Of a stretch of 43,793 nt of DNA, positions 1 through 43,793 are shown piece after piece. The notes below the pieces were generated by a model. The model searched no databases. It was not told the DNA's origin and saw only the letters and a list, made by a program, of their open reading frames with translations. A program made the position numbers and the translations under genes. The DNA is from Candidatus Binataceae bacterium (GTDB taxonomy: Bacteria > Desulfobacterota > Binatia > Binatales > Binataceae), in contig JBAPSR010000073.1 in NCBI GenBank assembly GCA_049281755.1, positions 1 through 43,793 of the forward strand, in the 5' to 3' direction. Positions within the stretch are counted from its first letter, which is position 1, and every line of letters begins with the position of its first letter.

Positions 1-390
1 ACCTGGAACGGCAGCCAATGCGTGAGCAGCAACAAACCGGGAGATCCCGACGGCTACCTGATGAATGATTGCCAGGCGGACAACAGCGCTATCTGTAGCT
101 GGGCGGTCAAGGACATCGACTACCCAGACTACTTTGTGTCAACTGTTGCACCGGGCGCCGCGAAGGCGGGCGGTGCTTACGGATTCTCGTTCACTCTGCC
201 AGCGGGATTCAAGGCTGAGGGACAAGGGCTGGCCGCTCGTCCGACACCGGTCTGCTTTCCAAACAACGCAAACTGGAATGTACCGATGGCAGATTCTAAA
301 AACGGCTCCGGCTGCCCGTCCAGTCCGCCGACTGCACCGCAATTTTGCACCAGCAGCAGCAACACCGAGTTGCCCGACAGCGAACCCTGA
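1..390 (+). CDS. 3' end of a Cys-rich protein of unknown function (5' end lies outside the window)
   Basis: Frame 1 is open from nt 1 to TGA 388-390. Codons are GC3-rich. The sequence is Cys/Pro/Ser-rich with no recognisable family motif. Confidence 0.4.
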   Translation, partial: TWNGSQCVSSNKPGDPDGYLMNDCQADNSAICSWAVKDIDYPDYFVSTVAPGAAKAGGAYGFSFTLPAGFKAEGQGLAARPTPVCFPNNANWNVPMADSKNGSGCPSSPPTAPQFCTSSSNTELPDSEP

Positions 391-506
391 ACCGCCAGCG
401 GCGCCGACTGGCAGAAATGGGATCGCGTGCTGCGCGACTTTCTGAAGCGCCTCGAATGAGGCGAATTTCAGCGCGCGATAATTCAAGCGCCGTTCGGAGA
501 ATCGTT

Positions 507-1724
507 ATGCCAGATAAAAACCGCGTCGCGTGTGACCTCCTGATTAAAAACGCCCGAGTCTTTGACGGCTCGTCGGTGCGAGAAGGACTCTGCAGCGTCG
601 CAGTCGCCGGCAACAGGATAACCTTCGTCGGCAATGCGACCGTCCCGGCTGCGCGGGAGATTGATGCGGGCGGACGATTTCTGATGCCCGGACTCATCGA
701 TTGTCACGTTCATCTTCTCAACATGTGGACCGCAAAAGATGAGGCGACGATGGCGGCCGATATCGAACATGAACTGCCGAAACGCCTGGGCGACTTCCTC
801 GCGGCGGGCGTGACGACGGTTAAATCGGTCGGGGACTCGCAAGAAGACATCCTGCGGGTGCGCACAATGCTCGCGAACGGAGACTTGACCGGCCCGCGCC
901 TGTTCGCGACCGGCGCCGCGTTCGCCGCGCCGGGCAGCCATCCTGCAACCACCATCTATGGTCAAAATCCGTGGGTCCGCGATCGCGCAACCATCGTGGC
1001 CGACTCGCCCGAGCGAGTGCGCGAAGCGGTGCGGCGCATGGCCGAGAAGAAGGTCGACGCGATCAAGATCGTTCATCAGGGCGGATGCAGGCACGGAGAA
1101 CCGTATTTTTTCAAAGCCGAAGCGCTGGGACTGAATGTCCAGATTCTCCGAATCGAGCGCGAAGTTCTGGGCGCAATAATAGACGAGGCGCACAGGCACA
1201 ACCTCAAAGCCACCGTGCATACCGTCGATCAAGAAGCCGCGATCGAGGCGCTCGAAGCCGGCGCGGACGGACTCGAACACGGAATCATGGAACACAAACT
1301 CAGTGACGACCGCGTGATCGAGTTGCTGCTGCGAAATCGCGCCTCCTACGTCCCCACGCTCTGGTTGCTCGGGTTTGAAGAGCAAGCTGCCGCGGTGAGA
1401 TATGCCAACCTTAAACGGATCTCAGAGGCGGGCGTGCGAATAGCACTCGGCACCGACAGCTTCTGCGGATTCGGCAAGTTCGGCGAAAACACGATCGTCG
1501 AAACCGAGCGCTCTGCAGCGGCGGGAATCGCGCCGCTGGCAATTCTGAAGATGGCCACCAAAGACGCCGCCGAGCATCTTGGGACGGACGCTATTGGAAC
1601 GATCGCGCCGGGAAAACTCGCAGACCTGATCCTGCTCGACGCAGACCCGTCCACCGACATCAGCGCTCTGCGCAAACTTCGGATGGTCATCAAAGACGGC
1701 GCAGTTCTTTCCGACAGGATGTGA
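507..1724 (+). CDS. metal-dependent amidohydrolase (amidohydrolase_1 superfamily, prolidase/imidazolonepropionase-like)
   Basis: ATG 507 lies 6 nt after GGAGA (496-500); the ORF track's 345 start is an Arg-rich extension. Motifs: 'PGLIDCHVHL' (HxH metal site), 'ALGTDS', C-terminal 'KLADLILLDADP'. Confidence 0.8.
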   Translation: MPDKNRVACDLLIKNARVFDGSSVREGLCSVAVAGNRITFVGNATVPAAREIDAGGRFLMPGLIDCHVHLLNMWTAKDEATMAADIEHELPKRLGDFLAAGVTTVKSVGDSQEDILRVRTMLANGDLTGPRLFATGAAFAAPGSHPATTIYGQNPWVRDRATIVADSPERVREAVRRMAEKKVDAIKIVHQGGCRHGEPYFFKAEALGLNVQILRIEREVLGAIIDEAHRHNLKATVHTVDQEAAIEALEAGADGLEHGIMEHKLSDDRVIELLLRNRASYVPTLWLLGFEEQAAAVRYANLKRISEAGVRIALGTDSFCGFGKFGENTIVETERSAAAGIAPLAILKMATKDAAEHLGTDAIGTIAPGKLADLILLDADPSTDISALRKLRMVIKDGAVLSDRM

Positions 1725-1729
1725 TTCGC

Positions 1730-4237
1730 CTAGGACCGCGGCGTGACTTTGGCGCGCCAAAGTAGGCCTTTGGTCTCGCACTTTCGCATCGCGTCGAAGA
1801 GATTGACGCCGGCGGGGAGCGTCTGGAAGCCGACGATCCAGAGCTCATCCTGATTTGCGCCCGCCAATGCGCATGCGACAGGTTGGCCGCCCGGGGTGAC
1901 GATGCGCGCCGTCAGTCGGCCCGCGGAATCGTAACGCATGACGCCCTCGTCACCCATCGGGCAGCACGCCCAGACGCCGCCGGCGCGATCGCCCGTCATG
2001 CCGTCAGTTGTAAGACCTACGAACGGCCGGGGTTCACTGAGATCTCCTTCGAGCGAGATTCGGCATTGCACGACGCGGCCCGTCATCGTCTCGGCGAGGT
2101 AGAGCATCTGGCCATCCGGGGAGATAACCAGACCGTTAGGGAACAGCAGATTCTCCAGCACAACTTTGAAGCGGCCCGGTCCGTCGACGCGAATCAGCCT
2201 TCCTTTCTTCTGCGCCGGCGCCTCTCCATGAAAGACTCGCGCTCCGATATCGTCGACATACAGCCGGCCGTGAGCGTCGACGACGACATCGCCCAGGTAG
2301 CCCGTAACGATCGAACTGAGGTCGGCATATTCCTCGAGCGCCTGCCCATTGGTCACGTAGAGCTTGGCGTCGAACATCGAGGTGATAACCAGACGGCCAT
2401 CTGGCAGGACGCCCAAGCCGTTGGGCTGCTGCGGCATTTCGAACATCGTCTTCAGGCTTGATGTCTTCGTATCGAACTCGAGGACCTTGCGCCCGATCAT
2501 GTCGGAGAAGACCAGGCGGTCGCCGATCGCGCGGAGCCCTTCGCCGAAGAGGAAGCCTCCGGCAACGCGCTCGGCAATTGCCACCTCTACTTTTCGCTCT
2601 GGCATCAGCACACCCGTGACACGATCGAGGATCGCGTCCGGATTCGAGGGTTCTTCCTTCGAGCGCCATGCGACGTGTTGATCGGGGCGCACCAGCACCA
2701 GGTCGTACCCCTCATATTTCTTGACCGCCTCGGCTTCAGGAACGTCGAGCACGGTCATCGGGATACGGCGCGATTCGGCCTCGACGACGAGTGCGCGGCC
2801 GCTCGGCGGATGCGCTCCGACGCGCAACAGGGTGAACGCGGGACCGAGCTGATCAAAGATCGATTGGCCGTCCGCGCGCCAGATATGCGGCAGCCGGACG
2901 CCGGGCCATGAGGTCTCGACATACTTCTCGACCGAGAACGGCGGCGGCTCGGTTCCATCCTGATCGATAACCGGTGAGTTGGCGTAGTAGTAGCCGAGCT
3001 GGAAGCCGGGGCAATCGAATTCGTTGACCGTCAGTTCCCAGATCTTCTGGCCGAATTCCTTTCGCGCCGCCTCGCTCGCTTCGAGCTGTGCAAGACATTC
3101 GGCGCTTTCTTTGCTGACCCAGGCGAAAGCGTGCATCCATTTGACCGCCTGCGAGGCGACCTTCTCGCCAATCGGAGCGCGCTCGATCTCGTAGCTGTCG
3201 AGAATCTTCGGGTCGAGCCATCCTTGCGCCACGCCGGCGATACGCCAGCCGACCGCGATCGCGTCGGCGACGCCGGCGTTCATGCCGAAACCTCCCATCG
3301 GAATCCAGATATGCGCGGCGTCGCCGGCGAGGAAGACTCGACGCTCGCGGAATTTGTTCGCGAGCATCGCCCGCGGGATCCAGCGTGCCTGGCCGACGAT
3401 CTCGTATTTGAATGGCTGCCCGATCATCCGGAACATCGCCGGCTCAGGATCGAACGTTGCCAAATCCTCGCCGCGCGGAACCGTGGTGTGCAGGAGCCAC
3501 AAATCTTCGCCATCGATCGCGATCAGCACACCGCCGCCCGCCGCGCGATACATCCATCCGGGCATCCTGGCGCAGAGCTTCTTGATGTCCGGTGAACGTA
3601 CGAAGGTCGAGCAATTGCGGCCGAGCTCCGGGATACCTTCCAGGCGTGCGCCGATGTCGCGGCGGACGATGCTGTTGGAGCCGTCGGCGCCCACCAGGTA
3701 CTGCGCGCGAAACGTAGTCTCCTCGCCGGTTTCGACCTCCCGCGCCGTAGCACTGACGCCGGTCGCGTCCTGCGTCATCGAGAGGTATTCCCATCCTTCG
3801 CGCAGATCGACGCCGTGCGCCTCGACCGCGTGCTTGCGCAAGACCGGCTCTACATAGAGCTGCGAGATGAAATGCTGCGGCTCGGGAGTCGGCCAATCCG
3901 AGGCGATGCCTTTGGCGGTTCCGCTTTTGTAATCGGCCGGAGTTGCGCGACGGTAGCGCGTTAATTCATGACCGCTCAGACTGGTCATATAGATGACGTC
4001 GGTATTGTAGTCGGGCGGCAATCCGGCGGCGCGCACCGCGTCGGCGCATCCCAGGCGGCGGAAAATCTCCATCGAGCGCGCATTGGTGGTGTTGCAGCGC
4101 GGGTTTGGCGGAATCTGCCGGCGCCGCTCCAGCACGATGCTTTTAATCCCGCGCAGCGCGAGATCCATGCTCAGAGTGACGCCAACCGGGCCGCCGCCGG
4201 CGATCAGTACAGGGATCTCTGTGATGCTACCGCTCAT
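1730..4237 (-). CDS. fusion protein: group-A FAD aromatic-ring monooxygenase (N-terminal ~540 aa) + SMP-30/gluconolactonase/LRE-like beta-propeller (C-terminal ~280 aa)
   Basis: 835-aa ORF starting at ATG 4237. N-terminal motifs: 'IAGGGPVGV' (GxGxxG), 'GADGSNSIVR', 'GDAAH'. C-terminal propeller-type repeats: 'PNGLGVLPDGRL', 'GDVVVDAHGRLYV', 'FPNGLVISPDGQMLYLAE'. Confidence 0.8.
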   Translation of the reverse strand: MSGSITEIPVLIAGGGPVGVTLSMDLALRGIKSIVLERRRQIPPNPRCNTTNARSMEIFRRLGCADAVRAAGLPPDYNTDVIYMTSLSGHELTRYRRATPADYKSGTAKGIASDWPTPEPQHFISQLYVEPVLRKHAVEAHGVDLREGWEYLSMTQDATGVSATAREVETGEETTFRAQYLVGADGSNSIVRRDIGARLEGIPELGRNCSTFVRSPDIKKLCARMPGWMYRAAGGGVLIAIDGEDLWLLHTTVPRGEDLATFDPEPAMFRMIGQPFKYEIVGQARWIPRAMLANKFRERRVFLAGDAAHIWIPMGGFGMNAGVADAIAVGWRIAGVAQGWLDPKILDSYEIERAPIGEKVASQAVKWMHAFAWVSKESAECLAQLEASEAARKEFGQKIWELTVNEFDCPGFQLGYYYANSPVIDQDGTEPPPFSVEKYVETSWPGVRLPHIWRADGQSIFDQLGPAFTLLRVGAHPPSGRALVVEAESRRIPMTVLDVPEAEAVKKYEGYDLVLVRPDQHVAWRSKEEPSNPDAILDRVTGVLMPERKVEVAIAERVAGGFLFGEGLRAIGDRLVFSDMIGRKVLEFDTKTSSLKTMFEMPQQPNGLGVLPDGRLVITSMFDAKLYVTNGQALEEYADLSSIVTGYLGDVVVDAHGRLYVDDIGARVFHGEAPAQKKGRLIRVDGPGRFKVVLENLLFPNGLVISPDGQMLYLAETMTGRVVQCRISLEGDLSEPRPFVGLTTDGMTGDRAGGVWACCPMGDEGVMRYDSAGRLTARIVTPGGQPVACALAGANQDELWIVGFQTLPAGVNLFDAMRKCETKGLLWRAKVTPRS

Positions 4238-4405
4238 GTCGTGTTCTCAATTCGCTTGTTGCAACGAGCCGCAACGGACCTTCCCTCTGAGATCGATCGT
4301 ACTGCTATCCTGCGCCACTTCTAATCCCGCGCCAAATCGCGCCGGCATTTCTCCAGTCTCGAATCGTTAGTATCCTGTCAGACGGCCCAGGGAGCTGCGA
4401 CGACG

Positions 4406-4792
4406 ATGAGCAGTGATGATGGAATTCCAGATCATCCGACCATAAACCCTCAGTTTGACCGGATGAAAGCAGGAGAAGCCGCGCGCGACCCGCGCCGGCC
4501 CGGCGAGAAGTGTCGCGCCGAGCGCAATACATATGAGCCGAGGATCGACCGGGCGCGCTGCGAAGCGAAAGCGGAGTGTGTCGCCGTGTGTCCATACGGG
4601 GTCTTCGAGGTACGCCGAATCGACGATCAGGACTTTCGGGGCCTGTCGTTCTTCGGGCGACTGAAAAGCCGCGCTCACGGAAAGCTCACCGCCTACACTC
4701 CGCGCGCCGATGCCTGCCAAGCCTGCGGGCTTTGCGTAGTCGCCTGCCCAGAGGGAGCCATCACACTGATGCCACGAGCCCAGCAGTCGTGA
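4406..4792 (+). CDS. 4Fe-4S ferredoxin-type iron-sulfur protein
   Basis: Canonical 'CQACGLCVVACP' (CxxCxxCxxxCP) plus an atypical 'CEAKAECVAVCP' motif; 8 Cys in total. AGGGAG lies upstream of ATG 4406. The gene is divergent from the monooxygenase fusion. Confidence 0.7.
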   Translation: MSSDDGIPDHPTINPQFDRMKAGEAARDPRRPGEKCRAERNTYEPRIDRARCEAKAECVAVCPYGVFEVRRIDDQDFRGLSFFGRLKSRAHGKLTAYTPRADACQACGLCVVACPEGAITLMPRAQQS

Positions 4793-5012
4793 TTCGGCAA
4801 CCAGATCTCAACGTGTGATAAACCGGCAGTTACATGAACCACTCAGAGCGCGTGGATCGCACCGCAGCAGGAATACACCGCGCGGTTCCTGAAAAGCTTG
4901 CGTTTCTGTTCCACGAACTCAACATTTCTCCGTCTGATCTCTCCTGTTTGATCGGGCCAGCACGTTGCGGAGCTTTTTTCACGCCAAGGATCGAATGCGG
5001 ATCTACGATGCG

Positions 5013-5105
5013 AGCCAATGATTGATAAGGGCAACCTGTTCATGGCATTAGGAGCAGTCTCGGATCTCGCGGCGGAGGGCATCTCGAGAGCGATGAGTGC
5101 GTCAG
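5013..5105. repeat. left copy of a ~93-nt imperfect direct repeat (partner 7583-7677)
   Basis: Hand alignment: the first 38 nt match 31/38 (AGCCAATsATTGATA...GTTCrTGGCATTA). A 9/9 GCGGCGGAG block follows. The last 28 nt match 21/28 and include ATGAGyGCrTCAG (ATG plus codons S-A-S). Confidence 0.8.
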
Positions 5106-5112
5106 GGCGAAT

Positions 5113-5913
5113 ATGATTCTCGACTGGATCTACAACAACCCAACCTGGCTGTGGGGGACGATCCTGGTCGTGCTCTTCACCGCGGCCGCGTGCGGCGGAC
5201 TGATGATCTTTCATCGATTGGTACACGTCAATTTGCGCAGGGCGCACAACGATCTTGCCGGATTCACCATTGCCATCATCAGTGTGCTGTACGCGGTGCT
5301 GCTGGCCTTTATCGCGATCGCCACGTGGGAATCTTTCGCGCGGGCATCCGATATCGTAGAGAACGAATCGGACTACGCTGGCGGCATGTACCTCGACACG
5401 GCGGGCTTGCCGAATGCCAAGGGCCAGGAGATTCGCGACGCGCTGGTAAAGTACGTCGAGGTGGTTATCGACGTGGAGTGGCCGATCCAGCGCGAGGGCA
5501 AGACGCCCGACCAGGGATGGAAGCCGCTGCGTGACCTCGCGACGGCGATCGCGACGATACATCCGCAAAATTCCGGCGAAGCGGTGATCGAGGCGGAGCT
5601 GCTCAAGTCATGGAACGAGCTCTACGACGCGCGCAGCGCGCGGCTGTCGGCAGTCCAGGGACATATTCCGGGCGTGATCTGGTGCATCGTCTTTTTCGGC
5701 GCGGCGATCACGACCGGCTATACCTACCTGTTCGGTTTCGAAAACTTCGGCATGCATCTGGCGATGACCGCCACGGTCGCGGCGACACTCGCGATGGTCA
5801 TAGTGATGATCATCGCTCTCGACTGGCCATTCCGCGGCGAGATCAGCGTCTCGGCCGATCCGTTCGTCATGACTCAACAGTCGTGGGCCGTCGCGCCAAT
5901 CAACCAGAAATAA
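5113..5913 (+). CDS. DUF4239-like (bestrophin-like) integral membrane protein
   Basis: 266-aa ORF with two N-terminal and two or three C-terminal hydrophobic helices flanking a soluble middle. The N-terminal 'LWGTILVVLFTAAACGGLMIF...FTIAIISVLYAVLLAFIAIATWE' pattern resembles DUF4239, judged from memory. The start ATG overlaps the stop of a 7-codon uORF. Confidence 0.6.
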   Translation: MILDWIYNNPTWLWGTILVVLFTAAACGGLMIFHRLVHVNLRRAHNDLAGFTIAIISVLYAVLLAFIAIATWESFARASDIVENESDYAGGMYLDTAGLPNAKGQEIRDALVKYVEVVIDVEWPIQREGKTPDQGWKPLRDLATAIATIHPQNSGEAVIEAELLKSWNELYDARSARLSAVQGHIPGVIWCIVFFGAAITTGYTYLFGFENFGMHLAMTATVAATLAMVIVMIIALDWPFRGEISVSADPFVMTQQSWAVAPINQK

Positions 5914-5980
5914 AACACGAACCGCCGTTCAGCTTCCCGTGTCCTCCATGGTATACCGAAAAAGTCGTGAGGCGGCGCAA

Positions 5981-6904
5981 ATGTCCGAAAGTTCGTATAT
6001 CGTACAACTGTCCGATGCGTTCGACTGGATGGCGGATCGACAAACCGCTTCTATTCACGCGATCGTCACCGATCCGCCGTATGGCCTGAAAGAGTACACC
6101 GACATCGAAAAACGAAAACTCCGCCAAGGTCAAGGCGGCGTTTGGCGAATCCCGCCAGCATTCGACGGCTGCAAACGCAGCCCACTTCCGAGATTCACCG
6201 TGCTTGACGGCGCAGATCGCGGGGCGTTAAGAACTTTTTTCGAGCGCTTTGCTAAAGGCGCGATGCGCGTCCTGGTTCCGGGCGGCCACATCTTCATCGC
6301 CACCAACCCGCTACTCTCGCACTTGGTCTACTTGCCCATGATAGAAGCCGGCTTTGAGAAGCGGGGCGAGATCATCCGACTTGTTCAAACTCTTCGGGGC
6401 GGGGACCGGCCCAAAAATGCGCATGTGGAGTTTAGCCAGGTTTCAGTAATGCCACGGTCCGGGTGGGAACCGTGGGGGCTTTTCCGCAAGCCTTGCGAAG
6501 GACGAGTACAGGATAACTTGCGCAAGTGGAAAACGGGCGGCCTTCGCCGCATTTCGTCACTTCAGCCTTTCAGCGATGTAATCCAGTCATCGCCTACTCG
6601 CGCTGAAGAGAGAGCCATCGCGGACCACCCTTCGCTGAAACCTCAAAACTTTATGCGGCAGATCGTGCGCGCCTCGCTTCCGCTCGGGTGCGGCGTGCTA
6701 CTGGATCCATTCATGGGCGCGGGCTCGACGATCGCTGCGGCCATGGCAGTTGGATACGACAGCATCGGTTTGGAACTTGATCCCAGCTATTTCAGGATCG
6801 CGCAGCGCGCGATTCCACAACTTGTGCAATTGCAGGGCACTGGAACGATTCGCAAGAAAAATGAGCGCTTACAATTGGATTCCAGCGACCTTTTCCAGCT
6901 ATGA
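5981..6904 (+). CDS. beta-class DNA methyltransferase (N6-adenine or N4-cytosine; DPPY type)
   Basis: 'IVTDPPYGL' (motif IV) is near the N-terminus and 'LLDPFMGAGSTIAAA' (motif I, FxGxG) near the C-terminus, giving beta-class order. ATG 5981 lies 8 nt after GAGG; the ORF-track start 5939 is less likely. Confidence 0.85.
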   Translation: MSESSYIVQLSDAFDWMADRQTASIHAIVTDPPYGLKEYTDIEKRKLRQGQGGVWRIPPAFDGCKRSPLPRFTVLDGADRGALRTFFERFAKGAMRVLVPGGHIFIATNPLLSHLVYLPMIEAGFEKRGEIIRLVQTLRGGDRPKNAHVEFSQVSVMPRSGWEPWGLFRKPCEGRVQDNLRKWKTGGLRRISSLQPFSDVIQSSPTRAEERAIADHPSLKPQNFMRQIVRASLPLGCGVLLDPFMGAGSTIAAAMAVGYDSIGLELDPSYFRIAQRAIPQLVQLQGTGTIRKKNERLQLDSSDLFQL

Positions 6905-6913
6905 GCCTAGAGC

Positions 6914-7516
6914 GTGGCGGTTGTTAGGAACAAAGTTGATCGGGACAGGTTCAATCCTGATGCGGCGCTGCTCTACGAATTGCGTCGCGAGGATTTTGCG
7001 CTGGCGATGCAGGATGTCTACGATTTTTTCTATGACGTGAACCGGCTATTGACGTCAAAGGGACTGACTCGTTTCGATGACATGCTCAGGCCAGCGAATA
7101 TGTCCGGAATGCTCTCCGACATGCTAACGGCCAGTTTGTCAAAGCACTCTCGAACTTTGACCCAGAATACCTACTTCAACGGACATCCAGACCTGATCGT
7201 CAACGGCGTCTATCCGCATAATTCCGTGAAAGCTGGAATTGAAGGAATCGAGATCAAGAGCACTCGCAAATCGGGCGGCGCGGTTGACACTCATGGCGCA
7301 CGCGATCAATGGATGTGCAGCTTCGTTTATCGCGTTGATTGCCAAACCGAGCCTGCCCACGATCGCGCACCCATGGCGTTCACGGAAGTATATTTAGCAA
7401 AGGTCACTGAGGCCGACTTTCGGGACAACCCTAGGGGCAAGCTCGGCACGCGTACATCGACACTCCACAGGCTCGGGATTGCAAAGCTCCGAGTAAACTG
7501 GGTCTATCGACTCTAG
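6914..7516 (+). CDS. putative type II restriction endonuclease (PD-(D/E)XK fold), family not recognised
   Basis: GTG 6914 lies 10 nt after the methyltransferase stop. 'GHPDLIV' (D93) and 'GIEIKST' (E113-x-K115), 20 residues apart, fit the PD...(D/E)xK motif. About 50% GC in a hand-counted 100-nt sample, versus about 65% in the adjacent ACAD gene. Confidence 0.6.
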   Translation: MAVVRNKVDRDRFNPDAALLYELRREDFALAMQDVYDFFYDVNRLLTSKGLTRFDDMLRPANMSGMLSDMLTASLSKHSRTLTQNTYFNGHPDLIVNGVYPHNSVKAGIEGIEIKSTRKSGGAVDTHGARDQWMCSFVYRVDCQTEPAHDRAPMAFTEVYLAKVTEADFRDNPRGKLGTRTSTLHRLGIAKLRVNWVYRL

Positions 7517-7582
7517 GCGCGGCAGTAACCTGATAAAGAGCAAAACAAGCACAAAGCCCACCAAGCCCCGATAACCCGTGTC

Positions 7583-7677
7583 AGCCAATCATTGATAGCC
7601 GCGACCCGTTCGTGGCATTACACGATCATTCCTGCATCTGGCGGCGGAGAGCATTTCAAAACCGATGAGCGCATCAG
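7583..7677. repeat. right copy of the ~93-nt imperfect direct repeat (partner 5013-5105); includes the native 5' UTR and first 4 codons of the ACAD gene
   Basis: See the left copy. The offset is 2570 nt at the left edge and 2572 nt at the right edge, due to a 2-nt indel in the middle block. Confidence 0.8.
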
Positions 7678-8837
7678 AAAAATCGAGAGTCGAACCGGCG
7701 CGCCGCATCCAGTTCGCGTTCACGGATGAGCAGGAGCAGTTCCGCTCGGCGCTGCGGCGATTTCTGAATGACAAATCGCCCACGACCGAGGTTCGCCGCC
7801 TGATGGCGACCGCCGAGGGTTACAATCCCGAGGTGTGGCGCCAATTGAGCGCGGAACTCGCGCTGCCCGGAATCCAAATCCCGGAGCAATATGGCGGCGC
7901 GGGGTTCGGCATGGTCGAGCTTTGTATCGTTACTGAGGAGCTGGGCCGCGCATTGCTTTGCGCGCCCTATTTCTCAACCACAGTACTCGCGGCCAATGCG
8001 ATCCTGAACGCCGGCACCGAAGCGCAGAAATTGAGCTTGTTGCCCGACCTTGCAAGCGGCGCGCGCCTTGCGACGCTTGCGGTCACCGAGCTCGACGGCA
8101 ACTGGGATCCACGCGGAATCGAGCTCGCCGCCACGCCAGTCGCCGACGGTTATCTTCTTGACGGAACTAAGAGCTACGTCGTGGACGGGCATATAGCGGA
8201 CCTGCTGGTCGTTGCCGCACGCGTAGGCGCGAAAGGTGGCGATGGAGGTTTGGCGCTATTCACGCTCGGCGCGAATTCCGGCGGCATCGAACGACGCCTT
8301 CTGGAAGCGATGGATCCGACTCGCAAGATCGCGCGGATCGATTTTCACAAGGCGCATGCGGATTTGCTCGGCACCTTGGATGACGGCGCGAAGCCACTCG
8401 GCCGCACGCTCGACCAGGCGGCCATCGCGCTGGCGAATGAAATGGTGGGCGGCGCGCAAGCGATGCTCGACTCGGCGGTGGATTACGCGAAGCTGCGGGT
8501 TCAGTTCGGGCGAACAATCGGTTCGTTTCAGGCGATCAAGCACAAATGCGCCGACCTGCTGCTGGACGTGGAGCTTGCCAAGTCAGCGGCGTACTGCGCG
8601 GCTCAAACCGCCGCGATCGACGATCCGGAGTGGCCCGCGCTGGCCTGCCTGGCGAAAGCCGCGGCGTCAGAAACCTACCTGCGTACGGCGGCCGAATGTA
8701 TTCAGATCCACGGCGGTATCGGCTTCACCTGGGACAACGACACGCATCTGTGGTTCAAGCGCGCGAAAAGCTCTGAGGTGTTTCTGGGCCAACCGAGCTA
8801 CCACCGGGAGCTCCTGATGCAGCGCTGGGGAGTTTGA
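7665..8837 (+). CDS. acyl-CoA dehydrogenase family protein
   Basis: 390-aa ORF with ACAD N-terminal, middle and C-terminal pattern: 'FTDEQEQFRSALRRFL', 'GGAQAMLDSAVDYAKLRVQFGRTIGSFQAIKH', 'IQIHGGIGFTWD'. Confidence 0.85.
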   Translation: MSASEKSRVEPARRIQFAFTDEQEQFRSALRRFLNDKSPTTEVRRLMATAEGYNPEVWRQLSAELALPGIQIPEQYGGAGFGMVELCIVTEELGRALLCAPYFSTTVLAANAILNAGTEAQKLSLLPDLASGARLATLAVTELDGNWDPRGIELAATPVADGYLLDGTKSYVVDGHIADLLVVAARVGAKGGDGGLALFTLGANSGGIERRLLEAMDPTRKIARIDFHKAHADLLGTLDDGAKPLGRTLDQAAIALANEMVGGAQAMLDSAVDYAKLRVQFGRTIGSFQAIKHKCADLLLDVELAKSAAYCAAQTAAIDDPEWPALACLAKAAASETYLRTAAECIQIHGGIGFTWDNDTHLWFKRAKSSEVFLGQPSYHRELLMQRWGV

Positions 8838-10085
8838 GTGATGAGCAAAGTCACCGAAACCGAGGTGCGAGCCGAGGTGCGTGAGTGGCTCGCGGCCAAT
8901 TGGGATCCGGAATTGTCCCTGGCGGCGTGGCGCAACAAGCTTGCCGACTCCGGCTGGGGAATGCCGCAATGGCCGGAGGCATGGTACGGCCGCGGTCTAC
9001 CGGTGACTCTCGCGCGGGTGGTGGAAGAGGAATTCGCGGCGGTGGGCGCGGTGACGGCGGCGAAAACGGGAGTGCGACTGCTGGCGGCGGCCACGCTGCT
9101 CGAGCATGGATCGGATCTGCAGAAAAAGAAGTTCCTGCGCCGCATCCTCACGGGAGAAGACTCGTGGTGCCAGCTGTTCAGCGAACCGGGCAGCGGCTCG
9201 GACCTCGCGGGCGCAACCACCAGAGCGGATTTGAACGGTGACCATTGGATCGTCAACGGCCAGAAGGTGTGGACCACGAGTGCGCATCATGCCGACCACG
9301 GCCTGTTGCTCGCCCGGACCGATTGGGATGCGCCCAAGCATGAGGGGCTGTCGTATTTCGTGATCGACATCAAACAGCCCGGCGTCGACGTGCAGCCGCT
9401 CAAGCAGATGAACGGCCACGCATCGTTTAACCAGGTGTTCTTCACCGACGCGACGATTCCGGCCGAGAACCTGGTCGGGCGCGTCGGTGACGGCTGGAAG
9501 ATCGCGATGACAACGCTCGCCCACGAGCGCCGCGGCGCCGATGGACTGAGCTCACCGTCGAGGCGCAGGTCGCGCACCGGACGTATCCACGCCGAGGAGC
9601 GGGCCGAGCTCGAAAAAGCAAACCAGCCCTACACGTGGTATCCGCAACGCGCGGGGCGGGTGGACCTGGTGATCGAGCGCGCCAAGGAGACTGGCGCAAA
9701 CAAGGATCCGGTTGTGCGCCAGGAGATCGCCAAGCTGATGATCATGGCGAAGTCCGCGGAGTGGACCGCGCGCCGCGCGCGCGCTGCGCAGCAACACGGG
9801 CGTCCGCAGGGGCCCGAAGGATCGCTCGGAAAGCTCGCGGCCAGCAACGTGGCCCGAGCCGCCGCCCGCGTACACACGTTGATCACGGGGGCGCAGGCGA
9901 TGCTCACCGGTAGCGGCAGCCCGCGCGACGGGATCATCGCGGAGATTCTGGTGTCGGTACCGGCGGTTTCGATCGCCGGAGGCACCGACGAGATTCAGCG
10001 CAACATTATCGCCGAGCGCGTGCTCGACCTGCCCAAGGAGCCGCGTTTTGACACCGGCCCATTCCGCAACGTGCGCAAGAACTAG
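8838..10085 (+). CDS. acyl-CoA dehydrogenase family protein (second subunit-like paralog)
   Basis: GTG 8838 / ATG 8841 lies immediately after the upstream TGA (8835-8837). Motifs: 'WCQLFSEPGSGSDLAG', 'GQKVWTTSAHHAD', 'AGGTDEIQRNIIAERVL'. Confidence 0.85.
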   Translation: MMSKVTETEVRAEVREWLAANWDPELSLAAWRNKLADSGWGMPQWPEAWYGRGLPVTLARVVEEEFAAVGAVTAAKTGVRLLAAATLLEHGSDLQKKKFLRRILTGEDSWCQLFSEPGSGSDLAGATTRADLNGDHWIVNGQKVWTTSAHHADHGLLLARTDWDAPKHEGLSYFVIDIKQPGVDVQPLKQMNGHASFNQVFFTDATIPAENLVGRVGDGWKIAMTTLAHERRGADGLSSPSRRRSRTGRIHAEERAELEKANQPYTWYPQRAGRVDLVIERAKETGANKDPVVRQEIAKLMIMAKSAEWTARRARAAQQHGRPQGPEGSLGKLAASNVARAAARVHTLITGAQAMLTGSGSPRDGIIAEILVSVPAVSIAGGTDEIQRNIIAERVLDLPKEPRFDTGPFRNVRKN

Positions 10086-10270
10086 CGAAGCTCGCGGCGA
10101 TTGCGTCGCCGACGAGCCAGATCGAGTAGCGGAACGCCTCCTGCGGGCGCGACGTTGAACCTTAACAAAAAGGTCCTTAAAAGATATCCCAGAATCTGAA
10201 AAGCTCCACGGATGTTCATCTGCTTGACGATCTTTCGGAGCAAAAGCGCGATGTATGAGCGCTCGGTCCG

Positions 10271-11686
10271 ATGCTGCTGATGACTCCGAGCGCACGGCTG
10301 TGGTGGGGTCAGTTGTTATTGACGATCGGTCTGACGTGTCTGTTGTGCATGGCGATGAGCTCTAAGGGCGCGGCAGAGGAATCTTCGCCGCCCGCGAGCT
10401 CGAGCGATACACCGCAGCAGACCTGGAACTGGCACGTTCAAAGCACCGACATCGTTCAGGGCTATCCTGACTTTCCGGCAAAGTATTCGGGGCACAACAG
10501 CCTGCCCAGCGGCGGTCAAACGCGCGAAACCGTTTCGCTGGATTTGATGGCCGGCGTCCGGCTGTGGCGCGGCGCCGAGGCGCACGTTGACGGCTTGATG
10601 TGGCAAGGTTTTGGTCTGGCCAACACCGAGGGCGCAGGAGGTTTTCCCAATGGCGAAGCCTTTCGTCTTGGCACCAAGGTTCCCAACGGCACCTTCTCGC
10701 GGCTGTTCATTCGGCAAACCGTCGGCCTTGGCGGCGAGCAGGAGGACGTGCCGGATGGCGAATTCACACTCGCTGGAAGACAGGATATTTCCCGGCTCGT
10801 ATTCACACTCGGACGGATGTCGGCCGCGGACATCTTCGATCGCAACGCGTACGCCAATGATCCTCGCACCCAATTCATGAACTGGGCGTTCGTGAACAAC
10901 GAGGGGTGGGACTTTCCGGCGGACAGCCTCGGATACACCACGGGACTGGCGGCGGAACTGAATCAGCCGAATTGGGCTTTGCGTTATGGATTCTTTCAAG
11001 TACCGCGTTTCCAGAATGGCTTGACTGCGGAAGATCAAATCCTCAAGTGGCCGTACGATAGTTCAGCGCAAGACGGCCCGTTTTTACAGGGATGGGGAAT
11101 GGTGACGGAGCTCGAGCGACGTTACAGTATAGACGTTCATCCTGGGGTGATTCGTTTCCTCGCCTATCTCAATAGAGCCGATATGGGCAGTTACCAGGAA
11201 GCGGTTGACAGTCCAATCCGGCCGGCCGACATCACTGCGACGCGCAAATATCGCTTAACGTATGGTTTCGGGGCGAACCTTGAACAAGAGATTGCGAAAG
11301 ACGTCGGGTTGTTCTCGCGCCTGGGCTGGAACGACGGCAAAAACGAAGCGTGGATGTTCAGCGATGTGGACTACGCAGCCTCACTGGGATTGAGCATCCA
11401 GGGCGGATCCTGGAATCGGCCCGGCGACACGGTCGGATTGGCGGGCGCTCTAAACGGCATCTCCAAATCGGAACAGAGATTTTTTGCGGACGGCGGCCTG
11501 GGCATTTTGGCGGGCGATGGCAGCTTAAGTTATGGCTGGGAAAAAGTTTTCGAAACCTACTACAACTTTCAAATCTGGAAGACTATTTACGCCACCGCGG
11601 ATTACCAGTTCATCAGCAATCCGGCATTCAATCGCGATCGCGGACCGGTGTCAGTCTTCGGCGCAAGACTTCACTGGGAATTGTAA
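10271..11686 (+). CDS. OprB-family carbohydrate-selective porin (outer membrane)
   Basis: N-terminal signal peptide ('LLLTIGLTCLLCMAMSSKGAA'). OprB-like blocks 'YPDFPAKYSGHNSL' and 'NWAFVNNEGWDFPADSLGYT'. Alternating beta-strand pattern to the C-terminus. Confidence 0.7.
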   Translation: MLLMTPSARLWWGQLLLTIGLTCLLCMAMSSKGAAEESSPPASSSDTPQQTWNWHVQSTDIVQGYPDFPAKYSGHNSLPSGGQTRETVSLDLMAGVRLWRGAEAHVDGLMWQGFGLANTEGAGGFPNGEAFRLGTKVPNGTFSRLFIRQTVGLGGEQEDVPDGEFTLAGRQDISRLVFTLGRMSAADIFDRNAYANDPRTQFMNWAFVNNEGWDFPADSLGYTTGLAAELNQPNWALRYGFFQVPRFQNGLTAEDQILKWPYDSSAQDGPFLQGWGMVTELERRYSIDVHPGVIRFLAYLNRADMGSYQEAVDSPIRPADITATRKYRLTYGFGANLEQEIAKDVGLFSRLGWNDGKNEAWMFSDVDYAASLGLSIQGGSWNRPGDTVGLAGALNGISKSEQRFFADGGLGILAGDGSLSYGWEKVFETYYNFQIWKTIYATADYQFISNPAFNRDRGPVSVFGARLHWEL

Positions 11687-11712
11687 CGAGTGATGGTTGG
11701 CGGACGGAGCAT

Positions 11713-11730
11713 CGCGTAACGCGTTTTTTT
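11713..11730 (+). terminator. weak rho-independent terminator-like element after the porin gene
   Basis: CGCG-taa-CGCG short stem followed by a T7 run (11724-11730). A T7 run is unusual in this GC-rich DNA, but the stem is only 4 bp. Confidence 0.35.
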
Positions 11731-11743
11731 AGAGGAACGAGTC

Positions 11744-12643
11744 ATGGATCACAGAGAACAGCCGGTCGTCGCAATGATAGGCGCGGGCGAAATGGGAGCG
11801 GCGGTCGGACGACGGCTTAAGATGCGAGGTGCGCGGGTTCTTATTTCTCTCAAGGGGCGCAGCCCCGAGAGCGAACGGCGAGTACGCCGCGCGGAGCTCG
11901 AGGTCATCGATGATGACGCGGCGCTGGTGCGTGACGCGGATTTCGTGCTGTCGATCGTCCCACCGGGAGTGGCGATTGAAAGCGCTCGGCGGTATCGAAG
12001 CGCGCTCGACGCGGCGGGGAAAGATGCGATCTTTGTCGATTGCAACGCGATCTCTCCGGCGAGCGCGCGCCGTATCGGCGAGGTCCTGTCAGGATGCAAG
12101 TGCGGTTACGTCGATGCGGGAATTATCGGAGGTCCGCCGCCCGAGGATTTGAACGCCGCCGGTCCGCGTTTCTACGCATCAGGCGAACATGCTCGGGACT
12201 TTGCTAACCTCTCCCGCTTTGGACTGGACATCGTTGTGCTCGAGGGTCCGATCGGCGCGGCTTCAGGTTTGAAGCTCAGCTATGCCGGTCTGACCAAAGG
12301 CATCACCGCGCTGGGTGCGGCGATGATCGCGGCCGCATCGCGCGAAGGACTGGCCGACGCGCTGCGGAGCGAACTCGCACGCAGCCAGCCGCAGATCCTT
12401 AGCCGGCTTGCGCGGCAGATTCCCGCGATGTTCCCGAAGGCGCATCGATGGGTTGCGGAGATGAGGGAGATCGCGGAATTTCTCGACGGCAACGATCGCG
12501 GCGCGATGATTTACGAAGGCGCCGCATGCCTGTACGAACGAATAGCCGCAGAGAATGCGGATCATGAGCAGACCGCCGGCATCCGGGCGCTCGCAGATTT
12601 CTGCGCCGCCACGATCGATTCAATTCGCAAGTCGTCGAAGTAA
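11744..12643 (+). CDS. NAD(P)-dependent oxidoreductase (6-phosphogluconate/3-hydroxyisobutyrate dehydrogenase-like N-domain, DUF1932-like C-domain)
   Basis: Rossmann motif 'VAMIGAGEMGAAVG'. AGAGGA RBS upstream of ATG 11744. Confidence 0.7.
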   Translation: MDHREQPVVAMIGAGEMGAAVGRRLKMRGARVLISLKGRSPESERRVRRAELEVIDDDAALVRDADFVLSIVPPGVAIESARRYRSALDAAGKDAIFVDCNAISPASARRIGEVLSGCKCGYVDAGIIGGPPPEDLNAAGPRFYASGEHARDFANLSRFGLDIVVLEGPIGAASGLKLSYAGLTKGITALGAAMIAAASREGLADALRSELARSQPQILSRLARQIPAMFPKAHRWVAEMREIAEFLDGNDRGAMIYEGAACLYERIAAENADHEQTAGIRALADFCAATIDSIRKSSK

Positions 12644-12667
12644 AACTTCAAGGCGAAGCGAGAGAGG

Positions 12668-13426
12668 TTATTTTCCTTTCCAATTGGGAGGCCGCTTCTG
12701 CGCGAACGCGAGCCCGCCCTCGCGCGAGTCTTCGGTCTTGAGGAGCTGCTCGTAGCCCTCGTGCTCGAGGCGCAATCCCTCCGCCAGCGAAACATCGAGA
12801 CCGCGCAACGCCACTCGCTTGATTTGCTGCACGGCCAGCGGCGCCGATTTGCAGATCTCGCCTGCAATCTGGTCGCACTCGCTCATGAGCTGGTTCATCG
12901 GAACAACGTGATCGACCAAGCCCAATCGCAGCGCTTCCGCCGCCCCGATTCGGTTGCCGGTGTACAACATCTGCAGCGCACGTCCGAGTGGAATCAACCG
13001 GGGCAGACGCTGGGTGCCTCCGCCGCCGGGCAGCCATCCGAGCCGAACTTCGCCGAAACCGAACTGCGCATGCTCCGCCGCGACGCGAATATCGCACGCG
13101 AGGGCTTGCTCGAGACCGCCGCCGTTGGCGTGGCCATTGATCGCCGCGATTACGGGTTTGTGCAGTTCGAGCATTACCGGGAACGGTGATTTTCCCGCAG
13201 CCGCGCCGCGTCCCTCGACATAGTTCGATTTCACATCGCTGCCGGCGCAGAACGCGTGCTCACCCGCGCCGGTCAAAATCGCCACCAGCAGTTTCGGATC
13301 GTCGCGAAACTCGGTCCAGATTTCGGCCAGCCGATTGTAAGTTTCAAAATCGCATGCGTTGAGGCGCTCCGGGCGATTGATGGTAACGCGGGCGATCGGA
13401 CCGTCTTTGTCGAAAATCACCTTCAT
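12668..13426 (-). CDS. enoyl-CoA hydratase/isomerase (crotonase) family protein
   Basis: Motifs 'RVTINRPERLNA', 'FCAGSDV', 'GHANGGGLEQALACDIRVA'. ATG 13426 with an AGGGG RBS is preferred over the TTG 13453 of the ORF track. Confidence 0.85.
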   Translation of the reverse strand: MKVIFDKDGPIARVTINRPERLNACDFETYNRLAEIWTEFRDDPKLLVAILTGAGEHAFCAGSDVKSNYVEGRGAAAGKSPFPVMLELHKPVIAAINGHANGGGLEQALACDIRVAAEHAQFGFGEVRLGWLPGGGGTQRLPRLIPLGRALQMLYTGNRIGAAEALRLGLVDHVVPMNQLMSECDQIAGEICKSAPLAVQQIKRVALRGLDVSLAEGLRLEHEGYEQLLKTEDSREGGLAFAQKRPPNWKGK

Positions 13427-13449
13427 CGAAATACCCCTGGCTTCGGCGG

Positions 13450-14643
13450 TCAACTCGATTCAGACGAGCCCAGCACTTCGGTCAATCCGAATGCGCTGCG
13501 GCCGAGAAACTCGAGGCTCTCATCGCTGTCGAGCGGATGATAAAGTCCGGCGCGCACGTCGCGGAATAAACGCTCGAGCGGCAGACGCTTGAAATACGAG
13601 GCGCCGCCGACAGCGCGCAGAGCCAGATCGACCACGCGCACCGAATTTTCGACCGCGATCATGCGGGCGGCCACCGCCTTGCGCGACCAGCTCATCGGGT
13701 CGTCGCGATCGACCTCCGCCGCCGCCTTCCACATGGCGGCCCGCGCCCCTTCGATCAGGAGGTCCATCTCACCGACCTTGTTGTATACACTCGGCAGATG
13801 GCTCATCGGATGTTTCAGCGGGTAGCGTTTGCGATCACGCATGAACTCGACGGTGAAATTACGCGCCGCGAGCGCGATTCCAATATACGGTGCGCCGATC
13901 GCGAAGGGGGCCTTCGCGAACACCTTGGTGACGCGGCCGCTGCGCGAAACCGGCCGTTGCAGCACCACGTCGGATTCCGGCACAAACGCGTCCGTCAGCT
14001 CCGAGCTCCGCGACTGGGTCGATCGCATGCCCATCACGTCCCAATCATCTTTGAATGAGAATCCCTGCGTCTCGCGCGGCGCGATGTAGCAGGTGATGAT
14101 GCTCGCGCGCTCGGGAGCGTCCTCCCACAGTGCCTCGAAGAAGAACAGATCCGCAGCGATACTCTGGGTGCCGAAGATCTTGCGCCCGTTCACGATCCAT
14201 CCGCCCTCGACCCGGCGCGCGGCGGTGCGCGGGCGCAGATTGATCACCGCGTAGTCCGGTTCCGAGCCTGAGCCAGCGCAAATCAGGCGATTCTTCACTA
14301 TGCGGTAAAGTTTTTCTTCGACGTTGGGAGCTTTGAACTTGCGATACAGGTCGCACAGCAATCCTACGGTGTTGAAGTGCATGTTGATCGCAAGCGCGGT
14401 CGCTCCGCATCCCTGGGCGAGCCGTTCCTGCGTCTTGATGCGCTCCAGCAGCGTCGCCCCCATCCCGCCGAATTTCTCCGGAATAGTGAGCACCGTGTAG
14501 CCGGTGTCCTTGAGCCGCGCGTAGTTCTCATGCGGAAACGAAGCTTCTCGATCGTGCTCGGCCGCACGGGTGGCGAAATCGTCAGCGAGCCCGGCGGCGA
14601 GATCGATAAAGCGCTGCTCGCGCTCGGTATTGACCTGGTTCAT
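13450..14643 (-). CDS. acyl-CoA dehydrogenase-fold flavoprotein (could be a dehydrogenase or an ACAD-fold flavin monooxygenase)
   Basis: 397-aa ORF with ACAD-fold pattern. The C-terminal 'LERLFRDVRAGLYHP' tail is typical of the DszC/SfnB-like branch, judged from memory. Confidence 0.75.
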   Translation of the reverse strand: MNQVNTEREQRFIDLAAGLADDFATRAAEHDREASFPHENYARLKDTGYTVLTIPEKFGGMGATLLERIKTQERLAQGCGATALAINMHFNTVGLLCDLYRKFKAPNVEEKLYRIVKNRLICAGSGSEPDYAVINLRPRTAARRVEGGWIVNGRKIFGTQSIAADLFFFEALWEDAPERASIITCYIAPRETQGFSFKDDWDVMGMRSTQSRSSELTDAFVPESDVVLQRPVSRSGRVTKVFAKAPFAIGAPYIGIALAARNFTVEFMRDRKRYPLKHPMSHLPSVYNKVGEMDLLIEGARAAMWKAAAEVDRDDPMSWSRKAVAARMIAVENSVRVVDLALRAVGGASYFKRLPLERLFRDVRAGLYHPLDSDESLEFLGRSAFGLTEVLGSSESS

Positions 14644-14653
14644 TCGCGGTGCC

Positions 14654-15511
14654 TCAGGACCATGCGTCGTGGCCGGCTATATAATTCATGTTGTTCTGCG
14701 ACGGATTGCGGTTCACGAGAGGACGCATGAAGAGCGGATGACGCATGCTGCGCACCTCGTGCTCGATCGTGAAGAGCACGGAACCGGTTTCAGGATCGGC
14801 GATATCCTTGAATCGATACTGATGCTGGTCGCTCTCCTCGCTGACAAGCCCCTTCTCCTTTAGCGCGTGATGAGGTCCCGAGAAGTCCGCGACGTAAACC
14901 TGCACATGGTGGCCGTCGTAAGCGGGTATCTGGCCGGCGGTTTCGCGAAAGATGAACTGTTGCCCAATCCCAACCGAGACTTGCGCGTAGCGCCCGTCGC
15001 GATCTTCCGCGGCCGCCGCCGGAGTGCGCATCGTCTGGCGGTAAAATCGCGCGATTCCATCTGCCGCACCCGCGGGTACGGTGAACTCGACATACGCGAT
15101 ACCAAGCCGTATCGCACCGTTGTTCGAGTCGGGGAAATGGCATCGGATACGATTGCCCCACGGACAGATCGTCTCGACGAACGATTCGTGTTCATGGAAA
15201 TCAAAGCGCGTGCCCTCGAGCCTTTTGCGCAAGCGCGTAAGACGCTTCACCAGCGCCTCGCGATCCGGCAGCACGATACCAACGTGGCCGCGCAGCACTT
15301 GCGCCTGGCCGGTGGGCAGGTGGAATTGGCTGCGTCCGACATTGACCCACATATTGCTGACGCTGGTCATCAGGTATGGGTCGCGGGTCAACCCTAATCC
15401 GGCGATGTAGTACAGCGTGGCGAGTTGCTGATCAGGAGCGGTGATATTGACGTGCTCGAGCGCGACAATGTTGCCGAGATCCTCGGCCGCCCGATCGAAT
15501 TGACCATCCAT
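14654..15511 (-). CDS. VOC (glyoxalase/dioxygenase)-like protein, function unknown
   Basis: GGAGG RBS before ATG 15511. 'LEHVNITAPDQ' resembles the first beta-strand and metal-site His of VOC modules. It is the first gene of a VOC-ACAD-crotonase operon, with 10-nt and 23-nt gaps. Confidence 0.45.
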   Translation of the reverse strand: MDGQFDRAAEDLGNIVALEHVNITAPDQQLATLYYIAGLGLTRDPYLMTSVSNMWVNVGRSQFHLPTGQAQVLRGHVGIVLPDREALVKRLTRLRKRLEGTRFDFHEHESFVETICPWGNRIRCHFPDSNNGAIRLGIAYVEFTVPAGAADGIARFYRQTMRTPAAAAEDRDGRYAQVSVGIGQQFIFRETAGQIPAYDGHHVQVYVADFSGPHHALKEKGLVSEESDQHQYRFKDIADPETGSVLFTIEHEVRSMRHPLFMRPLVNRNPSQNNMNYIAGHDAWS

Positions 15512-15691
15512 GTGCTTTCCTCCAATCGCGCCGCTGGGCGCGCGACCAATACCAGAGCGGATTTACCACGAAAAATGTCGATGGCGGAAGCCGCGTTCCG
15601 CTATATAGTGATCATGTGCTCTCGCGGTGTTGGTTCCAAACAGTGAATGATCCCGACGGACGACGTCCTTGAGATGACCTGGAGGCTATGC

Positions 15692-16093
15692 ATGAACACC
15701 TTAAAACTTCTGGTAATAGTTGCCGTAGCCGGGATCTGCTGCATGGTGGCCGCTCCCAGAATAGAGGCTCAGGTCAGCATCAACATTGGACCCGAGCCTG
15801 TATGCCCATACGGTTACTATGACTACGCTCCTTATACGTGCGCTCCCTACGGCTACTACGGCCCGGAATGGTTTAGGGGTCGTGAGTTCGTTGGCGCTGG
15901 GCCGTGGTTTCATGGCCCTAAGACCTTCCAGGGCCATGTAAATAACAATTTCGATCCTCAGCACGGCTATAAGGGCCCATCACCAAAGATTGGCGAAAAA
16001 CCTGAGCCGGCGAAGCGAGTCGATAAGGTTGCCAACTTCAAAGGAAATGAAGTGCGTGATGGACGCGGTCACGTAGGCGGGGACAAACACTAA
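15692..16093 (+). CDS. small secreted Tyr/Gly/Pro-rich protein, unknown function
   Basis: ATG 15692 lies 6 nt after GGAGG (15681-15685). Signal peptide 'MNTLKLLVIVAVAGICCMVAAPRIEAQ'. Mature part is low-complexity: 'CPYGYYDYAPYTCAPYGYYGPEWF'. Confidence 0.6.
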   Translation: MNTLKLLVIVAVAGICCMVAAPRIEAQVSINIGPEPVCPYGYYDYAPYTCAPYGYYGPEWFRGREFVGAGPWFHGPKTFQGHVNNNFDPQHGYKGPSPKIGEKPEPAKRVDKVANFKGNEVRDGRGHVGGDKH

Positions 16094-16327
16094 TAACCGA
16101 CGGCTCGTGGAATCATTTCCTGGGTGCCTGGAAATCCTCCCCGACCGAGTGGGAGCCGTTGATATTCTCGTAAACCGTCCGTTGTTGTCCTGAGCTGTAG
16201 GCGAAGGATGACGGACAAGAGCGTCGAAGCTTCCATTCTCCGCTACGTACTGCGCGTGTGGATTACCGTTCAGTCGCGTTCGGCAGCTAGTCGTCCTCCC
16301 CAATCGGGCGAGGCATAATCTGGCGTC

Positions 16328-18142
16328 ATGCAACCAACAAGCGCGGTCCACCCTGAGCCGCTTCTGATCTATGACGGTGATTGCGGGTTCTGCATCTACT
16401 GGGTGCGTTATTGGCAGCAACTCACCGGCCATAAGGTGGCATACGCGCCGTACCAGGAAGTTGCCGCACAACATCCAGAGATTGCGCTGGCCGCGTTCCG
16501 GCGTGCCGTTCAATACGTCGCGCCAGATGGAAAAATCGGGAGCGGCGCCGAAGCCTGTTTTCTCGTTTTAAGTCACGCAAGCGGTAAAGGCTTGTGGCTG
16601 ACGCTCTATCGGCATCTTCCCGGTTTTGCGGCAATCGCAGAGTGCATGTACGCTTTCGCCGCTTCGCACCGCTCCGCGCTTTACCGACCGAGCCGGTGGT
16701 TGTGGGGACGCGACTATGCGCCGCCACGCTTCGATCTGATTTCCTGGTTATTTCTGCGAGCGATGGGGCTGATCTATTTTGCCGCCTTTGTTTCATTTGG
16801 CGTGCAGGCGTTGGGTCTAATCGGGGGCCACGGCATCCTGCCGTTATCCGAGTTCACCTCCGCCATCCGGAGCCAGCTCGGCCCGGAAGGCTACTGGCGG
16901 TTTCCGATGGTGTTCTGGCTGGACCAAAGCGATTTTGCGATACAGGCGGTGTGTTGGGCCGGGGCGGCACTGTCGCTGTTCCTGGTCTTCAACCTTGTGC
17001 CGCGTTTGAGCTTGTTTTTTCTCTATGCGTTTTATCTCTCTCTCTTTTACGCCGGTCAGATTTTTATGGGCTTTCAGTGGGATTCGCTCCTGCTCGAAAC
17101 TGGCTTCCTTGCGCTGATTCTGAGTATGGCAACAAAGCCGGGCGTATGGCTGCTGCGCTGGCTGCTGTTTCGTTTCATGTTTCTTTCGGGTTCGGTCAAG
17201 CTACTGAGCGGCGACCCTACATGGGCGAATCTCTCGGCGCTCTCCTACTATTTTCAGACCGAGCCGCTACCGACGCCGCTGGCGTGGTACGCCCATCACC
17301 TGCCGCACGCCGTCCTGACGGCGGCAACGGCGGCGACCTTTGTGATTGAACTGGGGCTGCCGTTTTTGATTTTCTTTCCGCGGCGGCTCAGGTTCGTCGC
17401 GGCGTTCGGAATTTTGTTGCTGCAGGTGGTGATTCTCCTGACCGGCAACTACACTTTTTTCAATCTTCTGACGATGGCGTTGTGCCTGGTGTTGTTCGAC
17501 GACGCTGCGATACGCAAGGTTCTTCCGGATCGCCTGGCTCGGTTCGTTCACGGCCGCGTTGGGGACCTCAAGCCTCGGAAGATCGTTTCTGTTGCCGCCG
17601 GAGCGTTTGCGTTACTGATCGTGTTCGCTGGTTTTGCACAGATTCATGCGATGTTCAGCGGCCGAATCTCAGCGCCGGCCAAGTGGATCAACCATGAAAT
17701 TGCGCCACTGCGTATCGTCAATTCATATGGTTTATTTGCGGTGATGACCACCGCCCTGCCGGAAATTATTGTCGAGGGCTCGGATGATGGCGTTCACTGG
17801 CGCGAATACGGGTTCAAATACAAACCGGGCGACGTCATGCGACGACCGCTGTGGAACTTTCCGCATCAGCCGCGCCTGGACTGGCAGATGTGGTTTGCCG
17901 CTCTGGGGACGGAGTCGGAAAGTCCCTGGTTCCCGCTGTTCTTGCAGCGCTTGCTGGAGAATTCACCAAAGGTGACAGCTCTGCTCGGCAGCAATCCGTT
18001 CCCTGACAAACCTCCGCTTTATGTGCGGGCGTTGCTTTACGATTATCGTTATTCCAGCCCTAAAGAAAAAGAACAGACCGGCGCATGGTGGGTGCGGCAG
18101 CCGGAAGGAATTTATTTTCCTGCGATCGGTCTCGGGTCGTGA
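16328..18142 (+). CDS. fusion: DCC-type thiol-disulfide oxidoreductase (DUF393) + lipase maturation factor (LMF/HTTM-like) polytopic membrane domain
   Basis: N-terminal 'LLIYDGDCGFCIYWV' (DCC CxxC motif). Then about 10 hydrophobic helices and the LMF signature 'HQPRLDWQMWFAAL'. Confidence 0.7.
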   Translation: MQPTSAVHPEPLLIYDGDCGFCIYWVRYWQQLTGHKVAYAPYQEVAAQHPEIALAAFRRAVQYVAPDGKIGSGAEACFLVLSHASGKGLWLTLYRHLPGFAAIAECMYAFAASHRSALYRPSRWLWGRDYAPPRFDLISWLFLRAMGLIYFAAFVSFGVQALGLIGGHGILPLSEFTSAIRSQLGPEGYWRFPMVFWLDQSDFAIQAVCWAGAALSLFLVFNLVPRLSLFFLYAFYLSLFYAGQIFMGFQWDSLLLETGFLALILSMATKPGVWLLRWLLFRFMFLSGSVKLLSGDPTWANLSALSYYFQTEPLPTPLAWYAHHLPHAVLTAATAATFVIELGLPFLIFFPRRLRFVAAFGILLLQVVILLTGNYTFFNLLTMALCLVLFDDAAIRKVLPDRLARFVHGRVGDLKPRKIVSVAAGAFALLIVFAGFAQIHAMFSGRISAPAKWINHEIAPLRIVNSYGLFAVMTTALPEIIVEGSDDGVHWREYGFKYKPGDVMRRPLWNFPHQPRLDWQMWFAALGTESESPWFPLFLQRLLENSPKVTALLGSNPFPDKPPLYVRALLYDYRYSSPKEKEQTGAWWVRQPEGIYFPAIGLGS

Positions 18143-18152
18143 GTTCTCCCTC

Positions 18153-19058
18153 TCACTGCGCAGGTCGCGCGGAGTCAGCGTCATCTCCCGCCGAGAGAAA
18201 GTGCAACACCGACTCATTGAACATGACCGGATCCTGAAGGAACGCGAAATGACTGACCTCGGGGAGGATTAGCTCGCCACAACCCGGAATCAATCCGGCC
18301 ATGTGATCGGTGTCCTCGCGCTTGATCGCCTCATCGTGATCTCCATCGACGATCCACGTCGGCACGGTGATATGGCTCAATTGATCGTCGGTAAAGTGCG
18401 GCTCGGTCGCCCACATGTGCTCGATGTTTGCCAGGAAGGCTTTGAACTGTGCGGGGGTCGGCGAGAGTTGCGCGTACTCTTTAGCTGCGCGCTGGATATA
18501 GGCAGTGAAGACCGGGCTCTGGCTTACATCCTTCACGCCAGATGGATCGGAATTGGCGGCAAACGCGAACAGCCGCGTCAGACGGTCCGGATGATGGATT
18601 GCGATATCGAGACCAATAATCGCTCCGTCACTCCATCCGACCAGAGCGGCCTTACGAATGTGCAGATAGTCCATCAACGCCAGGACATCCGACGACATCA
18701 GATCATAACCGAGCGGTGTATCAGTTCGGGTGCTGCGTCCGTGGCCGCGGCTGTCCAGGACAATCACGTGGTAATGCGCGGCGAGTGCGGGTATCTGCAA
18801 TCCCCAGTAATTTGAATCCGCCAAGCCACCGTGGACCAGGATGACCGGCTCGCCGTGGCCAAACTCCGCGTACCATAAGCGGATGCCGTTGACCGACGCG
18901 ATGCAACTGGCCGCGGGCTTGGGTAGCGCCGGTGTCGGCGGCAGACGCATCCATGGATATTGCGCGCGAGCGGGCAGCGCGACGGCGAGCATCGCGAGCA
19001 TCAAGAGGACAAAGAAGTATTTGCGCTTCGGGCGCATTATCGTACGAGACATAGTCAC
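18153..19058 (-). CDS. secreted alpha/beta hydrolase
   Basis: Signal peptide 'FFVLLMLAMLAVALPARAQ'. 'VILVHGG' oxyanion region, nucleophile elbow 'GWSDG', C-terminal 'GDHD' and 'VSHFA' (Asp/His). Confidence 0.8.
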   Translation of the reverse strand: MTMSRTIMRPKRKYFFVLLMLAMLAVALPARAQYPWMRLPPTPALPKPAASCIASVNGIRLWYAEFGHGEPVILVHGGLADSNYWGLQIPALAAHYHVIVLDSRGHGRSTRTDTPLGYDLMSSDVLALMDYLHIRKAALVGWSDGAIIGLDIAIHHPDRLTRLFAFAANSDPSGVKDVSQSPVFTAYIQRAAKEYAQLSPTPAQFKAFLANIEHMWATEPHFTDDQLSHITVPTWIVDGDHDEAIKREDTDHMAGLIPGCGELILPEVSHFAFLQDPVMFNESVLHFLSAGDDADSARPAQ

Positions 19059-19108
19059 TGAGTATACGGCAAATGGTTTTCGCCGGACATGACTACAAAA
19101 CTCGCCGG

Positions 19109-20644
19109 TTAGAGCGAATTGAGGAAATTAGCCAAATCGGTCATCTGCTGGGCGGTCAGCTCGAAACTGGGGAAACGTCTCATATAGAAGCTGAGAATCG
19201 CCGACGCGTCCGGGGCCGAGCCATTATGAAAGTACGGCGCCCTTGCGGCAAATCCGCGCAAGGCGGGCACCTTGACCTTTCCGATGTCTTCACACTTGCC
19301 GGTAATCAGCGCGCGTCCGGGATCGAGCGTGACGAAAGTCTGCCCCGCCAGAGGGCCGGCATCGCATTGGATCGTAAAGGCCGGCAATGGAGGCGCGTTC
19401 GAGTTGATCAGCAACGGATTGGAAGTGCCGATGTCCATCGTGCCCACAACTGACTGGTTCCCGACGTTCGGAGTATCGTGGCAGGTTCCGCAGGTGCCGG
19501 TAATCGAGGTTTGCCCGACTACGTCGTTGAGGCCGGCTACGCCCGAGATCGTGAACGTCTGCGTATTGAAGATCTGCGCGCCTCGCTCGATCGATTCCTT
19601 AGCCGCACCTGCTCGGCCTTTCTTTGCCGGCGCCCACGCGTCGAAGAGATCGAAGATATTCGGATCAAACGCAGTGCCGTTCGGATTTCTGCCAAACGGA
19701 TCGTTGATCCCGGTGAAAAACGATTGCGTCGAAAGCGCATCCGGTCCGCCATTCGCGCCACCCGAGTCCAGATTGGCGTCCTGGACGTGCGCCTGCGCGG
19801 TGAAAATCCCGGTTTCGAAATCGACTATCTGCTGCAATTCAGCGGAGTCGGGCGGCGTGGAGGTTTGCGCGTGGATCGTGGTCGCGGCGGCAGCTTGACT
19901 GGCCAGATTCGGCTCGCGGCCGTCCCACATCAAGTTACTCTCGAATTTGAGATTGGTTGCCGGAAGCGGCCGCCGATAAATTGATACCATCCCGGTGGTG
20001 GGGCCAGTCAGCCCAAACTCCGGATCGCTGTTGCAGTTGTACGGATCGTTCACCGACGCGATGCTGAACTCCAGCGACGAGGCCGCGGGCATCGCAAGCG
20101 AGATCCGGATCAGGCCCTGGGCCAGCAGAAGTTTATACGCCTGCTGCATCGCAGCGACCGTTGAGACGTCATCGTTTGGGCAGGTAGCGCCGTCCACCAG
20201 CCTGAAGACCGGATCGGTGCCGCTGGTTTTCTTGAAGCGCGCGGCCACATCGGCGGAGCTGATACTCCATCCGTCGTTTGGACTGTGACAACTTAAGCAA
20301 CTGCGTCCGTTGGTCCCGAGGCTCTGAAAGAAAGCGTTACTCGCGGTGGCGGTTGCACCGCCGGGCTGATAGCTCGACAGCTTCCCGGCTGGATCGATGG
20401 TGGTGTCGGTCCGGCTGATGATCTTGGGAAGCGGGATGGCCTTCCCCAAGTTCGCCTTTTCGTCGATAGACGCCGAGGGTGCTTGCGATTGCGCGGGCTC
20501 AGCCCAAGCCGATGCTGTCATGGCGCCGCTTTCGTTCCTTGCTGCGCAGAGAGCCGCGTCCGCGAAAATGCATAACGAGAGAAGCAGAGCGCCGGCGAGT
20601 CCCGGCAAGCTCCGCTGCGTTCTGAGCATTCGGAAATTCAGCAT
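19109..20644 (-). CDS. di-haem cytochrome c peroxidase / MauG-family protein (long form)
   Basis: Signal peptide. Two CxxCH motifs ('CLSCH', 'CGTCH') about 270 residues apart. CCP-family 'PALRGFAARAPYFHNGS' block lies after the second haem motif. Confidence 0.75.
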   Translation of the reverse strand: MLNFRMLRTQRSLPGLAGALLLSLCIFADAALCAARNESGAMTASAWAEPAQSQAPSASIDEKANLGKAIPLPKIISRTDTTIDPAGKLSSYQPGGATATASNAFFQSLGTNGRSCLSCHSPNDGWSISSADVAARFKKTSGTDPVFRLVDGATCPNDDVSTVAAMQQAYKLLLAQGLIRISLAMPAASSLEFSIASVNDPYNCNSDPEFGLTGPTTGMVSIYRRPLPATNLKFESNLMWDGREPNLASQAAAATTIHAQTSTPPDSAELQQIVDFETGIFTAQAHVQDANLDSGGANGGPDALSTQSFFTGINDPFGRNPNGTAFDPNIFDLFDAWAPAKKGRAGAAKESIERGAQIFNTQTFTISGVAGLNDVVGQTSITGTCGTCHDTPNVGNQSVVGTMDIGTSNPLLINSNAPPLPAFTIQCDAGPLAGQTFVTLDPGRALITGKCEDIGKVKVPALRGFAARAPYFHNGSAPDASAILSFYMRRFPSFELTAQQMTDLANFLNSL

Positions 20645-20664
20645 GTGCGACTTCGCCTAGGCGT

Positions 20665-20701
20665 ACCACCGCTCGCGGTAGGGGCGACCGCGAGCAGTGG
20701 T
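20665..20701 (-). other. intercistronic GC-rich stem-loop between the cupredoxin and di-haem peroxidase genes
   Basis: CCACCGCTCGCGG (20666-20678) pairs with CCGCGAGCAGTGG (20688-20700) at 12/13 positions, plus a flanking A:T pair. The loop is 9 nt. There is no U-run. Confidence 0.4.
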
Positions 20702-20709
20702 GCCCGGAG

Positions 20710-21249
20710 TTACTTCACATCCACTTCGATGCGCATCCACGGATGGATACAGCACTGGAACAAATGGGTTCCTTTCGACAGGCCGGTGATAGTGCGCTGG
20801 CTGCCTTGAAGAATTCGAGTCTGGGCCAGCGCGACGCCGGAAAAGCCGCTCGCGCATTCAGGCGCGACCGCCTCATCCGGGCCGTTCAGCCCTGCGATAA
20901 ATCCTCCCCCGAACTGCGCCACCTCGGTAAAAGTGTGCGGCTCGCCGCCCTGATCTGTCACCGTGAGCGTGGTTCCTTTCTTGATTGTCACCTGTGTGGG
21001 TTCAAAGGCCCAGTTGGGGTCCGGTGTCCCAGCTGCGGCTTCCGCGAACAGATTCGCGAAAGTGGTTTGCGCTCCCAGCGCGATGTTGTAGCAAAAGCCG
21101 GGTCCCACGGCAGTCGCGGCATTGAAAGTGGTGGGATCGCATTCGTCTACGGCCACGACTTGAGCGGCCGGCGGCTGCGCGACGGCGCGGGTCGCGCCAC
21201 CGAACATCAGACACCCGGCGAGCAAAGTCAGCGTCGCTATTTTATGCAT
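20710..21249 (-). CDS. amicyanin-like type-1 copper protein (cupredoxin), secreted
   Basis: ATG 21249 is preceded by GGAGG; the 274-aa ORF-track version is a 5' over-extension. Signal peptide 'MHKIATLTLLAGCLMFGGATRAVA'. Cu ligands: 'EPHTF' His and C-terminal 'CCIHPWMRIEV', giving C-x2-H-x2-M as in amicyanin 'CTPHPFMRGKV'. Confidence 0.75.
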   Translation of the reverse strand: MHKIATLTLLAGCLMFGGATRAVAQPPAAQVVAVDECDPTTFNAATAVGPGFCYNIALGAQTTFANLFAEAAAGTPDPNWAFEPTQVTIKKGTTLTVTDQGGEPHTFTEVAQFGGGFIAGLNGPDEAVAPECASGFSGVALAQTRILQGSQRTITGLSKGTHLFQCCIHPWMRIEVDVK

Positions 21250-21443
21250 TGCTGTTTCCTCCCATTGTGAATCTCGGTTCCTCTTTTCGATCGCTTTCGT
21301 TGTTCCTGATAGCCCCGCGCTCCTCCTCCGCAATCTCTCGGTTGAGTTGGCTGGTATTGCCGGCCCCTCGACGGGCTTCCAGTCGTGGCATCCATGCTGT
21401 CGCCACGTTCCAACGGGCAGAGCTTTTAGCCAATGGACGAGGG

Positions 21444-21472
21444 CTGAACATCTTCTGAACTCTCGCTGAACT
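21444..21472. promoter_or_regulatory. three direct CTGAAC(A/T) heptamers at exact 11-bp phasing (candidate winged-helix operator)
   Basis: CTGAACA 21444-21450, CTGAACT 21455-21461, CTGAACT 21466-21472. They lie 62-90 nt upstream of the wHTH regulator ATG, in the divergent intergenic region. Confidence 0.5.
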
Positions 21473-21533
21473 TGCCTAAACCGCGTGGCTGTACCCTCGT
21501 TCGCGGCGGAAGTAGAATCCGCGATCGGAACCA

Positions 21534-24479
21534 ATGCCCGAATATCTCTTTCAATTTGAGGATTTTTCGCTGGACCGCGGCGCTTGCGAGTTGCGCCGGG
21601 ACGGCGCGGTCGTACCGCTCCAGCGCATCCCGCTGGAGTTGCTTTGCCTGTTGGTCGAGCGCCGTGGACGGCTGGTTACGCGCGAGGAGATTCTGGAACG
21701 CGTCTGGGGCAAGGACGTTTTCGTCGATAGCGAGGCGAGCATCAACACCGCTGTGCGGAAACTCAGGCGCGCTCTGCGCGACGATTCCGAGACGCCGAGA
21801 TTTGTCGCTACCGTGCCGGCCAGGGGCTATCGGTTCGTCGCGGAGATTCGAGGCCGACAGAGCGGCAAAACCACGCAGCCTCGATCGCGTCCGCCGAGTG
21901 TGCTGGTGGGACGTGGGCGCGATCTGGCTTCGTTACTGAGCGGAATCGACGATACGGCCTCGAGTCGCGGACGCCTGTTTCTGATTTCCGGCGAGCCCGG
22001 GGTCGGCAAGACCAGGTTGGCGGATGAGGTCGCGGCCGCGGCTGAGGCAAAGGGGATGGCGCTGCTGATTGGGCATTGCTCCGAGCACGACGAGGCGGTT
22101 GCCTATCTGCCGTTCGTGGAAGTTCTCGAGAACTTCGTCGGCCGCACGCCGGATCGGGAACTTCTTCGCATGGCGCTCGGAAACGAGGGGCCGGAGCTGA
22201 CGCGCTTGTTGCCCAAGCTCAAGAGCATTTTGCCGGACCTCCCGCCGCCGCTCGATTTGCCGCCCGCCCAGGCTCGGCGTCATTTGTTCAATTGCTTTTT
22301 CGATTTCACCGCGCGGATCGCTTCGCAGCAGCCGACGCTTATGATCCTCGACGATCTTCACTGGGCCGACGATTCGACCTTGTCACTGCTCGATCATCTG
22401 ACGCAGCGGCTTTCCGATCTGCCCCTGATGATCATCGGCACGTACCGCGACGTTGAGCTCAACGTCACTCGAGGGTTGGCAAAAACGCTGGAAGGTTTGC
22501 TCCGTCGACGGCTCGCAACTCCGGTGAGCCTCAAAGCCCTGCCACGCGAGGAAGTGGGCGCGATGCTTGCGAGCCTGAGCGGGAAATCGCCGCCAGCCGC
22601 CGTGGTGAGCGCGATTCATGCCGAGACCGGAGGCAATCCATTCTTCGTCGAGGAACTGTTCCGCCATCTCGAAGAGGAAGATCGCTTGTACGACTCGTCG
22701 GGGCAGTTTCTGGCCGAGCTCAAGATTGGCGAGCTGGAGGCGCCGCCGAGCGTTCGATTAGTCGTCGCGCGCCGGCTGGCGCGACTTGGCGGCCCGACCC
22801 AAAAGATGCTCGCGACCGCCGCGACCGTCGGGCTTTTCTTCAGCTTCGAGCTGCTTCAGGCCTCGAGTACGGCCGATGCGGACTCGCTTCTGGATTGTAT
22901 CGAAGAAGCGGAACGTGCCGGGCTGGTCTTCTCGGTAGCGGACCGTCCTAAAGCCCGATTTAAGTTCTCTCACGAGCTTATTCGGCAAGCTGTGATCGGC
23001 GGTTTGTCGGCGGCGCGGCGCCAGAGGCTTCATCTCGAGCTGGCCCGTGCGATCGAGCGAACCTATTCGGATGAACCGATCCATGCGGAGAGGCTCGACG
23101 ACCACTTGGCGGAACTTGCCTACCATTACGCGCGCGGCGGCGACCCGGCCAAGGCGGCGAAGTACTGCTTGAATGCGGTCAGGAGGTTCGCGTACCTCGG
23201 CTCCAATGCCGAGGCGATCGCGCAATCGCAAGCCGGGCTTGAACTGCTGCGAGACCTCCCCGATGACGACCGTCGCGCGGAAACCGAGTTGGACTTGAGG
23301 AACGCAGCCTTCGCGCCGCTGGGCGACAGCAAGGGATACGCCTCGCCTGAAGCCGAGCGGTCGTATATCCGCGCACTCGAGCTTTGTCAGCGGCCCGGTA
23401 TCAAATGGCAAAAGGCTTGGTGGGCGCTCTGGGCGATTTTTTTCGCTCAACAGCTCCGACCCGACGTGCGCAAAGCGGAAACCATTGCTGCGGAGCTGGT
23501 CGCTCGAGCCGAGGAACACGGAAATCTCGGATATCTTGCGGAAGCGGAGACCTGGTTGGCGTACACCAGGATGGTTTCGGGCGACTTTGAGCTCGCTGCC
23601 CTTGGCTTCGATCGGGCGTGGGCGCGCATGGAATCGATGGTCGGCCCCACGCCTCTGACGCATCAGCGCGCGCTGCAAACGCCGCACCTCCTGATGACCT
23701 GGGACTCCGGCACTCAACAAAACAACCGTGTTCTATCAGGATGGAACGCATGGTTCATGGGTTATCCAGATCGCGCGCAGGCACGAATGACGATCGCGAC
23801 AGCGATAGCGCAATTCGGGCCAAAGACAATCATGGCGGACATACACGGATTCGCCTCCTACATTGGCGAGCTCCGCCACGAACCCGAGCAAGTGAAAGCG
23901 AACGCGCAGGCAAGACTGGCGCTATCAACCGAATCGGGCTACTTCACCGGCCGCGCCCTGAGCGAAATTTATCTCGGGTGGACGGATGCGATCGGGGGCG
24001 ACCTCGACGGCGGTATCGCGCGAATGAAGCGCCACATGCTCGAGTTGAAGGCCGTCGGCTCCGAATATATCAGCGACCGCTATTTCTCCTTTATTTCCAC
24101 CGCGCTCGGCCATGAGAAGCGGTTTGATGAGGGTCTTGGCGCGATCGACGAGTCATTTCAGTTCCTCGAGAGGACCGGCCAACAGTTCTACGAGGCGGAG
24201 CTCCATCGGCTCCGGGGCGAATTGCTGCTGGCGCAGGATCCGTCGGGTTTCGCGCAGGCGGAGAAATCCATCCGCACGGCGATCGAGATTTCTCGCAGGC
24301 AGCACGCGAAATCATGGGAGCTGCGCGCGACTACAAGCCTTGCGCGGTTGCTGGCGAAGCAGCGCAAGCGTGACAAGGCGCGCAAGATGCTTGCCGAAAT
24401 TTTCGACTGGTTCACTGAAGGCTTTGACACTGCGGATCTAAGGGACGCGAAAACGCTCCTTGATGAATTGAACCGATAG
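21534..24479 (+). CDS. large transcriptional regulator: OmpR/CadC-type winged-helix DNA-binding domain + AAA/P-loop NTPase + TPR-like C-terminal region
   Basis: N-terminal 'FEDFSLD...VPLQRIPLELLCLLVERRGRLVTREEILERVWG...ARGYRFV'. Walker A 'GEPGVGKT'. Walker B 'LMILDDLHWAD'. About 550-aa helical repeat C-terminus. Confidence 0.8.
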   Translation: MPEYLFQFEDFSLDRGACELRRDGAVVPLQRIPLELLCLLVERRGRLVTREEILERVWGKDVFVDSEASINTAVRKLRRALRDDSETPRFVATVPARGYRFVAEIRGRQSGKTTQPRSRPPSVLVGRGRDLASLLSGIDDTASSRGRLFLISGEPGVGKTRLADEVAAAAEAKGMALLIGHCSEHDEAVAYLPFVEVLENFVGRTPDRELLRMALGNEGPELTRLLPKLKSILPDLPPPLDLPPAQARRHLFNCFFDFTARIASQQPTLMILDDLHWADDSTLSLLDHLTQRLSDLPLMIIGTYRDVELNVTRGLAKTLEGLLRRRLATPVSLKALPREEVGAMLASLSGKSPPAAVVSAIHAETGGNPFFVEELFRHLEEEDRLYDSSGQFLAELKIGELEAPPSVRLVVARRLARLGGPTQKMLATAATVGLFFSFELLQASSTADADSLLDCIEEAERAGLVFSVADRPKARFKFSHELIRQAVIGGLSAARRQRLHLELARAIERTYSDEPIHAERLDDHLAELAYHYARGGDPAKAAKYCLNAVRRFAYLGSNAEAIAQSQAGLELLRDLPDDDRRAETELDLRNAAFAPLGDSKGYASPEAERSYIRALELCQRPGIKWQKAWWALWAIFFAQQLRPDVRKAETIAAELVARAEEHGNLGYLAEAETWLAYTRMVSGDFELAALGFDRAWARMESMVGPTPLTHQRALQTPHLLMTWDSGTQQNNRVLSGWNAWFMGYPDRAQARMTIATAIAQFGPKTIMADIHGFASYIGELRHEPEQVKANAQARLALSTESGYFTGRALSEIYLGWTDAIGGDLDGGIARMKRHMLELKAVGSEYISDRYFSFISTALGHEKRFDEGLGAIDESFQFLERTGQQFYEAELHRLRGELLLAQDPSGFAQAEKSIRTAIEISRRQHAKSWELRATTSLARLLAKQRKRDKARKMLAEIFDWFTEGFDTADLRDAKTLLDELNR

Positions 24480-24516
24480 CCACAGTTGAGCCGGCATTCC
24501 ACAGTGGAGACTTCAA

Positions 24517-25638
24517 TTGAAAAGTGTTGCGGGGACTATCGCCAGTTTTCTTTTCGTCCTGATCGCGGCGGGCTGCACCGGTTCCGCGTCGGGGCAGCCG
24601 GACTATACCAGCAAAGTCGATCAGCTCATCGATTCCGCGCAGACTTCTAACAACATTCCGTCAATCTGCGTCGCGATCGGAAGGAAAGGAAATGTCACGT
24701 ATACGCACTGTGCGGGCTTGATCGACCTCGAGAACAAGATTCCTGCGACTCCCAACTCGATCTATCAAATCGCGTCGGTGACCAAGCAATTCACCTCGGC
24801 GGCGATCATGATGCTGGCGAATCAGAATCCGCCCGCACTATCGCTGACCGATCCGGTCTCCAAATACGTTCCGGAGCTGGCGACTGATCCCGGGATTACG
24901 ATCGAATCGTTGATGAACATGAGCGCGGGGCTCGTCGACTACGTCACGTTGCCCGAGGCCCCGCAATGGTTCAGCGGGGTCGCGCCGCTGACGGTGATCA
25001 ACGCGCTCGCGCCGCTGCCGCTTGGCTTTCCGAGCGGAACTGCCTTTGAATACGTGAACAGCGATCCGTTCGTGCTCGGCGTGGTAATTGAAAATATAAC
25101 CGGCATGTCCTATGGCGACTTTATTCAGAGCAAACTCCTCGCACCCAACGGCCTGACCTCAACCACCTATGGGCCGTCGCCGACGGGAGCCAACGCGGTC
25201 GGATATACCCGCGACGATTCCGGCAATCTCGTTCGCGCCTTAGTGATCGATCCGAGCGCAACCTTCGCTGCCGGCGCGCTCAGCTCTGACGTAACGGATA
25301 TTGTGAAATGGGACGGGCTGCTCCTGGGCGGAAAAATACTGCTCGCCAAGGAGGTCCGTCAGATGACGACGCCGCCGCCGATCACCGGCTCCAGCCATTC
25401 CGAACCTTCGGTATACGGGTACGGACTGGTAGCGACCGATCTCTATGGACGTCCGATAGTGATGCATGGAGGCGGCGTGCCGGGATTCAACAACATCACG
25501 TCGACTTTCACCGATACCGGATGGTCCATCTCGGTGATGTCCAATATCGACAAGCGCGACTACATAGCCGACGGACTCTGGCGTGAGATCCTCGATACGG
25601 TTTGCACGCCGGGCAGTCCCTTCAGGCCGGAGTGCTAG
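24517..25638 (+). CDS. serine hydrolase, beta-lactamase/PBP4*-like family, lipoprotein
   Basis: TTG 24517 lies 6 nt after GGAGA. Lipobox 'IAAGC'. Motifs: 'SVTK' (SxxK), 'YVN' (YxN), 'HGG' triad. Confidence 0.75.
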   Translation: MKSVAGTIASFLFVLIAAGCTGSASGQPDYTSKVDQLIDSAQTSNNIPSICVAIGRKGNVTYTHCAGLIDLENKIPATPNSIYQIASVTKQFTSAAIMMLANQNPPALSLTDPVSKYVPELATDPGITIESLMNMSAGLVDYVTLPEAPQWFSGVAPLTVINALAPLPLGFPSGTAFEYVNSDPFVLGVVIENITGMSYGDFIQSKLLAPNGLTSTTYGPSPTGANAVGYTRDDSGNLVRALVIDPSATFAAGALSSDVTDIVKWDGLLLGGKILLAKEVRQMTTPPPITGSSHSEPSVYGYGLVATDLYGRPIVMHGGGVPGFNNITSTFTDTGWSISVMSNIDKRDYIADGLWREILDTVCTPGSPFRPEC

Positions 25639-25823
25639 CGCCGCGTTTCCAGAAGGCTGAGAATCCATCCGAAAGTGGGCCATCAGGTGGAGCAAGTTGG
25701 ATTTGATCGTTGTTCACAATGGCGGTCTGTTTGAGGTGCTGAAGCGGATATTTGACGTTAACGGACGAACGGCGCAGATTCAGGCAACCTGAACCTGCGG
25801 CTGCTGGGTTCCGCGCAAGGTCG

Positions 25824-26390
25824 ATGACCGGGAAGCAAAGCTGGATCAACCTCAGGTGCCATCCGTCGACACGCTCTGAAACGGTGCGCGCCATTCAGGT
25901 GCTCGTGCGCCGCACGGCGAGCGCCGAACTCCAGATGACCTTCCGCCTCGACGGAGACATTTCTCGAATCTGGTTGTCTTCGCCGGGTGTACCGCGTATC
26001 GCTGAGCAACTTTGGCGCCACACCTGTTTTGAAGCGTTTATCGCAGTGGAAGGATCTCCAGCGTACCACGAGTTCAACTTCGCCCCGTCGGGCGAGTGGG
26101 CAGTTTACGCCTTCTGCAGCTATCGTAACGGCAGTCTTCTCTCGAACGATGCGATGCGTCCGCAAATCGCAGTGCACTTTACCGGTAGTAGGCTCGATCT
26201 GGATGCCCTTGTCCGGCTCGATCTCCTTTCTAACATCCACGGGCGCGCTTCGCTGCACGTCGGGGTCTCGGCGGTCATTGAGGCAAGCGATGGGCTCTCG
26301 TACTGGGCGCTTCGTCATTCGGTCGACAAACCCGATTTTCATGACGCCAATGGATTCGCCATGCTGCTTGAGCCGCCAGGCTCCAAGTAG
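25824..26390 (+). CDS. DOMON-like / CBM9-like domain protein
   Basis: 'LWRHTCFEAFI...YHEFNFAPSGEW...YWALRH...KPDFH' matches the pattern of bacterial DOMON-like proteins, recalled from memory. The start is uncertain: ATG 25824 versus TTG 25752. Confidence 0.5.
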   Translation: MTGKQSWINLRCHPSTRSETVRAIQVLVRRTASAELQMTFRLDGDISRIWLSSPGVPRIAEQLWRHTCFEAFIAVEGSPAYHEFNFAPSGEWAVYAFCSYRNGSLLSNDAMRPQIAVHFTGSRLDLDALVRLDLLSNIHGRASLHVGVSAVIEASDGLSYWALRHSVDKPDFHDANGFAMLLEPPGSK

Positions 26391-26409
26391 TAGGTCTCGA
26401 CCTCTTCCG

Positions 26410-27126
26410 ATGAAGCACTCGCAACCACGAGGTCTCTACAGGCGGCGTGTGGAGCAGCTTCTATCTAAAACGAAGTATGACCGTTCCGCCGGTAGCCGAA
26501 TTGAGGTTCTCTCCCGCCACTTCCTTGGACATTCCTACCAACCAAATCCGCTGATTGGATCGGCCGACACAATCGAGGTGTTCACGGCGGCGCTCGATGG
26601 ATTCGATTGTGTCACGTACATCGAAACAATTTTGGCTCTCGCGCGCGCCTGCACCGTTGAAGACTTCATCGAGTGGCTGCGAAAGATTCGGTATGAACAA
26701 GGCCGGATTCAATGGAAACAGCGAAATCACTACATGACGCTCTGGATTCGCAACAACGTACGCCAGGGTATAATCAGGCGGGTTTCAACGCTGGCCGTAC
26801 CGATACTCAGTAGAGAACGCGTTCTGAATGTCGTACCAGGACTCGCTGCACGGCGGACTCGTGTGAAATATGTACCAAAGCGGGCAGTGCATCGGCTGGC
26901 AGCCTATCTGCACAGCGGTGATTTGATCTTTTTCGTGTCCACACGCAAGAATCTTGACGTCTTTCATGCCGGAATCATCGTGCGCGACGGCAAAAGAGTC
27001 CTCATGCGTCACGCGTCGCGCAGCCAAGGCTCTGTCGTGGAACAGGAACTGAGCGAGTTTCTCAAGACAAACCGGATGGCCGGTGTGATTGTGACGCGGC
27101 CACTAGACGCGACGCATCGCGATTAG
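26410..27126 (+). CDS. DUF1460 (N-acetylmuramoyl-L-alanine amidase-like) domain protein
   Basis: ATG 26410 lies 19 nt after the upstream stop; the 379-aa ORF-track version overlaps the DOMON gene out of frame. Blocks 'FDCVTYIETILALA', 'GDLIFF', 'HAGIIV' resemble DUF1460. Confidence 0.55.
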   Translation: MKHSQPRGLYRRRVEQLLSKTKYDRSAGSRIEVLSRHFLGHSYQPNPLIGSADTIEVFTAALDGFDCVTYIETILALARACTVEDFIEWLRKIRYEQGRIQWKQRNHYMTLWIRNNVRQGIIRRVSTLAVPILSRERVLNVVPGLAARRTRVKYVPKRAVHRLAAYLHSGDLIFFVSTRKNLDVFHAGIIVRDGKRVLMRHASRSQGSVVEQELSEFLKTNRMAGVIVTRPLDATHRD

Positions 27127-27190
27127 CAACTAAGTTGATGCGTTTATCAACGAGGCGAACTCCTTCCTCGGATAGAGGAGATGGCGCGAA

Positions 27191-28480
27191 GTGTCGGGGT
27201 CGAAGGTGAGCATCATCTATCCAAAGGACTATTCGTCCGCGAGTATTCAGAGAGTTCTGGATGCCGCCGACTCCGAAGTGCTATTTCTCGGCGATCCGCG
27301 TGTGACTATCGAGCCTGGACCGCGCATGTTCGATCGGATGGCTCAGGTCATGCACGAAACCGGCGCCGGCTGGGTTTATGCCGACGCGGTGAGCCATCCT
27401 CGTATCGACTATCAAAGCGGCAGCATCCGCGATGGGTTCGATTTCGGCCCAGTAGTCGGCGTGTCGGTTCGAGCCGCGCGTCAGTCAGGAATCGACAGCG
27501 CCTGGAAATGGGGAGGACTATACGACCTACGGTTGAGGATTTCTCAACAGCACGCCATCGTGCGGATTCCCGAACCATTGTACAGCGCGTCGATGGTTGA
27601 TGCCCGGCCGCCAGGTCAACAGCAATTCGACTATGTGGATCCGCGCAATCGCGATTACCAAATCGAAATGGAGCGAATCGCGACCGCGCATCTAAAGCGA
27701 ATCGGCGCCTGGTTGCAGCCGTATTTCGAGAAAGTTACAGCCACGGCAGAAACATTTCCGGTGAAAGCCAGCGTCGTCATACCGGTTCGGAATCGCGAGC
27801 CGACAATTCGAGACGCCGTTCAAAGCGTCCTCGCCCAGAGCGTTGATTTTGAATTTAATGTGATCGTGGTCGATAACCATTCGACGGATCGAACGACAGA
27901 AATCTTGCGTGGCATTAGCGATTCGCGTGTCAAACACATCGTTCCAGAACGCCGGGACTTGGGAATCGGCGGATGTTGGAACGAGGCGATCTATTCCAGG
28001 GACTGCGGACAATACGCCATCCAACTTGATTCTGACGACCTGTACGTCAATGACGGTGTCATTCGCCGGATCGTCGCAGAGCTTGAAGCGGGCCCTTATG
28101 CGATGGTCATAGGCTCCTACACGATGGTCGATTTTTCGCTGAAGGAGATTTCACCCGGTCTCATAGACCATCGCGAGTGGAGCCGCGAGAACGGAAGAAA
28201 TAATGCGCTCCGTGTCAATGGTTTGGGCGCGCCGCGCGCATTCAATACCTCGGTTTTGCGCCGTATCGGATTTCCGAATGTCAGCTATGGCGAGGATTAC
28301 GCCGTAGCGCTCCGCATCAGCCGCGATTACGAGATCGGCCGGATTTACGACTCGGTTTATCTTTGCCGCCGTTGGGAAGGCAATAGCGACAGCGCGTTGC
28401 CACTCGAGGTTGCGAATCGGTACGATTCGTATAAGGACTGGCTCCGAACTACCGAGATGCAGGCGCGGATCCGGGGATGA
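27191..28480 (+). CDS. family-2 glycosyltransferase with ~190-aa N-terminal extension of unknown function
   Basis: GT-A core: 'ASVVIPVRNREPTIRDAVQSVLAQS', 'VIVVDNHSTDRT', 'QLDSDDLY' (DxD). GAGGAG lies upstream of GTG 27191. Confidence 0.8.
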   Translation: MSGSKVSIIYPKDYSSASIQRVLDAADSEVLFLGDPRVTIEPGPRMFDRMAQVMHETGAGWVYADAVSHPRIDYQSGSIRDGFDFGPVVGVSVRAARQSGIDSAWKWGGLYDLRLRISQQHAIVRIPEPLYSASMVDARPPGQQQFDYVDPRNRDYQIEMERIATAHLKRIGAWLQPYFEKVTATAETFPVKASVVIPVRNREPTIRDAVQSVLAQSVDFEFNVIVVDNHSTDRTTEILRGISDSRVKHIVPERRDLGIGGCWNEAIYSRDCGQYAIQLDSDDLYVNDGVIRRIVAELEAGPYAMVIGSYTMVDFSLKEISPGLIDHREWSRENGRNNALRVNGLGAPRAFNTSVLRRIGFPNVSYGEDYAVALRISRDYEIGRIYDSVYLCRRWEGNSDSALPLEVANRYDSYKDWLRTTEMQARIRG

Positions 28481-29370
28481 TCCACGAACTGGAAGATCTG
28501 TTTGAGCGGCAGACGCGGACATGGCCGCAGCTCGCGCAAGGTATTGAAGGCCTGGCGCGGGCGAAAACACGGCCGGTACGGATCGACTGGTTCGACATTT
28601 TCATCCGCCACATTCCCCATCGCTTGGGCAGTACCACTGCTTCGGTCGACCGGGAGTCGGTTGCGAACCGGCCCTGTTTCTTATGTGCAGGAAATCTTCC
28701 TCCAGAGGAGGAAGGTGTGCGGTTTGATGAGGATTTCACGATCTACTGCAATCCCTTTTCAATCGTGGATCGTCACCTGACGATCGCCCACAGGAAACAT
28801 GGTTCGCAGCGCATCGCGAATCAGTTTGGAACAATGTTGGCCCTTGCTGCGGCGTTGCCGGGATATTTCGTCATCTATAACGGTCCGGAATGCGGGGCGT
28901 CCGCACCAGACCATATGCACTTTCAGGCAGGCTCGCGAAGATTGTTTCCGATCGAGAAAGACACCGCCGGACTGACTGGCATCGCCGTGCCGAACTACGG
29001 AAGAAATGTGCTCTTGTTTCGTGAAACGGATCGGTCTGCTTTGATCCGTCGAATGGATCGCGCCCTCGACCTGCTCGCGGAAATGACCGGCAAACGCGCA
29101 GAACCGATGGTCAATATTGCGGTCATTCATCAGAAAGGAGAGTGGGTCACGTATCTGTTCCCGCGAGGAAAACACCGGCCAGAGGTCTTCCACACAGGCG
29201 AACTGACGGTGAGTCCGGCATCGATTGATTTGTGTGGAATATTGGTTGTGCCTCTGGCACAGGATTTTGAAAGAATCACGGCGGACGCGATTGTCGCAAT
29301 TTTCCGAGAGGTCACTTTGCCTGACGGTCAGTTTCAGGAAGTCGCCAAGAAACTGGAGGCTGAGCGTTGA
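28477..29370 (+). CDS. DUF4922 / GDP-hexose phosphorylase-like HIT-superfamily protein
   Basis: ATGA overlap with the GT2 stop. 'APDHMHFQAG' is the HxHxQ motif of the GalT/VTC2 branch of the HIT superfamily. The 'CFLC' region lies upstream. Confidence 0.6.
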   Translation: MIHELEDLFERQTRTWPQLAQGIEGLARAKTRPVRIDWFDIFIRHIPHRLGSTTASVDRESVANRPCFLCAGNLPPEEEGVRFDEDFTIYCNPFSIVDRHLTIAHRKHGSQRIANQFGTMLALAAALPGYFVIYNGPECGASAPDHMHFQAGSRRLFPIEKDTAGLTGIAVPNYGRNVLLFRETDRSALIRRMDRALDLLAEMTGKRAEPMVNIAVIHQKGEWVTYLFPRGKHRPEVFHTGELTVSPASIDLCGILVVPLAQDFERITADAIVAIFREVTLPDGQFQEVAKKLEAER

Positions 29371-30587
29371 ACGTATCTGTAGGCCTGATGGAAAGGCAAT
29401 CCGCGGTTGAAGTGGAATTGATCGGCAGGTTTACGGACACTTCCGGCAAGCCGTACATTTCCGGGCGCTACAGATTTGCTTCTGAAGTGACGCTTACTGC
29501 GTCGGACCTGGCAGTGTGCGCGTTTGCGCTGGACGACGTCACGATCGGAATTGGATTTCATTGGGAACGCAAGGAGCGCCAGGTATTCCGTGGAGCTCTT
29601 CGCCTCATAAAACGAGAAGCCGGTCTGACGGTGATTAATGATGTTTCGCTCGAAGAGTACGTCACCAGCGTGATTTCATCTGAGATGAGCGCGTCTTGTC
29701 CTCTCGAACTGCTGAAAGCTCACGCGGTGATTTCGCGCAGCTGGCTGTGGTTTCCAAAAGCAACTCCCTCTGCGCCCGAGAAAAGACAGAGTCAGGCTCT
29801 CGATTCTCACGAAATTCTTCGCTGGTACGGGCGCGAAGCGCATCCGGATTTTGATGTGTGCGCCGACGACCACTGCCAGCGCTATCAGGGCATCACGAAA
29901 ATGTTCTCAGCGGCTGCAGCTGACGCGGTTCGCGCTACCGCCGGCGAGTTTCTCCGTTACCACGGCGCTATCTGCGACGCCCGGTTTTCCAAGTCCTGCG
30001 GCGGAATAACCGAGCGCTACGCGACCGCTTGGGAAGATCAGGATATTCCCTATCTCAGATCTGTTTACGACGGTGCGGCACAATCGCGCGCTTACAGTCC
30101 TGAAACATGGATCCGCTCGAGCCCGGAGGCTTACTGCAATACGGACGATTCGGAGCTCCTCTCACGCGTTCTCCCGGGGTTCGACCAGGAAACCCGCGAT
30201 TTCTTTCGATGGAAGGTCGCCTACACGCCCGAAGAACTCGCCGATCTGATCTGTTCGAGGATTGCCGTGGACCTTGGTCCGATTCGCGACATGCAGGCAG
30301 TCGCCCGCGGACCTTCAGGCCGGATATATCGGCTGAAGATCATCGGCACACGCGATCACGTCACCGTCGGTAAAGAACTGGAAATTCGCCGGGCTTTGTC
30401 GCGCACGCATCTCTACAGCTCTGCATTCGTCGTAGACAACGAGTCTGGCCGTTTTGTCTTGAGAGGAGCCGGCTGGGGACATGGTGTCGGCCTATGCCAG
30501 ATCGGCGCGGCAGTTATGGCAAACGAGGGCAAGCCCTACTCAGAAATCTTGCAGCATTACTATCGTGGAACCACCGTTAGCGTTTGA
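29367..30587 (+). CDS. SpoIID/LytB domain protein (peptidoglycan lytic transglycosylase / amidase enhancer family)
   Basis: TTGA overlap with the upstream stop; an alternative ATG is at 29388. Motifs: 'VISRSWLW', 'DVCADDHCQRYQG', 'FSKSCGGITE', 'GWGHGVGLCQIGA'. Confidence 0.8.
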   Translation: MNVSVGLMERQSAVEVELIGRFTDTSGKPYISGRYRFASEVTLTASDLAVCAFALDDVTIGIGFHWERKERQVFRGALRLIKREAGLTVINDVSLEEYVTSVISSEMSASCPLELLKAHAVISRSWLWFPKATPSAPEKRQSQALDSHEILRWYGREAHPDFDVCADDHCQRYQGITKMFSAAAADAVRATAGEFLRYHGAICDARFSKSCGGITERYATAWEDQDIPYLRSVYDGAAQSRAYSPETWIRSSPEAYCNTDDSELLSRVLPGFDQETRDFFRWKVAYTPEELADLICSRIAVDLGPIRDMQAVARGPSGRIYRLKIIGTRDHVTVGKELEIRRALSRTHLYSSAFVVDNESGRFVLRGAGWGHGVGLCQIGAAVMANEGKPYSEILQHYYRGTTVSV

Positions 30588-30632
30588 TTTCCGCGCCGCC
30601 CGACCAACTGACCTCCGGGTTGCGAAAGGACG

Positions 30633-31124
30633 TTACCTGAGTGGCGGCAACGCGATTGGATCAGGAAGTTGCGACGCGGGCCAGGGGCGGTTGTGCTTCG
30701 CCGCGATCTCGCCGACGACACGCTCCCAGCGCTCCTTCCCGAAGCTCTTGTAGGTCTGGAACGGATTGACGTATTCGCGCATGCGAAACGCCCGATCGTT
30801 TCTGATCGTGATCAGGGTGAAATAGCGCTGCGTATAGCGGCCGCCGTCCACGGTATCGCCACCGCCTGATGATTCCACGATGGTGGTATCCGGATCGGCT
30901 GTGGGATACACCGCCGCCGGCTTTGTGCTGAAACGCGGAACCACGCTCAGCAGAAATTCCATAAAACGGCTCACCGCCTCGAACCCGATCAGCGTCACCG
31001 GGATCTCGAACGTCGGACCCTCCCAGATGGCGTCCTCGTGCAGGGCATCGAGCCAGATGGCGCGCTGTTCTTCCAAGGTGGTGATCTTGCCGCCGAAGGC
31101 GTCACCGAGGTTCTTCCGGGCCAT
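30633..31124 (-). CDS. NTF2-like (SnoaL/PhzA-B-like) small protein
   Basis: 163-aa ORF of the size and alpha+beta pattern typical of NTF2-fold proteins; no diagnostic motif. It lies directly downstream of the BVMO on the same strand. Confidence 0.4.
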   Translation of the reverse strand: MARKNLGDAFGGKITTLEEQRAIWLDALHEDAIWEGPTFEIPVTLIGFEAVSRFMEFLLSVVPRFSTKPAAVYPTADPDTTIVESSGGGDTVDGGRYTQRYFTLITIRNDRAFRMREYVNPFQTYKSFGKERWERVVGEIAAKHNRPWPASQLPDPIALPPLR

Positions 31125-31209
31125 GGGCTGTCTCCTTTGCGCGTCTTACTAGAACGATTTCCTCGCGTCGATAGTGCAACAAAGATGAAAGGGTGGAAAC
31201 GACACGCGC

Positions 31210-31231
31210 CGCCGTCCAGATCGGGACGGCG
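31210..31231 (-). terminator. possible terminator hairpin downstream of the BVMO gene
   Basis: CGCCGTCC-agatcg-GGACGGCG forms an 8-bp GC stem. The T/A-rich flanks are weak on both strands. Confidence 0.3.
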
Positions 31232-31263
31232 CGCTTTCTTGGAAAAAACGTTAGGCTCGCTGC

Positions 31264-33084
31264 TTAGCTCAACTCGAGGCCTTCGAGGTCACCCTTCTCG
31301 CGCCACTTCTTCATCAGCGCGTTGAACGCGTTGATGCCCGGCGCATACGCGTTGGCGCCAAAGCCGTCGGACCCAGGTTCGAAGTGGCCCTCGTTGTTGT
31401 AATATCCAGGCGTGCAGTTCGCCAGGAAGCGCGCCGCGACCACCGCGAGGCGTTTGATTTCGGCGACCCACTCCGTCTCTGCTTCTTTAGTCGGCTGCGA
31501 GTAGCGAACCCCCCGGTTCATCACCTGTTTGATGATGTAGCCGATGTGCTGGGCCTGGTCGTCCAGGACCGAGGTCAGGTTGACCGAAGCGCCGTTCTGC
31601 GACTGCCCCAGGATGAAGCAGTTGGGGAAGCCGTGACTGGAGAAGCCATGGTAGGTCTTCATCCCGCCGGTCCAGTAATCGGTCAAGGTGACGTCGTTCA
31701 TGCCGATGACTTCGTAGCCCGCGCGCCGAGTCCATGCTGTGCCGACCTCGAATCCGGTGGCGAAGATAATGCAATCGACGGGGTACTCGATGCCGTTCGC
31801 AACGATACCGGTCTTGGTGATCCGCTCAACGCCCTGGCTGTCGCTGGTGTTGATCAGCTTGACGTTCGGTCGGTTGAAGGTTGGCAGATAGTCGTCGTTG
31901 AACGTCGGCCGCTTGCAGAACTGGCGGTACCAGGGCTTCAGTGCCTCGGCAGTGGCCCGATCGGCGACGGTTTGGTCAACCCGTGCGCGGACGCCGTTCA
32001 TTTTCTGAAAGTCGGCGATTTCCATGAGCATCGCTGTCTGGCGCTTCGAGAGTTCGGCTGCGCGGGCGGACTTTTTCGCCGCGACGCCGAGGTTACGAAA
32101 GATGTCGGTCCAGCCATCGTTGACAAGGTCTTTTTCGACCGGAACGCCGATAACCATGTTGTTGAAGTTCTCGCGCCGCTCTCGCTGCCATCCAGGCTTC
32201 AGATTCTTGGCCCATTCGGTATCGGTTGGTTTGTTTCCCCGCACATCTACTGACGAGGGGGTGCGCTGGAAGACATAGAGTTGCTTGGCGTGCGCGCCGA
32301 CGAACGGCACGCATTGGATGGCGGTAGCGCCGGTGCCGATTACCGCCACGCGCTTATCTGCGAGCTTGGTCAGGCCGCCCGAGTGGTCGCCCCCGGTGTA
32401 GTCATAATCCCAGCGGCTGGTATGGAAGGTGTGGCCCTCGAAGTCAGCGATGCCAGGGATTGCGGGCAATTTTGGTCGGTTTAGAGGACCGGTAGCCATA
32501 ACCACGAAACGGGCCCGCATCGCATCGCCACGGTCGGTCGAGACGATCCAGCGCGCGACATCCTTGTCCCAGCGCAGTTCCGACACTCGCGTTTGGAAAC
32601 ACGCCTTGTCGTATAGGTTGTAGTGTTTTGCGATACGCCGCGAGTGCTCGTAGATCTCGGGTGCGAAGGAATACTTCTCCTTCGGCATGTAGCCGAGCTC
32701 TTCGATCAGCGGCAGGTAGCAATAGCTTTCGATGTCGCACTGGGCGCCCGGATAGCGATTCCAGTACCAGGTGCCGCCGAAGTCGCCGCCGGACTCAATG
32801 ATTCGAACGTCGTTGATACCGGCCTCGTGGAAACGCGCGCCGGCCAGCAATCCGCCGAAACCTCCCCCGATAACTACCACATCGATCTCGTCGGTCAGCG
32901 GCGCGCGATCAAAAGGTTTCACATAAGGGTCGTCCAGATAGTGAGCGAACTTGCCGGCCACTTCGACGTATTGCGCATTGCCGTCGGTGCGAACGCGCTT
33001 GTCACGCTCCTGCTTGTATTTCTCGCGCAGGGCGTCCGGATCGAAATCCAGCTTCAGGTCAGCGATAAAGGTCGAATCTTCCAT
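31264..33084 (-). CDS. type I Baeyer-Villiger monooxygenase (FAD/NADPH-dependent)
   Basis: 'VVVIGGGFGGL' (FAD GxGxxG). 'GGTWYWNRYPGAQCD'. BVMO fingerprint 'FEGHTFHTSRWD' (FxGxxxHxxxW[P/D]). Second Rossmann motif 'VAVIGTGATAIQ'. Confidence 0.9.
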   Translation of the reverse strand: MEDSTFIADLKLDFDPDALREKYKQERDKRVRTDGNAQYVEVAGKFAHYLDDPYVKPFDRAPLTDEIDVVVIGGGFGGLLAGARFHEAGINDVRIIESGGDFGGTWYWNRYPGAQCDIESYCYLPLIEELGYMPKEKYSFAPEIYEHSRRIAKHYNLYDKACFQTRVSELRWDKDVARWIVSTDRGDAMRARFVVMATGPLNRPKLPAIPGIADFEGHTFHTSRWDYDYTGGDHSGGLTKLADKRVAVIGTGATAIQCVPFVGAHAKQLYVFQRTPSSVDVRGNKPTDTEWAKNLKPGWQRERRENFNNMVIGVPVEKDLVNDGWTDIFRNLGVAAKKSARAAELSKRQTAMLMEIADFQKMNGVRARVDQTVADRATAEALKPWYRQFCKRPTFNDDYLPTFNRPNVKLINTSDSQGVERITKTGIVANGIEYPVDCIIFATGFEVGTAWTRRAGYEVIGMNDVTLTDYWTGGMKTYHGFSSHGFPNCFILGQSQNGASVNLTSVLDDQAQHIGYIIKQVMNRGVRYSQPTKEAETEWVAEIKRLAVVAARFLANCTPGYYNNEGHFEPGSDGFGANAYAPGINAFNALMKKWREKGDLEGLELS

Positions 33085-33389
33085 TTCTTATCCCACCTGT
33101 CTTTCATCGTTCGCGCGCGAATAGTGTGGAGGAGATGATTCTCTATTGCCGGAAATGCTGCGAAGAGAATTACTCTCCTTCACATTATTCATTCGTGCTG
33201 GCTACTCACGACGTTTCGCGATAACCGGTGCCCTGTGATCGATGCTGGCGCGCCGATGCACTATTATCTAATTTCGTATCCGCGACCATTGCGCCAGGGA
33301 GCTACCATAATACGGTTCGCGGGATATGATACGCATGCTCCGCCAATTCCGAGGTTGAGTGCCGCGCCGGTCTGACTCTTTGTTGCTCG

Positions 33390-34505
33390 TCAAATCAAAC
33401 CGTAACATCGTGCGGCATTGTCGCCCATAATCTTGCGCTGGGATTCTCTGGGCAATACGGCACAGTGCTCCCGCAATTCCGCGACCGCCCCCGGAAATTC
33501 ACAGTCGTAATGAGGATAATCGGATGCCCACATTATCACTGAGTCCAGGCGCAAAATCTCTATCGCCTTAAGTACTACGTCGTCTGGCTCGCATGAGCAG
33601 AAACACTGACGCTGAAAATATTCGCTGGGTTTCATTCGCACCTTGGGCACCATATGTCCGATCTTCTCATGAAATTCGTCCAGCCGTGCCAGCCACCACG
33701 GTACCCAACCGCCGCCCGCTTCTAGAAACGCGATCCTGAGCCGCGGATATCGGTCAAGAACTCCGCTGCAGATAAGGTCCATGCACGCCATCTGTTGTTC
33801 CAGCGGATGCGAGATGATCATACGCTGAAAGAAGTCGTGGTACCGATCGAATCCGGCAGTAGGCATATCGCCGCCCACTGCGCCGTGGAGAGCGATAGTA
33901 CAATCGAGCTCTTGCGCTTCGGCCCAGAACGCCTCGTTGGAGGGATCGCTTAGTAGTCGGCCGTTATATGGATTTGACCGCACCATAACGGCCTTCACCC
34001 CATGTTCCCGAACGACCCGGCGCATTTCCGCGATCGCCGCGCCAACCTCCTGAAGCGGGACCGGCGCGACGGAGTAGAGACGATCTCGCGCGACGGCGCA
34101 GAAATCATTCATCCAATTGTTGTAGGCGCTACACGCTGCCGCCGATATCTCAGGATCGGCTATAGCCACGAATCCGAGCGCGACGGAAGGGAAGAGAACC
34201 GAGACGTCGATGCCCTCTGAATCCATATCTATAAGGCGGGCGTGAGGATCGAAACTTCCCGGACGCAGATCGTCCCACGATAGTTTCCGCATCGACTCCG
34301 TGCTGATGAGCCCGCCCGGTATGCACATGGCAGCGGGCGCATAGATGCTACCCGTGGGCATCCGGTCGCCGATCGCAATCCGATCGATCCCGTCGGAATC
34401 TTTCGTGACCCGTGGAATCCGATCGCGAAATTCAGGCTCGACGTAGTCTTGCCAAAACGAGCGCGGCTCCACGATATGACCGTCTGAATCAATCACCTTG
34501 CTCAT
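33390..34505 (-). CDS. amidohydrolase_2 (ACMSD/LigW-like metal-dependent hydrolase/decarboxylase) family protein
   Basis: ATG 34505 ('MSKVIDSDGHIVEP'). 'ALHGAVGG', 'HPLEQQ' and 'WASDYPHYD' fit the family's metal-ligand pattern. Confidence 0.75.
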   Translation of the reverse strand: MSKVIDSDGHIVEPRSFWQDYVEPEFRDRIPRVTKDSDGIDRIAIGDRMPTGSIYAPAAMCIPGGLISTESMRKLSWDDLRPGSFDPHARLIDMDSEGIDVSVLFPSVALGFVAIADPEISAAACSAYNNWMNDFCAVARDRLYSVAPVPLQEVGAAIAEMRRVVREHGVKAVMVRSNPYNGRLLSDPSNEAFWAEAQELDCTIALHGAVGGDMPTAGFDRYHDFFQRMIISHPLEQQMACMDLICSGVLDRYPRLRIAFLEAGGGWVPWWLARLDEFHEKIGHMVPKVRMKPSEYFQRQCFCSCEPDDVVLKAIEILRLDSVIMWASDYPHYDCEFPGAVAELREHCAVLPRESQRKIMGDNAARCYGLI

Positions 34506-34856
34506 TGAATGAAGCCCCGAGCTTATAAAGCGTGTGAAAATCTTGGCATTGTTGATGGCTCCTTGACAATGGTCGACGAGTTGAGTCTTGAACGAGCCAG
34601 GTCGCTCGGAGCAGCAAGCTACCAAGCACCTTCAATTGCTCGGCGACTGCGCGCCTCTGTTGATCGATTGTAGCGGTGGCGGCATTTTTCTAGCGAGCCC
34701 CCGCGGAACAAAATAGCTTCAGATCAGGCAGACGACCGTTATCACGAGCAGATCGACTCGATGGGTCCAGGCGTCGCTGCGCGTCGTCGCGTCAGCCGAC
34801 TCTAATGCTCGGTAGAGAGCGTTGCATAGTTTTCCTTCTGAAACGCGGACAGTTAA

Positions 34857-35873
34857 CTAGCGATATTCGTCGCCGCAATCGCCGATCAGCTTCATCAAGT
34901 CGCGCGATTTTGCGAGCACCGCATCGATGCTGGCATAATCTTCGGTATCGAGAGCGAGGCCAAACGCGCGCGCATTGTCGGCGATATGCTGTGCTACACC
35001 GAGCCGCGTGCCCACGATTGCGCCAGCCACCCCTGGACGGTCCAGGATGTAGCGCACGCCGACGTTGGAGATACCCACTTGATGCTTGTCGGCGATCGTC
35101 CTCAGAACGCCGAGCAGTTCCTGAAACAACGCCCATCCGCCCCACGTATCGATCATGTTGCCGTATTTCTGCAGCGATGCGGTGATGAGTTCGCTCCGGC
35201 GCGGCTGGGGCACGCCCAGATATTTCTCCGAGAGCAGTCCGCCGAGGACAGTTCCATAGGCGAGCAACGTGATTCCGTGATCTCGGCAGAACGCCGTCAT
35301 CGCAACCGCGGGCCGGCGATCGACGAGCGAGTACTGCACCTGGTTCGACACGATGCGGATGCCGCGATCCGTGATGATGCGAAGACGTTCGGTGTCGAAG
35401 TTGGTGAGCGCGAGATGTCGAATTTTGCCGTCATGCTGCAAGTCGCTCAGATGCTTGAGCGCGTCGAGATAGCCGGTATCCTCATAGTCCCACCAGTGAA
35501 ATTGCAGCAGGTCAAGACACTTGACGCTCATTCGCGAGAGCGAGAGTTCGATCGCGTCTTTAACCATGACTCGCGTCACTCGACCTGGCCGCGGAACCCA
35601 CTTGGTGAATGCCTGAATTTCTGTAAGCCGCGCGGCCCCGTGCCGCGCGGCGAACTCGCGTCGGAACTCTGCGATGAAATCCTCGGCGGGACCGTAATGG
35701 TCAGCAAGATCCCACGTGGTGAACCCGGCGTCGTGATAAGCGAACATCTCGGCGATTGCGCGAGAGGGTTCGATATAGCCGTGCGCGCCGGAGATTTGCC
35801 ACATGCCGTTGAGAATGCGGCAGATGCTGAGATCGGGAGCGAACTGGAACCGACTCGATGCTGGTAACGCCAT
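34857..35873 (-). CDS. aldo/keto reductase
   Basis: ATG 35873 lies after a GGAAAGGAAA purine tract; the 419-aa ORF-track version is over-extended. Motifs 'WDLADHYG' (D..Y) and 'HLALTNF'. Confidence 0.8.
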   Translation of the reverse strand: MALPASSRFQFAPDLSICRILNGMWQISGAHGYIEPSRAIAEMFAYHDAGFTTWDLADHYGPAEDFIAEFRREFAARHGAARLTEIQAFTKWVPRPGRVTRVMVKDAIELSLSRMSVKCLDLLQFHWWDYEDTGYLDALKHLSDLQHDGKIRHLALTNFDTERLRIITDRGIRIVSNQVQYSLVDRRPAVAMTAFCRDHGITLLAYGTVLGGLLSEKYLGVPQPRRSELITASLQKYGNMIDTWGGWALFQELLGVLRTIADKHQVGISNVGVRYILDRPGVAGAIVGTRLGVAQHIADNARAFGLALDTEDYASIDAVLAKSRDLMKLIGDCGDEYR

Positions 35874-36006
35874 TTTCCTTTCCTCAGCTCCGCGCCCGAT
35901 TCTAGCGCTTGAGGAGCGGCTCGCGAAGTTCACAGCATGACCCGTACGGGGTGATTCGGTGCTAAGGTTCCACCCACCCAAACGGCACGCGCGGGGAAGA
36001 TAGTCC

Positions 36007-36873
36007 ATGAAAATCGGCGTACTCGCATTTCTCACCGAGCAATCGGGAAATCCAGGCGCAATCGCACACGAGGTGGAGAACCTCGGCTTTGAATCGTTCT
36101 TCGTCGCAGAGCACATGGCGGTCCCGAGCAGCTACACGACGGATTATCCGCGATCGCACGACGGGAAAGTCCTTGAATTCTACGCGCGATTGATCGATCC
36201 GTTCGTCGCGCTTGCGATCGCGGCCGATTCGACCTCGCGGATCAAACTCGGCACCGCGATCTGCCTGCTGCCGCAGCGCAACGTTCTTGAAACGGCGAAA
36301 GTGACGGCGTCGATTGATCTCTACTCGAAGGGACGGCTCATCCTTGGTGTCGGCGCAGGATGGTTCCGCGAGGAAGCGCAGGTCATGGGCGTCGATTTTA
36401 CCCGGCGCTGGCAGCATCTGCGCGAAGCGGTCGAGGCCTTGCGCCTGCTGTGGAGCGCTGATGACGTCAGTTACTCAGGCGAGATCGTGAAATTTCCTTC
36501 CGTGAAGCTCGGGCCCAAGCCGGTGCAGAAACCAGGGCCGCCGATATTGCTCGGCGCGCACGATCCAAAGTACGCGCTCAAACGGGTTGCGCGCTACGCT
36601 GATGGATGGTGCCCGGGCGGACTGAGCGTTGAGAAGGCGCGTGAGTGCATTCCGCAAATAAAGAAGATGGCCAAGGAATTCGGCCGCGATCCCGCCAAGC
36701 TCGAGTTTTCCGTGCTGTTGATGGGCGCCGAAGGGCCGACCGCTGATGCGATGAAGCAATACCAGGAGGCGGGCGTGAGCCGGCTAGTCGTCGCGGCGTC
36801 AGCGGTGTCGGAAGACGGCGTTAAAGTGGTGCGCGGACTCGGATCGATCGTCGAGCGCGCGGCGAAGCTATAG
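36007..36873 (+). CDS. LLM-class F420-dependent oxidoreductase (luciferase-like)
   Basis: Motifs 'GFESFFVAEHMAVP', 'IKLGTAICLLPQRN', 'GRLILGVGAGW'. It resembles the Rv2161c-type LLM subfamily, judged from memory. Confidence 0.8.
   Translation: MKIGVLAFLTEQSGNPGAIAHEVENLGFESFFVAEHMAVPSSYTTDYPRSHDGKVLEFYARLIDPFVALAIAADSTSRIKLGTAICLLPQRNVLETAKVTASIDLYSKGRLILGVGAGWFREEAQVMGVDFTRRWQHLREAVEALRLLWSADDVSYSGEIVKFPSVKLGPKPVQKPGPPILLGAHDPKYALKRVARYADGWCPGGLSVEKARECIPQIKKMAKEFGRDPAKLEFSVLLMGAEGPTADAMKQYQEAGVSRLVVAASAVSEDGVKVVRGLGSIVERAAKL
36802..36836. repeat. 35-nt repeat, copy 1 (inside the LLM gene 3' region)
   Basis: GCGGTGTCGGAAGACGGCGTTAAAGTGGTGCGCGG matches 38899-38933 at 33/35. It is in codon phase 1 in both genes and encodes AVSE(D/G)GVKVVRG. 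Confidence 0.9.
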
Positions 36874-36939
36874 GACCTCTAGTTTGCGGGGCGGACAATT
36901 TTCGAAGCTGATGACCTCCGCCTGGGGAGGAACCTCCAG

Positions 36940-37935
36940 ATGAGTGCCAGCAAAATCAGGATTGGGATTCTCGGCGTGGGCGCAATGGGATCGGAGCATG
37001 CCGGTTCCCTCCTCAATGTTCCCGGCGTGGAAGTTGTGGCGGTTTTCAGTCGTGATCGCGGCCGCGCGGCAGCAGCAGCCAAGACTTGCGGCGCGAAGCC
37101 GACCATCGATGCCATGGAAGTCATCGCCCATCCCGCTGTCGATGCAATCGACGTCTGTGTTCCCAGCGTGAACCATCGTGAGTTCGTAATCGCCGCCATC
37201 AAGCACGGCAAACACGTTTTCTGCGAAACGCCTTTCGCGCTTTCGATCGAAGACGGACGCGCGATGATCGATGCTGCATCCCAATCCAAGCGCATCCTGA
37301 TGGTCGGACTTTTGATGCGCTCGATCGCGCATTATGAGCATGCGTATCGGGCTGCCCGTTCGGGCGAGCATGGAAAATTGCTAGGAATCACGGCCTATCG
37401 CCTCGGATCGTACCTGCATCCAGGGGCCCCTGATCACAAATCGCACTATTCCGATCCATCGACCGAGTTGATGACCTTCGATTTCGATTTCATCCAGTGG
37501 CTGATGGGGCGGCCGGACCGCGTCAGCGCATCCGCGATTGCCTCTGAGCGCGGCATTCCCGGCGAGATTTCGGCGGTCCTAGGCTATGACGACGGGCGCA
37601 GCGCGACAGTGCTGGCCAGCGGTCTAATGCCAAAGAGCTTTCCATTCTCCGTCGGCTATCGCGCGGTTTTCGAAAGGGGTGCATTGGACCTTCAGAATGT
37701 ATTCGAGGCGGGTCCGCCGAAAACAAATTTCACCTTCTACCCCGCCGAAGGCTCGGCGCAGCGGGTCGAGGTTAACGGCGATAATCCTTACGAAAAGGAA
37801 TTGCGGCTCTTCGCCGAAGCTATCCGAGACGAAACCGCCGGAGATTTGCTCGCACCCGAGCACGCAATCAACGCGCTCGTGCTCTCGATCGCCACACAGA
37901 GATCGATGCGCGAGCGGCGCGCGATCGAATTATGA
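36940..37935 (+). CDS. Gfo/Idh/MocA family NAD(P)-dependent oxidoreductase
   Basis: 'IRIGILGVGAMGSEH' Rossmann motif. 'VFCETPFA' is an EKP-motif variant. GGAGG lies 9 nt upstream of ATG 36940. Confidence 0.8.
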   Translation: MSASKIRIGILGVGAMGSEHAGSLLNVPGVEVVAVFSRDRGRAAAAAKTCGAKPTIDAMEVIAHPAVDAIDVCVPSVNHREFVIAAIKHGKHVFCETPFALSIEDGRAMIDAASQSKRILMVGLLMRSIAHYEHAYRAARSGEHGKLLGITAYRLGSYLHPGAPDHKSHYSDPSTELMTFDFDFIQWLMGRPDRVSASAIASERGIPGEISAVLGYDDGRSATVLASGLMPKSFPFSVGYRAVFERGALDLQNVFEAGPPKTNFTFYPAEGSAQRVEVNGDNPYEKELRLFAEAIRDETAGDLLAPEHAINALVLSIATQRSMRERRAIEL

Positions 37936-38031
37936 AGGATCCGGCAACGACCGCGTGAGAGAAACCCAACGCTCACGTGAAAATCGGCCGGCGCCTGAAT
38001 TTGCCGGATCGTCGCGCGCTCGGAGGAACTT

Positions 38032-38943
38032 ATGATGAGACCGACCAGCCTCGGCGGAAGCTTCACGTTCGCAAAGACTTCGCTGACCGTGAACCGCATG
38101 GGTTACGGCGCGATGCAGCTGGCCGGCCCCGGCGTATGGGGCCCGCCCAAGGACCTCGACGGTGCCGTCGGCGTCCTTCGCGAGGCCGTCGCGGCAGGCG
38201 TGAACCACGTTGACACGGCCGACTACTACGGGCCGCACGTCACCAACCAGATCGTCCGGCAGGCGCTGCACCCGTACCCTGCGGGGTTGGTGATCGTCAC
38301 CAAGCTCGGGGGACGGCGCCCTCCCGACAAGTCGTGGCAGCCGGCTATCTCGCCCCAGGAACTTACGGCGGGTGTGCACGACAACCTGCGAAACCTGGGT
38401 CTCGACGTTCTCGACATCGTTAATTACCGCGTGATGGGGTCGGGCCACGGCCCCGAGGAGGGGTCCATCGCCGAGCAGATGACGGTGCTGGCCGACCTCC
38501 AGCGCAAGGGACTGATCCGTCACATCGGCCTGAGCAACGTCACGGCCTCTCAAGTGGCCGAAGCGCAGGCAATCACCGACATCGTATGCGTGCAGAATAA
38601 CTATAATCTGGCCTACCGCCGCGACGACACCCTTATCGACGAGCTTGGACGACAGGGCATCGCTTACGTGCCATTCTTTCCGCTGGGAGGATTCGCGCCG
38701 CTGCAGTCCGCTGCCCTCGACGCGGCCGCAGCGTTCATGAAGGCGAAACCGATGCAGGTAGCGCTGGCATGGCTGCTTCAGCGCGCGCCAAACATCCTGC
38801 TGATTCCCGGTACATCGTCGCTCCACCATCTACGAGAGAATCTCGAGGCGGCAACGCTGCAACTCTCTCCGGAAACGATCGCAGAACTCAACGCAATCGC
38901 GGTGTCGGAAGGCGGAGTTAAAGTGGTGCGCGGTAGATGCTGA
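38032..38943 (+). CDS. aldo/keto reductase with a chimeric C-terminal tail
   Basis: GGAGG lies 5 nt before ATG 38032. Motifs 'VNHVDTADYYG', 'HIGLSNV', 'LLIPGTSS..HLRENL'. The last 15 codons derive from the 35-nt LLM-like repeat. Confidence 0.85.
   Translation: MMRPTSLGGSFTFAKTSLTVNRMGYGAMQLAGPGVWGPPKDLDGAVGVLREAVAAGVNHVDTADYYGPHVTNQIVRQALHPYPAGLVIVTKLGGRRPPDKSWQPAISPQELTAGVHDNLRNLGLDVLDIVNYRVMGSGHGPEEGSIAEQMTVLADLQRKGLIRHIGLSNVTASQVAEAQAITDIVCVQNNYNLAYRRDDTLIDELGRQGIAYVPFFPLGGFAPLQSAALDAAAAFMKAKPMQVALAWLLQRAPNILLIPGTSSLHHLRENLEAATLQLSPETIAELNAIAVSEGGVKVVRGRC
38782..38901 (+). repeat. 120-nt direct repeat, copy 1 (AKR 3' coding end); partner 40474-40593
   Basis: Constant offset of 1692 nt with no indels. 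12 mismatches in 120 nt, counted by hand. Confidence 0.9.
38899..38933. repeat. 35-nt repeat, copy 2 (tail of the AKR gene)
   Basis: See 36802-36836. It begins exactly where the 120-nt AKR repeat homology ends. Confidence 0.9.
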
Positions 38944-39317
38944 GGTCTTCTGGATTGAACCTAGCGTCCAGGCTCTTCCACAAGAAACCGGCTCGTGCGA
39001 AAGCAATGCACAGCAAGAGAATCGCGATCGGCCAGCGATTCAACGCCATCGCGATCCCGCTTGCGGATATGAGCGGATTCTGGCGAGTTTCGTCTTTGAT
39101 TCCGACGTATCCGGTCACGCCCCGACCCCCACGACCTCAGACCCAACGCCGCGCCGCAGCGGCGCTATCGGTGATCCACGCTTACACCACGAATCATCAT
39201 AGTCAGCACGCGATCGAAAAGGGAGATGGGGACAACGCGGGATTTTTCGCGAGACGATACGAAGTAGGCATACCGACGCTAGTGATTTTGAAGGTCACGC
39301 CCGACGGTGGAGTCAAG

Positions 39318-39842
39318 CTAATGTTCCTCGCCGCGGAGCCTTAGAATTGTATAATAGATGACGAGTAAGACGAAAGGCACGGAAATGACCATTCCAGGGC
39401 CAACGATATGAAGGCTTGCGATCATCAGTCCTAGCCAGAGAATAGCGAGTGTGAGTCGAACTTCGTCGCTACGCCGCTCCCATACGATCCCGATCCCAAG
39501 CAACAGCGGGCTGAGTGCAAGGAATCCGTAAAACTCTCCAAATCTGACTGATAGGGCGGTTTCCGCGACGAAACCTGCGAAAGACACCGTGGCCGCCACT
39601 GGTTTTAGAATGAAATCTTGATCAGGGCGTGACCCTCTAGGCAAATCTAGGATGAACCCAAATAACATAACGAGATGCCAATAGTAAAGATCCACACAAG
39701 CAGCTTCAAAAAGTGCTTCGATACTCATCCTGCTGCCAGATTGAACCCACCCGACGAGCGCGATCGCGAGTCCCACAACCGCGCCCGGCAGCAAGAAGTA
39801 TTTAAGCCATTGACGCAGGATTGCCGCTGTATCAGAAGTCAT
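39318..39842 (-). CDS. polytopic (~6 TM) membrane protein, unknown family
   Basis: ATG 39842-39840 overlaps the TGA (39841-39839) of the YD-repeat fragment as an ATGA junction. Six hydrophobic segments. GC is clearly lower: 54% and 41% in two hand-counted 100-nt samples. Confidence 0.55.
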   Translation of the reverse strand: MTSDTAAILRQWLKYFLLPGAVVGLAIALVGWVQSGSRMSIEALFEAACVDLYYWHLVMLFGFILDLPRGSRPDQDFILKPVAATVSFAGFVAETALSVRFGEFYGFLALSPLLLGIGIVWERRSDEVRLTLAILWLGLMIASLHIVGPGMVISVPFVLLVIYYTILRLRGEEH

Positions 39843-40473
39843 CGAGAGTTGATCAACCTCTTCCACGTGGCCGTTGGCATAGCGGCCGGCAGATTTACCG
39901 CCGCCAGACTGCCGCCGAGACTGTTTACCCGGCCATCGTTGTCATAACCGTAGGTGAGGTTGCCCAGCGTGCCCCCGCCTGTGCTGCTGTAGCTTATCGA
40001 AGTCGGATGCGAGTCCGCGTCGTACTGGTTGTAGTTGACCGTAACTCCATTCGGAAGCGTGAGGGCGGTGTAGCGGCCGTCGGAATCGTATGAAATGCCC
40101 ACGCTCTGCGCGCCCCGGCTTTCCGAGGTCAGGTGATTGTCCTTGTCGTAGCCATAGCTTGTTTGCGCCTGACTTCCCGCGGTCATCGTCAAGCGGTTCT
40201 GATCATTGTCGTAGGTGTAGGTGACGGTGTTGTTCAGCGGGCTCGACGCATAAGAGGCCGTGAGCATGTCATCCAGCCCGTCATAAGTCGCGGACAGTGT
40301 GTCAATCACGCTCGACGTTCCCTGATTATCCTGCGCGCTGGTCAGGCGGTTTCCGCCGTCGTAGGTATAGACGGTTCGGGTCTGATTGTAGCCCTGTTTA
40401 TTGGTGGTGTTGTAGCTCGCTTCCGTCAGCCGGTTAAGCCCGTCGTAGGTGAAGCCCGAGGTGAGGTTGCGCC
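39839..40473 (-). pseudogene. 5'- and 3'-truncated RHS/YD-repeat protein fragment
   Basis: Eight YD repeats, including 'FTYDGLNRLT', 'YTYDGGNRLT', 'YTYDNDQNRLT', 'YGYDKDNHLT', 'ISYDSDGRYT' and 'YGYDNDGRVN'. No N-terminal domain, no PxxxxDPxGL core end, no toxin domain. The first 38 codons of the 249-aa ORF are antisense to an AKR fragment. Confidence 0.75.
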
Positions 40474-40611
40474 CGCGCGCGAAACATTCTGTTGATTCCC
40501 GGTACATCGTCGATTCACCATTTACGAGAGAATCTCGAGGCGGCGGCGCTGCAACTCTCTCCCGATACAATCGCAGAACTCGACGCAATCGCGATCGGCC
40601 CTAAGGGGTAG
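40474..40611 (+). pseudogene. displaced aldo/keto reductase 3' fragment (contains copy 2 of the 120-nt repeat)
   Basis: Translates in frame as 'NILLIPGTSSIHHLRENLEAAALQLSPDTIAELDAIAIGPKG*', compared with 'NILLIPGTSSLHHLRENLEAATLQLSPETIAELNAIA' in the intact gene. There is no upstream coding part. Confidence 0.85.
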
Positions 40612-40623
40612 TCCCCTGAAGGG

Positions 40624-40938
40624 GTTGTCGATGCCTGCGAAAATTCAGCTGGATCAGGCTTACGGCTTCGACGGACCGATCCCCGTTACCAAGGTGAGAA
40701 TTGCGACGCCAATGTGAAGGCGGCGCGGATGGTGTACGATTTCGCCGCGGCCAACCACGCGAAGCCCGGACAGATCGCCCTCGCATGGCTGTTGCAGAAA
40801 GGCTAGGACATGGCGCCGATTCCCGGCACCAAGCGGCGCAAATATCTTGAGGAGAATCCCTCGGCTCCGGGGGCACATCTCTCCAGGCGGATGCATGGCG
40901 ATGATCTGCAGATCTGTCGCCCTAAGAATCGAAGGTAA
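40624..40938 (+). pseudogene. second aldo/keto reductase 3' fragment (different AKR subfamily) with in-frame stop
   Basis: Frame reads '...[62 protein letters not shown]...'. TAG at 40804-40806 interrupts conserved AKR C-terminal blocks. The N-terminal two thirds are missing. Confidence 0.75.
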
Positions 40939-41110
40939 ATGCGTGGCGATGATTCGCGGACCGAGCAGATTCGCGCCCGGATAGGTTTTGCGCGATTCTG
41001 CCGATTTGCGCCGCCCAATGCGCTCTCCGGGTCTGCGTGGATCGCGAATCGCGCGCACACGCGCGGTTTGCGAACGATTCTCCGCGATGTCCGAAAATCG
41101 AGAGACTGGT

Positions 41111-41186
41111 TGGTGGAGCAGAAGGGATTTGAACCCTCGACCCCCGCGTTGCGAACGCGGTGCTCTCCCAGCTGAGCTACTGCCCC
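41111..41186 (-). tRNA. tRNA-Ala (anticodon CGC)
   Basis: Reverse complement: GGGGCAGTAGCTCAGCTGGGAGAGCACCGCGTTCGCAACGCGGGGGTCGAGGGTTCAAATCCCTTCTGCTCCACCA. It folds as a cloverleaf with a G3:U70 Ala identity pair, anticodon loop TTCGCAA, TPsiC loop TTCAAAT and an encoded CCA. Confidence 0.95.
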
Positions 41187-41210
41187 ATCCTGTCCGGAGA
41201 TTGGTAGTGA

Positions 41211-42077
41211 TTATGACGCCAGAATCGTTTGCAAGTAAGAGCGCAACCTATCAGCCAGATCGGGCCGTTTCAACCCGAAGCCGACCTGCGCGGCGATAAA
41301 GCCAACTCTGTCGCCAAGGTCGTAACGCACGCCCTCGAACTGATAGCCGTAGAGCTTGCGCCGACGCGCCAGCGCCATCAACGCGTCGGTTAATTGAATC
41401 TCGCCGCCGGCTCCAGGTTTTCCCGAGGCGAGAAGCTCGAAGATGTCCGGCGTCAGGACGTAGCGCCCCATGATCGCGAGGTCGCTCGGCGCTTTGTCGA
41501 TCGGCGGCTTCTCGACCATCCCGGTGAGCTCGTAGAGCCGATCACCCGCGGGCTTCGCCTCGACGATCCCGTATTTAGGAATCTCGCTGCGCGCGACTTT
41601 CAGCAGCGCGACCACGGGCGCGTCCTTGTCCTCGGCCGCGGCGATCATCTGCGCAAGACACGGGCGCGGACAGTCGAAAATATCGTCGGGCAGCATCACG
41701 GCGAACGGCTCGTCGCCGATCGCCTCGCGCGCCTGCAGAACCGCGTGGCCGAGTCCCAGCGGTTTGGCCTGCTCGACGGCGGTGAATCGCGCGAGCGTGT
41801 TGGTGCGCCGCACGGTCTCGAGGACCTCGTGTTTACCGCGCTCTTCAAGATGCATTTCGAGTTCTTGCGCGGCCTTGAAGTGATCGAGAACGATCGTTCG
41901 TCCCGGAGCCACGACGACGAAGATGTCGCGGATTCCGGAGGCGACCGCTTCTTCGACCACCACCTGGATCGCCGGCGTATCGATCACCGGCAGAATTTCC
42001 TTGGGAATAACTTTCGACGCCGGAAGCATCCGCGTGCCCAGACCGGCCGCGACAATAACCGCCTTGGTGATTTTCAT
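41211..42077 (-). CDS. galU: UTP--glucose-1-phosphate uridylyltransferase
   Basis: 'KAVIVAAGLGTRMLPASKVIPKEILPV' nucleotidyl-transferase signature. 'LGLGHAV' and 'VEKP' motifs. 288 aa. Confidence 0.9.
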   Translation of the reverse strand: MKITKAVIVAAGLGTRMLPASKVIPKEILPVIDTPAIQVVVEEAVASGIRDIFVVVAPGRTIVLDHFKAAQELEMHLEERGKHEVLETVRRTNTLARFTAVEQAKPLGLGHAVLQAREAIGDEPFAVMLPDDIFDCPRPCLAQMIAAAEDKDAPVVALLKVARSEIPKYGIVEAKPAGDRLYELTGMVEKPPIDKAPSDLAIMGRYVLTPDIFELLASGKPGAGGEIQLTDALMALARRRKLYGYQFEGVRYDLGDRVGFIAAQVGFGLKRPDLADRLRSYLQTILAS

Positions 42078-42093
42078 GGAAAGAATCGCGCGC

Positions 42094-42453
42094 TCAGGTC
42101 TGCCGCTCGCGCGCTTCCTGCGCCGATTTGCATCCGATGCACAGCGTGGTGACGGGACGCGCGCGCAGCCGCTCGGTGCCGATCTCGCCGCCGCATTCCT
42201 CGCAACGCCCGTAGTTGCCGTCCTCGATCCGCGCGAACGCCTCTTCGATTTTGCCCAGCAGCTTGCGCTCGCGATCGCGCATCCGGAGCAGAAAATTGCG
42301 ATCCGACTCCAGCGTCGCGCGATCGGTCGGGTCGGCGAAGGCTTCTTCCGGACCGCTGTTCATCGAGCCGACTGCGCGTTCCGCCTCGGCGAGGATTTCG
42401 CTCTTTCGGTCTTCGAGCAGTTTTCTGAAGAGCTTGAGGTCTCTTTGCCTCAT
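42094..42453 (-). CDS. dksA: DksA/TraR-family C4 zinc-finger transcription factor
   Basis: ATG 42453 (119 aa). Coiled-coil N-terminal part with acidic tip region, then 'CEECGGEI...LCIGC' C4 finger. It lies 16 nt upstream of galU on the same strand. Confidence 0.8.
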   Translation of the reverse strand: MRQRDLKLFRKLLEDRKSEILAEAERAVGSMNSGPEEAFADPTDRATLESDRNFLLRMRDRERKLLGKIEEAFARIEDGNYGRCEECGGEIGTERLRARPVTTLCIGCKSAQEARERQT

Positions 42454-42523
42454 GGTTGGTTGTTCCGGCACGGGCCGAGTTATTGATTCTATCGGCGCCC
42501 TGATAGCATGTAAAGCTCGGAAC

Positions 42524-43738
42524 ATGAGAACCGCATATCTGGACGCTTTCTCCGGCCTTAGCGGCGACATGATCGTCGGCGCGATACTCGACTGCGGCGC
42601 GGACTTCGCCGAACTCGAGCGCGCGCTCGCGTCGCTTTCGCTCTCCGGCTACCAATTATCGCATCGCCGCCGCGTGCTCTCTGGAATCTCGGCGGTCAAA
42701 TTCGAGGTCGAAGTCGCGGAGCGCCAGCCCGAGCGCCACTTCGGCGAGATTCGCGCGATGATCGAAAACGCTGCGGCACTCACCGAACCGGTCCGGGGCC
42801 GCGCGATCGCGATTTTCCAGGTACTGGCCGACGCCGAAGCCAAAATTCACAACACCACCCCCAACGAGGTGCATTTCCACGAAGTCGGCGCCGTTGATTC
42901 GATCATCGATATTGTCGGTGCCGCGTGGGGCCTCGAGCATCTGGAGGTTAGTGACCTGATCGTGTCGCCGCTTCCGGCGGGAGCCGGCTTCACGCGCTCG
43001 CAGCACGGGATCATCCCAGTGCCGGCGCCCGCGACCGCGGAGCTGCTGGCGGGATTTCCGGTGCGACTCGGCGATGGCGCGGCCGAGATGGTGACGCCGA
43101 CCGGCGCCGCATTCTTAAAGGCGCTCGCGCGGCCGGCCACGCTTCCGCTGAATTTTGAAATCGAGAAAATCGGCTACGGTGCGGGATCGCGGACGCTGGC
43201 CGATCGTCCCAATGTGCTGCGCATAATGCTCGGAAGGGAACATTCGGAGCTCGAGACCGATGAGATGGTCGAGATCGCGGCGAATATCGACGACCTGAAT
43301 CCGCAGATCTACGACCACGTTATGGAGCGCCTGTTCAGTGCGGGCGCGCGCGATGTGACGCTGACGCCCACGATGATGAAAAAAGGACGGCCGGCCGTAA
43401 CCCTGGGCGTGATCGCCGAGGCCGCCGATCGCGACAAACTCGCGCGGATAATCTTCGATGAGACTTCGACCATCGGGCTGCGCTTTCATTCGGTCTCGCG
43501 CCTGAAACTGCCCCGCGAGATTCAGGAAGTCGAGACGCGCTTCGGAAAAATCCGGGTAAAAATCTCCGGCGGACAGCCGCATCCTCATCCGCATGCGCAC
43601 GCGTATCCTCAGGCGCACGCGCAGGTGACGATCTCGCCCGAATACGACGATTGCCGCCACGCCGCGATCAATCATGGCGTCGCGCTGCGCGTCGTGATGG
43701 AAGAAGCGCGCGAGGCGGCGCGCGCGAAGTTCGGCTAA
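42524..43738 (+). CDS. larC: LarC-family nickel insertion protein (DUF111; nickel-pincer cofactor biosynthesis)
   Basis: ATG 42524. 'MRTAYLDAFSGLSGDMIVGAILD' is the conserved DUF111/LarC N-terminus. 'HFHEVGAVDSIIDIVG' is also present. His-rich insert 'HPHPHAHAYPQAHA' near the C-terminus. Confidence 0.85.
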   Translation: MRTAYLDAFSGLSGDMIVGAILDCGADFAELERALASLSLSGYQLSHRRRVLSGISAVKFEVEVAERQPERHFGEIRAMIENAAALTEPVRGRAIAIFQVLADAEAKIHNTTPNEVHFHEVGAVDSIIDIVGAAWGLEHLEVSDLIVSPLPAGAGFTRSQHGIIPVPAPATAELLAGFPVRLGDGAAEMVTPTGAAFLKALARPATLPLNFEIEKIGYGAGSRTLADRPNVLRIMLGREHSELETDEMVEIAANIDDLNPQIYDHVMERLFSAGARDVTLTPTMMKKGRPAVTLGVIAEAADRDKLARIIFDETSTIGLRFHSVSRLKLPREIQEVETRFGKIRVKISGGQPHPHPHAHAYPQAHAQVTISPEYDDCRHAAINHGVALRVVMEEAREAARAKFG

Positions 43739-43793
43739 GCCGCGGACGCTCCCGCGATGACGATGCGATGGCTGCGATGACTTCCGGACGGCT

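Follow-up and report, generated by a model that had tools for sequence, protein, structure and literature searches.

Upstream of the ACAD1-ACAD2 gene pair in the 43,793-nt contig of Candidatus Binataceae bacterium analyzed here (referred to as the window), two direct repeats bracket three genes, of which one encodes a DUF4239 membrane protein and the other two form a restriction-modification (RM) pair (Table 1). The repeat arose by genuine duplication of the ACAD1 5′ region together with its start codon; it does not represent an operator dispersed over the genome. The bracketed three-gene block is composite rather than one unit, because an RM-free relative carries both repeats, removal of the RM unit from the window restores the spacer of that relative, the RM pair occurs in other contexts, and the RM genes are less diverged than their surroundings. 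The history that we consider probable is a relocation of DUF4239 with duplication of the ACAD1 5′ region, the RM unit having been inserted separately and most likely later.

Table 1. Features of the DUF4239-RM-ACAD1 region (window coordinates)
Feature	Position	Strand	Remarks
Repeat copy 1	5013..5112	+	paralog of the ACAD1 5′ control sequence, directly upstream of DUF4239 and fused to its start codon
Copy-1 palindrome CAATGATTG	5016-5024	+	
Copy-1 -35-like TTGATA	5022-5027	+	
Copy-1 TTCATGGCATTA	5039-5050	+	
Copy-1 GCGGCGGAG	5069-5077	+	
Copy-1 relic ACAD start ATG	5093	+	followed by ~6 relic codons
Relic mini-ORF, 7 codons (MSASGRI*)	5093..5116	+	starts at the duplicated ACAD1 ATG; read from the sequence
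DUF4239 / Bestrophin-like membrane protein gene	5113..5913	+	Pfam PF14023, E=7e-60
Left 8-nt direct repeat CCCGTGTC	5936..5943	+	flanks the RM unit; possible short target-site duplication
Putative two-gene type II RM unit	5944..7574	+	leader (CTCCATGGTATA...GTGAGGCGG), MTase, REase, decayed tail; not in syntenic L117
Beta-class N6/N4 DNA methyltransferase (MTase)	5981..6904	+	Pfam N6_N4_Mtase PF01555, 9e-18; PADLOC MTase_II PDLC03215, 1e-116
Putative type II restriction endonuclease (REase), 200 aa	6914..7516	+	PD-(D/E)XK motif D93...E113-I-K115
RM unit tail	7517..7574	+	decayed remnant of the small basic ORF after the REase in the L086-L088 copy
Right 8-nt direct repeat CCCGTGTC	7575..7582	+	
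Repeat copy 2	7583..7683	+	native 5′ sequence of ACAD1 (presumed promoter, leader, first codons)
Copy-2 CAATCATTG + TTGATA	7586-7597	+	
Copy-2 TTCGTGGCATTA	7609-7620	+	
Copy-2 GCGGCGGAG	7641-7649	+	
ACAD1 ATG in copy 2	7665	+	
ACAD1-ACAD2 gene pair	7665..10085	+	conserved module in Binataceae, with copy 2 as its 5′ control region

Local alignment of positions 4950-5150 against 7520-7720 yielded a single alignment, in which 5013-5105 corresponds to 7583-7677 with approximately 77% identity and one 2-nt indel. Its score of 74 is significant, as none of 2000 dinucleotide shuffles reached it (mean 16.7, sd 2.2, max 31). This confirms the hand-made alignment of the initial annotation, whose counts (31/38 matches in the first block, 9/9 in GCGGCGGAG) were right. 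A repeat search picked up two corresponding blocks (38 nt at 82%, offset 2570; 54 nt at 76%, offset 2572), and comparison with orthologs extends the homology to about 5112 and 7683, taking in the CGAAT of ACAD1 codons 5-6. The repeats enclose about 2.5 kb (<20 kb) and are themselves about 93-100 nt long (>30 bp). Both the MTase gene and the REase-like ORF lie between the two copies, and the three genes inside the repeats are those claimed earlier, namely DUF4239, the N6_N4 MTase and the 200-aa ORF.

L006, L007, L008, L009, L014 and L117 each have one ACAD1 upstream region, which is the ortholog of copy 2; the TGGCATTACACGATCATTCC of copy 2 is unchanged in L008 and L117. In a scan of 104 loci, the repeat motifs were confined to the regions preceding ACAD1 orthologs and the DUF4239 gene of this lineage, and they occurred at no other position in these loci or in the window. 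The earlier claim that the ACAD 5′ region was duplicated as far as its codons, in place of a shared operator, therefore holds. The AGT GCG / AGC GCA differences are synonymous changes in codons 2-3. CCAATSATTGATA / TTCRTGGCATTA also belong to the motifs of the duplicated region. As judged from their conservation, the conserved blocks would function as promoters in both copies, and a consensus sigma-70 scan called no promoter inside either copy. A sigma-54 reading of TGGCAT was rejected, as no conserved -12 TTGC is present in either copy or in the orthologs. An RNA element in the leader was also rejected; no Rfam match was obtained, and folding was no better than that of shuffles (z 0 to +1.4). 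The idea that copy 2 and the ACAD 5′ end of the window had been recombined in from an L006-like allele was dismissed, since a sliding-window comparison shows no breakpoint.

The two copies are 70-78% identical to each other and differ in their fate, the copy-1 orthologs being 75% identical versus 84% for copy 2. In the three copy-1 orthologs (window, L117 and L095), TTGATA and TTCATGGCATTAGG are invariant, and the leader and the coding-derived part decay in L117 and L095. The relic mini-ORF, whose TGA overlaps the DUF4239 ATG (ATATGA), is not conserved: its ATG is AGG in L117, and the leader and this segment are deleted in L095, where complementary halves of the two copies are lost.

The composition of DUF4239 is native-like (GC 60.0%, GC3 0.805; GC3 of the ACAD genes 0.74-0.82). 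Its orthologs, with 85-89% aa identity, are located at a lipoate/2-oxoacid dehydrogenase cluster with the order E2/HAD...DUF4239...Lpd-LplA-LipA-MlaA, the flanks of which are unrelated to the window; the homology is confined to the CDS, and the repeat motifs are missing from these orthologs. In the complete genome OY970324.1, the DUF4239 gene (L100) is approximately 3.2 Mb away from the ACAD pair (L010). These comparisons suggest that DUF4239 moved beside ACAD1 in this lineage, with relocation and duplication of the gene fitting alike. No DUF4239-empty site with the left flank of the window was found among the relatives, and a metagenome scan for such a site with the FAD-monooxygenase/SGL protein as a query returned three loci, in none of which synteny extended past this gene. 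How the duplication arose and that its ancestor was single-copy are therefore proposed on the basis of distant orthologs, whose upstream genes differ.

The RM-free relative L117 is collinear with positions 393-19012 of the window at approximately 88-90% nt identity. Its gene order is FADmo(-) / copy 1-DUF4239 / copy 2-ACAD1-ACAD2-NADb..., without the MTase and without the REase. When 5944-7582 is removed from the window, the resulting spacer is collinear with the DUF4239-ACAD1 spacer of L117, which places the RM insertion in the 34-nt spacer that separates DUF4239 from copy 2. The initial annotation had read the repeats as a long target duplication made by insertion of the RM unit and had expected a single copy at the empty site. 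This reading did not survive the comparison, as the RM-free relative carries the repeat twice, around DUF4239 alone. As L117 keeps both repeats without the RM unit, the duplication has to be assigned to DUF4239 rather than to the RM unit. Divergence at 4-fold sites points in the same direction. The backbone values are 0.308 for window-L095, 0.275 for window-L117 and 0.224 for L095-L117, with the tree (window,(L095,L117)), whereas the RM genes of the window and L095 differ by 0.185 (Fisher p 7.5e-5 vs backbone and 0.009 vs DUF4239). An ancestral split arrangement like that of L095, filled in later in the window, was rejected because the sister L117 has both full copies and because the RM tail of the window, missing in L095, has its homolog in the tail of an independent RM copy.

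The MTase contains DPPY near the N-terminus (TDPPYG) and FxGxG near the C-terminus (DPFMGAGST), and its sequence matches in the PDB are DNA MTases including DpnA, CcrM, MboIIA and RsrI. For the 200-aa ORF, a Pfam search gave no match, a PDB sequence search found nothing, and the PADLOC match to REase_II is weak (6e-3). More than 8000 homologs with 72-75% identity are distributed across phyla, all annotated as hypothetical, and D93, E113 and K115 are invariant in 32 of the homologs. The top PDB fold matches of its AF2 model (pLDDT 87.6) are NaeI, BglI, EcoRV and SfiI, although these are weak (E 5e-3 to 0.1, TM <=0.45). Based on this model and the invariant residues, the ORF is a putative type II restriction endonuclease. 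The pair resembles type II systems that combine a beta-class N6/N4 MTase with an EcoRV/NaeI-like PD-(D/E)XK REase: the MTase matches, the D...ExK residues are invariant, the REase folds fit best, and the pair has spread widely and recently among phyla. Unlike known type II REases, the family in the window lacks a Pfam or NCBIfam model as well as a closely related solved structure, with fold E values of at least 5e-3. The nuclease gene has a lower GC content than the flanking ACAD genes, as had been claimed (about 50% versus 65%); measured GC is 53.1% in the REase gene and 56.5% in the MTase gene versus 62.6-65.9% in the ACAD genes. The RM unit as a whole (GC 0.552, GC3 0.62) is in the lowest 1.5% of equal-length windows in terms of GC. 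Of the compositional deviations proposed earlier as a check, GC was borne out for the RM part, whereas the block does not deviate significantly in its tetranucleotides.

The MTase and REase genes together form a foreign, mobile unit. In other Binataceae, it occurs without DUF4239 in at least three other contexts: beside an IS1595 transposase gene (L086-L089), between Pkinase and PP2C genes (L090-L094) and beside a porin gene (L108). DNA homology to these copies sets the limits of the unit: the leader matches L108, 5981-7530 matches L086 and the tail matches L087. The closest copy (81% nt, L086-L088) is directly 3′ of the gene for an IS1595-family transposase. The usual target duplication of the IS1595 family is 8 bp long. 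In the neighborhood of this closest copy and in its own 8-nt direct repeats, the RM unit of the window resembles IS1595 passenger transposons; it differs from them in that the window has no transposase, no terminal inverted repeats were found, and the 8-nt repeat is statistically weak. The edge position of CCCGTGTC was set by the comparison with L117, and an exact repeat of at least 8 nt is seen in 7.7% of shuffles, so that the pair is only suggestive of a target-site duplication. A tblastn search of the window with the L087 transposase gave no match better than E=0.66, and no such ORF is present within 5944-7574; as stated in the initial annotation, no transposase or integrase is nearby. Terminal inverted repeats were neither detected in the L087 element nor noticed at the ends of the unit in the window.

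RM units have been described to insert with long target duplication (Furuta et al. 2010; Nobusato/Kobayashi; PMC2853133). The window shares with these insertions a gene-sized insert, direct repeats of >30 bp, R and M genes between them, the absence of integrase and transposase nearby (although the nearest RM homolog elsewhere abuts an IS1595-family transposase gene), and repeats that match single-copy sequence in related genomes. It is conceivable that the whole block was inserted together with the RM unit in this manner and that L117 subsequently lost the RM genes by precise deletion between the 8-nt repeats, which could mediate such an event; the repeats do bracket all three genes. The RM unit is found in two of the three lineages, including the earliest-branching one, and one gain plus one loss fits its distribution on the backbone tree as well as later spread does. 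Nevertheless, this course of events is improbable. In addition to the retention of both copies in L117 and the younger age of the RM genes at 4-fold sites relative to DUF4239 and the flanks, DUF4239 is compositionally native and the RM unit is not, none of the other copies of the unit is beside DUF4239, and the left RM junctions of the window and L095 differ. Moreover, the published repeats are near-identical (44/46 and 417/423; >93%), whereas those of the window are 77% identical, and no single-copy genome with the left flank of the window was found. Campbell-type single-crossover integration of a circular DNA carrying DUF4239 and a diverged ACAD1 5′ copy, in place of target duplication at a staggered break, is likewise given little credence. 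Direct repeats of a homologous segment around the inserted DNA are its classic product, and the identities within and between the copies would allow them to have been non-identical from the start. However, stretches of about 100 nt with <=80% identity are very poor substrates for homologous recombination, the surroundings contain no plasmid or phage genes, and the divergence is accounted for by the faster decay of copy 1, with no need for a diverged donor.

A shared operator of one regulon, kept similar by selection without any duplication, would account for similarity in blocks (CAAT-N-ATTGATA, TTC-R-TGGCATTA and GCGGCGGAG) separated by diverged spacers, for the conservation of these blocks among ACAD1 orthologs and for the 9-bp palindrome that overlaps the -35-like hexamer. 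It is nonetheless very improbable, as the homology is colinear through the ATG and about six ACAD1 codons into a non-coding position before DUF4239, and the coding-derived part decays as expected of a relic; the restriction of the motifs to these upstream regions and their absence from DUF4239 orthologs at the usual site also contradict it.

According to the relocation scheme, DUF4239 would have arrived directly in front of the ACAD1-ACAD2 operon in an ancestor shared by the window, L095 and L117, and its arrival would have been accompanied by duplication of approximately 100 nt of ACAD1 5′ control sequence, beginning at the -35-like element and ending around codon 6. Copy 1 would provide DUF4239 with an ACAD-type promoter, of which the -35-like and -10-like blocks are retained, the duplicated leader, start codon and codons being a decaying relic that includes the mini-ORF, and copy 2 would stay the ACAD1 promoter. 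Separately and most likely later, the 1.6-kb type II RM unit would have entered the spacer between DUF4239 and copy 2, possibly by a transposase-mediated insertion given the 8-nt direct repeat, and would then have been shared between lineages at this locus. The scheme resembles promoter capture with relocation, in that DUF4239 gains the promoter and leader of its neighbor, with the promoter blocks kept and the start codon and codons decaying. Unlike general promoter capture, the start codon of the neighbor was duplicated as well, which would give a transient overlapping mini-ORF, and the case is built on comparative genomics only. It is possible, though we regard it as doubtful, that the long-target-duplication mode also moves single genes, the DUF4239 CDS having been inserted at its own start codon into ACAD1 codon 7 with duplication of about 100 nt and wired at once to ACAD regulation. 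If so, L117 would record the decay of the relic start codon, and L095 the complementary deletion into one operon that now also drives the RM unit.

The relocation scheme describes fairly ordinary genome tinkering and leaves current concepts unaltered. The locus demonstrates that a repeat-flanked RM pair is easily misread as a long target duplication when an RM-free relative is not checked. The three lineages provide a natural series in which a promoter and start codon would have been duplicated, the promoter blocks kept, the redundant parts decayed or deleted, and the spacer invaded by an RM unit. In addition, the case documents a very widespread, uncharacterized family of 200-aa REase-like proteins paired with a beta-class MTase.

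Local alignment of 4950-5150 against 7520-7720 revealed that the two direct repeats, copy 1 before the DUF4239 gene and copy 2 before the acyl-CoA dehydrogenase gene ACAD1, are homologous across 5013-5105 and 7583-7677 with a single 2-nt indel. The alignment score of 74 against 16.7±2.2 (maximum 31) in 2000 dinucleotide-preserving shuffles answers the significance check proposed in the initial annotation, and a repeat search returned two matching blocks, 38 nt at 82% (offset 2570) and 54 nt at 76% (offset 2572). Copy 1 contains ATGAGTGCGTCAG; its ATG (5093) begins a short ORF of 7 codons, the TGA of which overlaps with the ATG of DUF4239 (5113). Searches for an Rfam family, an unusual RNA fold and a consensus sigma-70 promoter in the repeat region were negative; the layout of TTGATA, 18 nt and a TG-extended CATTAC/CATTAG may be read as a promoter by its conservation only.

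Features of the locus, repeat identities and divergences (L095, L096 and L117, syntenic loci of relatives; L086-L094 and L108, other Binataceae loci)
Feature	Position in window	Value or context
Copy 1	5013-5105	
Bestrophin-like/DUF4239 gene	5113-5913	between copies
N6_N4 DNA methyltransferase (MTase) gene	5981-6904	between copies
200-aa ORF, restriction endonuclease (REase)-like	6914-7516	between copies; no Pfam match
Copy 2	7583-7677	
L095/L096 deletion, copy 1 leader half	5053-5105	
L095/L096 deletion, RM tail and promoter half of copy 2	~7540-7642	
L095/L096 deletion, 5' end and upstream region of monooxygenase gene		
MTase-REase pair, L086-L089		after IS1595-family transposase gene
MTase-REase pair, L090-L094		between protein kinase and PP2C genes
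MTase-REase pair, L108		beside porin gene
Identity, copy 1 vs copy 2, window		71/93
Identity, copy 1 vs copy 2, L117		62/88
Identity, copy 1 vs copy 1, orthologs		67/89
Identity, copy 2 vs copy 2, orthologs		79/94
4-fold-site divergence, five backbone genes, window-L095		0.308
4-fold-site divergence, five backbone genes, window-L117		0.275
4-fold-site divergence, five backbone genes, L095-L117		0.224

The ACAD1-ACAD2 pair is conserved across Binataceae genomes while its neighbours vary, and a MAG contig of Candidatus Binataceae (GCA_049676145.1) encodes proteins identical to those of the window. Since the same single region, TTC(G/C)TGGCATTA, GCGGCGGAG, ...GAGCGATGAGCGCATCAGACGAATCGAG, sits 5' of ACAD1 in five related loci (L006, L007, L008, L009 and L014), copy 2 is orthologous to it and represents the native control region 5' of ACAD1, and copy 1 is its paralog; TGGCATTACACGATCATTCC of copy 2 is identical in L008 and L117. 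The repeat alignment and the ACAD1 orthologs uphold the proposal that the ACAD1 5' region, start codon included, was duplicated. The repeat motifs were not found elsewhere in the window, and all their occurrences among 104 fetched loci are 5' of an ACAD1 ortholog or, within this lineage, 5' of DUF4239, a distribution which argues against a dispersed operator. The repeat identities point to a duplication dating to the common ancestor of the window, L095 and L117 lineages, or earlier, and to a copy 1 that decays faster than copy 2. In L117, AGG stands in place of the relic ATG of copy 1. In copy 1 of the three lineages, TTGATA and TTCATGGCATTAGG are invariant and the leader and coding relic decay, as would be expected if copy 1 is the present DUF4239 promoter.

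L117, on a 2.44-Mb contig, is collinear with window 393-19012 at ~88-90% nucleotide identity, in the order FAD-monooxygenase/SGL(-), copy 1 - DUF4239, copy 2 - ACAD1-ACAD2-NADb-ECH-ACAD3. Both repeat copies are present, and the MTase and REase genes are absent from this syntenic locus. Because the DUF4239-ACAD1 spacer becomes collinear with that of L117 once 5944-7582 is removed from the window, the RM unit (5944-7574) was inserted into this spacer, 34 nt long, at a point 4 nt 5' of copy 2. The long-target-duplication model for RM units (Furuta et al. 2010, PMC2853133), by which the initial annotation had explained the repeats, has as its key test a single copy where the RM unit is missing, whereas RM-free L117 has two; that explanation is not borne out. 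An 8-nt direct repeat, CCCGTGTC, flanks the unit at 5936-5943 and 7575-7582; as a repeat of this length arises in 7.7% of shuffles, it is only suggestive, and may mark a transposition of IS1595 type.

The RM unit itself was found to be foreign and mobile, as had been proposed: the GC content of its genes is 53-56% vs 63-66% in the ACAD genes, their GC3 is 0.62 vs 0.805 in DUF4239, and in other Binataceae the pair occupies unrelated sites, never with DUF4239. The reported lack of a transposase near the pair also held. DNA homology to RM copies elsewhere (5981-7530 to L086, the leader from ~5946 to L108, and the tail to ~7575 to L087, there a small basic ORF) sets the limits of the unit. For the MTase, PADLOC gives MTase_II (1e-116). 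The 200-aa protein is a member of an unannotated family, represented in different phyla by >8000 homologs (72-75% identity), in which D93, E113 and K115 are invariant and which has no representative in Pfam, NCBIfam or PDB; its AlphaFold model (pLDDT 87.6) weakly resembles NaeI, BglI, EcoRV and SfiI (E 5e-3 to 0.1), suggesting a putative restriction endonuclease. The >8000 clusters at >=70% identity include Nitrospira, Planctomycetota, Chloroflexi, Betaproteobacteria and Syntrophales. At L087:3430-6320 (same in L086 and L088), the RM copy lies after the 3' end of a tRNA gene and a transposase gene of the IS1595 family, and a 50-aa lysine-rich ORF (MKSKIKSRKPPGPEPE...KPKKKKAK) follows the REase gene in frame; its decayed remnant is kept at window 7536-7574.

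L095 and L096 carry DUF4239-MTase-REase-ACAD1, and of the two repeat copies only a promoter half and a leader half are left. Since L117 and the window keep full copies and the RM tail of the window matches an independent RM copy, this split arrangement is the product of deletions rather than the ancestral state. The three L095 deletions are microhomology-bounded (L095:9955-10005, L095:12425-12460; also in L096). The promoter half now precedes DUF4239 and the leader half ACAD1, DUF4239-MTase-REase-ACAD1-ACAD2 resembles a single operon, and the CAT of the ATCATTGATA motif now supplies the start codon of the monooxygenase gene. The RM left flank in L095 (GCGGTAACT, L095:10825-10845) resembles the RM tail directly behind the stop codon of the REase gene (GCAGTAACC, L095:12412-12425), a likeness that may go back to a former tandem RM copy or be due to chance.

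The backbone tree from 4-fold sites of five genes is (window,(L095,L117)). The RM genes of the window and L095 diverge by 0.185, significantly below both the backbone (Fisher p=7.5e-5) and DUF4239 (0.305; p=0.009); the common ancestor of the RM unit is therefore more recent than that of its host loci. Divergence, composition and other genomic contexts together indicate that the RM unit is decoupled from the repeat. L117, the sister of L095, lacks the unit, and the left RM junctions of the window and L095 are not alike; the unit may have entered these lineages once and then spread by flanking homology, or twice. As for the duplication, DUF4239 appears to be a native gene that was moved or copied here: its composition is native-like (GC 60%, GC3 0.805), its homologs form a smooth gradient of identity, and at 85-89% identity it sits between the E2/HAD region and Lpd-LplA-LipA-MlaA, with homology to the window beginning at the ATG and ending at the stop codon. 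The complete genome OY970324.1 has its DUF4239 gene (L100) ~3.2 Mb away from its ACAD pair (L010). DUF4239 may have been relocated by insertion with long target duplication. No single-copy site with the left flank of the window was found; Campbell-type integration is an alternative source of the duplication.

The usual DUF4239 site is a hot spot for insertions too. Among the usual-site loci compared (L097-L101, L105-L107 and L110-L114), the stretch from DUF4239 to Lpd-LplA-LipA is variable: L105-107 have no gene there, L097-099 have a DUF4145 gene and a 266-aa ORF, L100 has a CopG antitoxin gene, and L111-112 have an IS1595 transposase gene with an HTH/M78 peptidase gene.

Two further segments of the syntenic block vary. 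Window ~4244-4939, which holds the ferredoxin gene at 4406-4792 and the greater part of 'orf63' (4834-5025), is absent from L117 and L095. Because the 224-nt spacer between the monooxygenase gene and copy 1 in L117 aligns to both sides of it (4238-4243 and ~4940-5012), the ferredoxin gene is a further indel of gene size within an intergenic spacer; orf63 is probably no real gene. In L103, the monooxygenase gene has a ferredoxin homolog (79% aa) 2.6 kb away, on its opposite side. The OprB porin gene (10271-11686; segment ~10115-11733), between ACAD2 and the NAD-binding dehydrogenase gene, has a GC3 of 0.67, below its neighbours; it is absent in L117 (35-nt spacer) and L095 (unrelated 346-nt spacer with long inverted repeats), and is a third cassette-like indel. 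The locus is a well-resolved case of ordinary locus evolution, and a caution for reading repeat-flanked RM units.

Follow-up and report, generated by a model that had tools for sequence, protein, structure and literature searches.

A five-gene operon in a 43,793-nt stretch of Candidatus Binataceae DNA (the window) carries a conserved, ordered and often fused GT2–DUF4922–SpoIID module, and the operon is probably a cytoplasmic module for the salvage of peptidoglycan fragments. In the ORF list, the genes (g1 to g5) are co-directional and occupy positions 25824–30587 of the + strand. The gap is 19 nt between g1 and g2 and 64 nt between g2 and g3, and each of the last two junctions has a gap of −4: the start of g4 overlaps the stop of g3 at GGGATGATCC (ATGA), and the start of g5 overlaps the stop of g4 at GCGTTGAACG (TTGA). 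These coordinates and overlaps agree with the initial annotation and support its reading of a single, tightly packed operon. Translation of g3 could instead begin at 27206, an in-frame GTG to which the start codons of relatives align, and the gap would then be 79 nt. A Shine-Dalgarno-like AGAGGAG (27174–27180, + strand; read from the sequence) precedes the GTG at 27191 by 10 nt and is not conserved in all relatives.

Comparing the gene neighborhoods of 80 loci revealed the core of the operon. At 67 of 73 testable loci, the gene immediately upstream of DUF4922 is GT2 with its N-terminal domain; SpoIID follows immediately downstream at 50 of 75, and the complete triad is found at 53 of 69, spanning four or more phyla (among them Binatota, Acidobacteriota, Bacteroidota and Ignavibacteriota). 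This arrangement is repeated in dozens of genomes from several phyla, far more often than chance would give. Fusions keep this order as well, joining GT2 to DUF4922 (P0159, P0178, P0265), DUF4922 to SpoIID (P0254, P0264) or all three (P0207), and the isolate Carboxylicivirga linearis (L067) encodes DUF4922–SpoIID as a single 760-aa ORF. Thus, of the five-gene set and the core that had been suggested as conserved modules, the core holds, whereas the complete set is specific to Binataceae and three to four of its genes travel together elsewhere. The g1 gene is a Binataceae-specific accessory, found upstream of the cassette in 8/9 Binatota loci and in none of the other loci compared. An AmiA gene lies within 4 kb of the module in 8/9 Binatota and 15/19 Acidobacteriota loci. 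Orthologues with 76–90% identity occur in all Binataceae sampled, and the GC content of the cassette is 56.0%, against 59.8 ± 3.0% for the other ORFs. The proposal that the cassette was acquired is therefore not supported. The segment on which it was based (28601–28700) has 58% GC and is uninformative, as 38% of all 100-nt segments are at or below 57%.

The pathway context of the trio is already in the literature. The Tannerella forsythia operon Tanf_08345–08385 reads ‘xanthan lyase’-gtf-gtf-lytB-ampG-namZ1-murT-murK-murQ, and the same gene order lies there on one GppX-regulated transcript with ampG, namZ1 and murTKQ (PMC5388701). The Bacteroidota triad corresponds in order to Tanf_08350 (GT2), Tanf_08355 (the second ‘gtf’, which is the DUF4922 gene by synteny and annotation) and Tanf_08360 (SpoIID/LytB), with the same neighbors at no fewer than 26 Bacteroidota loci. 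The earlier statement that the cassette has no assigned pathway was too strong, because Tanf_08350–08360 were published within this muropeptide-scavenging transcript. On the other hand, the functions of Tanf_08350 and Tanf_08355 are stated as unknown (bioRxiv 10.1101/2021.12.02.470905). By gene order and annotation, our three core genes are those published as of unknown function, and the core enzymology stands as uncharacterized.

Among 37 Bacteroidota loci, we found AmpG at 26, MurQ at 14, a MurK-like kinase at 15 and a secreted Amidase_3 at 26, and the B. graminisolvens locus (L039) contains NamZ and an SSF transporter. At a Planctomycetota locus (L065), the GT2–DUF4922 pair stands alone beside AmpG and GH3. 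These Bacteroidota neighbors support the suspected peptidoglycan link and tie it specifically to recycling. No AmpG, NagZ, MurQ or other recycling gene is present in the 43.8-kb window or in the surroundings of the triad in Binatota and Acidobacteriota loci. In contrast to T. forsythia, g3 to g5 have no ampG, namZ or murTKQ nearby, and a cytoplasmic AmiA-like amidase and a DOMON/CBM9-like protein are added. In these two phyla, the recycling link is drawn from the AmiA-like gene and from homology to the Bacteroidota module.

The amidase gene g2 (26410–27126, + strand; 238 aa) matches PF07313 (AmiA-like/DUF1460, E=3e-44), with 2p1g, 2im9 and 4h4j as PDB relatives. Residues C67, H186 and H201 are at least 90% conserved in 28 homologues and match the DUF1460 Cys-His-His triad. 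From its sequence, g2 is a predicted N-acetylmuramoyl-L-alanine amidase of the NlpC/P60 type (DUF1460), without a signal peptide. Bacteroides AmiA, which shares the family and the triad, converts GlcNAc-anhMurNAc-peptide into GlcNAc-anhMurNAc and the stem peptide (PMC4600125). By this likeness, the expected product of g2 would be GlcNAc-anhMurNAc, which fits the downstream genes. Bacteroides AmiA is proposed to be periplasmic, and lipoprotein signals occur on the Bacteroidota copies and on that of one Acidobacteriota locus, whereas g2 and most Acidobacteriota copies carry none. In Proteobacterial recycling (AmpG-AmpD-NagZ-AnmK-MurQ or AmgK-MurU), the peptide is likewise removed from imported GlcNAc-anhMurNAc-peptide in the cytoplasm and the sugars go back into metabolism, and g2 would fill the role of AmpD. 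The sugar enzymes, however, are not homologous: in place of a GH3 NagZ, an anhydro-sugar kinase and the NTP-transferase MurU, the cassette has a lytic-transglycosylase fold, a GT-A transferase and a HIT-type nucleotidyl enzyme.

For g1 (25824–26390, + strand; 188 aa), Pfam and NCBIfam searches gave no match. Its AlphaFold model (pLDDT 74, pTM 0.76) matches BACUNI_03838, the EBDH gamma subunit and CBM9 modules in Foldseek (4jpq, 2ivf_C, 7nwo and 1i82; E 3e-6 to 8e-4, TM 0.51–0.63), and a protein 98% identical to g1 is ‘DOMON-like’ in NCBI naming. Hydropathy shows no hydrophobic N-terminus. The model suggests that g1 is probably a cytoplasmic DOMON/CBM9-like beta-sandwich that binds sugars at the reducing end. 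Of the domain calls made at the outset, those of g2 to g5 pass curated HMM thresholds, and the DOMON/CBM9 call of g1 comes from the predicted fold alone.

The g3 gene (27191–28480, + strand; 429 aa) encodes two domains. The C-terminal domain (27761–28480, + strand) is a putative catalytic GT2 of the inverting GT-A type (PF00535 Glycos_transf_2, aa 194–333, E=4e-22), with DSDD at aa 280–283 and E368-D369 among its invariant residues. The N-terminal domain (27191–27760, + strand; aa 1–190) matches no Pfam family, as the initial annotation had indicated, and it accompanies GT2 in 67/67 loci. It has the conserved motifs YSD and HPxIDYQxGSxRDDFxFG, and in Binataceae its length is reduced by about 50 aa relative to other groups. 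The full-length identity of g3 across the sampled phyla is 47–63%. Aligning the two domains with hhalign (probability 64%, E 7e-5) points to a degenerate second GT-A-like domain without a DXD. The AlphaFold model (pLDDT 82) aligns across both domains to the tandem GT-A K4CP, the E. coli K4 chondroitin polymerase (E 1e-17, 464 columns), which is the best structural match, and it also matches Pasteurella heparosan synthase 2. Both are soluble two-domain GT-A enzymes. In contrast to them, the N-terminal domain of g3 has no DXD and is shortened in Binataceae, which makes a two-site mechanism doubtful; this domain is probably not a second transferase site.

The g4 protein (28477–29370, + strand; 297 aa) matches PF16269 (DUF4922, E=3e-50), and PF26216 (GDPGP1_C) is found in close homologues (80–90% identity). 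The DUF4922 family profile matches Apa2 (4i5t) with the HxHxQ aligned, and the HMHFQ motif reported earlier is located at H146-M-H148-F-Q150. Across 81 sequences, conservation of C67, C70, H108, H146, H148 and Q150 is 95% or higher, with a CxxC...H pattern that we take to be placed as in GalT. We assign g4 as a predicted nucleotidyl-transferring enzyme of HIT branch III (GalT, Ap4A phosphorylase or GDP-hexose phosphorylase type). It shares the DUF4922 plus GDPGP1_C architecture and the HxHxQ nucleophile motif with GalT and the GDP-hexose phosphorylases GDPGP1 and VTC2, but it is bacterial, distant from the eukaryotic enzymes and partnered with a dedicated GT2 (67/73 testable loci).

The g5 protein (29367–30587, + strand; 406 aa) matches PF08486 (SpoIID, E=4e-24) and TIGR02669 (SpoIID/LytB, 175.8 bits; cut-off 83.3), and aligns with 4rwr (E=5e-23), including the catalytic Glu of S-E-M. 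E106 and the H159...C165-A-D-D-H169-C170-Q motif are at least 95% conserved in 58 sequences. It is a predicted lytic-transglycosylase-like member of the SpoIID/LytB family, without a signal peptide or membrane anchor. The active sites of all three core enzymes appear intact in sequence. In the SpoIID/SpoIIP (DMP) engulfment system and in chlamydial SpoIID, the fold, the catalytic Glu and the Cys/His motif are the same, and in DMP the amidase strips peptides before SpoIID acts on the peptide-free glycan. A peptide-free glycan is the SpoIID substrate, and one SpoIID can take water as acceptor (PMC6635528). The amidases differ in family, SpoIIP in DMP and the NlpC/P60-type AmiA here. Those SpoIIDs work on the sacculus as secreted or membrane-anchored proteins, whereas the g5 clade lacks an export signal and occurs fused to enzymes of the cytoplasm.

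This difference bears on the wall remodelling or decoration proposed by the initial annotation, in which SpoIID and the amidase act on or trim the sacculus outside the cytoplasm. N-terminal signal peptides are present on the characterized SpoIIDs considered here (B. subtilis, Waddlia), chlamydial ones are predicted to be periplasmic, some AmiA-like copies have the lipoprotein signals noted above, and the T. forsythia SpoIID gene is annotated as ‘amidase enhancer precursor’. By hydropathy, however, none of g1 to g5 has a signal peptide or membrane segment, and the 58–81 homologues of each core family also show no signal peptide, hydrophobic N-terminus or membrane segment. GT2 and DUF4922 require nucleotide sugars and phosphate, which places them, and a SpoIID in the same polypeptide, in the cytoplasm; the start and stop codons also overlap those of the cytoplasmic enzymes. 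Therefore, the module is better read as cytoplasmic, with the SpoIID-like enzyme acting on soluble fragments, and action on the wall is very improbable.

A more indirect link to peptidoglycan would make GT2–DUF4922 a quality-control pair for nucleotide sugars or a glycosylation pair, with the SpoIID-like protein serving as a subunit that binds sugars or regulates but is not lytic. Policing of the NDP-sugar pool has been ascribed to GDPGP1, and the initial description of the T. forsythia operon called it glycosylation-related; GppX loss also alters S-layer glycoproteins. At several Ignavibacteriota loci and at L065, no SpoIID is near GT2–DUF4922, so the pair evidently can work without it. Conversely, the conservation of the SpoIID catalytic Glu and Cys/His motif argues against a non-lytic subunit, an anhydromuropeptide-specific amidase joins the operon in two phyla, and the recurrent neighbors are AmpG, NamZ and MurQ, with polysaccharide-export genes (Wzy_C, Poly_export) seen at just one Binataceae locus (L081), in its unconserved flank. 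We regard this reading as improbable.

Overall, we lean modestly towards a self-contained cytoplasmic operon that processes imported peptidoglycan fragments, in recycling or scavenging. AmpG, encoded elsewhere in the genome, would bring in anhydromuropeptides, g2 would remove the stem peptide to give GlcNAc-1,6-anhydroMurNAc, g1 may bind the sugar substrate, and the triad, with no need of NagZ or AnmK, would produce activated sugars from the disaccharide freed of its peptide. In the specific scheme that we prefer, although it is rather unlikely, the SpoIID-like enzyme would apply its single chemical specialty, the making or breaking of the 1,6-anhydro bond. A 4-OH acceptor (or water) would attack and open anhydroMurNAc, so that a beta-1,4 MurNAc glycoside or free MurNAc results. 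The inverting GT2, running in reverse with a nucleoside diphosphate, would then form alpha-NDP-HexNAc, and DUF4922 would convert NDP-sugar and phosphate into alpha-sugar-1-phosphate and NDP. Nucleotide and acceptor would therefore act catalytically, and the net reaction would be an energy-conserving phosphorolysis. The series of 1,6-anhydro (beta), beta-1,4 glycoside, inverting GT, alpha-NDP-sugar and alpha-sugar-1-phosphate is stereochemically self-consistent. We found no precedent for reversal of a lytic transglycosylase or physiological reversal of a GT2, and the scheme is thermodynamically workable only if the products are drawn off.

The opposite direction, from NDP-sugar through glycoside to anhydro sugar, is the thermodynamically favored one, which counts for forward biosynthesis. 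Here, DUF4922 would make the NDP-sugar from sugar-1-phosphate, GT2 would build a cytoplasmic beta-linked HexNAc/MurNAc glycoside or short glycan, and the SpoIID-like enzyme would form a 1,6-anhydro sugar, for example as an anhydromuropeptide-like signal or to dispose of surplus UDP-MurNAc. The intact catalytic sites and the match to the bifunctional polymerase K4CP and to heparosan synthase 2 favor this route, and the gene order and fusions fit it equally well. The missing DXD, on the other hand, argues against a two-site polymerase, and the Bacteroidota and Planctomycetota neighbors (AmpG, NamZ, MurQ, kinase, GH3) are for uptake and catabolism, not biosynthesis. The characterized DUF4922 proteins are NDP-hexose phosphorylases (PMC7041677), and both run phosphorolytically. 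T. forsythia lacks glmS, glmU, murA and murB (PMC5790795) and uses GlcNAc-anhMurNAc for growth, yet has no AnmK (PMC7670621). T. forsythia cannot make MurNAc, so that a route to anhMurNAc would squander a nutrient on which it depends. The forward route is thus unlikely.

T. forsythia is a MurNAc auxotroph, whereas the host of the window is a free-living soil Binataceae and not such an auxotroph. Because the trio lies among cell-wall recycling genes in other phyla, the likeliest role of the operon is intracellular reprocessing of imported cell-wall sugars.

The cassette consists of five forward-strand genes, g1 (25824–26390, 188 aa), g2 (26410–27126, 238 aa), g3 (27191–28480, 429 aa), g4 (28477–29370, 297 aa) and g5 (29367–30587, 406 aa), and belongs to a genome of the Candidatus Binatus group of Binataceae. 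Spacers of 19 nt and 64 nt separate g1 from g2 and g2 from g3, and the g3/g4 and g4/g5 junctions are 4-nt overlaps, ATGA and TTGA, respectively. Re-reading the sequence recovered this same-strand layout as the initial annotation had described it. In profile searches, the AmiA-like/DUF1460 (g2), Glycos_transf_2 (g3), DUF4922 (g4) and SpoIID/LytB (g5) calls exceed curated thresholds, and the DOMON call for g1 draws on fold similarity. To judge by their sequences, g2, g3, g4 and g5 look like four active enzymes.

A profile of diverse DUF4922 proteins gave at least 593 genomic hits, from which 80 loci with 10-kb flanks were retained, and their ORFs were searched with the window proteins. A GT2 gene, always with an extra N-terminal domain, lies directly upstream of DUF4922 in 67 of the 73 testable loci. 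The SpoIID gene is directly downstream of DUF4922 in 50/75 loci and anywhere in the locus in 62/80. The full GT2–DUF4922–SpoIID triad (g3–g4–g5) was found in 53 of 69 loci, from Binatota, Acidobacteriota, Bacteroidota and Ignavibacteriota; some loci carry GT2–DUF4922 without SpoIID, and one Planctomycetota locus holds this pair alone. Independent fusions preserve the gene order: GT2–DUF4922, DUF4922–SpoIID, and one GT2–DUF4922–SpoIID triple. The DUF4922–SpoIID fusion is present as a single 760-aa ORF in a cultured isolate, Carboxylicivirga linearis. Our neighborhood analysis supports the earlier proposal that the core forms a conserved module. An AmiA-like gene accompanies the triad in 8/9 Binatota, 15/19 Acidobacteriota and 4/37 Bacteroidota loci, and g1 is limited to Binataceae among the loci compared. 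Based on a single peptide pattern, the triad extends to at least about 590 species-level genomes, and its GT2 has more than 8000 homologue clusters; the hosts come from several phyla, among them major groups of the gut, the mouth and soil.

The g5 protein matches PF08486 (85.4 bits, cut-off 23) and TIGR02669 (175.8 bits, cut-off 83.3). Its E106, in an S/A-E-M motif, aligns with the ‘VASEM’ glutamate of 4rwr, and 58 homologues keep this residue at 95% or more. Conservation is equally at least 95% in these homologues for H159, C165, H169 and C170, a Cys/His cluster of the V-C-x-D-x-H-C-Q-x-Y type, reported to form a Zn site in C. difficile SpoIID. With these residues in place, g5 looks active and is predicted to be a lytic transglycosylase acting on peptide-free glycan.

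The location of g5 departs from that of its family. Characterized SpoIID proteins (B. subtilis, Waddlia) work on the sacculus and have a signal peptide or membrane anchor for this location, and one of them is able to take water as acceptor (PMC6635528). In contrast, g5 and its homologues have no hydrophobic N-terminus and no 19-aa segment above 1.8 on the Kyte–Doolittle scale, so that the extracytoplasmic placement typical of SpoIID/LytB is not seen in g5; in some lineages its clade is fused to nucleotide-sugar-dependent enzymes. By hydropathy, the sole basis on which signal peptides were judged, a hydrophobic N-terminus or membrane-spanning segment is absent from all of g1–g5 and from the 70 GT2, 80 DUF4922 and 64 SpoIID ORFs of the loci. 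These sequence features indicate that the SpoIID clade of the triad is cytoplasmic. The missing export signals, together with the fusions of SpoIID to DUF4922 and GT2, argue for a cytoplasmic module and against the wall remodelling or decoration put forward initially, the point on which the initial annotation most needs correcting. For cell-wall specialists, a SpoIID-type lytic transglycosylase that stays in the cytoplasm would be a surprise, as would the fact that a glycosyltransferase and a GDP-hexose-phosphorylase-like enzyme are its obligatory partners, in some cases within one fused gene.

The g4 protein matches PF16269 (DUF4922, E = 3e-50), and PF26216 (GDPGP1_C) is precomputed for homologues at 80–90% identity. 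The conserved residues, at least 95% in 81 sequences, are C67-x-x-C70, H108 and H146-x-H148-x-Q150, the last being the ‘HMHFQ’ of the initial annotation. Through this HxHxQ motif, the DUF4922 family profile aligns with the Ap4A phosphorylase Apa2 (4i5t). The sole characterized DUF4922 proteins are the eukaryotic NDP-hexose phosphorylases GDPGP1 and VTC2 (PMC7041677). Since its catalytic residues are kept, g4 looks active, with a predicted NDP-hexose phosphorylase or transferase activity. We also notice a representative protein (P0212) in which a GNAT acetyltransferase is fused to DUF4922. This arrangement recalls the acetyltransferase and uridylyltransferase logic of GlmU and, by analogy, hints that DUF4922 substrates may be N-acetylhexosamine derivatives.

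In g3, PF00535 (Glycos_transf_2, 79 bits) covers residues 194–333 only. The structural matches of g3 are of the GT-A fold, and D280-S-D-D283 and E368-D369 of its C-terminal domain are invariant in 53 sequences. The GT2 of the triad is unusually conserved, at 47–63% identity across the sampled phyla. Comparing the N-terminal domain of approximately 190 aa with the C-terminal domain gave an hhalign probability of 64%, and both domains of the AlphaFold model (pLDDT 82) align to the tandem GT-A chondroitin polymerase K4CP (E 1e-17). According to the model, the ‘unknown 190-aa domain’ is a second GT-A-like domain. K4CP and g3 share the two-domain GT-A fold, whereas the DXD motif is found in both domains of K4CP and only in the C-terminal domain of g3. 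The fold would suit a second active transferase, but acidic residues are missing from the DXD position of the N-terminal domain, which in Binataceae is also shorter by approximately 50 N-terminal residues of the nucleotide-binding half. On sequence grounds we therefore expect this domain to serve in binding or regulation and not as a second transferase.

The g2 protein scores 151 bits with PF07313 (AmiA-like/DUF1460), for which the cut-off is 27, and C67, H186 and H201 are conserved, corresponding to the Cys-His-His triad of DUF1460 amidases defined in PMC10318531. According to published work (PMC4600125), B. uniformis AmiA converts GlcNAc-1,6-anhydroMurNAc-peptide into GlcNAc-anhMurNAc and the stem peptide, and by analogy with this Bacteroides relative g2 is putatively specific for GlcNAc-1,6-anhydroMurNAc-peptides. 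The AmiA-like protein has no signal in Binatota and most Acidobacteriota, and a lipoprotein signal in the Bacteroidota copies. For g1, no Pfam or NCBIfam match was obtained at E ≤ 0.01. Its AlphaFold model, of moderate confidence (pLDDT 74), is a β-sandwich, and Foldseek returned 4jpq (E 3e-6, TM 0.63), 2ivf_C, 7nwo and 1i82. These top PDB matches comprise a Bacteroides putative carbohydrate-binding protein, a DOMON-like ethylbenzene dehydrogenase subunit and CBM9 modules. A protein 98% identical to g1 is named ‘DOMON-like’ at NCBI, and the modeled fold suggests a DOMON/CBM9-like protein.

The neighbors of the triad, surveyed by clustering of adjacent ORFs followed by profile scans, point to peptidoglycan recycling. 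Among the 37 Bacteroidota loci, 26 have an AmpG-family muropeptide permease, 26 a large secreted Amidase_3 protein, 15 a BadF/MurK-like kinase and 14 the MurNAc-6-P etherase MurQ. The triad stands beside AmpG, NamZ, MurQ or MurK in 29 of them, and recycling neighbors also occur in the Planctomycetota MAG locus L065 (6700–14477). In Bacteroides graminisolvens, the order is SSF transporter, amidase, metallophosphoesterase/β-propeller, GT2, DUF4922, SpoIID, AmpG and NamZ. In L065, GT2–DUF4922 is flanked by a GH3 (NagZ-like) gene and a convergent AmpG-like permease, and a GHL10 protein is encoded there as well; its 20 kb contain no SpoIID gene, so recycling genes can accompany the GT2–DUF4922 pair even where SpoIID is missing. 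The Bacteroidota AmpG homologues adjoining the triad (e.g. L055:14732–16405) have an insertion of approximately 170 aa between the transporter halves, which places their score under the threshold for the AmpG family. The AmpG1 of A. baumannii binds the lytic transglycosylase Slt by means of a periplasmic domain (PMC13507758). Further neighbors are a secreted fusion of GH9 and polysaccharide deacetylase in 14 Bacteroidota loci (L062:12579–15050 and 13 others) and a FAD-oxidase/Fe-S protein of approximately 950 aa in 12 Bacteroidota loci and one Ignavibacteriota locus (L059:16571–19501 and 12 others). The latter possibly oxidizes the D-lactate that MurQ releases. Neither protein is discussed in the T. 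forsythia papers cited here.

The same gene order as in the Bacteroidota triad loci is found in the muropeptide-scavenging operon of Tannerella forsythia, Tanf_08345–08385, which yields a single transcript under activation by GppX (PMC5388701). AmpG, NamZ1, MurT, MurK and MurQ of this operon are characterized; Tanf_08350/08355 (‘gtf’) were published as lacking a known function, and Tanf_08360 (‘LytB’) as a putative lytic transglycosylase (PMC5388701; bioRxiv 10.1101/2021.12.02.470905). From identical gene order and annotation, rather than from alignment, we infer that the core genes of the triad are homologous to Tanf_08350, 08355 and 08360. Literature searches on DUF4922, DUF1460, the Tanf loci, SpoIID with AmpG and MurQ, and TfLytB/anhMurNAc/AnmK found no characterized triad. 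The initial statement that the cassette lacks an assigned pathway must accordingly be divided: the pathway context is published, and the biochemistry of the triad remains uncharacterized. To our knowledge, the mechanism of peptidoglycan recycling is understood almost only for Proteobacteria and Firmicutes.

Near the cassette, AmpG, NamZ, MurQ, MurK and NagZ are absent from the window and from the Binatota and Acidobacteriota loci, so the link to recycling in these phyla comes from g2 and homology. A class-C β-lactamase/DD-peptidase lipoprotein (24517–25638, +; lipobox LIAAGC; D-aminopeptidase/AmpH-like) lies 185 nt upstream of the cassette. It is suggestive of cell-wall peptide metabolism, and was seen beside the cassette in no other Binataceae locus. 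Comparison with the Binataceae loci (L081, L001–L010) revealed that synteny is confined to the cassette. Both flanks are completely different, even against a relative with a 90%-identical DUF4922 protein. One compared contig, L005 (JBAWBE010000091.1, 2.4 kb), is binned as ‘Terriglobales’, yet its DUF4922 gene shares 80% identity with that of Binataceae; it is probably a mis-binned Binataceae contig. The cassette has a GC content of 56.0% and GC3 of 0.60–0.68, against 59.8 ± 3.0% and 0.70 ± 0.065 for the remaining ORFs of the window, and no flanking repeats or mobile-element genes were found. As the cassette is no outlier, the suggestion of horizontal acquisition that had been drawn from its low GC finds no support.

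The g2–g3 spacer (27127–27190) contains a perfect hairpin with 6-bp arms (GTTGAT-GCGTTT-ATCAAC). Of nine Binataceae sequences, just three (the window, L007 and L008) have the stretch of approximately 45 nt that bears it, and L001, L002 and L006 are among those that lack it, which makes it a variable insertion rather than a conserved operator. The start of g3 may consequently be the in-frame GTG at 27206, in the column matching the start codon of relatives, instead of the GTG at 27191, which has AGAGGAG 10 nt upstream. Rfam searches gave no riboswitch or other known RNA upstream of the cassette, the sole match being a distant tRNA. Promoter and terminator scans were uninformative, with counts not above those of shuffled sequence. 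None of the five proteins matched an anti-phage defence component in PADLOC, and membership of a defence system was discarded.

Other features of the window deserve mention. A 981-aa regulator (21534–24479, +) combines an OmpR-type winged helix, an AAA_16 STAND ATPase and TPR repeats, and matches the TOMM kinase/cyclase fusion family over a long stretch, though below threshold. A convergent gene follows g5 at 46 nt; there (30633–33084, −) a SnoaL-like protein adjoins a Baeyer–Villiger-type flavin monooxygenase with strong resemblance to the pentalenolactone D synthase PtlE (E 1e-235; its 783 bits stay under the equivalog cut-off of 1100 bits), and the two may form a small unit for secondary metabolism or oxidation. 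The region 39321–41247 (−), with an RHS-repeat fragment (39842–40600) and two unannotated ORFs around tRNA-Ala (41111–41186, −), one of them the lowest-GC ORF of the window (52.8%), resembles what is left of an inserted polymorphic-toxin locus or island. At 5873–7513 (+), an N6/N4 DNA methylase is followed by a low-GC ORF (53.2%) without a family match; together they may represent a restriction-modification pair that is orphan or degraded. A 607-aa fusion (16319–18139, +) joins a DCC1-like thiol-disulfide oxidoreductase domain to domains of the lipase maturation factor LMF1, which is more familiar from eukaryotes.

The cytoplasmic location, the conserved order with occasional fusion, the intact active sites and the recycling neighbors in other phyla together make it fairly probable that the triad cassette is a cytoplasmic module for salvage of peptidoglycan fragments. 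Its substrate is most likely peptide-free GlcNAc-(anhydro)MurNAc delivered via AmpG, the peptide having been removed by g2 or, in Bacteroidota, by a secreted amidase. How the triad might process it can be sketched only tentatively, and we consider the following scheme, from anhydro-sugar through glycoside and NDP-sugar to sugar-1-phosphate, unlikely to be right in its specifics. A stereochemically consistent chain would start from 1,6-anhydroMurNAc (β). SpoIID would convert it into a β-1,4 MurNAc glycoside, the microscopic reverse of lytic transglycosylation, with water as an alternative acceptor. The inverting GT2, run in reverse, would yield an α-NDP-sugar, from which the DUF4922 phosphorylase would release α-sugar-1-phosphate and NDP. 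Because nucleotide and acceptor would be recycled, the net reaction would be a phosphorolysis thermodynamically comparable to that of ordinary glycoside phosphorylases. Under the scheme, a common NDP-sugar would account for GT2 and DUF4922 being more tightly paired than any other two of the genes. A role of SpoIID as a phosphate-accepting ‘anhydromuramate phosphorylase’ was set aside, because its product would be a β-1-phosphate and the α anomer is the one used by GalT-type enzymes and UDP-MurNAc.

The principal alternative has this chain running forwards, so that an NDP-sugar would be built into a glycan and then released as an anhydro-sugar. That direction is thermodynamically favored and agrees with the resemblance of the GT2 to a polymerase, but it fits poorly with the catabolic and uptake neighbors and would be wasteful in a MurNAc auxotroph. 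The salvage direction would explain how T. forsythia grows on GlcNAc-anhMurNAc without AnmK (PMC7670621), and may be a source of activated HexNAc/MurNAc for an organism without glmS, glmU, murA and murB (PMC5790795). It would amount to a new ATP-independent route in which lytic-transglycosylase chemistry is reversed in the cytoplasm: SpoIID would use the 1,6-anhydro bond as glycosyl donor, and a GT2 reversed with nucleoside diphosphate and a GDPGP1-like phosphorylase would regenerate UDP-MurNAc/MurNAc-1-P and UDP-GlcNAc/GlcNAc-1-P. To this route, too, we assign a low probability.

The finding is real and goes beyond a generic operon of unknown function, although it is less novel than first thought, because the triad already stands, uncharacterized, in a recycling operon known from the literature. 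The chance that it holds new enzymology is modest; this would be a lytic transglycosylase that works in the cytoplasm, possibly in both directions, and is coupled to a glycosyltransferase run in reverse and to an NDP-sugar phosphorylase. The module makes two questions testable in T. forsythia, namely anhydroMurNAc metabolism without AnmK and the origin of UDP-GlcNAc and UDP-MurNAc without GlmS/GlmU/MurA/MurB; the candidate genes adjoin ampG in this genetically tractable organism. If the proposed route is true, it would explain AnmK-free use of anhydromuropeptides in Tannerella, many Bacteroidota, Acidobacteriota and Binatota, as well as wall synthesis in Tannerella without GlmS/GlmU and MurA/MurB. 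If the module feeds wall-precursor pools, it would also bear on muropeptide release by gut Bacteroidota, and hence host NOD signalling, and on susceptibility to fosfomycin or β-lactams.

Follow-up and report, generated by a model that had tools for sequence, protein, structure and literature searches.

The DNA analyzed here, a 43.8-kb stretch referred to as the window, originates from the soil bacterium Candidatus Binataceae and carries an insert of about 1.7 kb within the final 120 bases of an aldo/keto reductase (AKR) gene. The insertion-bearing form of this gene (38032 to 38943, plus strand) encodes a PRK10376-type protein of 303 amino acids. Residues 22-289 match Pfam PF00248 (E 3e-47; profile positions 1-289 of 291) and residues 8-291 match NCBIfam NF007695 (profile positions 7-288 of 290) with 486.7 bits, exceeding the curated cut-off of 280 across the full-length profile, which places the protein in the PRK10376 subfamily. 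Orthologs were found in 80 loci of GTDB species representatives, none of which shows synteny with the neighbours of the AKR gene in the window. Compared with the best ortholog (L001), the identity is 89-90% up to position 38900. The AKR is found across many phyla at 70-89% identity, and the C-terminal tails are highly variable.

The 3' end of the AKR gene is present twice, as direct repeats at 38782-38901 (left copy) and 40474-40593 (right copy), both on the plus strand. The copies are identical at 108 of 120 positions and have a constant offset of 1692 nt. An earlier note on this DNA described this pair, with its 12 mismatches and zero indels, and it was reproduced by self-BLAST, in which it is the strongest repeat of the window (E = 1e-40). 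Translation bears out that both copies keep the AKR reading frame. The longest identical run between them is 22 nt and no exact 31-mer is in common; the upstream edge of the pair is marked by CGCGCGC, an identical stretch of 7 nt.

The left copy is the AKR 3' end now in use and resembles the allele of a related locus, L107. It had been described as the end of an intact AKR gene. The gene is indeed intact, as the PF00248 and NF007695 matches indicate, but its very end is not AKR sequence, as the homology stops at 38901 and the last 14 codons (VSEGGVKVVRGRC and the stop) come from a separate repeat. The right copy is the displaced native 3' end. Sequence derived from AKR extends on this side from 40473 to at least 40622, includes the native stop TAG (40609-40611) and continues for 11 nt past it. 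Over 40474-40622, including 29 nt beyond the repeat, it is 91.9% identical to L001, and the tail AIAIGPKG, the stop and the downstream 29 nt are as in this ortholog; it also matches an uninterrupted allele from sequencing run X5. With its own stop codon and downstream sequence, the right copy is an orphan 3' fragment, as the earlier note had proposed. The AKR retains its complete catalytic domain and carries a new 14-residue tail, while the old 3' end persists as a non-functional orphan.

Most of the new C-terminal tail is encoded by a third repeat, which had been missed in the earlier note. Positions 38899-38933 (plus strand) copy 36802-36836 (plus strand) at 33 of 35 sites. The latter is the source-type sequence of this patch and forms the tail of an F420-dependent luciferase-like (LLM) oxidoreductase gene (36007-36873, plus strand; Pfam PF00296, TIGR03619), 2.1 kb upstream of the patch. 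At junction J1 (about 38899-38901), the AKR gene is fused to the LLM patch, with GCG common to both sides. The LLM tails of the window and of L107 are mutually identical and share 2 differences from the patch among its 35 sites. The patch is followed by a spacer (38934-39317) without family assignment and without homology in any fetched locus. Part of a truncated minus-strand gene, its first ~40 codons, may lie in the spacer (MALNRWPIAILLLC..., 39049 to 38934), and a 135-aa plus-strand ORF in it, which has no family, is probably spurious. A relation of the plus-strand ORF 38937-39344 to an RNase E/G gene was also considered and set aside, as the common 42-nt match is not significant.

Rhs-derived sequence in the insert

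The remainder of the insert consists of two minus-strand coding regions. The first (39318-39842) encodes a membrane protein of 174 amino acids with about six predicted helices, and its ATG overlaps the stop codon of the adjacent RHS fragment (ATGA). The protein has zero Pfam or NCBIfam matches and is very rare, with only itself found in 5.8 billion clusters and two relatives in 1.84 billion representatives. It is tied to Rhs in four other loci. A 45%-identical full-length homolog adjoins an RHS fragment in L101, other homologs lie beside an RHS fragment in L104 and near a YD-shell gene in L102, and in L100 the homolog is located downstream of a full-length RHS gene. The alignment of this family has 19 invariant columns. 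The AlphaFold model is all-helical, with a pLDDT of 50, a low confidence that is too poor for a fold search. Transcription evidence for the gene consists of a single 151-nt metatranscriptome contig. Its gene neighbourhood makes the protein a candidate Rhs immunity protein, and through the insertion the strain may have gained a Rhs-linked membrane protein gene that is a potential orphan immunity gene.

The second region (39867-40472) is an internal YD-repeat (RHS) fragment of about 200 amino acids (PF05593, E 8e-14), the relatives of which at 77-79% identity are annotated as RHS. The fragment lacks the N-terminus, the RHS core end (DPxGL) and the toxin domain. It is 78% identical at the nucleotide level to positions 9842-10440 of L100, and 39701-39866 matches L100 11580-11748, so that junction J5 (39866/39867) corresponds to a 1.14-kb deletion relative to L100. 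In L100, these 1.14 kb encode the Rhs_assc_core (TIGR03696, E 1e-22) and about 80 further residues of C-terminal domain; an RHS-associated core with DPxGL and a C-terminal toxin domain are absent from the window. As the fragment contains only internal YD repeats without core end or toxin domain, it is not an expressible orphan toxin.

At junction J3 (40472-40474), the RHS frame (GRN...) meets the AKR sequence, with CC in common. The YD fragment had been reported to begin at the nucleotide where the right copy ends; the YD-repeat homology instead ends at about 40466-40474, where the right copy starts. The mechanical YD ORF starts at 40588 and for its first 38 codons reads the AKR in antisense. 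A related RHS contig in run X3 continues past 40466. The same soils were searched for a parental Rhs locus in intact form, and the only match, 43 nt at 93%, continues as RHS.

The description of the insert as lower in GC is only partly true. It applies to the membrane-protein gene (0.51-0.54 over 39200-39950), whereas the RHS part has 0.57-0.59 and the flanks 0.59-0.67. Pfam and NCBIfam searches of the insert ORFs (38937-39344, 39318-39866 and 39839-40588) matched only RHS_repeat and no recombinase domain, in line with the earlier statement that the insert has no recombinase gene. Promoter and terminator scans of 38.6-41.3 kb gave results at or below chance.

Occupied and unoccupied alleles

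Independent assemblies of no fewer than 10 public runs, together with an NCBI MAG and a JGI metagenome, contain the insertion arrangement. Independently assembled contigs from runs X1-X4 span every junction. A Logan contig of 3180 nt (L091) covers 37839-41018 at 99.9%, the NCBI MAG GCA_049676145.1 (L081/L090) matches over 12.6 kb at 99.8%, and a contig of JGI 3300031708 (L083) covers J3. Exact scans of JGI contigs for J1 and J3 gave 0 hits, so L083 evidently lies outside the scanned collection. The population evidence consists of short-read unitigs and contigs and error-prone long-read contigs, not phased reads. The window is itself a metagenome-derived contig, and mis-joins typically arise at repeats and in mixtures of strains. 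Nevertheless, the two copies have no exact 31-mer in common and no identical run longer than 22 nt, and the same arrangement was obtained from many runs through three pipelines. With every junction spanned in this way, a metagenomic assembly chimera, which the earlier note had raised as a concern, is extremely improbable.

Unoccupied target sites are also present in relatives and in co-occurring strains. A contig of 1075 nt from run X5 joins 38308-38780 directly to 40473-41074, has 0 differences over 40473-41074 and equals the right copy at all 12 differing sites. Minor 81-nt unitigs in runs X1 and X2 contain the same joint, with depths of 2.8 against 8.2 (X1) and 3.9 against 8.4 (X2). In all three runs, the sequence before 40473 is the AKR body with 38760C. 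In L107, which is ~96% identical over 12 kb, the AKR gene is likewise uninterrupted and continues directly into 40594-41136. The direct connection in relatives between the AKR gene and the sequence from 40594 onward, which the earlier note had suggested looking for, thus exists in X5, X1/X2 and L107. X5 also contains pieces of the insert at similar depth, and both forms may coexist in X5, or Rhs DNA may also be located elsewhere in the genome. The coexistence of occupied and unoccupied alleles in the same soils indicates that the event is recent and open to population-level study.

The two copies correspond to different natural alleles. The window is almost identical to L107 over 37200-38852, and its upstream SNPs 38760A and 38781G equal the chromosomal allele of L107. 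Within the repeat, the left copy is identical to L107 over 38782-38852 and 38878-38901, with five clustered differences at 38853-38877; of the 12 differing sites, L107 has the left-copy state at 7 and the right-copy state at 5. While the repeat copies differ at 12 of 120 positions, the flanks of the two haplotypes differ by <0.5%. The four C/T differences between the copies are synonymous without exception, and the residues that differ also occur in orthologs, which indicates that both copies evolved within working genes. All six right-copy-specific differences are located at C on the plus strand, within 57 nt of J3. Clustered DNA damage in the right copy was considered as a cause but discarded, since none of the four C>T changes alters an amino acid and the uninterrupted gene uses this very allele.

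Searches for a donor of the left copy found no locus closer than 109/120, and no extra left-type contig was found in runs X2, X3, X8 and X15. No contig combined the left-type allele with the native tail, and none carried J1 or J3 alone. Recurrent orphan AKR 3' fragments were also considered, as many 'AKR C-terminal proteins' of 50-90 aa are present on long contigs; the two that were checked are frameshift splits in error-prone long-read contigs rather than orphans.

Origin of the insertion

The empty-site forms support the earlier proposal that an insertion or recombination into the AKR 3' end provided the gene with a new end and pushed the old one aside. We consider it moderately probable that the locus is a strain-level insertion polymorphism, in which two AKR alleles overlapping by 120 nt were recombined through homology on one side and illegitimately on the other. 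This would resemble homology-facilitated illegitimate recombination (HFIR), as defined in PMC3240628. An L107-like allele would account for the gene body with the left copy, as far as 38901, and the uninterrupted allele found in X5 for the sequence from 40473 onward, with the right copy, native stop and downstream DNA. Between these alleles would lie the 35-nt LLM-tail copy and about 1.5 kb of Rhs-locus DNA, made up of the membrane-protein gene and the internal RHS fragment, minus the 1.14 kb that includes the toxin end.

In such an event, DNA of a closely related strain would have recombined with the resident chromosome. The homologous side could lie in the AKR body or, alternatively, in the DNA that follows the right copy downstream; the opposite side would have been joined illegitimately at a microhomology of 2-3 nt, through HFIR or an equivalent break repair copied off a foreign template. 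Both kinds of boundary are present. No novel joint separates the AKR body from the left copy, or the right copy from downstream DNA that is identical to the empty-site allele, while microhomology is found at J3 (CC, RHS/AKR) and J1 (GCG, AKR/LLM patch). J1 and J2 around the LLM patch and J5 in the RHS part may have been present in the donor already, or may reflect template switches during the same event. An HFIR-type insertion would arise from linear foreign DNA taken up by transformation or conjugation. Under HFIR, the LLM patch, which at 2 of 35 sites differs from both known LLM tails, requires an extra event.

HFIR has been put forward to explain how toxin 3' ends are displaced and orphan immunity genes retained in T6SS (Vibrio cholerae) and Rhs loci (PMC5361080). 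The AKR locus is similar in that homology would hold one end of the incoming DNA while a short microhomology of a few bases joins the other, unrelated sequence is captured between them, the former 3' part of the gene survives downstream as an orphan, and the captured DNA comes from a toxin locus with a putative immunity gene. It differs in that the displaced end belongs to a housekeeping-type reductase instead of a toxin gene, a 120-nt duplication is present instead of the usual deletion of recipient DNA, and one junction contains a 35-nt templated patch; the mechanism here is deduced from the assembled DNA. The insert also resembles the orphan modules and C-terminal displacement arrays of Rhs loci: its truncated RHS fragment precedes a small gene, the two overlapping at ATGA, and two further Binataceae loci (L101, L104) have homologs of this small gene next to RHS fragments. 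Unlike these modules, the fragment here consists of internal YD repeats only and lies outside any Rhs locus.

Integrase-driven elements that target the 3' end of a gene carry a substitute gene end in their attachment site, as islands do in tRNA genes. The element e14 and phage 21 integrate into icd and leave an icdC 3' pseudogene (Hill et al. 1989, via PMC13626634). As with e14, the insert here lies within the 3' end of a metabolic gene, a slightly different functional end is supplied, the original end is left as a short pseudogene on the far side, and uninterrupted alleles occur in the population. However, e14 is a 15-kb prophage with its own integrase that is excised by site-specific recombination, whereas the insert is 1.7 kb without recombinase, has illegitimate-looking junctions and carries a new end that is an ordinary chromosomal allele. 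That the insert is the remnant of an integrase-driven element that targeted the AKR 3' end and was later deleted down to 1.7 kb is an unlikely reading, despite a layout like that of e14 (icd on one flank, icdC on the other; PMC13626634) and several internal deletion scars. In addition, each copy is of a single allelic type along its entire length, left and right being of different types, and the change from one to the other falls at the upstream repeat edge, at the CGCGCGC run, which would be compatible with an identical att core. Such elements are active in the lineage, as L107 contains an integrase-type displaced 3' end of tRNA-Ala near the locus. L107 retains only the 3' 26 nt of this gene; in the window, tRNA-Ala(CGC) (41111-41186, minus strand; ARAGORN) bounds the variable region outside the insertion, and a second copy of its 3' end, as an att remnant, is absent. 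Against an element stand the lack of an integrase or other recombinase in the insert and the RHS coding fragment, which directly abuts the AKR fragment so that an attachment-site arm would have no space. No larger version was seen in the ~14 contigs with the cargo gene. The left copy with 38760A and 38781G is as in the ordinary L107 allele, which is unexpected for a mimic borne by an element: its first 71 nt, last 24 nt and upstream SNPs equal L107, so the end is not an element-owned substitute. A decayed integrative element is less likely than HFIR-like recombination. Still further removed, and highly unlikely, is that the 1692-nt unit is a non-autonomous cassette that uses its own AKR 3' end as attachment site and an integrase in trans and delivers a Rhs immunity gene while sparing the target gene.

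The two copies could also have arisen in situ, through a tandem duplication of ~36802-38901 or a 120-nt target duplication, with copies that were identical at first, the interior of the second unit being replaced by Rhs DNA and the copies later diverging by gene conversion. J1, which connects 38901 to 36802, would be the exact junction of a 2.1-kb tandem duplication. Yet beyond 38933, only 35 nt into the match, the sequence no longer resembles the LLM region and colinearity is lost, and the copies differ at 12 of 120 sites despite the nearly identical haplotype flanks. Each copy also matches a different natural allele, and later conversion would need a crossover within 7-24 nt of homology, which leaves this origin quite improbable. 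A similarly doubtful explanation is that the uninterrupted allele of X5 is secondary and arose by deletion between the repeats of the insertion haplotype. Direct repeats promote deletions, losses of e14 recur (PMC13626634), and insert sequences are also present in X5. Since X5 equals the right copy at 12 of 12 sites, however, the crossover would have to lie in the 7-nt run at the extreme edge and not in the identical blocks of 20-22 nt. The outgroup L107 is uninterrupted too, so an insertion is required in any case.

The locus is a clean natural case, in the uncultured soil lineage Binataceae, of foreign DNA trapped in a gene without destroying it: the incoming DNA supplies a working gene end and the old end stays behind. 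The insertion is real but a fairly ordinary recombination scar and does not overturn current understanding. If the membrane protein is an immunity protein, the locus would be a case of immunity genes spreading beyond toxin loci by illegitimate recombination, which would bear on how bacteria acquire protection against the toxins of their neighbours. The membrane protein and its homologs also define a Rhs-linked family that is very rare and had no name before.

The parallel that the earlier note drew with the RM block at 5-7.7 kb did not hold up: the repeats of that block are only 76% identical over 95 nt, and no contig that skips it was found in four runs. Two full tandem AKR paralogs, named in the note as an alternative, were not seen. 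The window does contain a second AKR remnant (40631-40960, plus strand; PF00248, E 1.3e-6, profile positions 222-273), but it belongs to a different subfamily and is also present in the empty-site form. This remnant is frameshifted, interrupted by an in-frame stop and shortened by a large internal deletion, and it shows 74% nucleotide identity to the second AKR in L019. It is unchanged in the empty-site contig of X5 and in L107 and is older than the insertion.

The aldo/keto reductase repeat pair

The 3' end of an aldo/keto reductase (AKR) gene is present twice in the window, as direct repeats at 38782-38901 (left copy) and 40474-40593 (right copy). These align gap-free at a constant offset of 1692 nt with 108 of 120 positions identical, and both are in the AKR reading frame, as the earlier note had described. 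The pair is the top repeat when the entire window is compared with itself (E 1e-40), and the longest exact run common to both copies is 22 nt. The left copy lies inside an intact AKR gene of 303 aa, which matches PF00248 (Pfam, E 3e-47) and NF007695 (NCBIfam, PRK10376 type; 487 bits, cut-off 280), reaching position 288 of 290 in the latter profile. The description of this copy as the end of that gene holds only in part, since AKR homology ends at 38901 and the last 14 codons are non-AKR. The stretch at 38899-38933 is a 33/35 match to 36802-36836, the tail of an F420-dependent luciferase-like (LLM) gene 2.1 kb upstream. The best AKR ortholog (L001, from a MAG labelled 'delta proteobacterium') is 90% identical to the window gene, ending exactly at 38900, and matches 40474-40622 at 92%, which covers the right copy and 29 nt further, stop codon included. 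This continuous match indicates that the right copy holds the native AKR end (…AIAIGPKG*, as in L001). In 80 orthologs, the C-terminal tails after '…ELDxI' are freely variable, so the new 14-codon tail is probably tolerated. No common gene neighbourhood around AKR was found in 80 species representatives.

The arrangement has been assembled independently several times. Four soil runs belonging to a single study (X1-X4) have Logan contigs across all junctions (e.g., over 38730-40453, 37167-39713 and 40418-41500). A single contig of 3180 nt (L091) spans 37839-41018 at 99.9%, the arrangement recurs in the NCBI MAG GCA_049676145.1 (99.8% over 12.6 kb), and the junction of RHS with AKR is bridged by a JGI contig (3300031708). 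A metagenomic assembly chimera, which the earlier note wished to see checked, is excluded by this recurrence, and also because identical runs of at most 22 nt are too short for a k=31 assembler to collapse or join the copies. At 38695 and 38697, two substitutions in a single AKR codon (GCG for ACC, Ala for Thr) occur in the window only, with A and C in all other assemblies (X1-X5, L107); they represent a rare variant or an error in the consensus.

Rhs-derived cargo of the insert

The insert, taken as 38782-40472, begins with the left AKR copy. The LLM-tail patch (38899-38933) is followed by an unassigned spacer (38934-39317), a minus-strand gene whose 174-aa product has about six hydrophobic helices (39318-39842) and an internal RHS fragment, also on the minus strand (39867-40472, PF05593). 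Of the lower GC content ascribed to the insert, only 39200-39950 stands out (0.51-0.54); elsewhere it is not clearly lower. The YD-repeat fragment adjoins the start of the right copy and not, as the earlier note had stated, its end. The mechanical ORF at 39839-40588 has 38 antisense AKR codons at its beginning, with the YD repeats running leftward from ~40474. The stretch at 39020-39056 (AATCGCGATCGGCC … TCAACGCCATCGCGATC) looks like the outermost 3' end of AKR (…LNAIAI…), either as a possible third remnant of tiny size or by coincidence in GC-rich DNA.

A frameshift-ridden long-read contig (L100) carries a full-length RHS gene from this family (78% identity over 39867-40465), with a further 1.14 kb that encodes the RHS-associated core (TIGR03696, DPIGL) and ~80 aa of C-terminal domain. 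About 250 nt after it lies a homolog of the membrane-protein gene, 85% identical over 39701-39866. This layout indicates that the window has a 1.14-kb deletion at 39866/39867, by which the toxin end was lost. For the membrane protein, Pfam and NCBIfam gave no match, a word index over 5.8 billion clusters found only the protein itself, and 1.84 billion representatives scanned in full with HMMER yielded two relatives. Both of these, and a full-length homolog (45% identical) in the Binataceae locus L101, adjoin RHS/YD genes, and the family alignment contains conserved motifs. The cargo originates from an Rhs locus, and by its position the membrane protein is a candidate Rhs immunity protein. Its AlphaFold model is helical with low confidence, and one metatranscriptome contig of 151 nt hints at transcription. 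An RHS segment of ~150 nt (…GYDNDGRVNSLGG…LPAAMPTAT), the one ending at the window's deletion junction, occurs twice in L101 (10112-10258 and 11998-12153) and in a second Binataceae locus, L104 (6542-6688 and 8428-8583). These pairs adjoin membrane-protein homologs and look like Rhs orphan arrays.

Uninterrupted alleles and the two copies

In X5, a run from another study, a 1075-nt contig fuses 38308-38780 directly to 40473-41074, the latter part without differences from the window. The same joint is found in 81-nt unitigs of X1 and X2, in which an AKR body with 38760C precedes 40473; unitig depth is 2.8 against 8.2 on the insert side in X1, and 3.9 against 8.4 in X2. Thus, both forms coexist in the same soils and are SNP-linked. 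A relative from another sample (L107, a 74-kb contig with ~96% identity to the window over 12 kb) has AKR directly before 40594-41136, the order that the earlier note had proposed to look for, which supports insertion into the AKR 3' end. Candidatus Binataceae is the name carried by the cluster mates (at least 90% identity) of three window proteins, GalU, Gfo/Idh/MocA and flavin monooxygenase.

The intact AKR end of L107 agrees with the left copy at six sites in 38789-38830 and at 38890, agrees with the right copy at five sites in 38853-38877, and has the native tail. Together with near-identity over 37200-38852, this indicates that the left copy, with 38760A and 38781G, continues an ordinary chromosomal allele. 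The X5-type uninterrupted gene uses an allele identical to the right copy. The copies are thus two natural alleles of AKR, joined in a chimeric haplotype. Damage-induced clustered mutation beside the breakpoint was ruled out, as all four C/T differences between the copies are synonymous changes, and the residues in which the copies differ (P/R, L/I, T/A, E/D, N/D) also occur in orthologs.

Divergence between L107 and the window is very uneven over 26946-38901: ~5% upstream of 36.8 kb and almost none over 37200-38852 (Gfo/Idh/MocA and AKR genes), which suggests that this segment recently recombined or swept between lineages. The Gfo/Idh/MocA gene (36918-37974) is found alone at 92% in a JGI contig (L108, 3161-4217) with a wholly different gene neighbourhood, similarity stopping at the gene borders.

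Recombination and neighbouring features

The feature is a recent recombination scar, in which the AKR end was regenerated and Rhs-locus DNA was carried in; the insertion or recombination with gene-end regeneration proposed earlier is supported by L107, the X5 contig and the X1/X2 unitigs. The junctions of unrelated sequences share only 2-3 nt, GCG where AKR meets the LLM patch and CC where RHS meets AKR. The best-supported reading of the two haplotypes and these microhomologies is homology-facilitated illegitimate recombination (HFIR, defined in PMC3240628), or an equivalent form of break repair with DNA of a related strain as the template. One side would have recombined by homology with that DNA and the other would have been joined illegitimately at 2-3 nt of microhomology, trapping non-homologous cargo between them. 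For the homologous crossover, any point in the near-identical AKR body or, alternatively, downstream of the right copy is possible. Both patch junctions and the deletion junction could have been present in the donor or have arisen by template switches during the same event; their origin, like the order of events and the anchor side, we can only infer. Searches for a donor allele or a single-junction intermediate found neither. HFIR has been proposed for T6SS and Rhs loci, where new toxin ends displace old ones and orphan immunity genes are left (PMC5361080).

An integrase-driven element of the e14/icd type (PMC13626634) that has since decayed would fit the layout, and such a site-specific model had been favoured by a left crossover and right junction that seemed to share one nucleotide, an apparent coincidence that L107 removed. 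This explanation fails: Pfam and NCBIfam profile searches of the insert found no recombinase gene, in agreement with the earlier note, there is no room for an attachment-site arm, and the 'substitute' AKR end equals a chromosomal allele. Tandem duplication in situ would account for the AKR/LLM-patch junction, but homology ends after 35 nt and each copy matches a different allele. The X5 allele could in principle be secondary, by deletion from the insertion form, although the crossover would be forced into a 7-nt run at the repeat edge and the outgroup L107 is uninterrupted anyway. Such a scar represents an already known kind of event, here in a little-studied lineage, and is of modest interest. 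Most worth follow-up are the rare family of Rhs-linked membrane proteins and the joint occurrence of both alleles in the same soils.

Short 'AKR C-terminal' proteins on long contigs were considered as further orphans, but the two checked are frameshift splits. Between the orphan AKR end and a tRNA-Ala(CGC) gene (41111-41186), a second AKR remnant of a different subfamily (40631-40960) has a frameshift, an in-frame stop and a missing gene middle. It is also present in the uninterrupted alleles and resembles a second AKR located 1.8 kb from the first on a Gemmatimonadaceae contig (L019). Similarity between the window and L107 stops 26 nt inside the 3' end of the tRNA gene; in L107 only this piece remains (12481-12506), and the genes after it, a 190-aa ORF and a sigma-54 activator, are unrelated. 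The piece is a classic displaced tRNA 3' end of the kind that an integrase-type island leaves, which makes tRNA-Ala an integration hot spot here. Elsewhere in the window, direct repeats at 5013-5105 and 7583-7677 (76% identity over 95 nt) enclose a 200-aa ORF and genes for a bestrophin-like protein and an N6/N4 DNA methylase, and four runs yielded no contig that skips this block. The repeats lie just upstream of the bestrophin-like gene and an acyl-CoA dehydrogenase gene.
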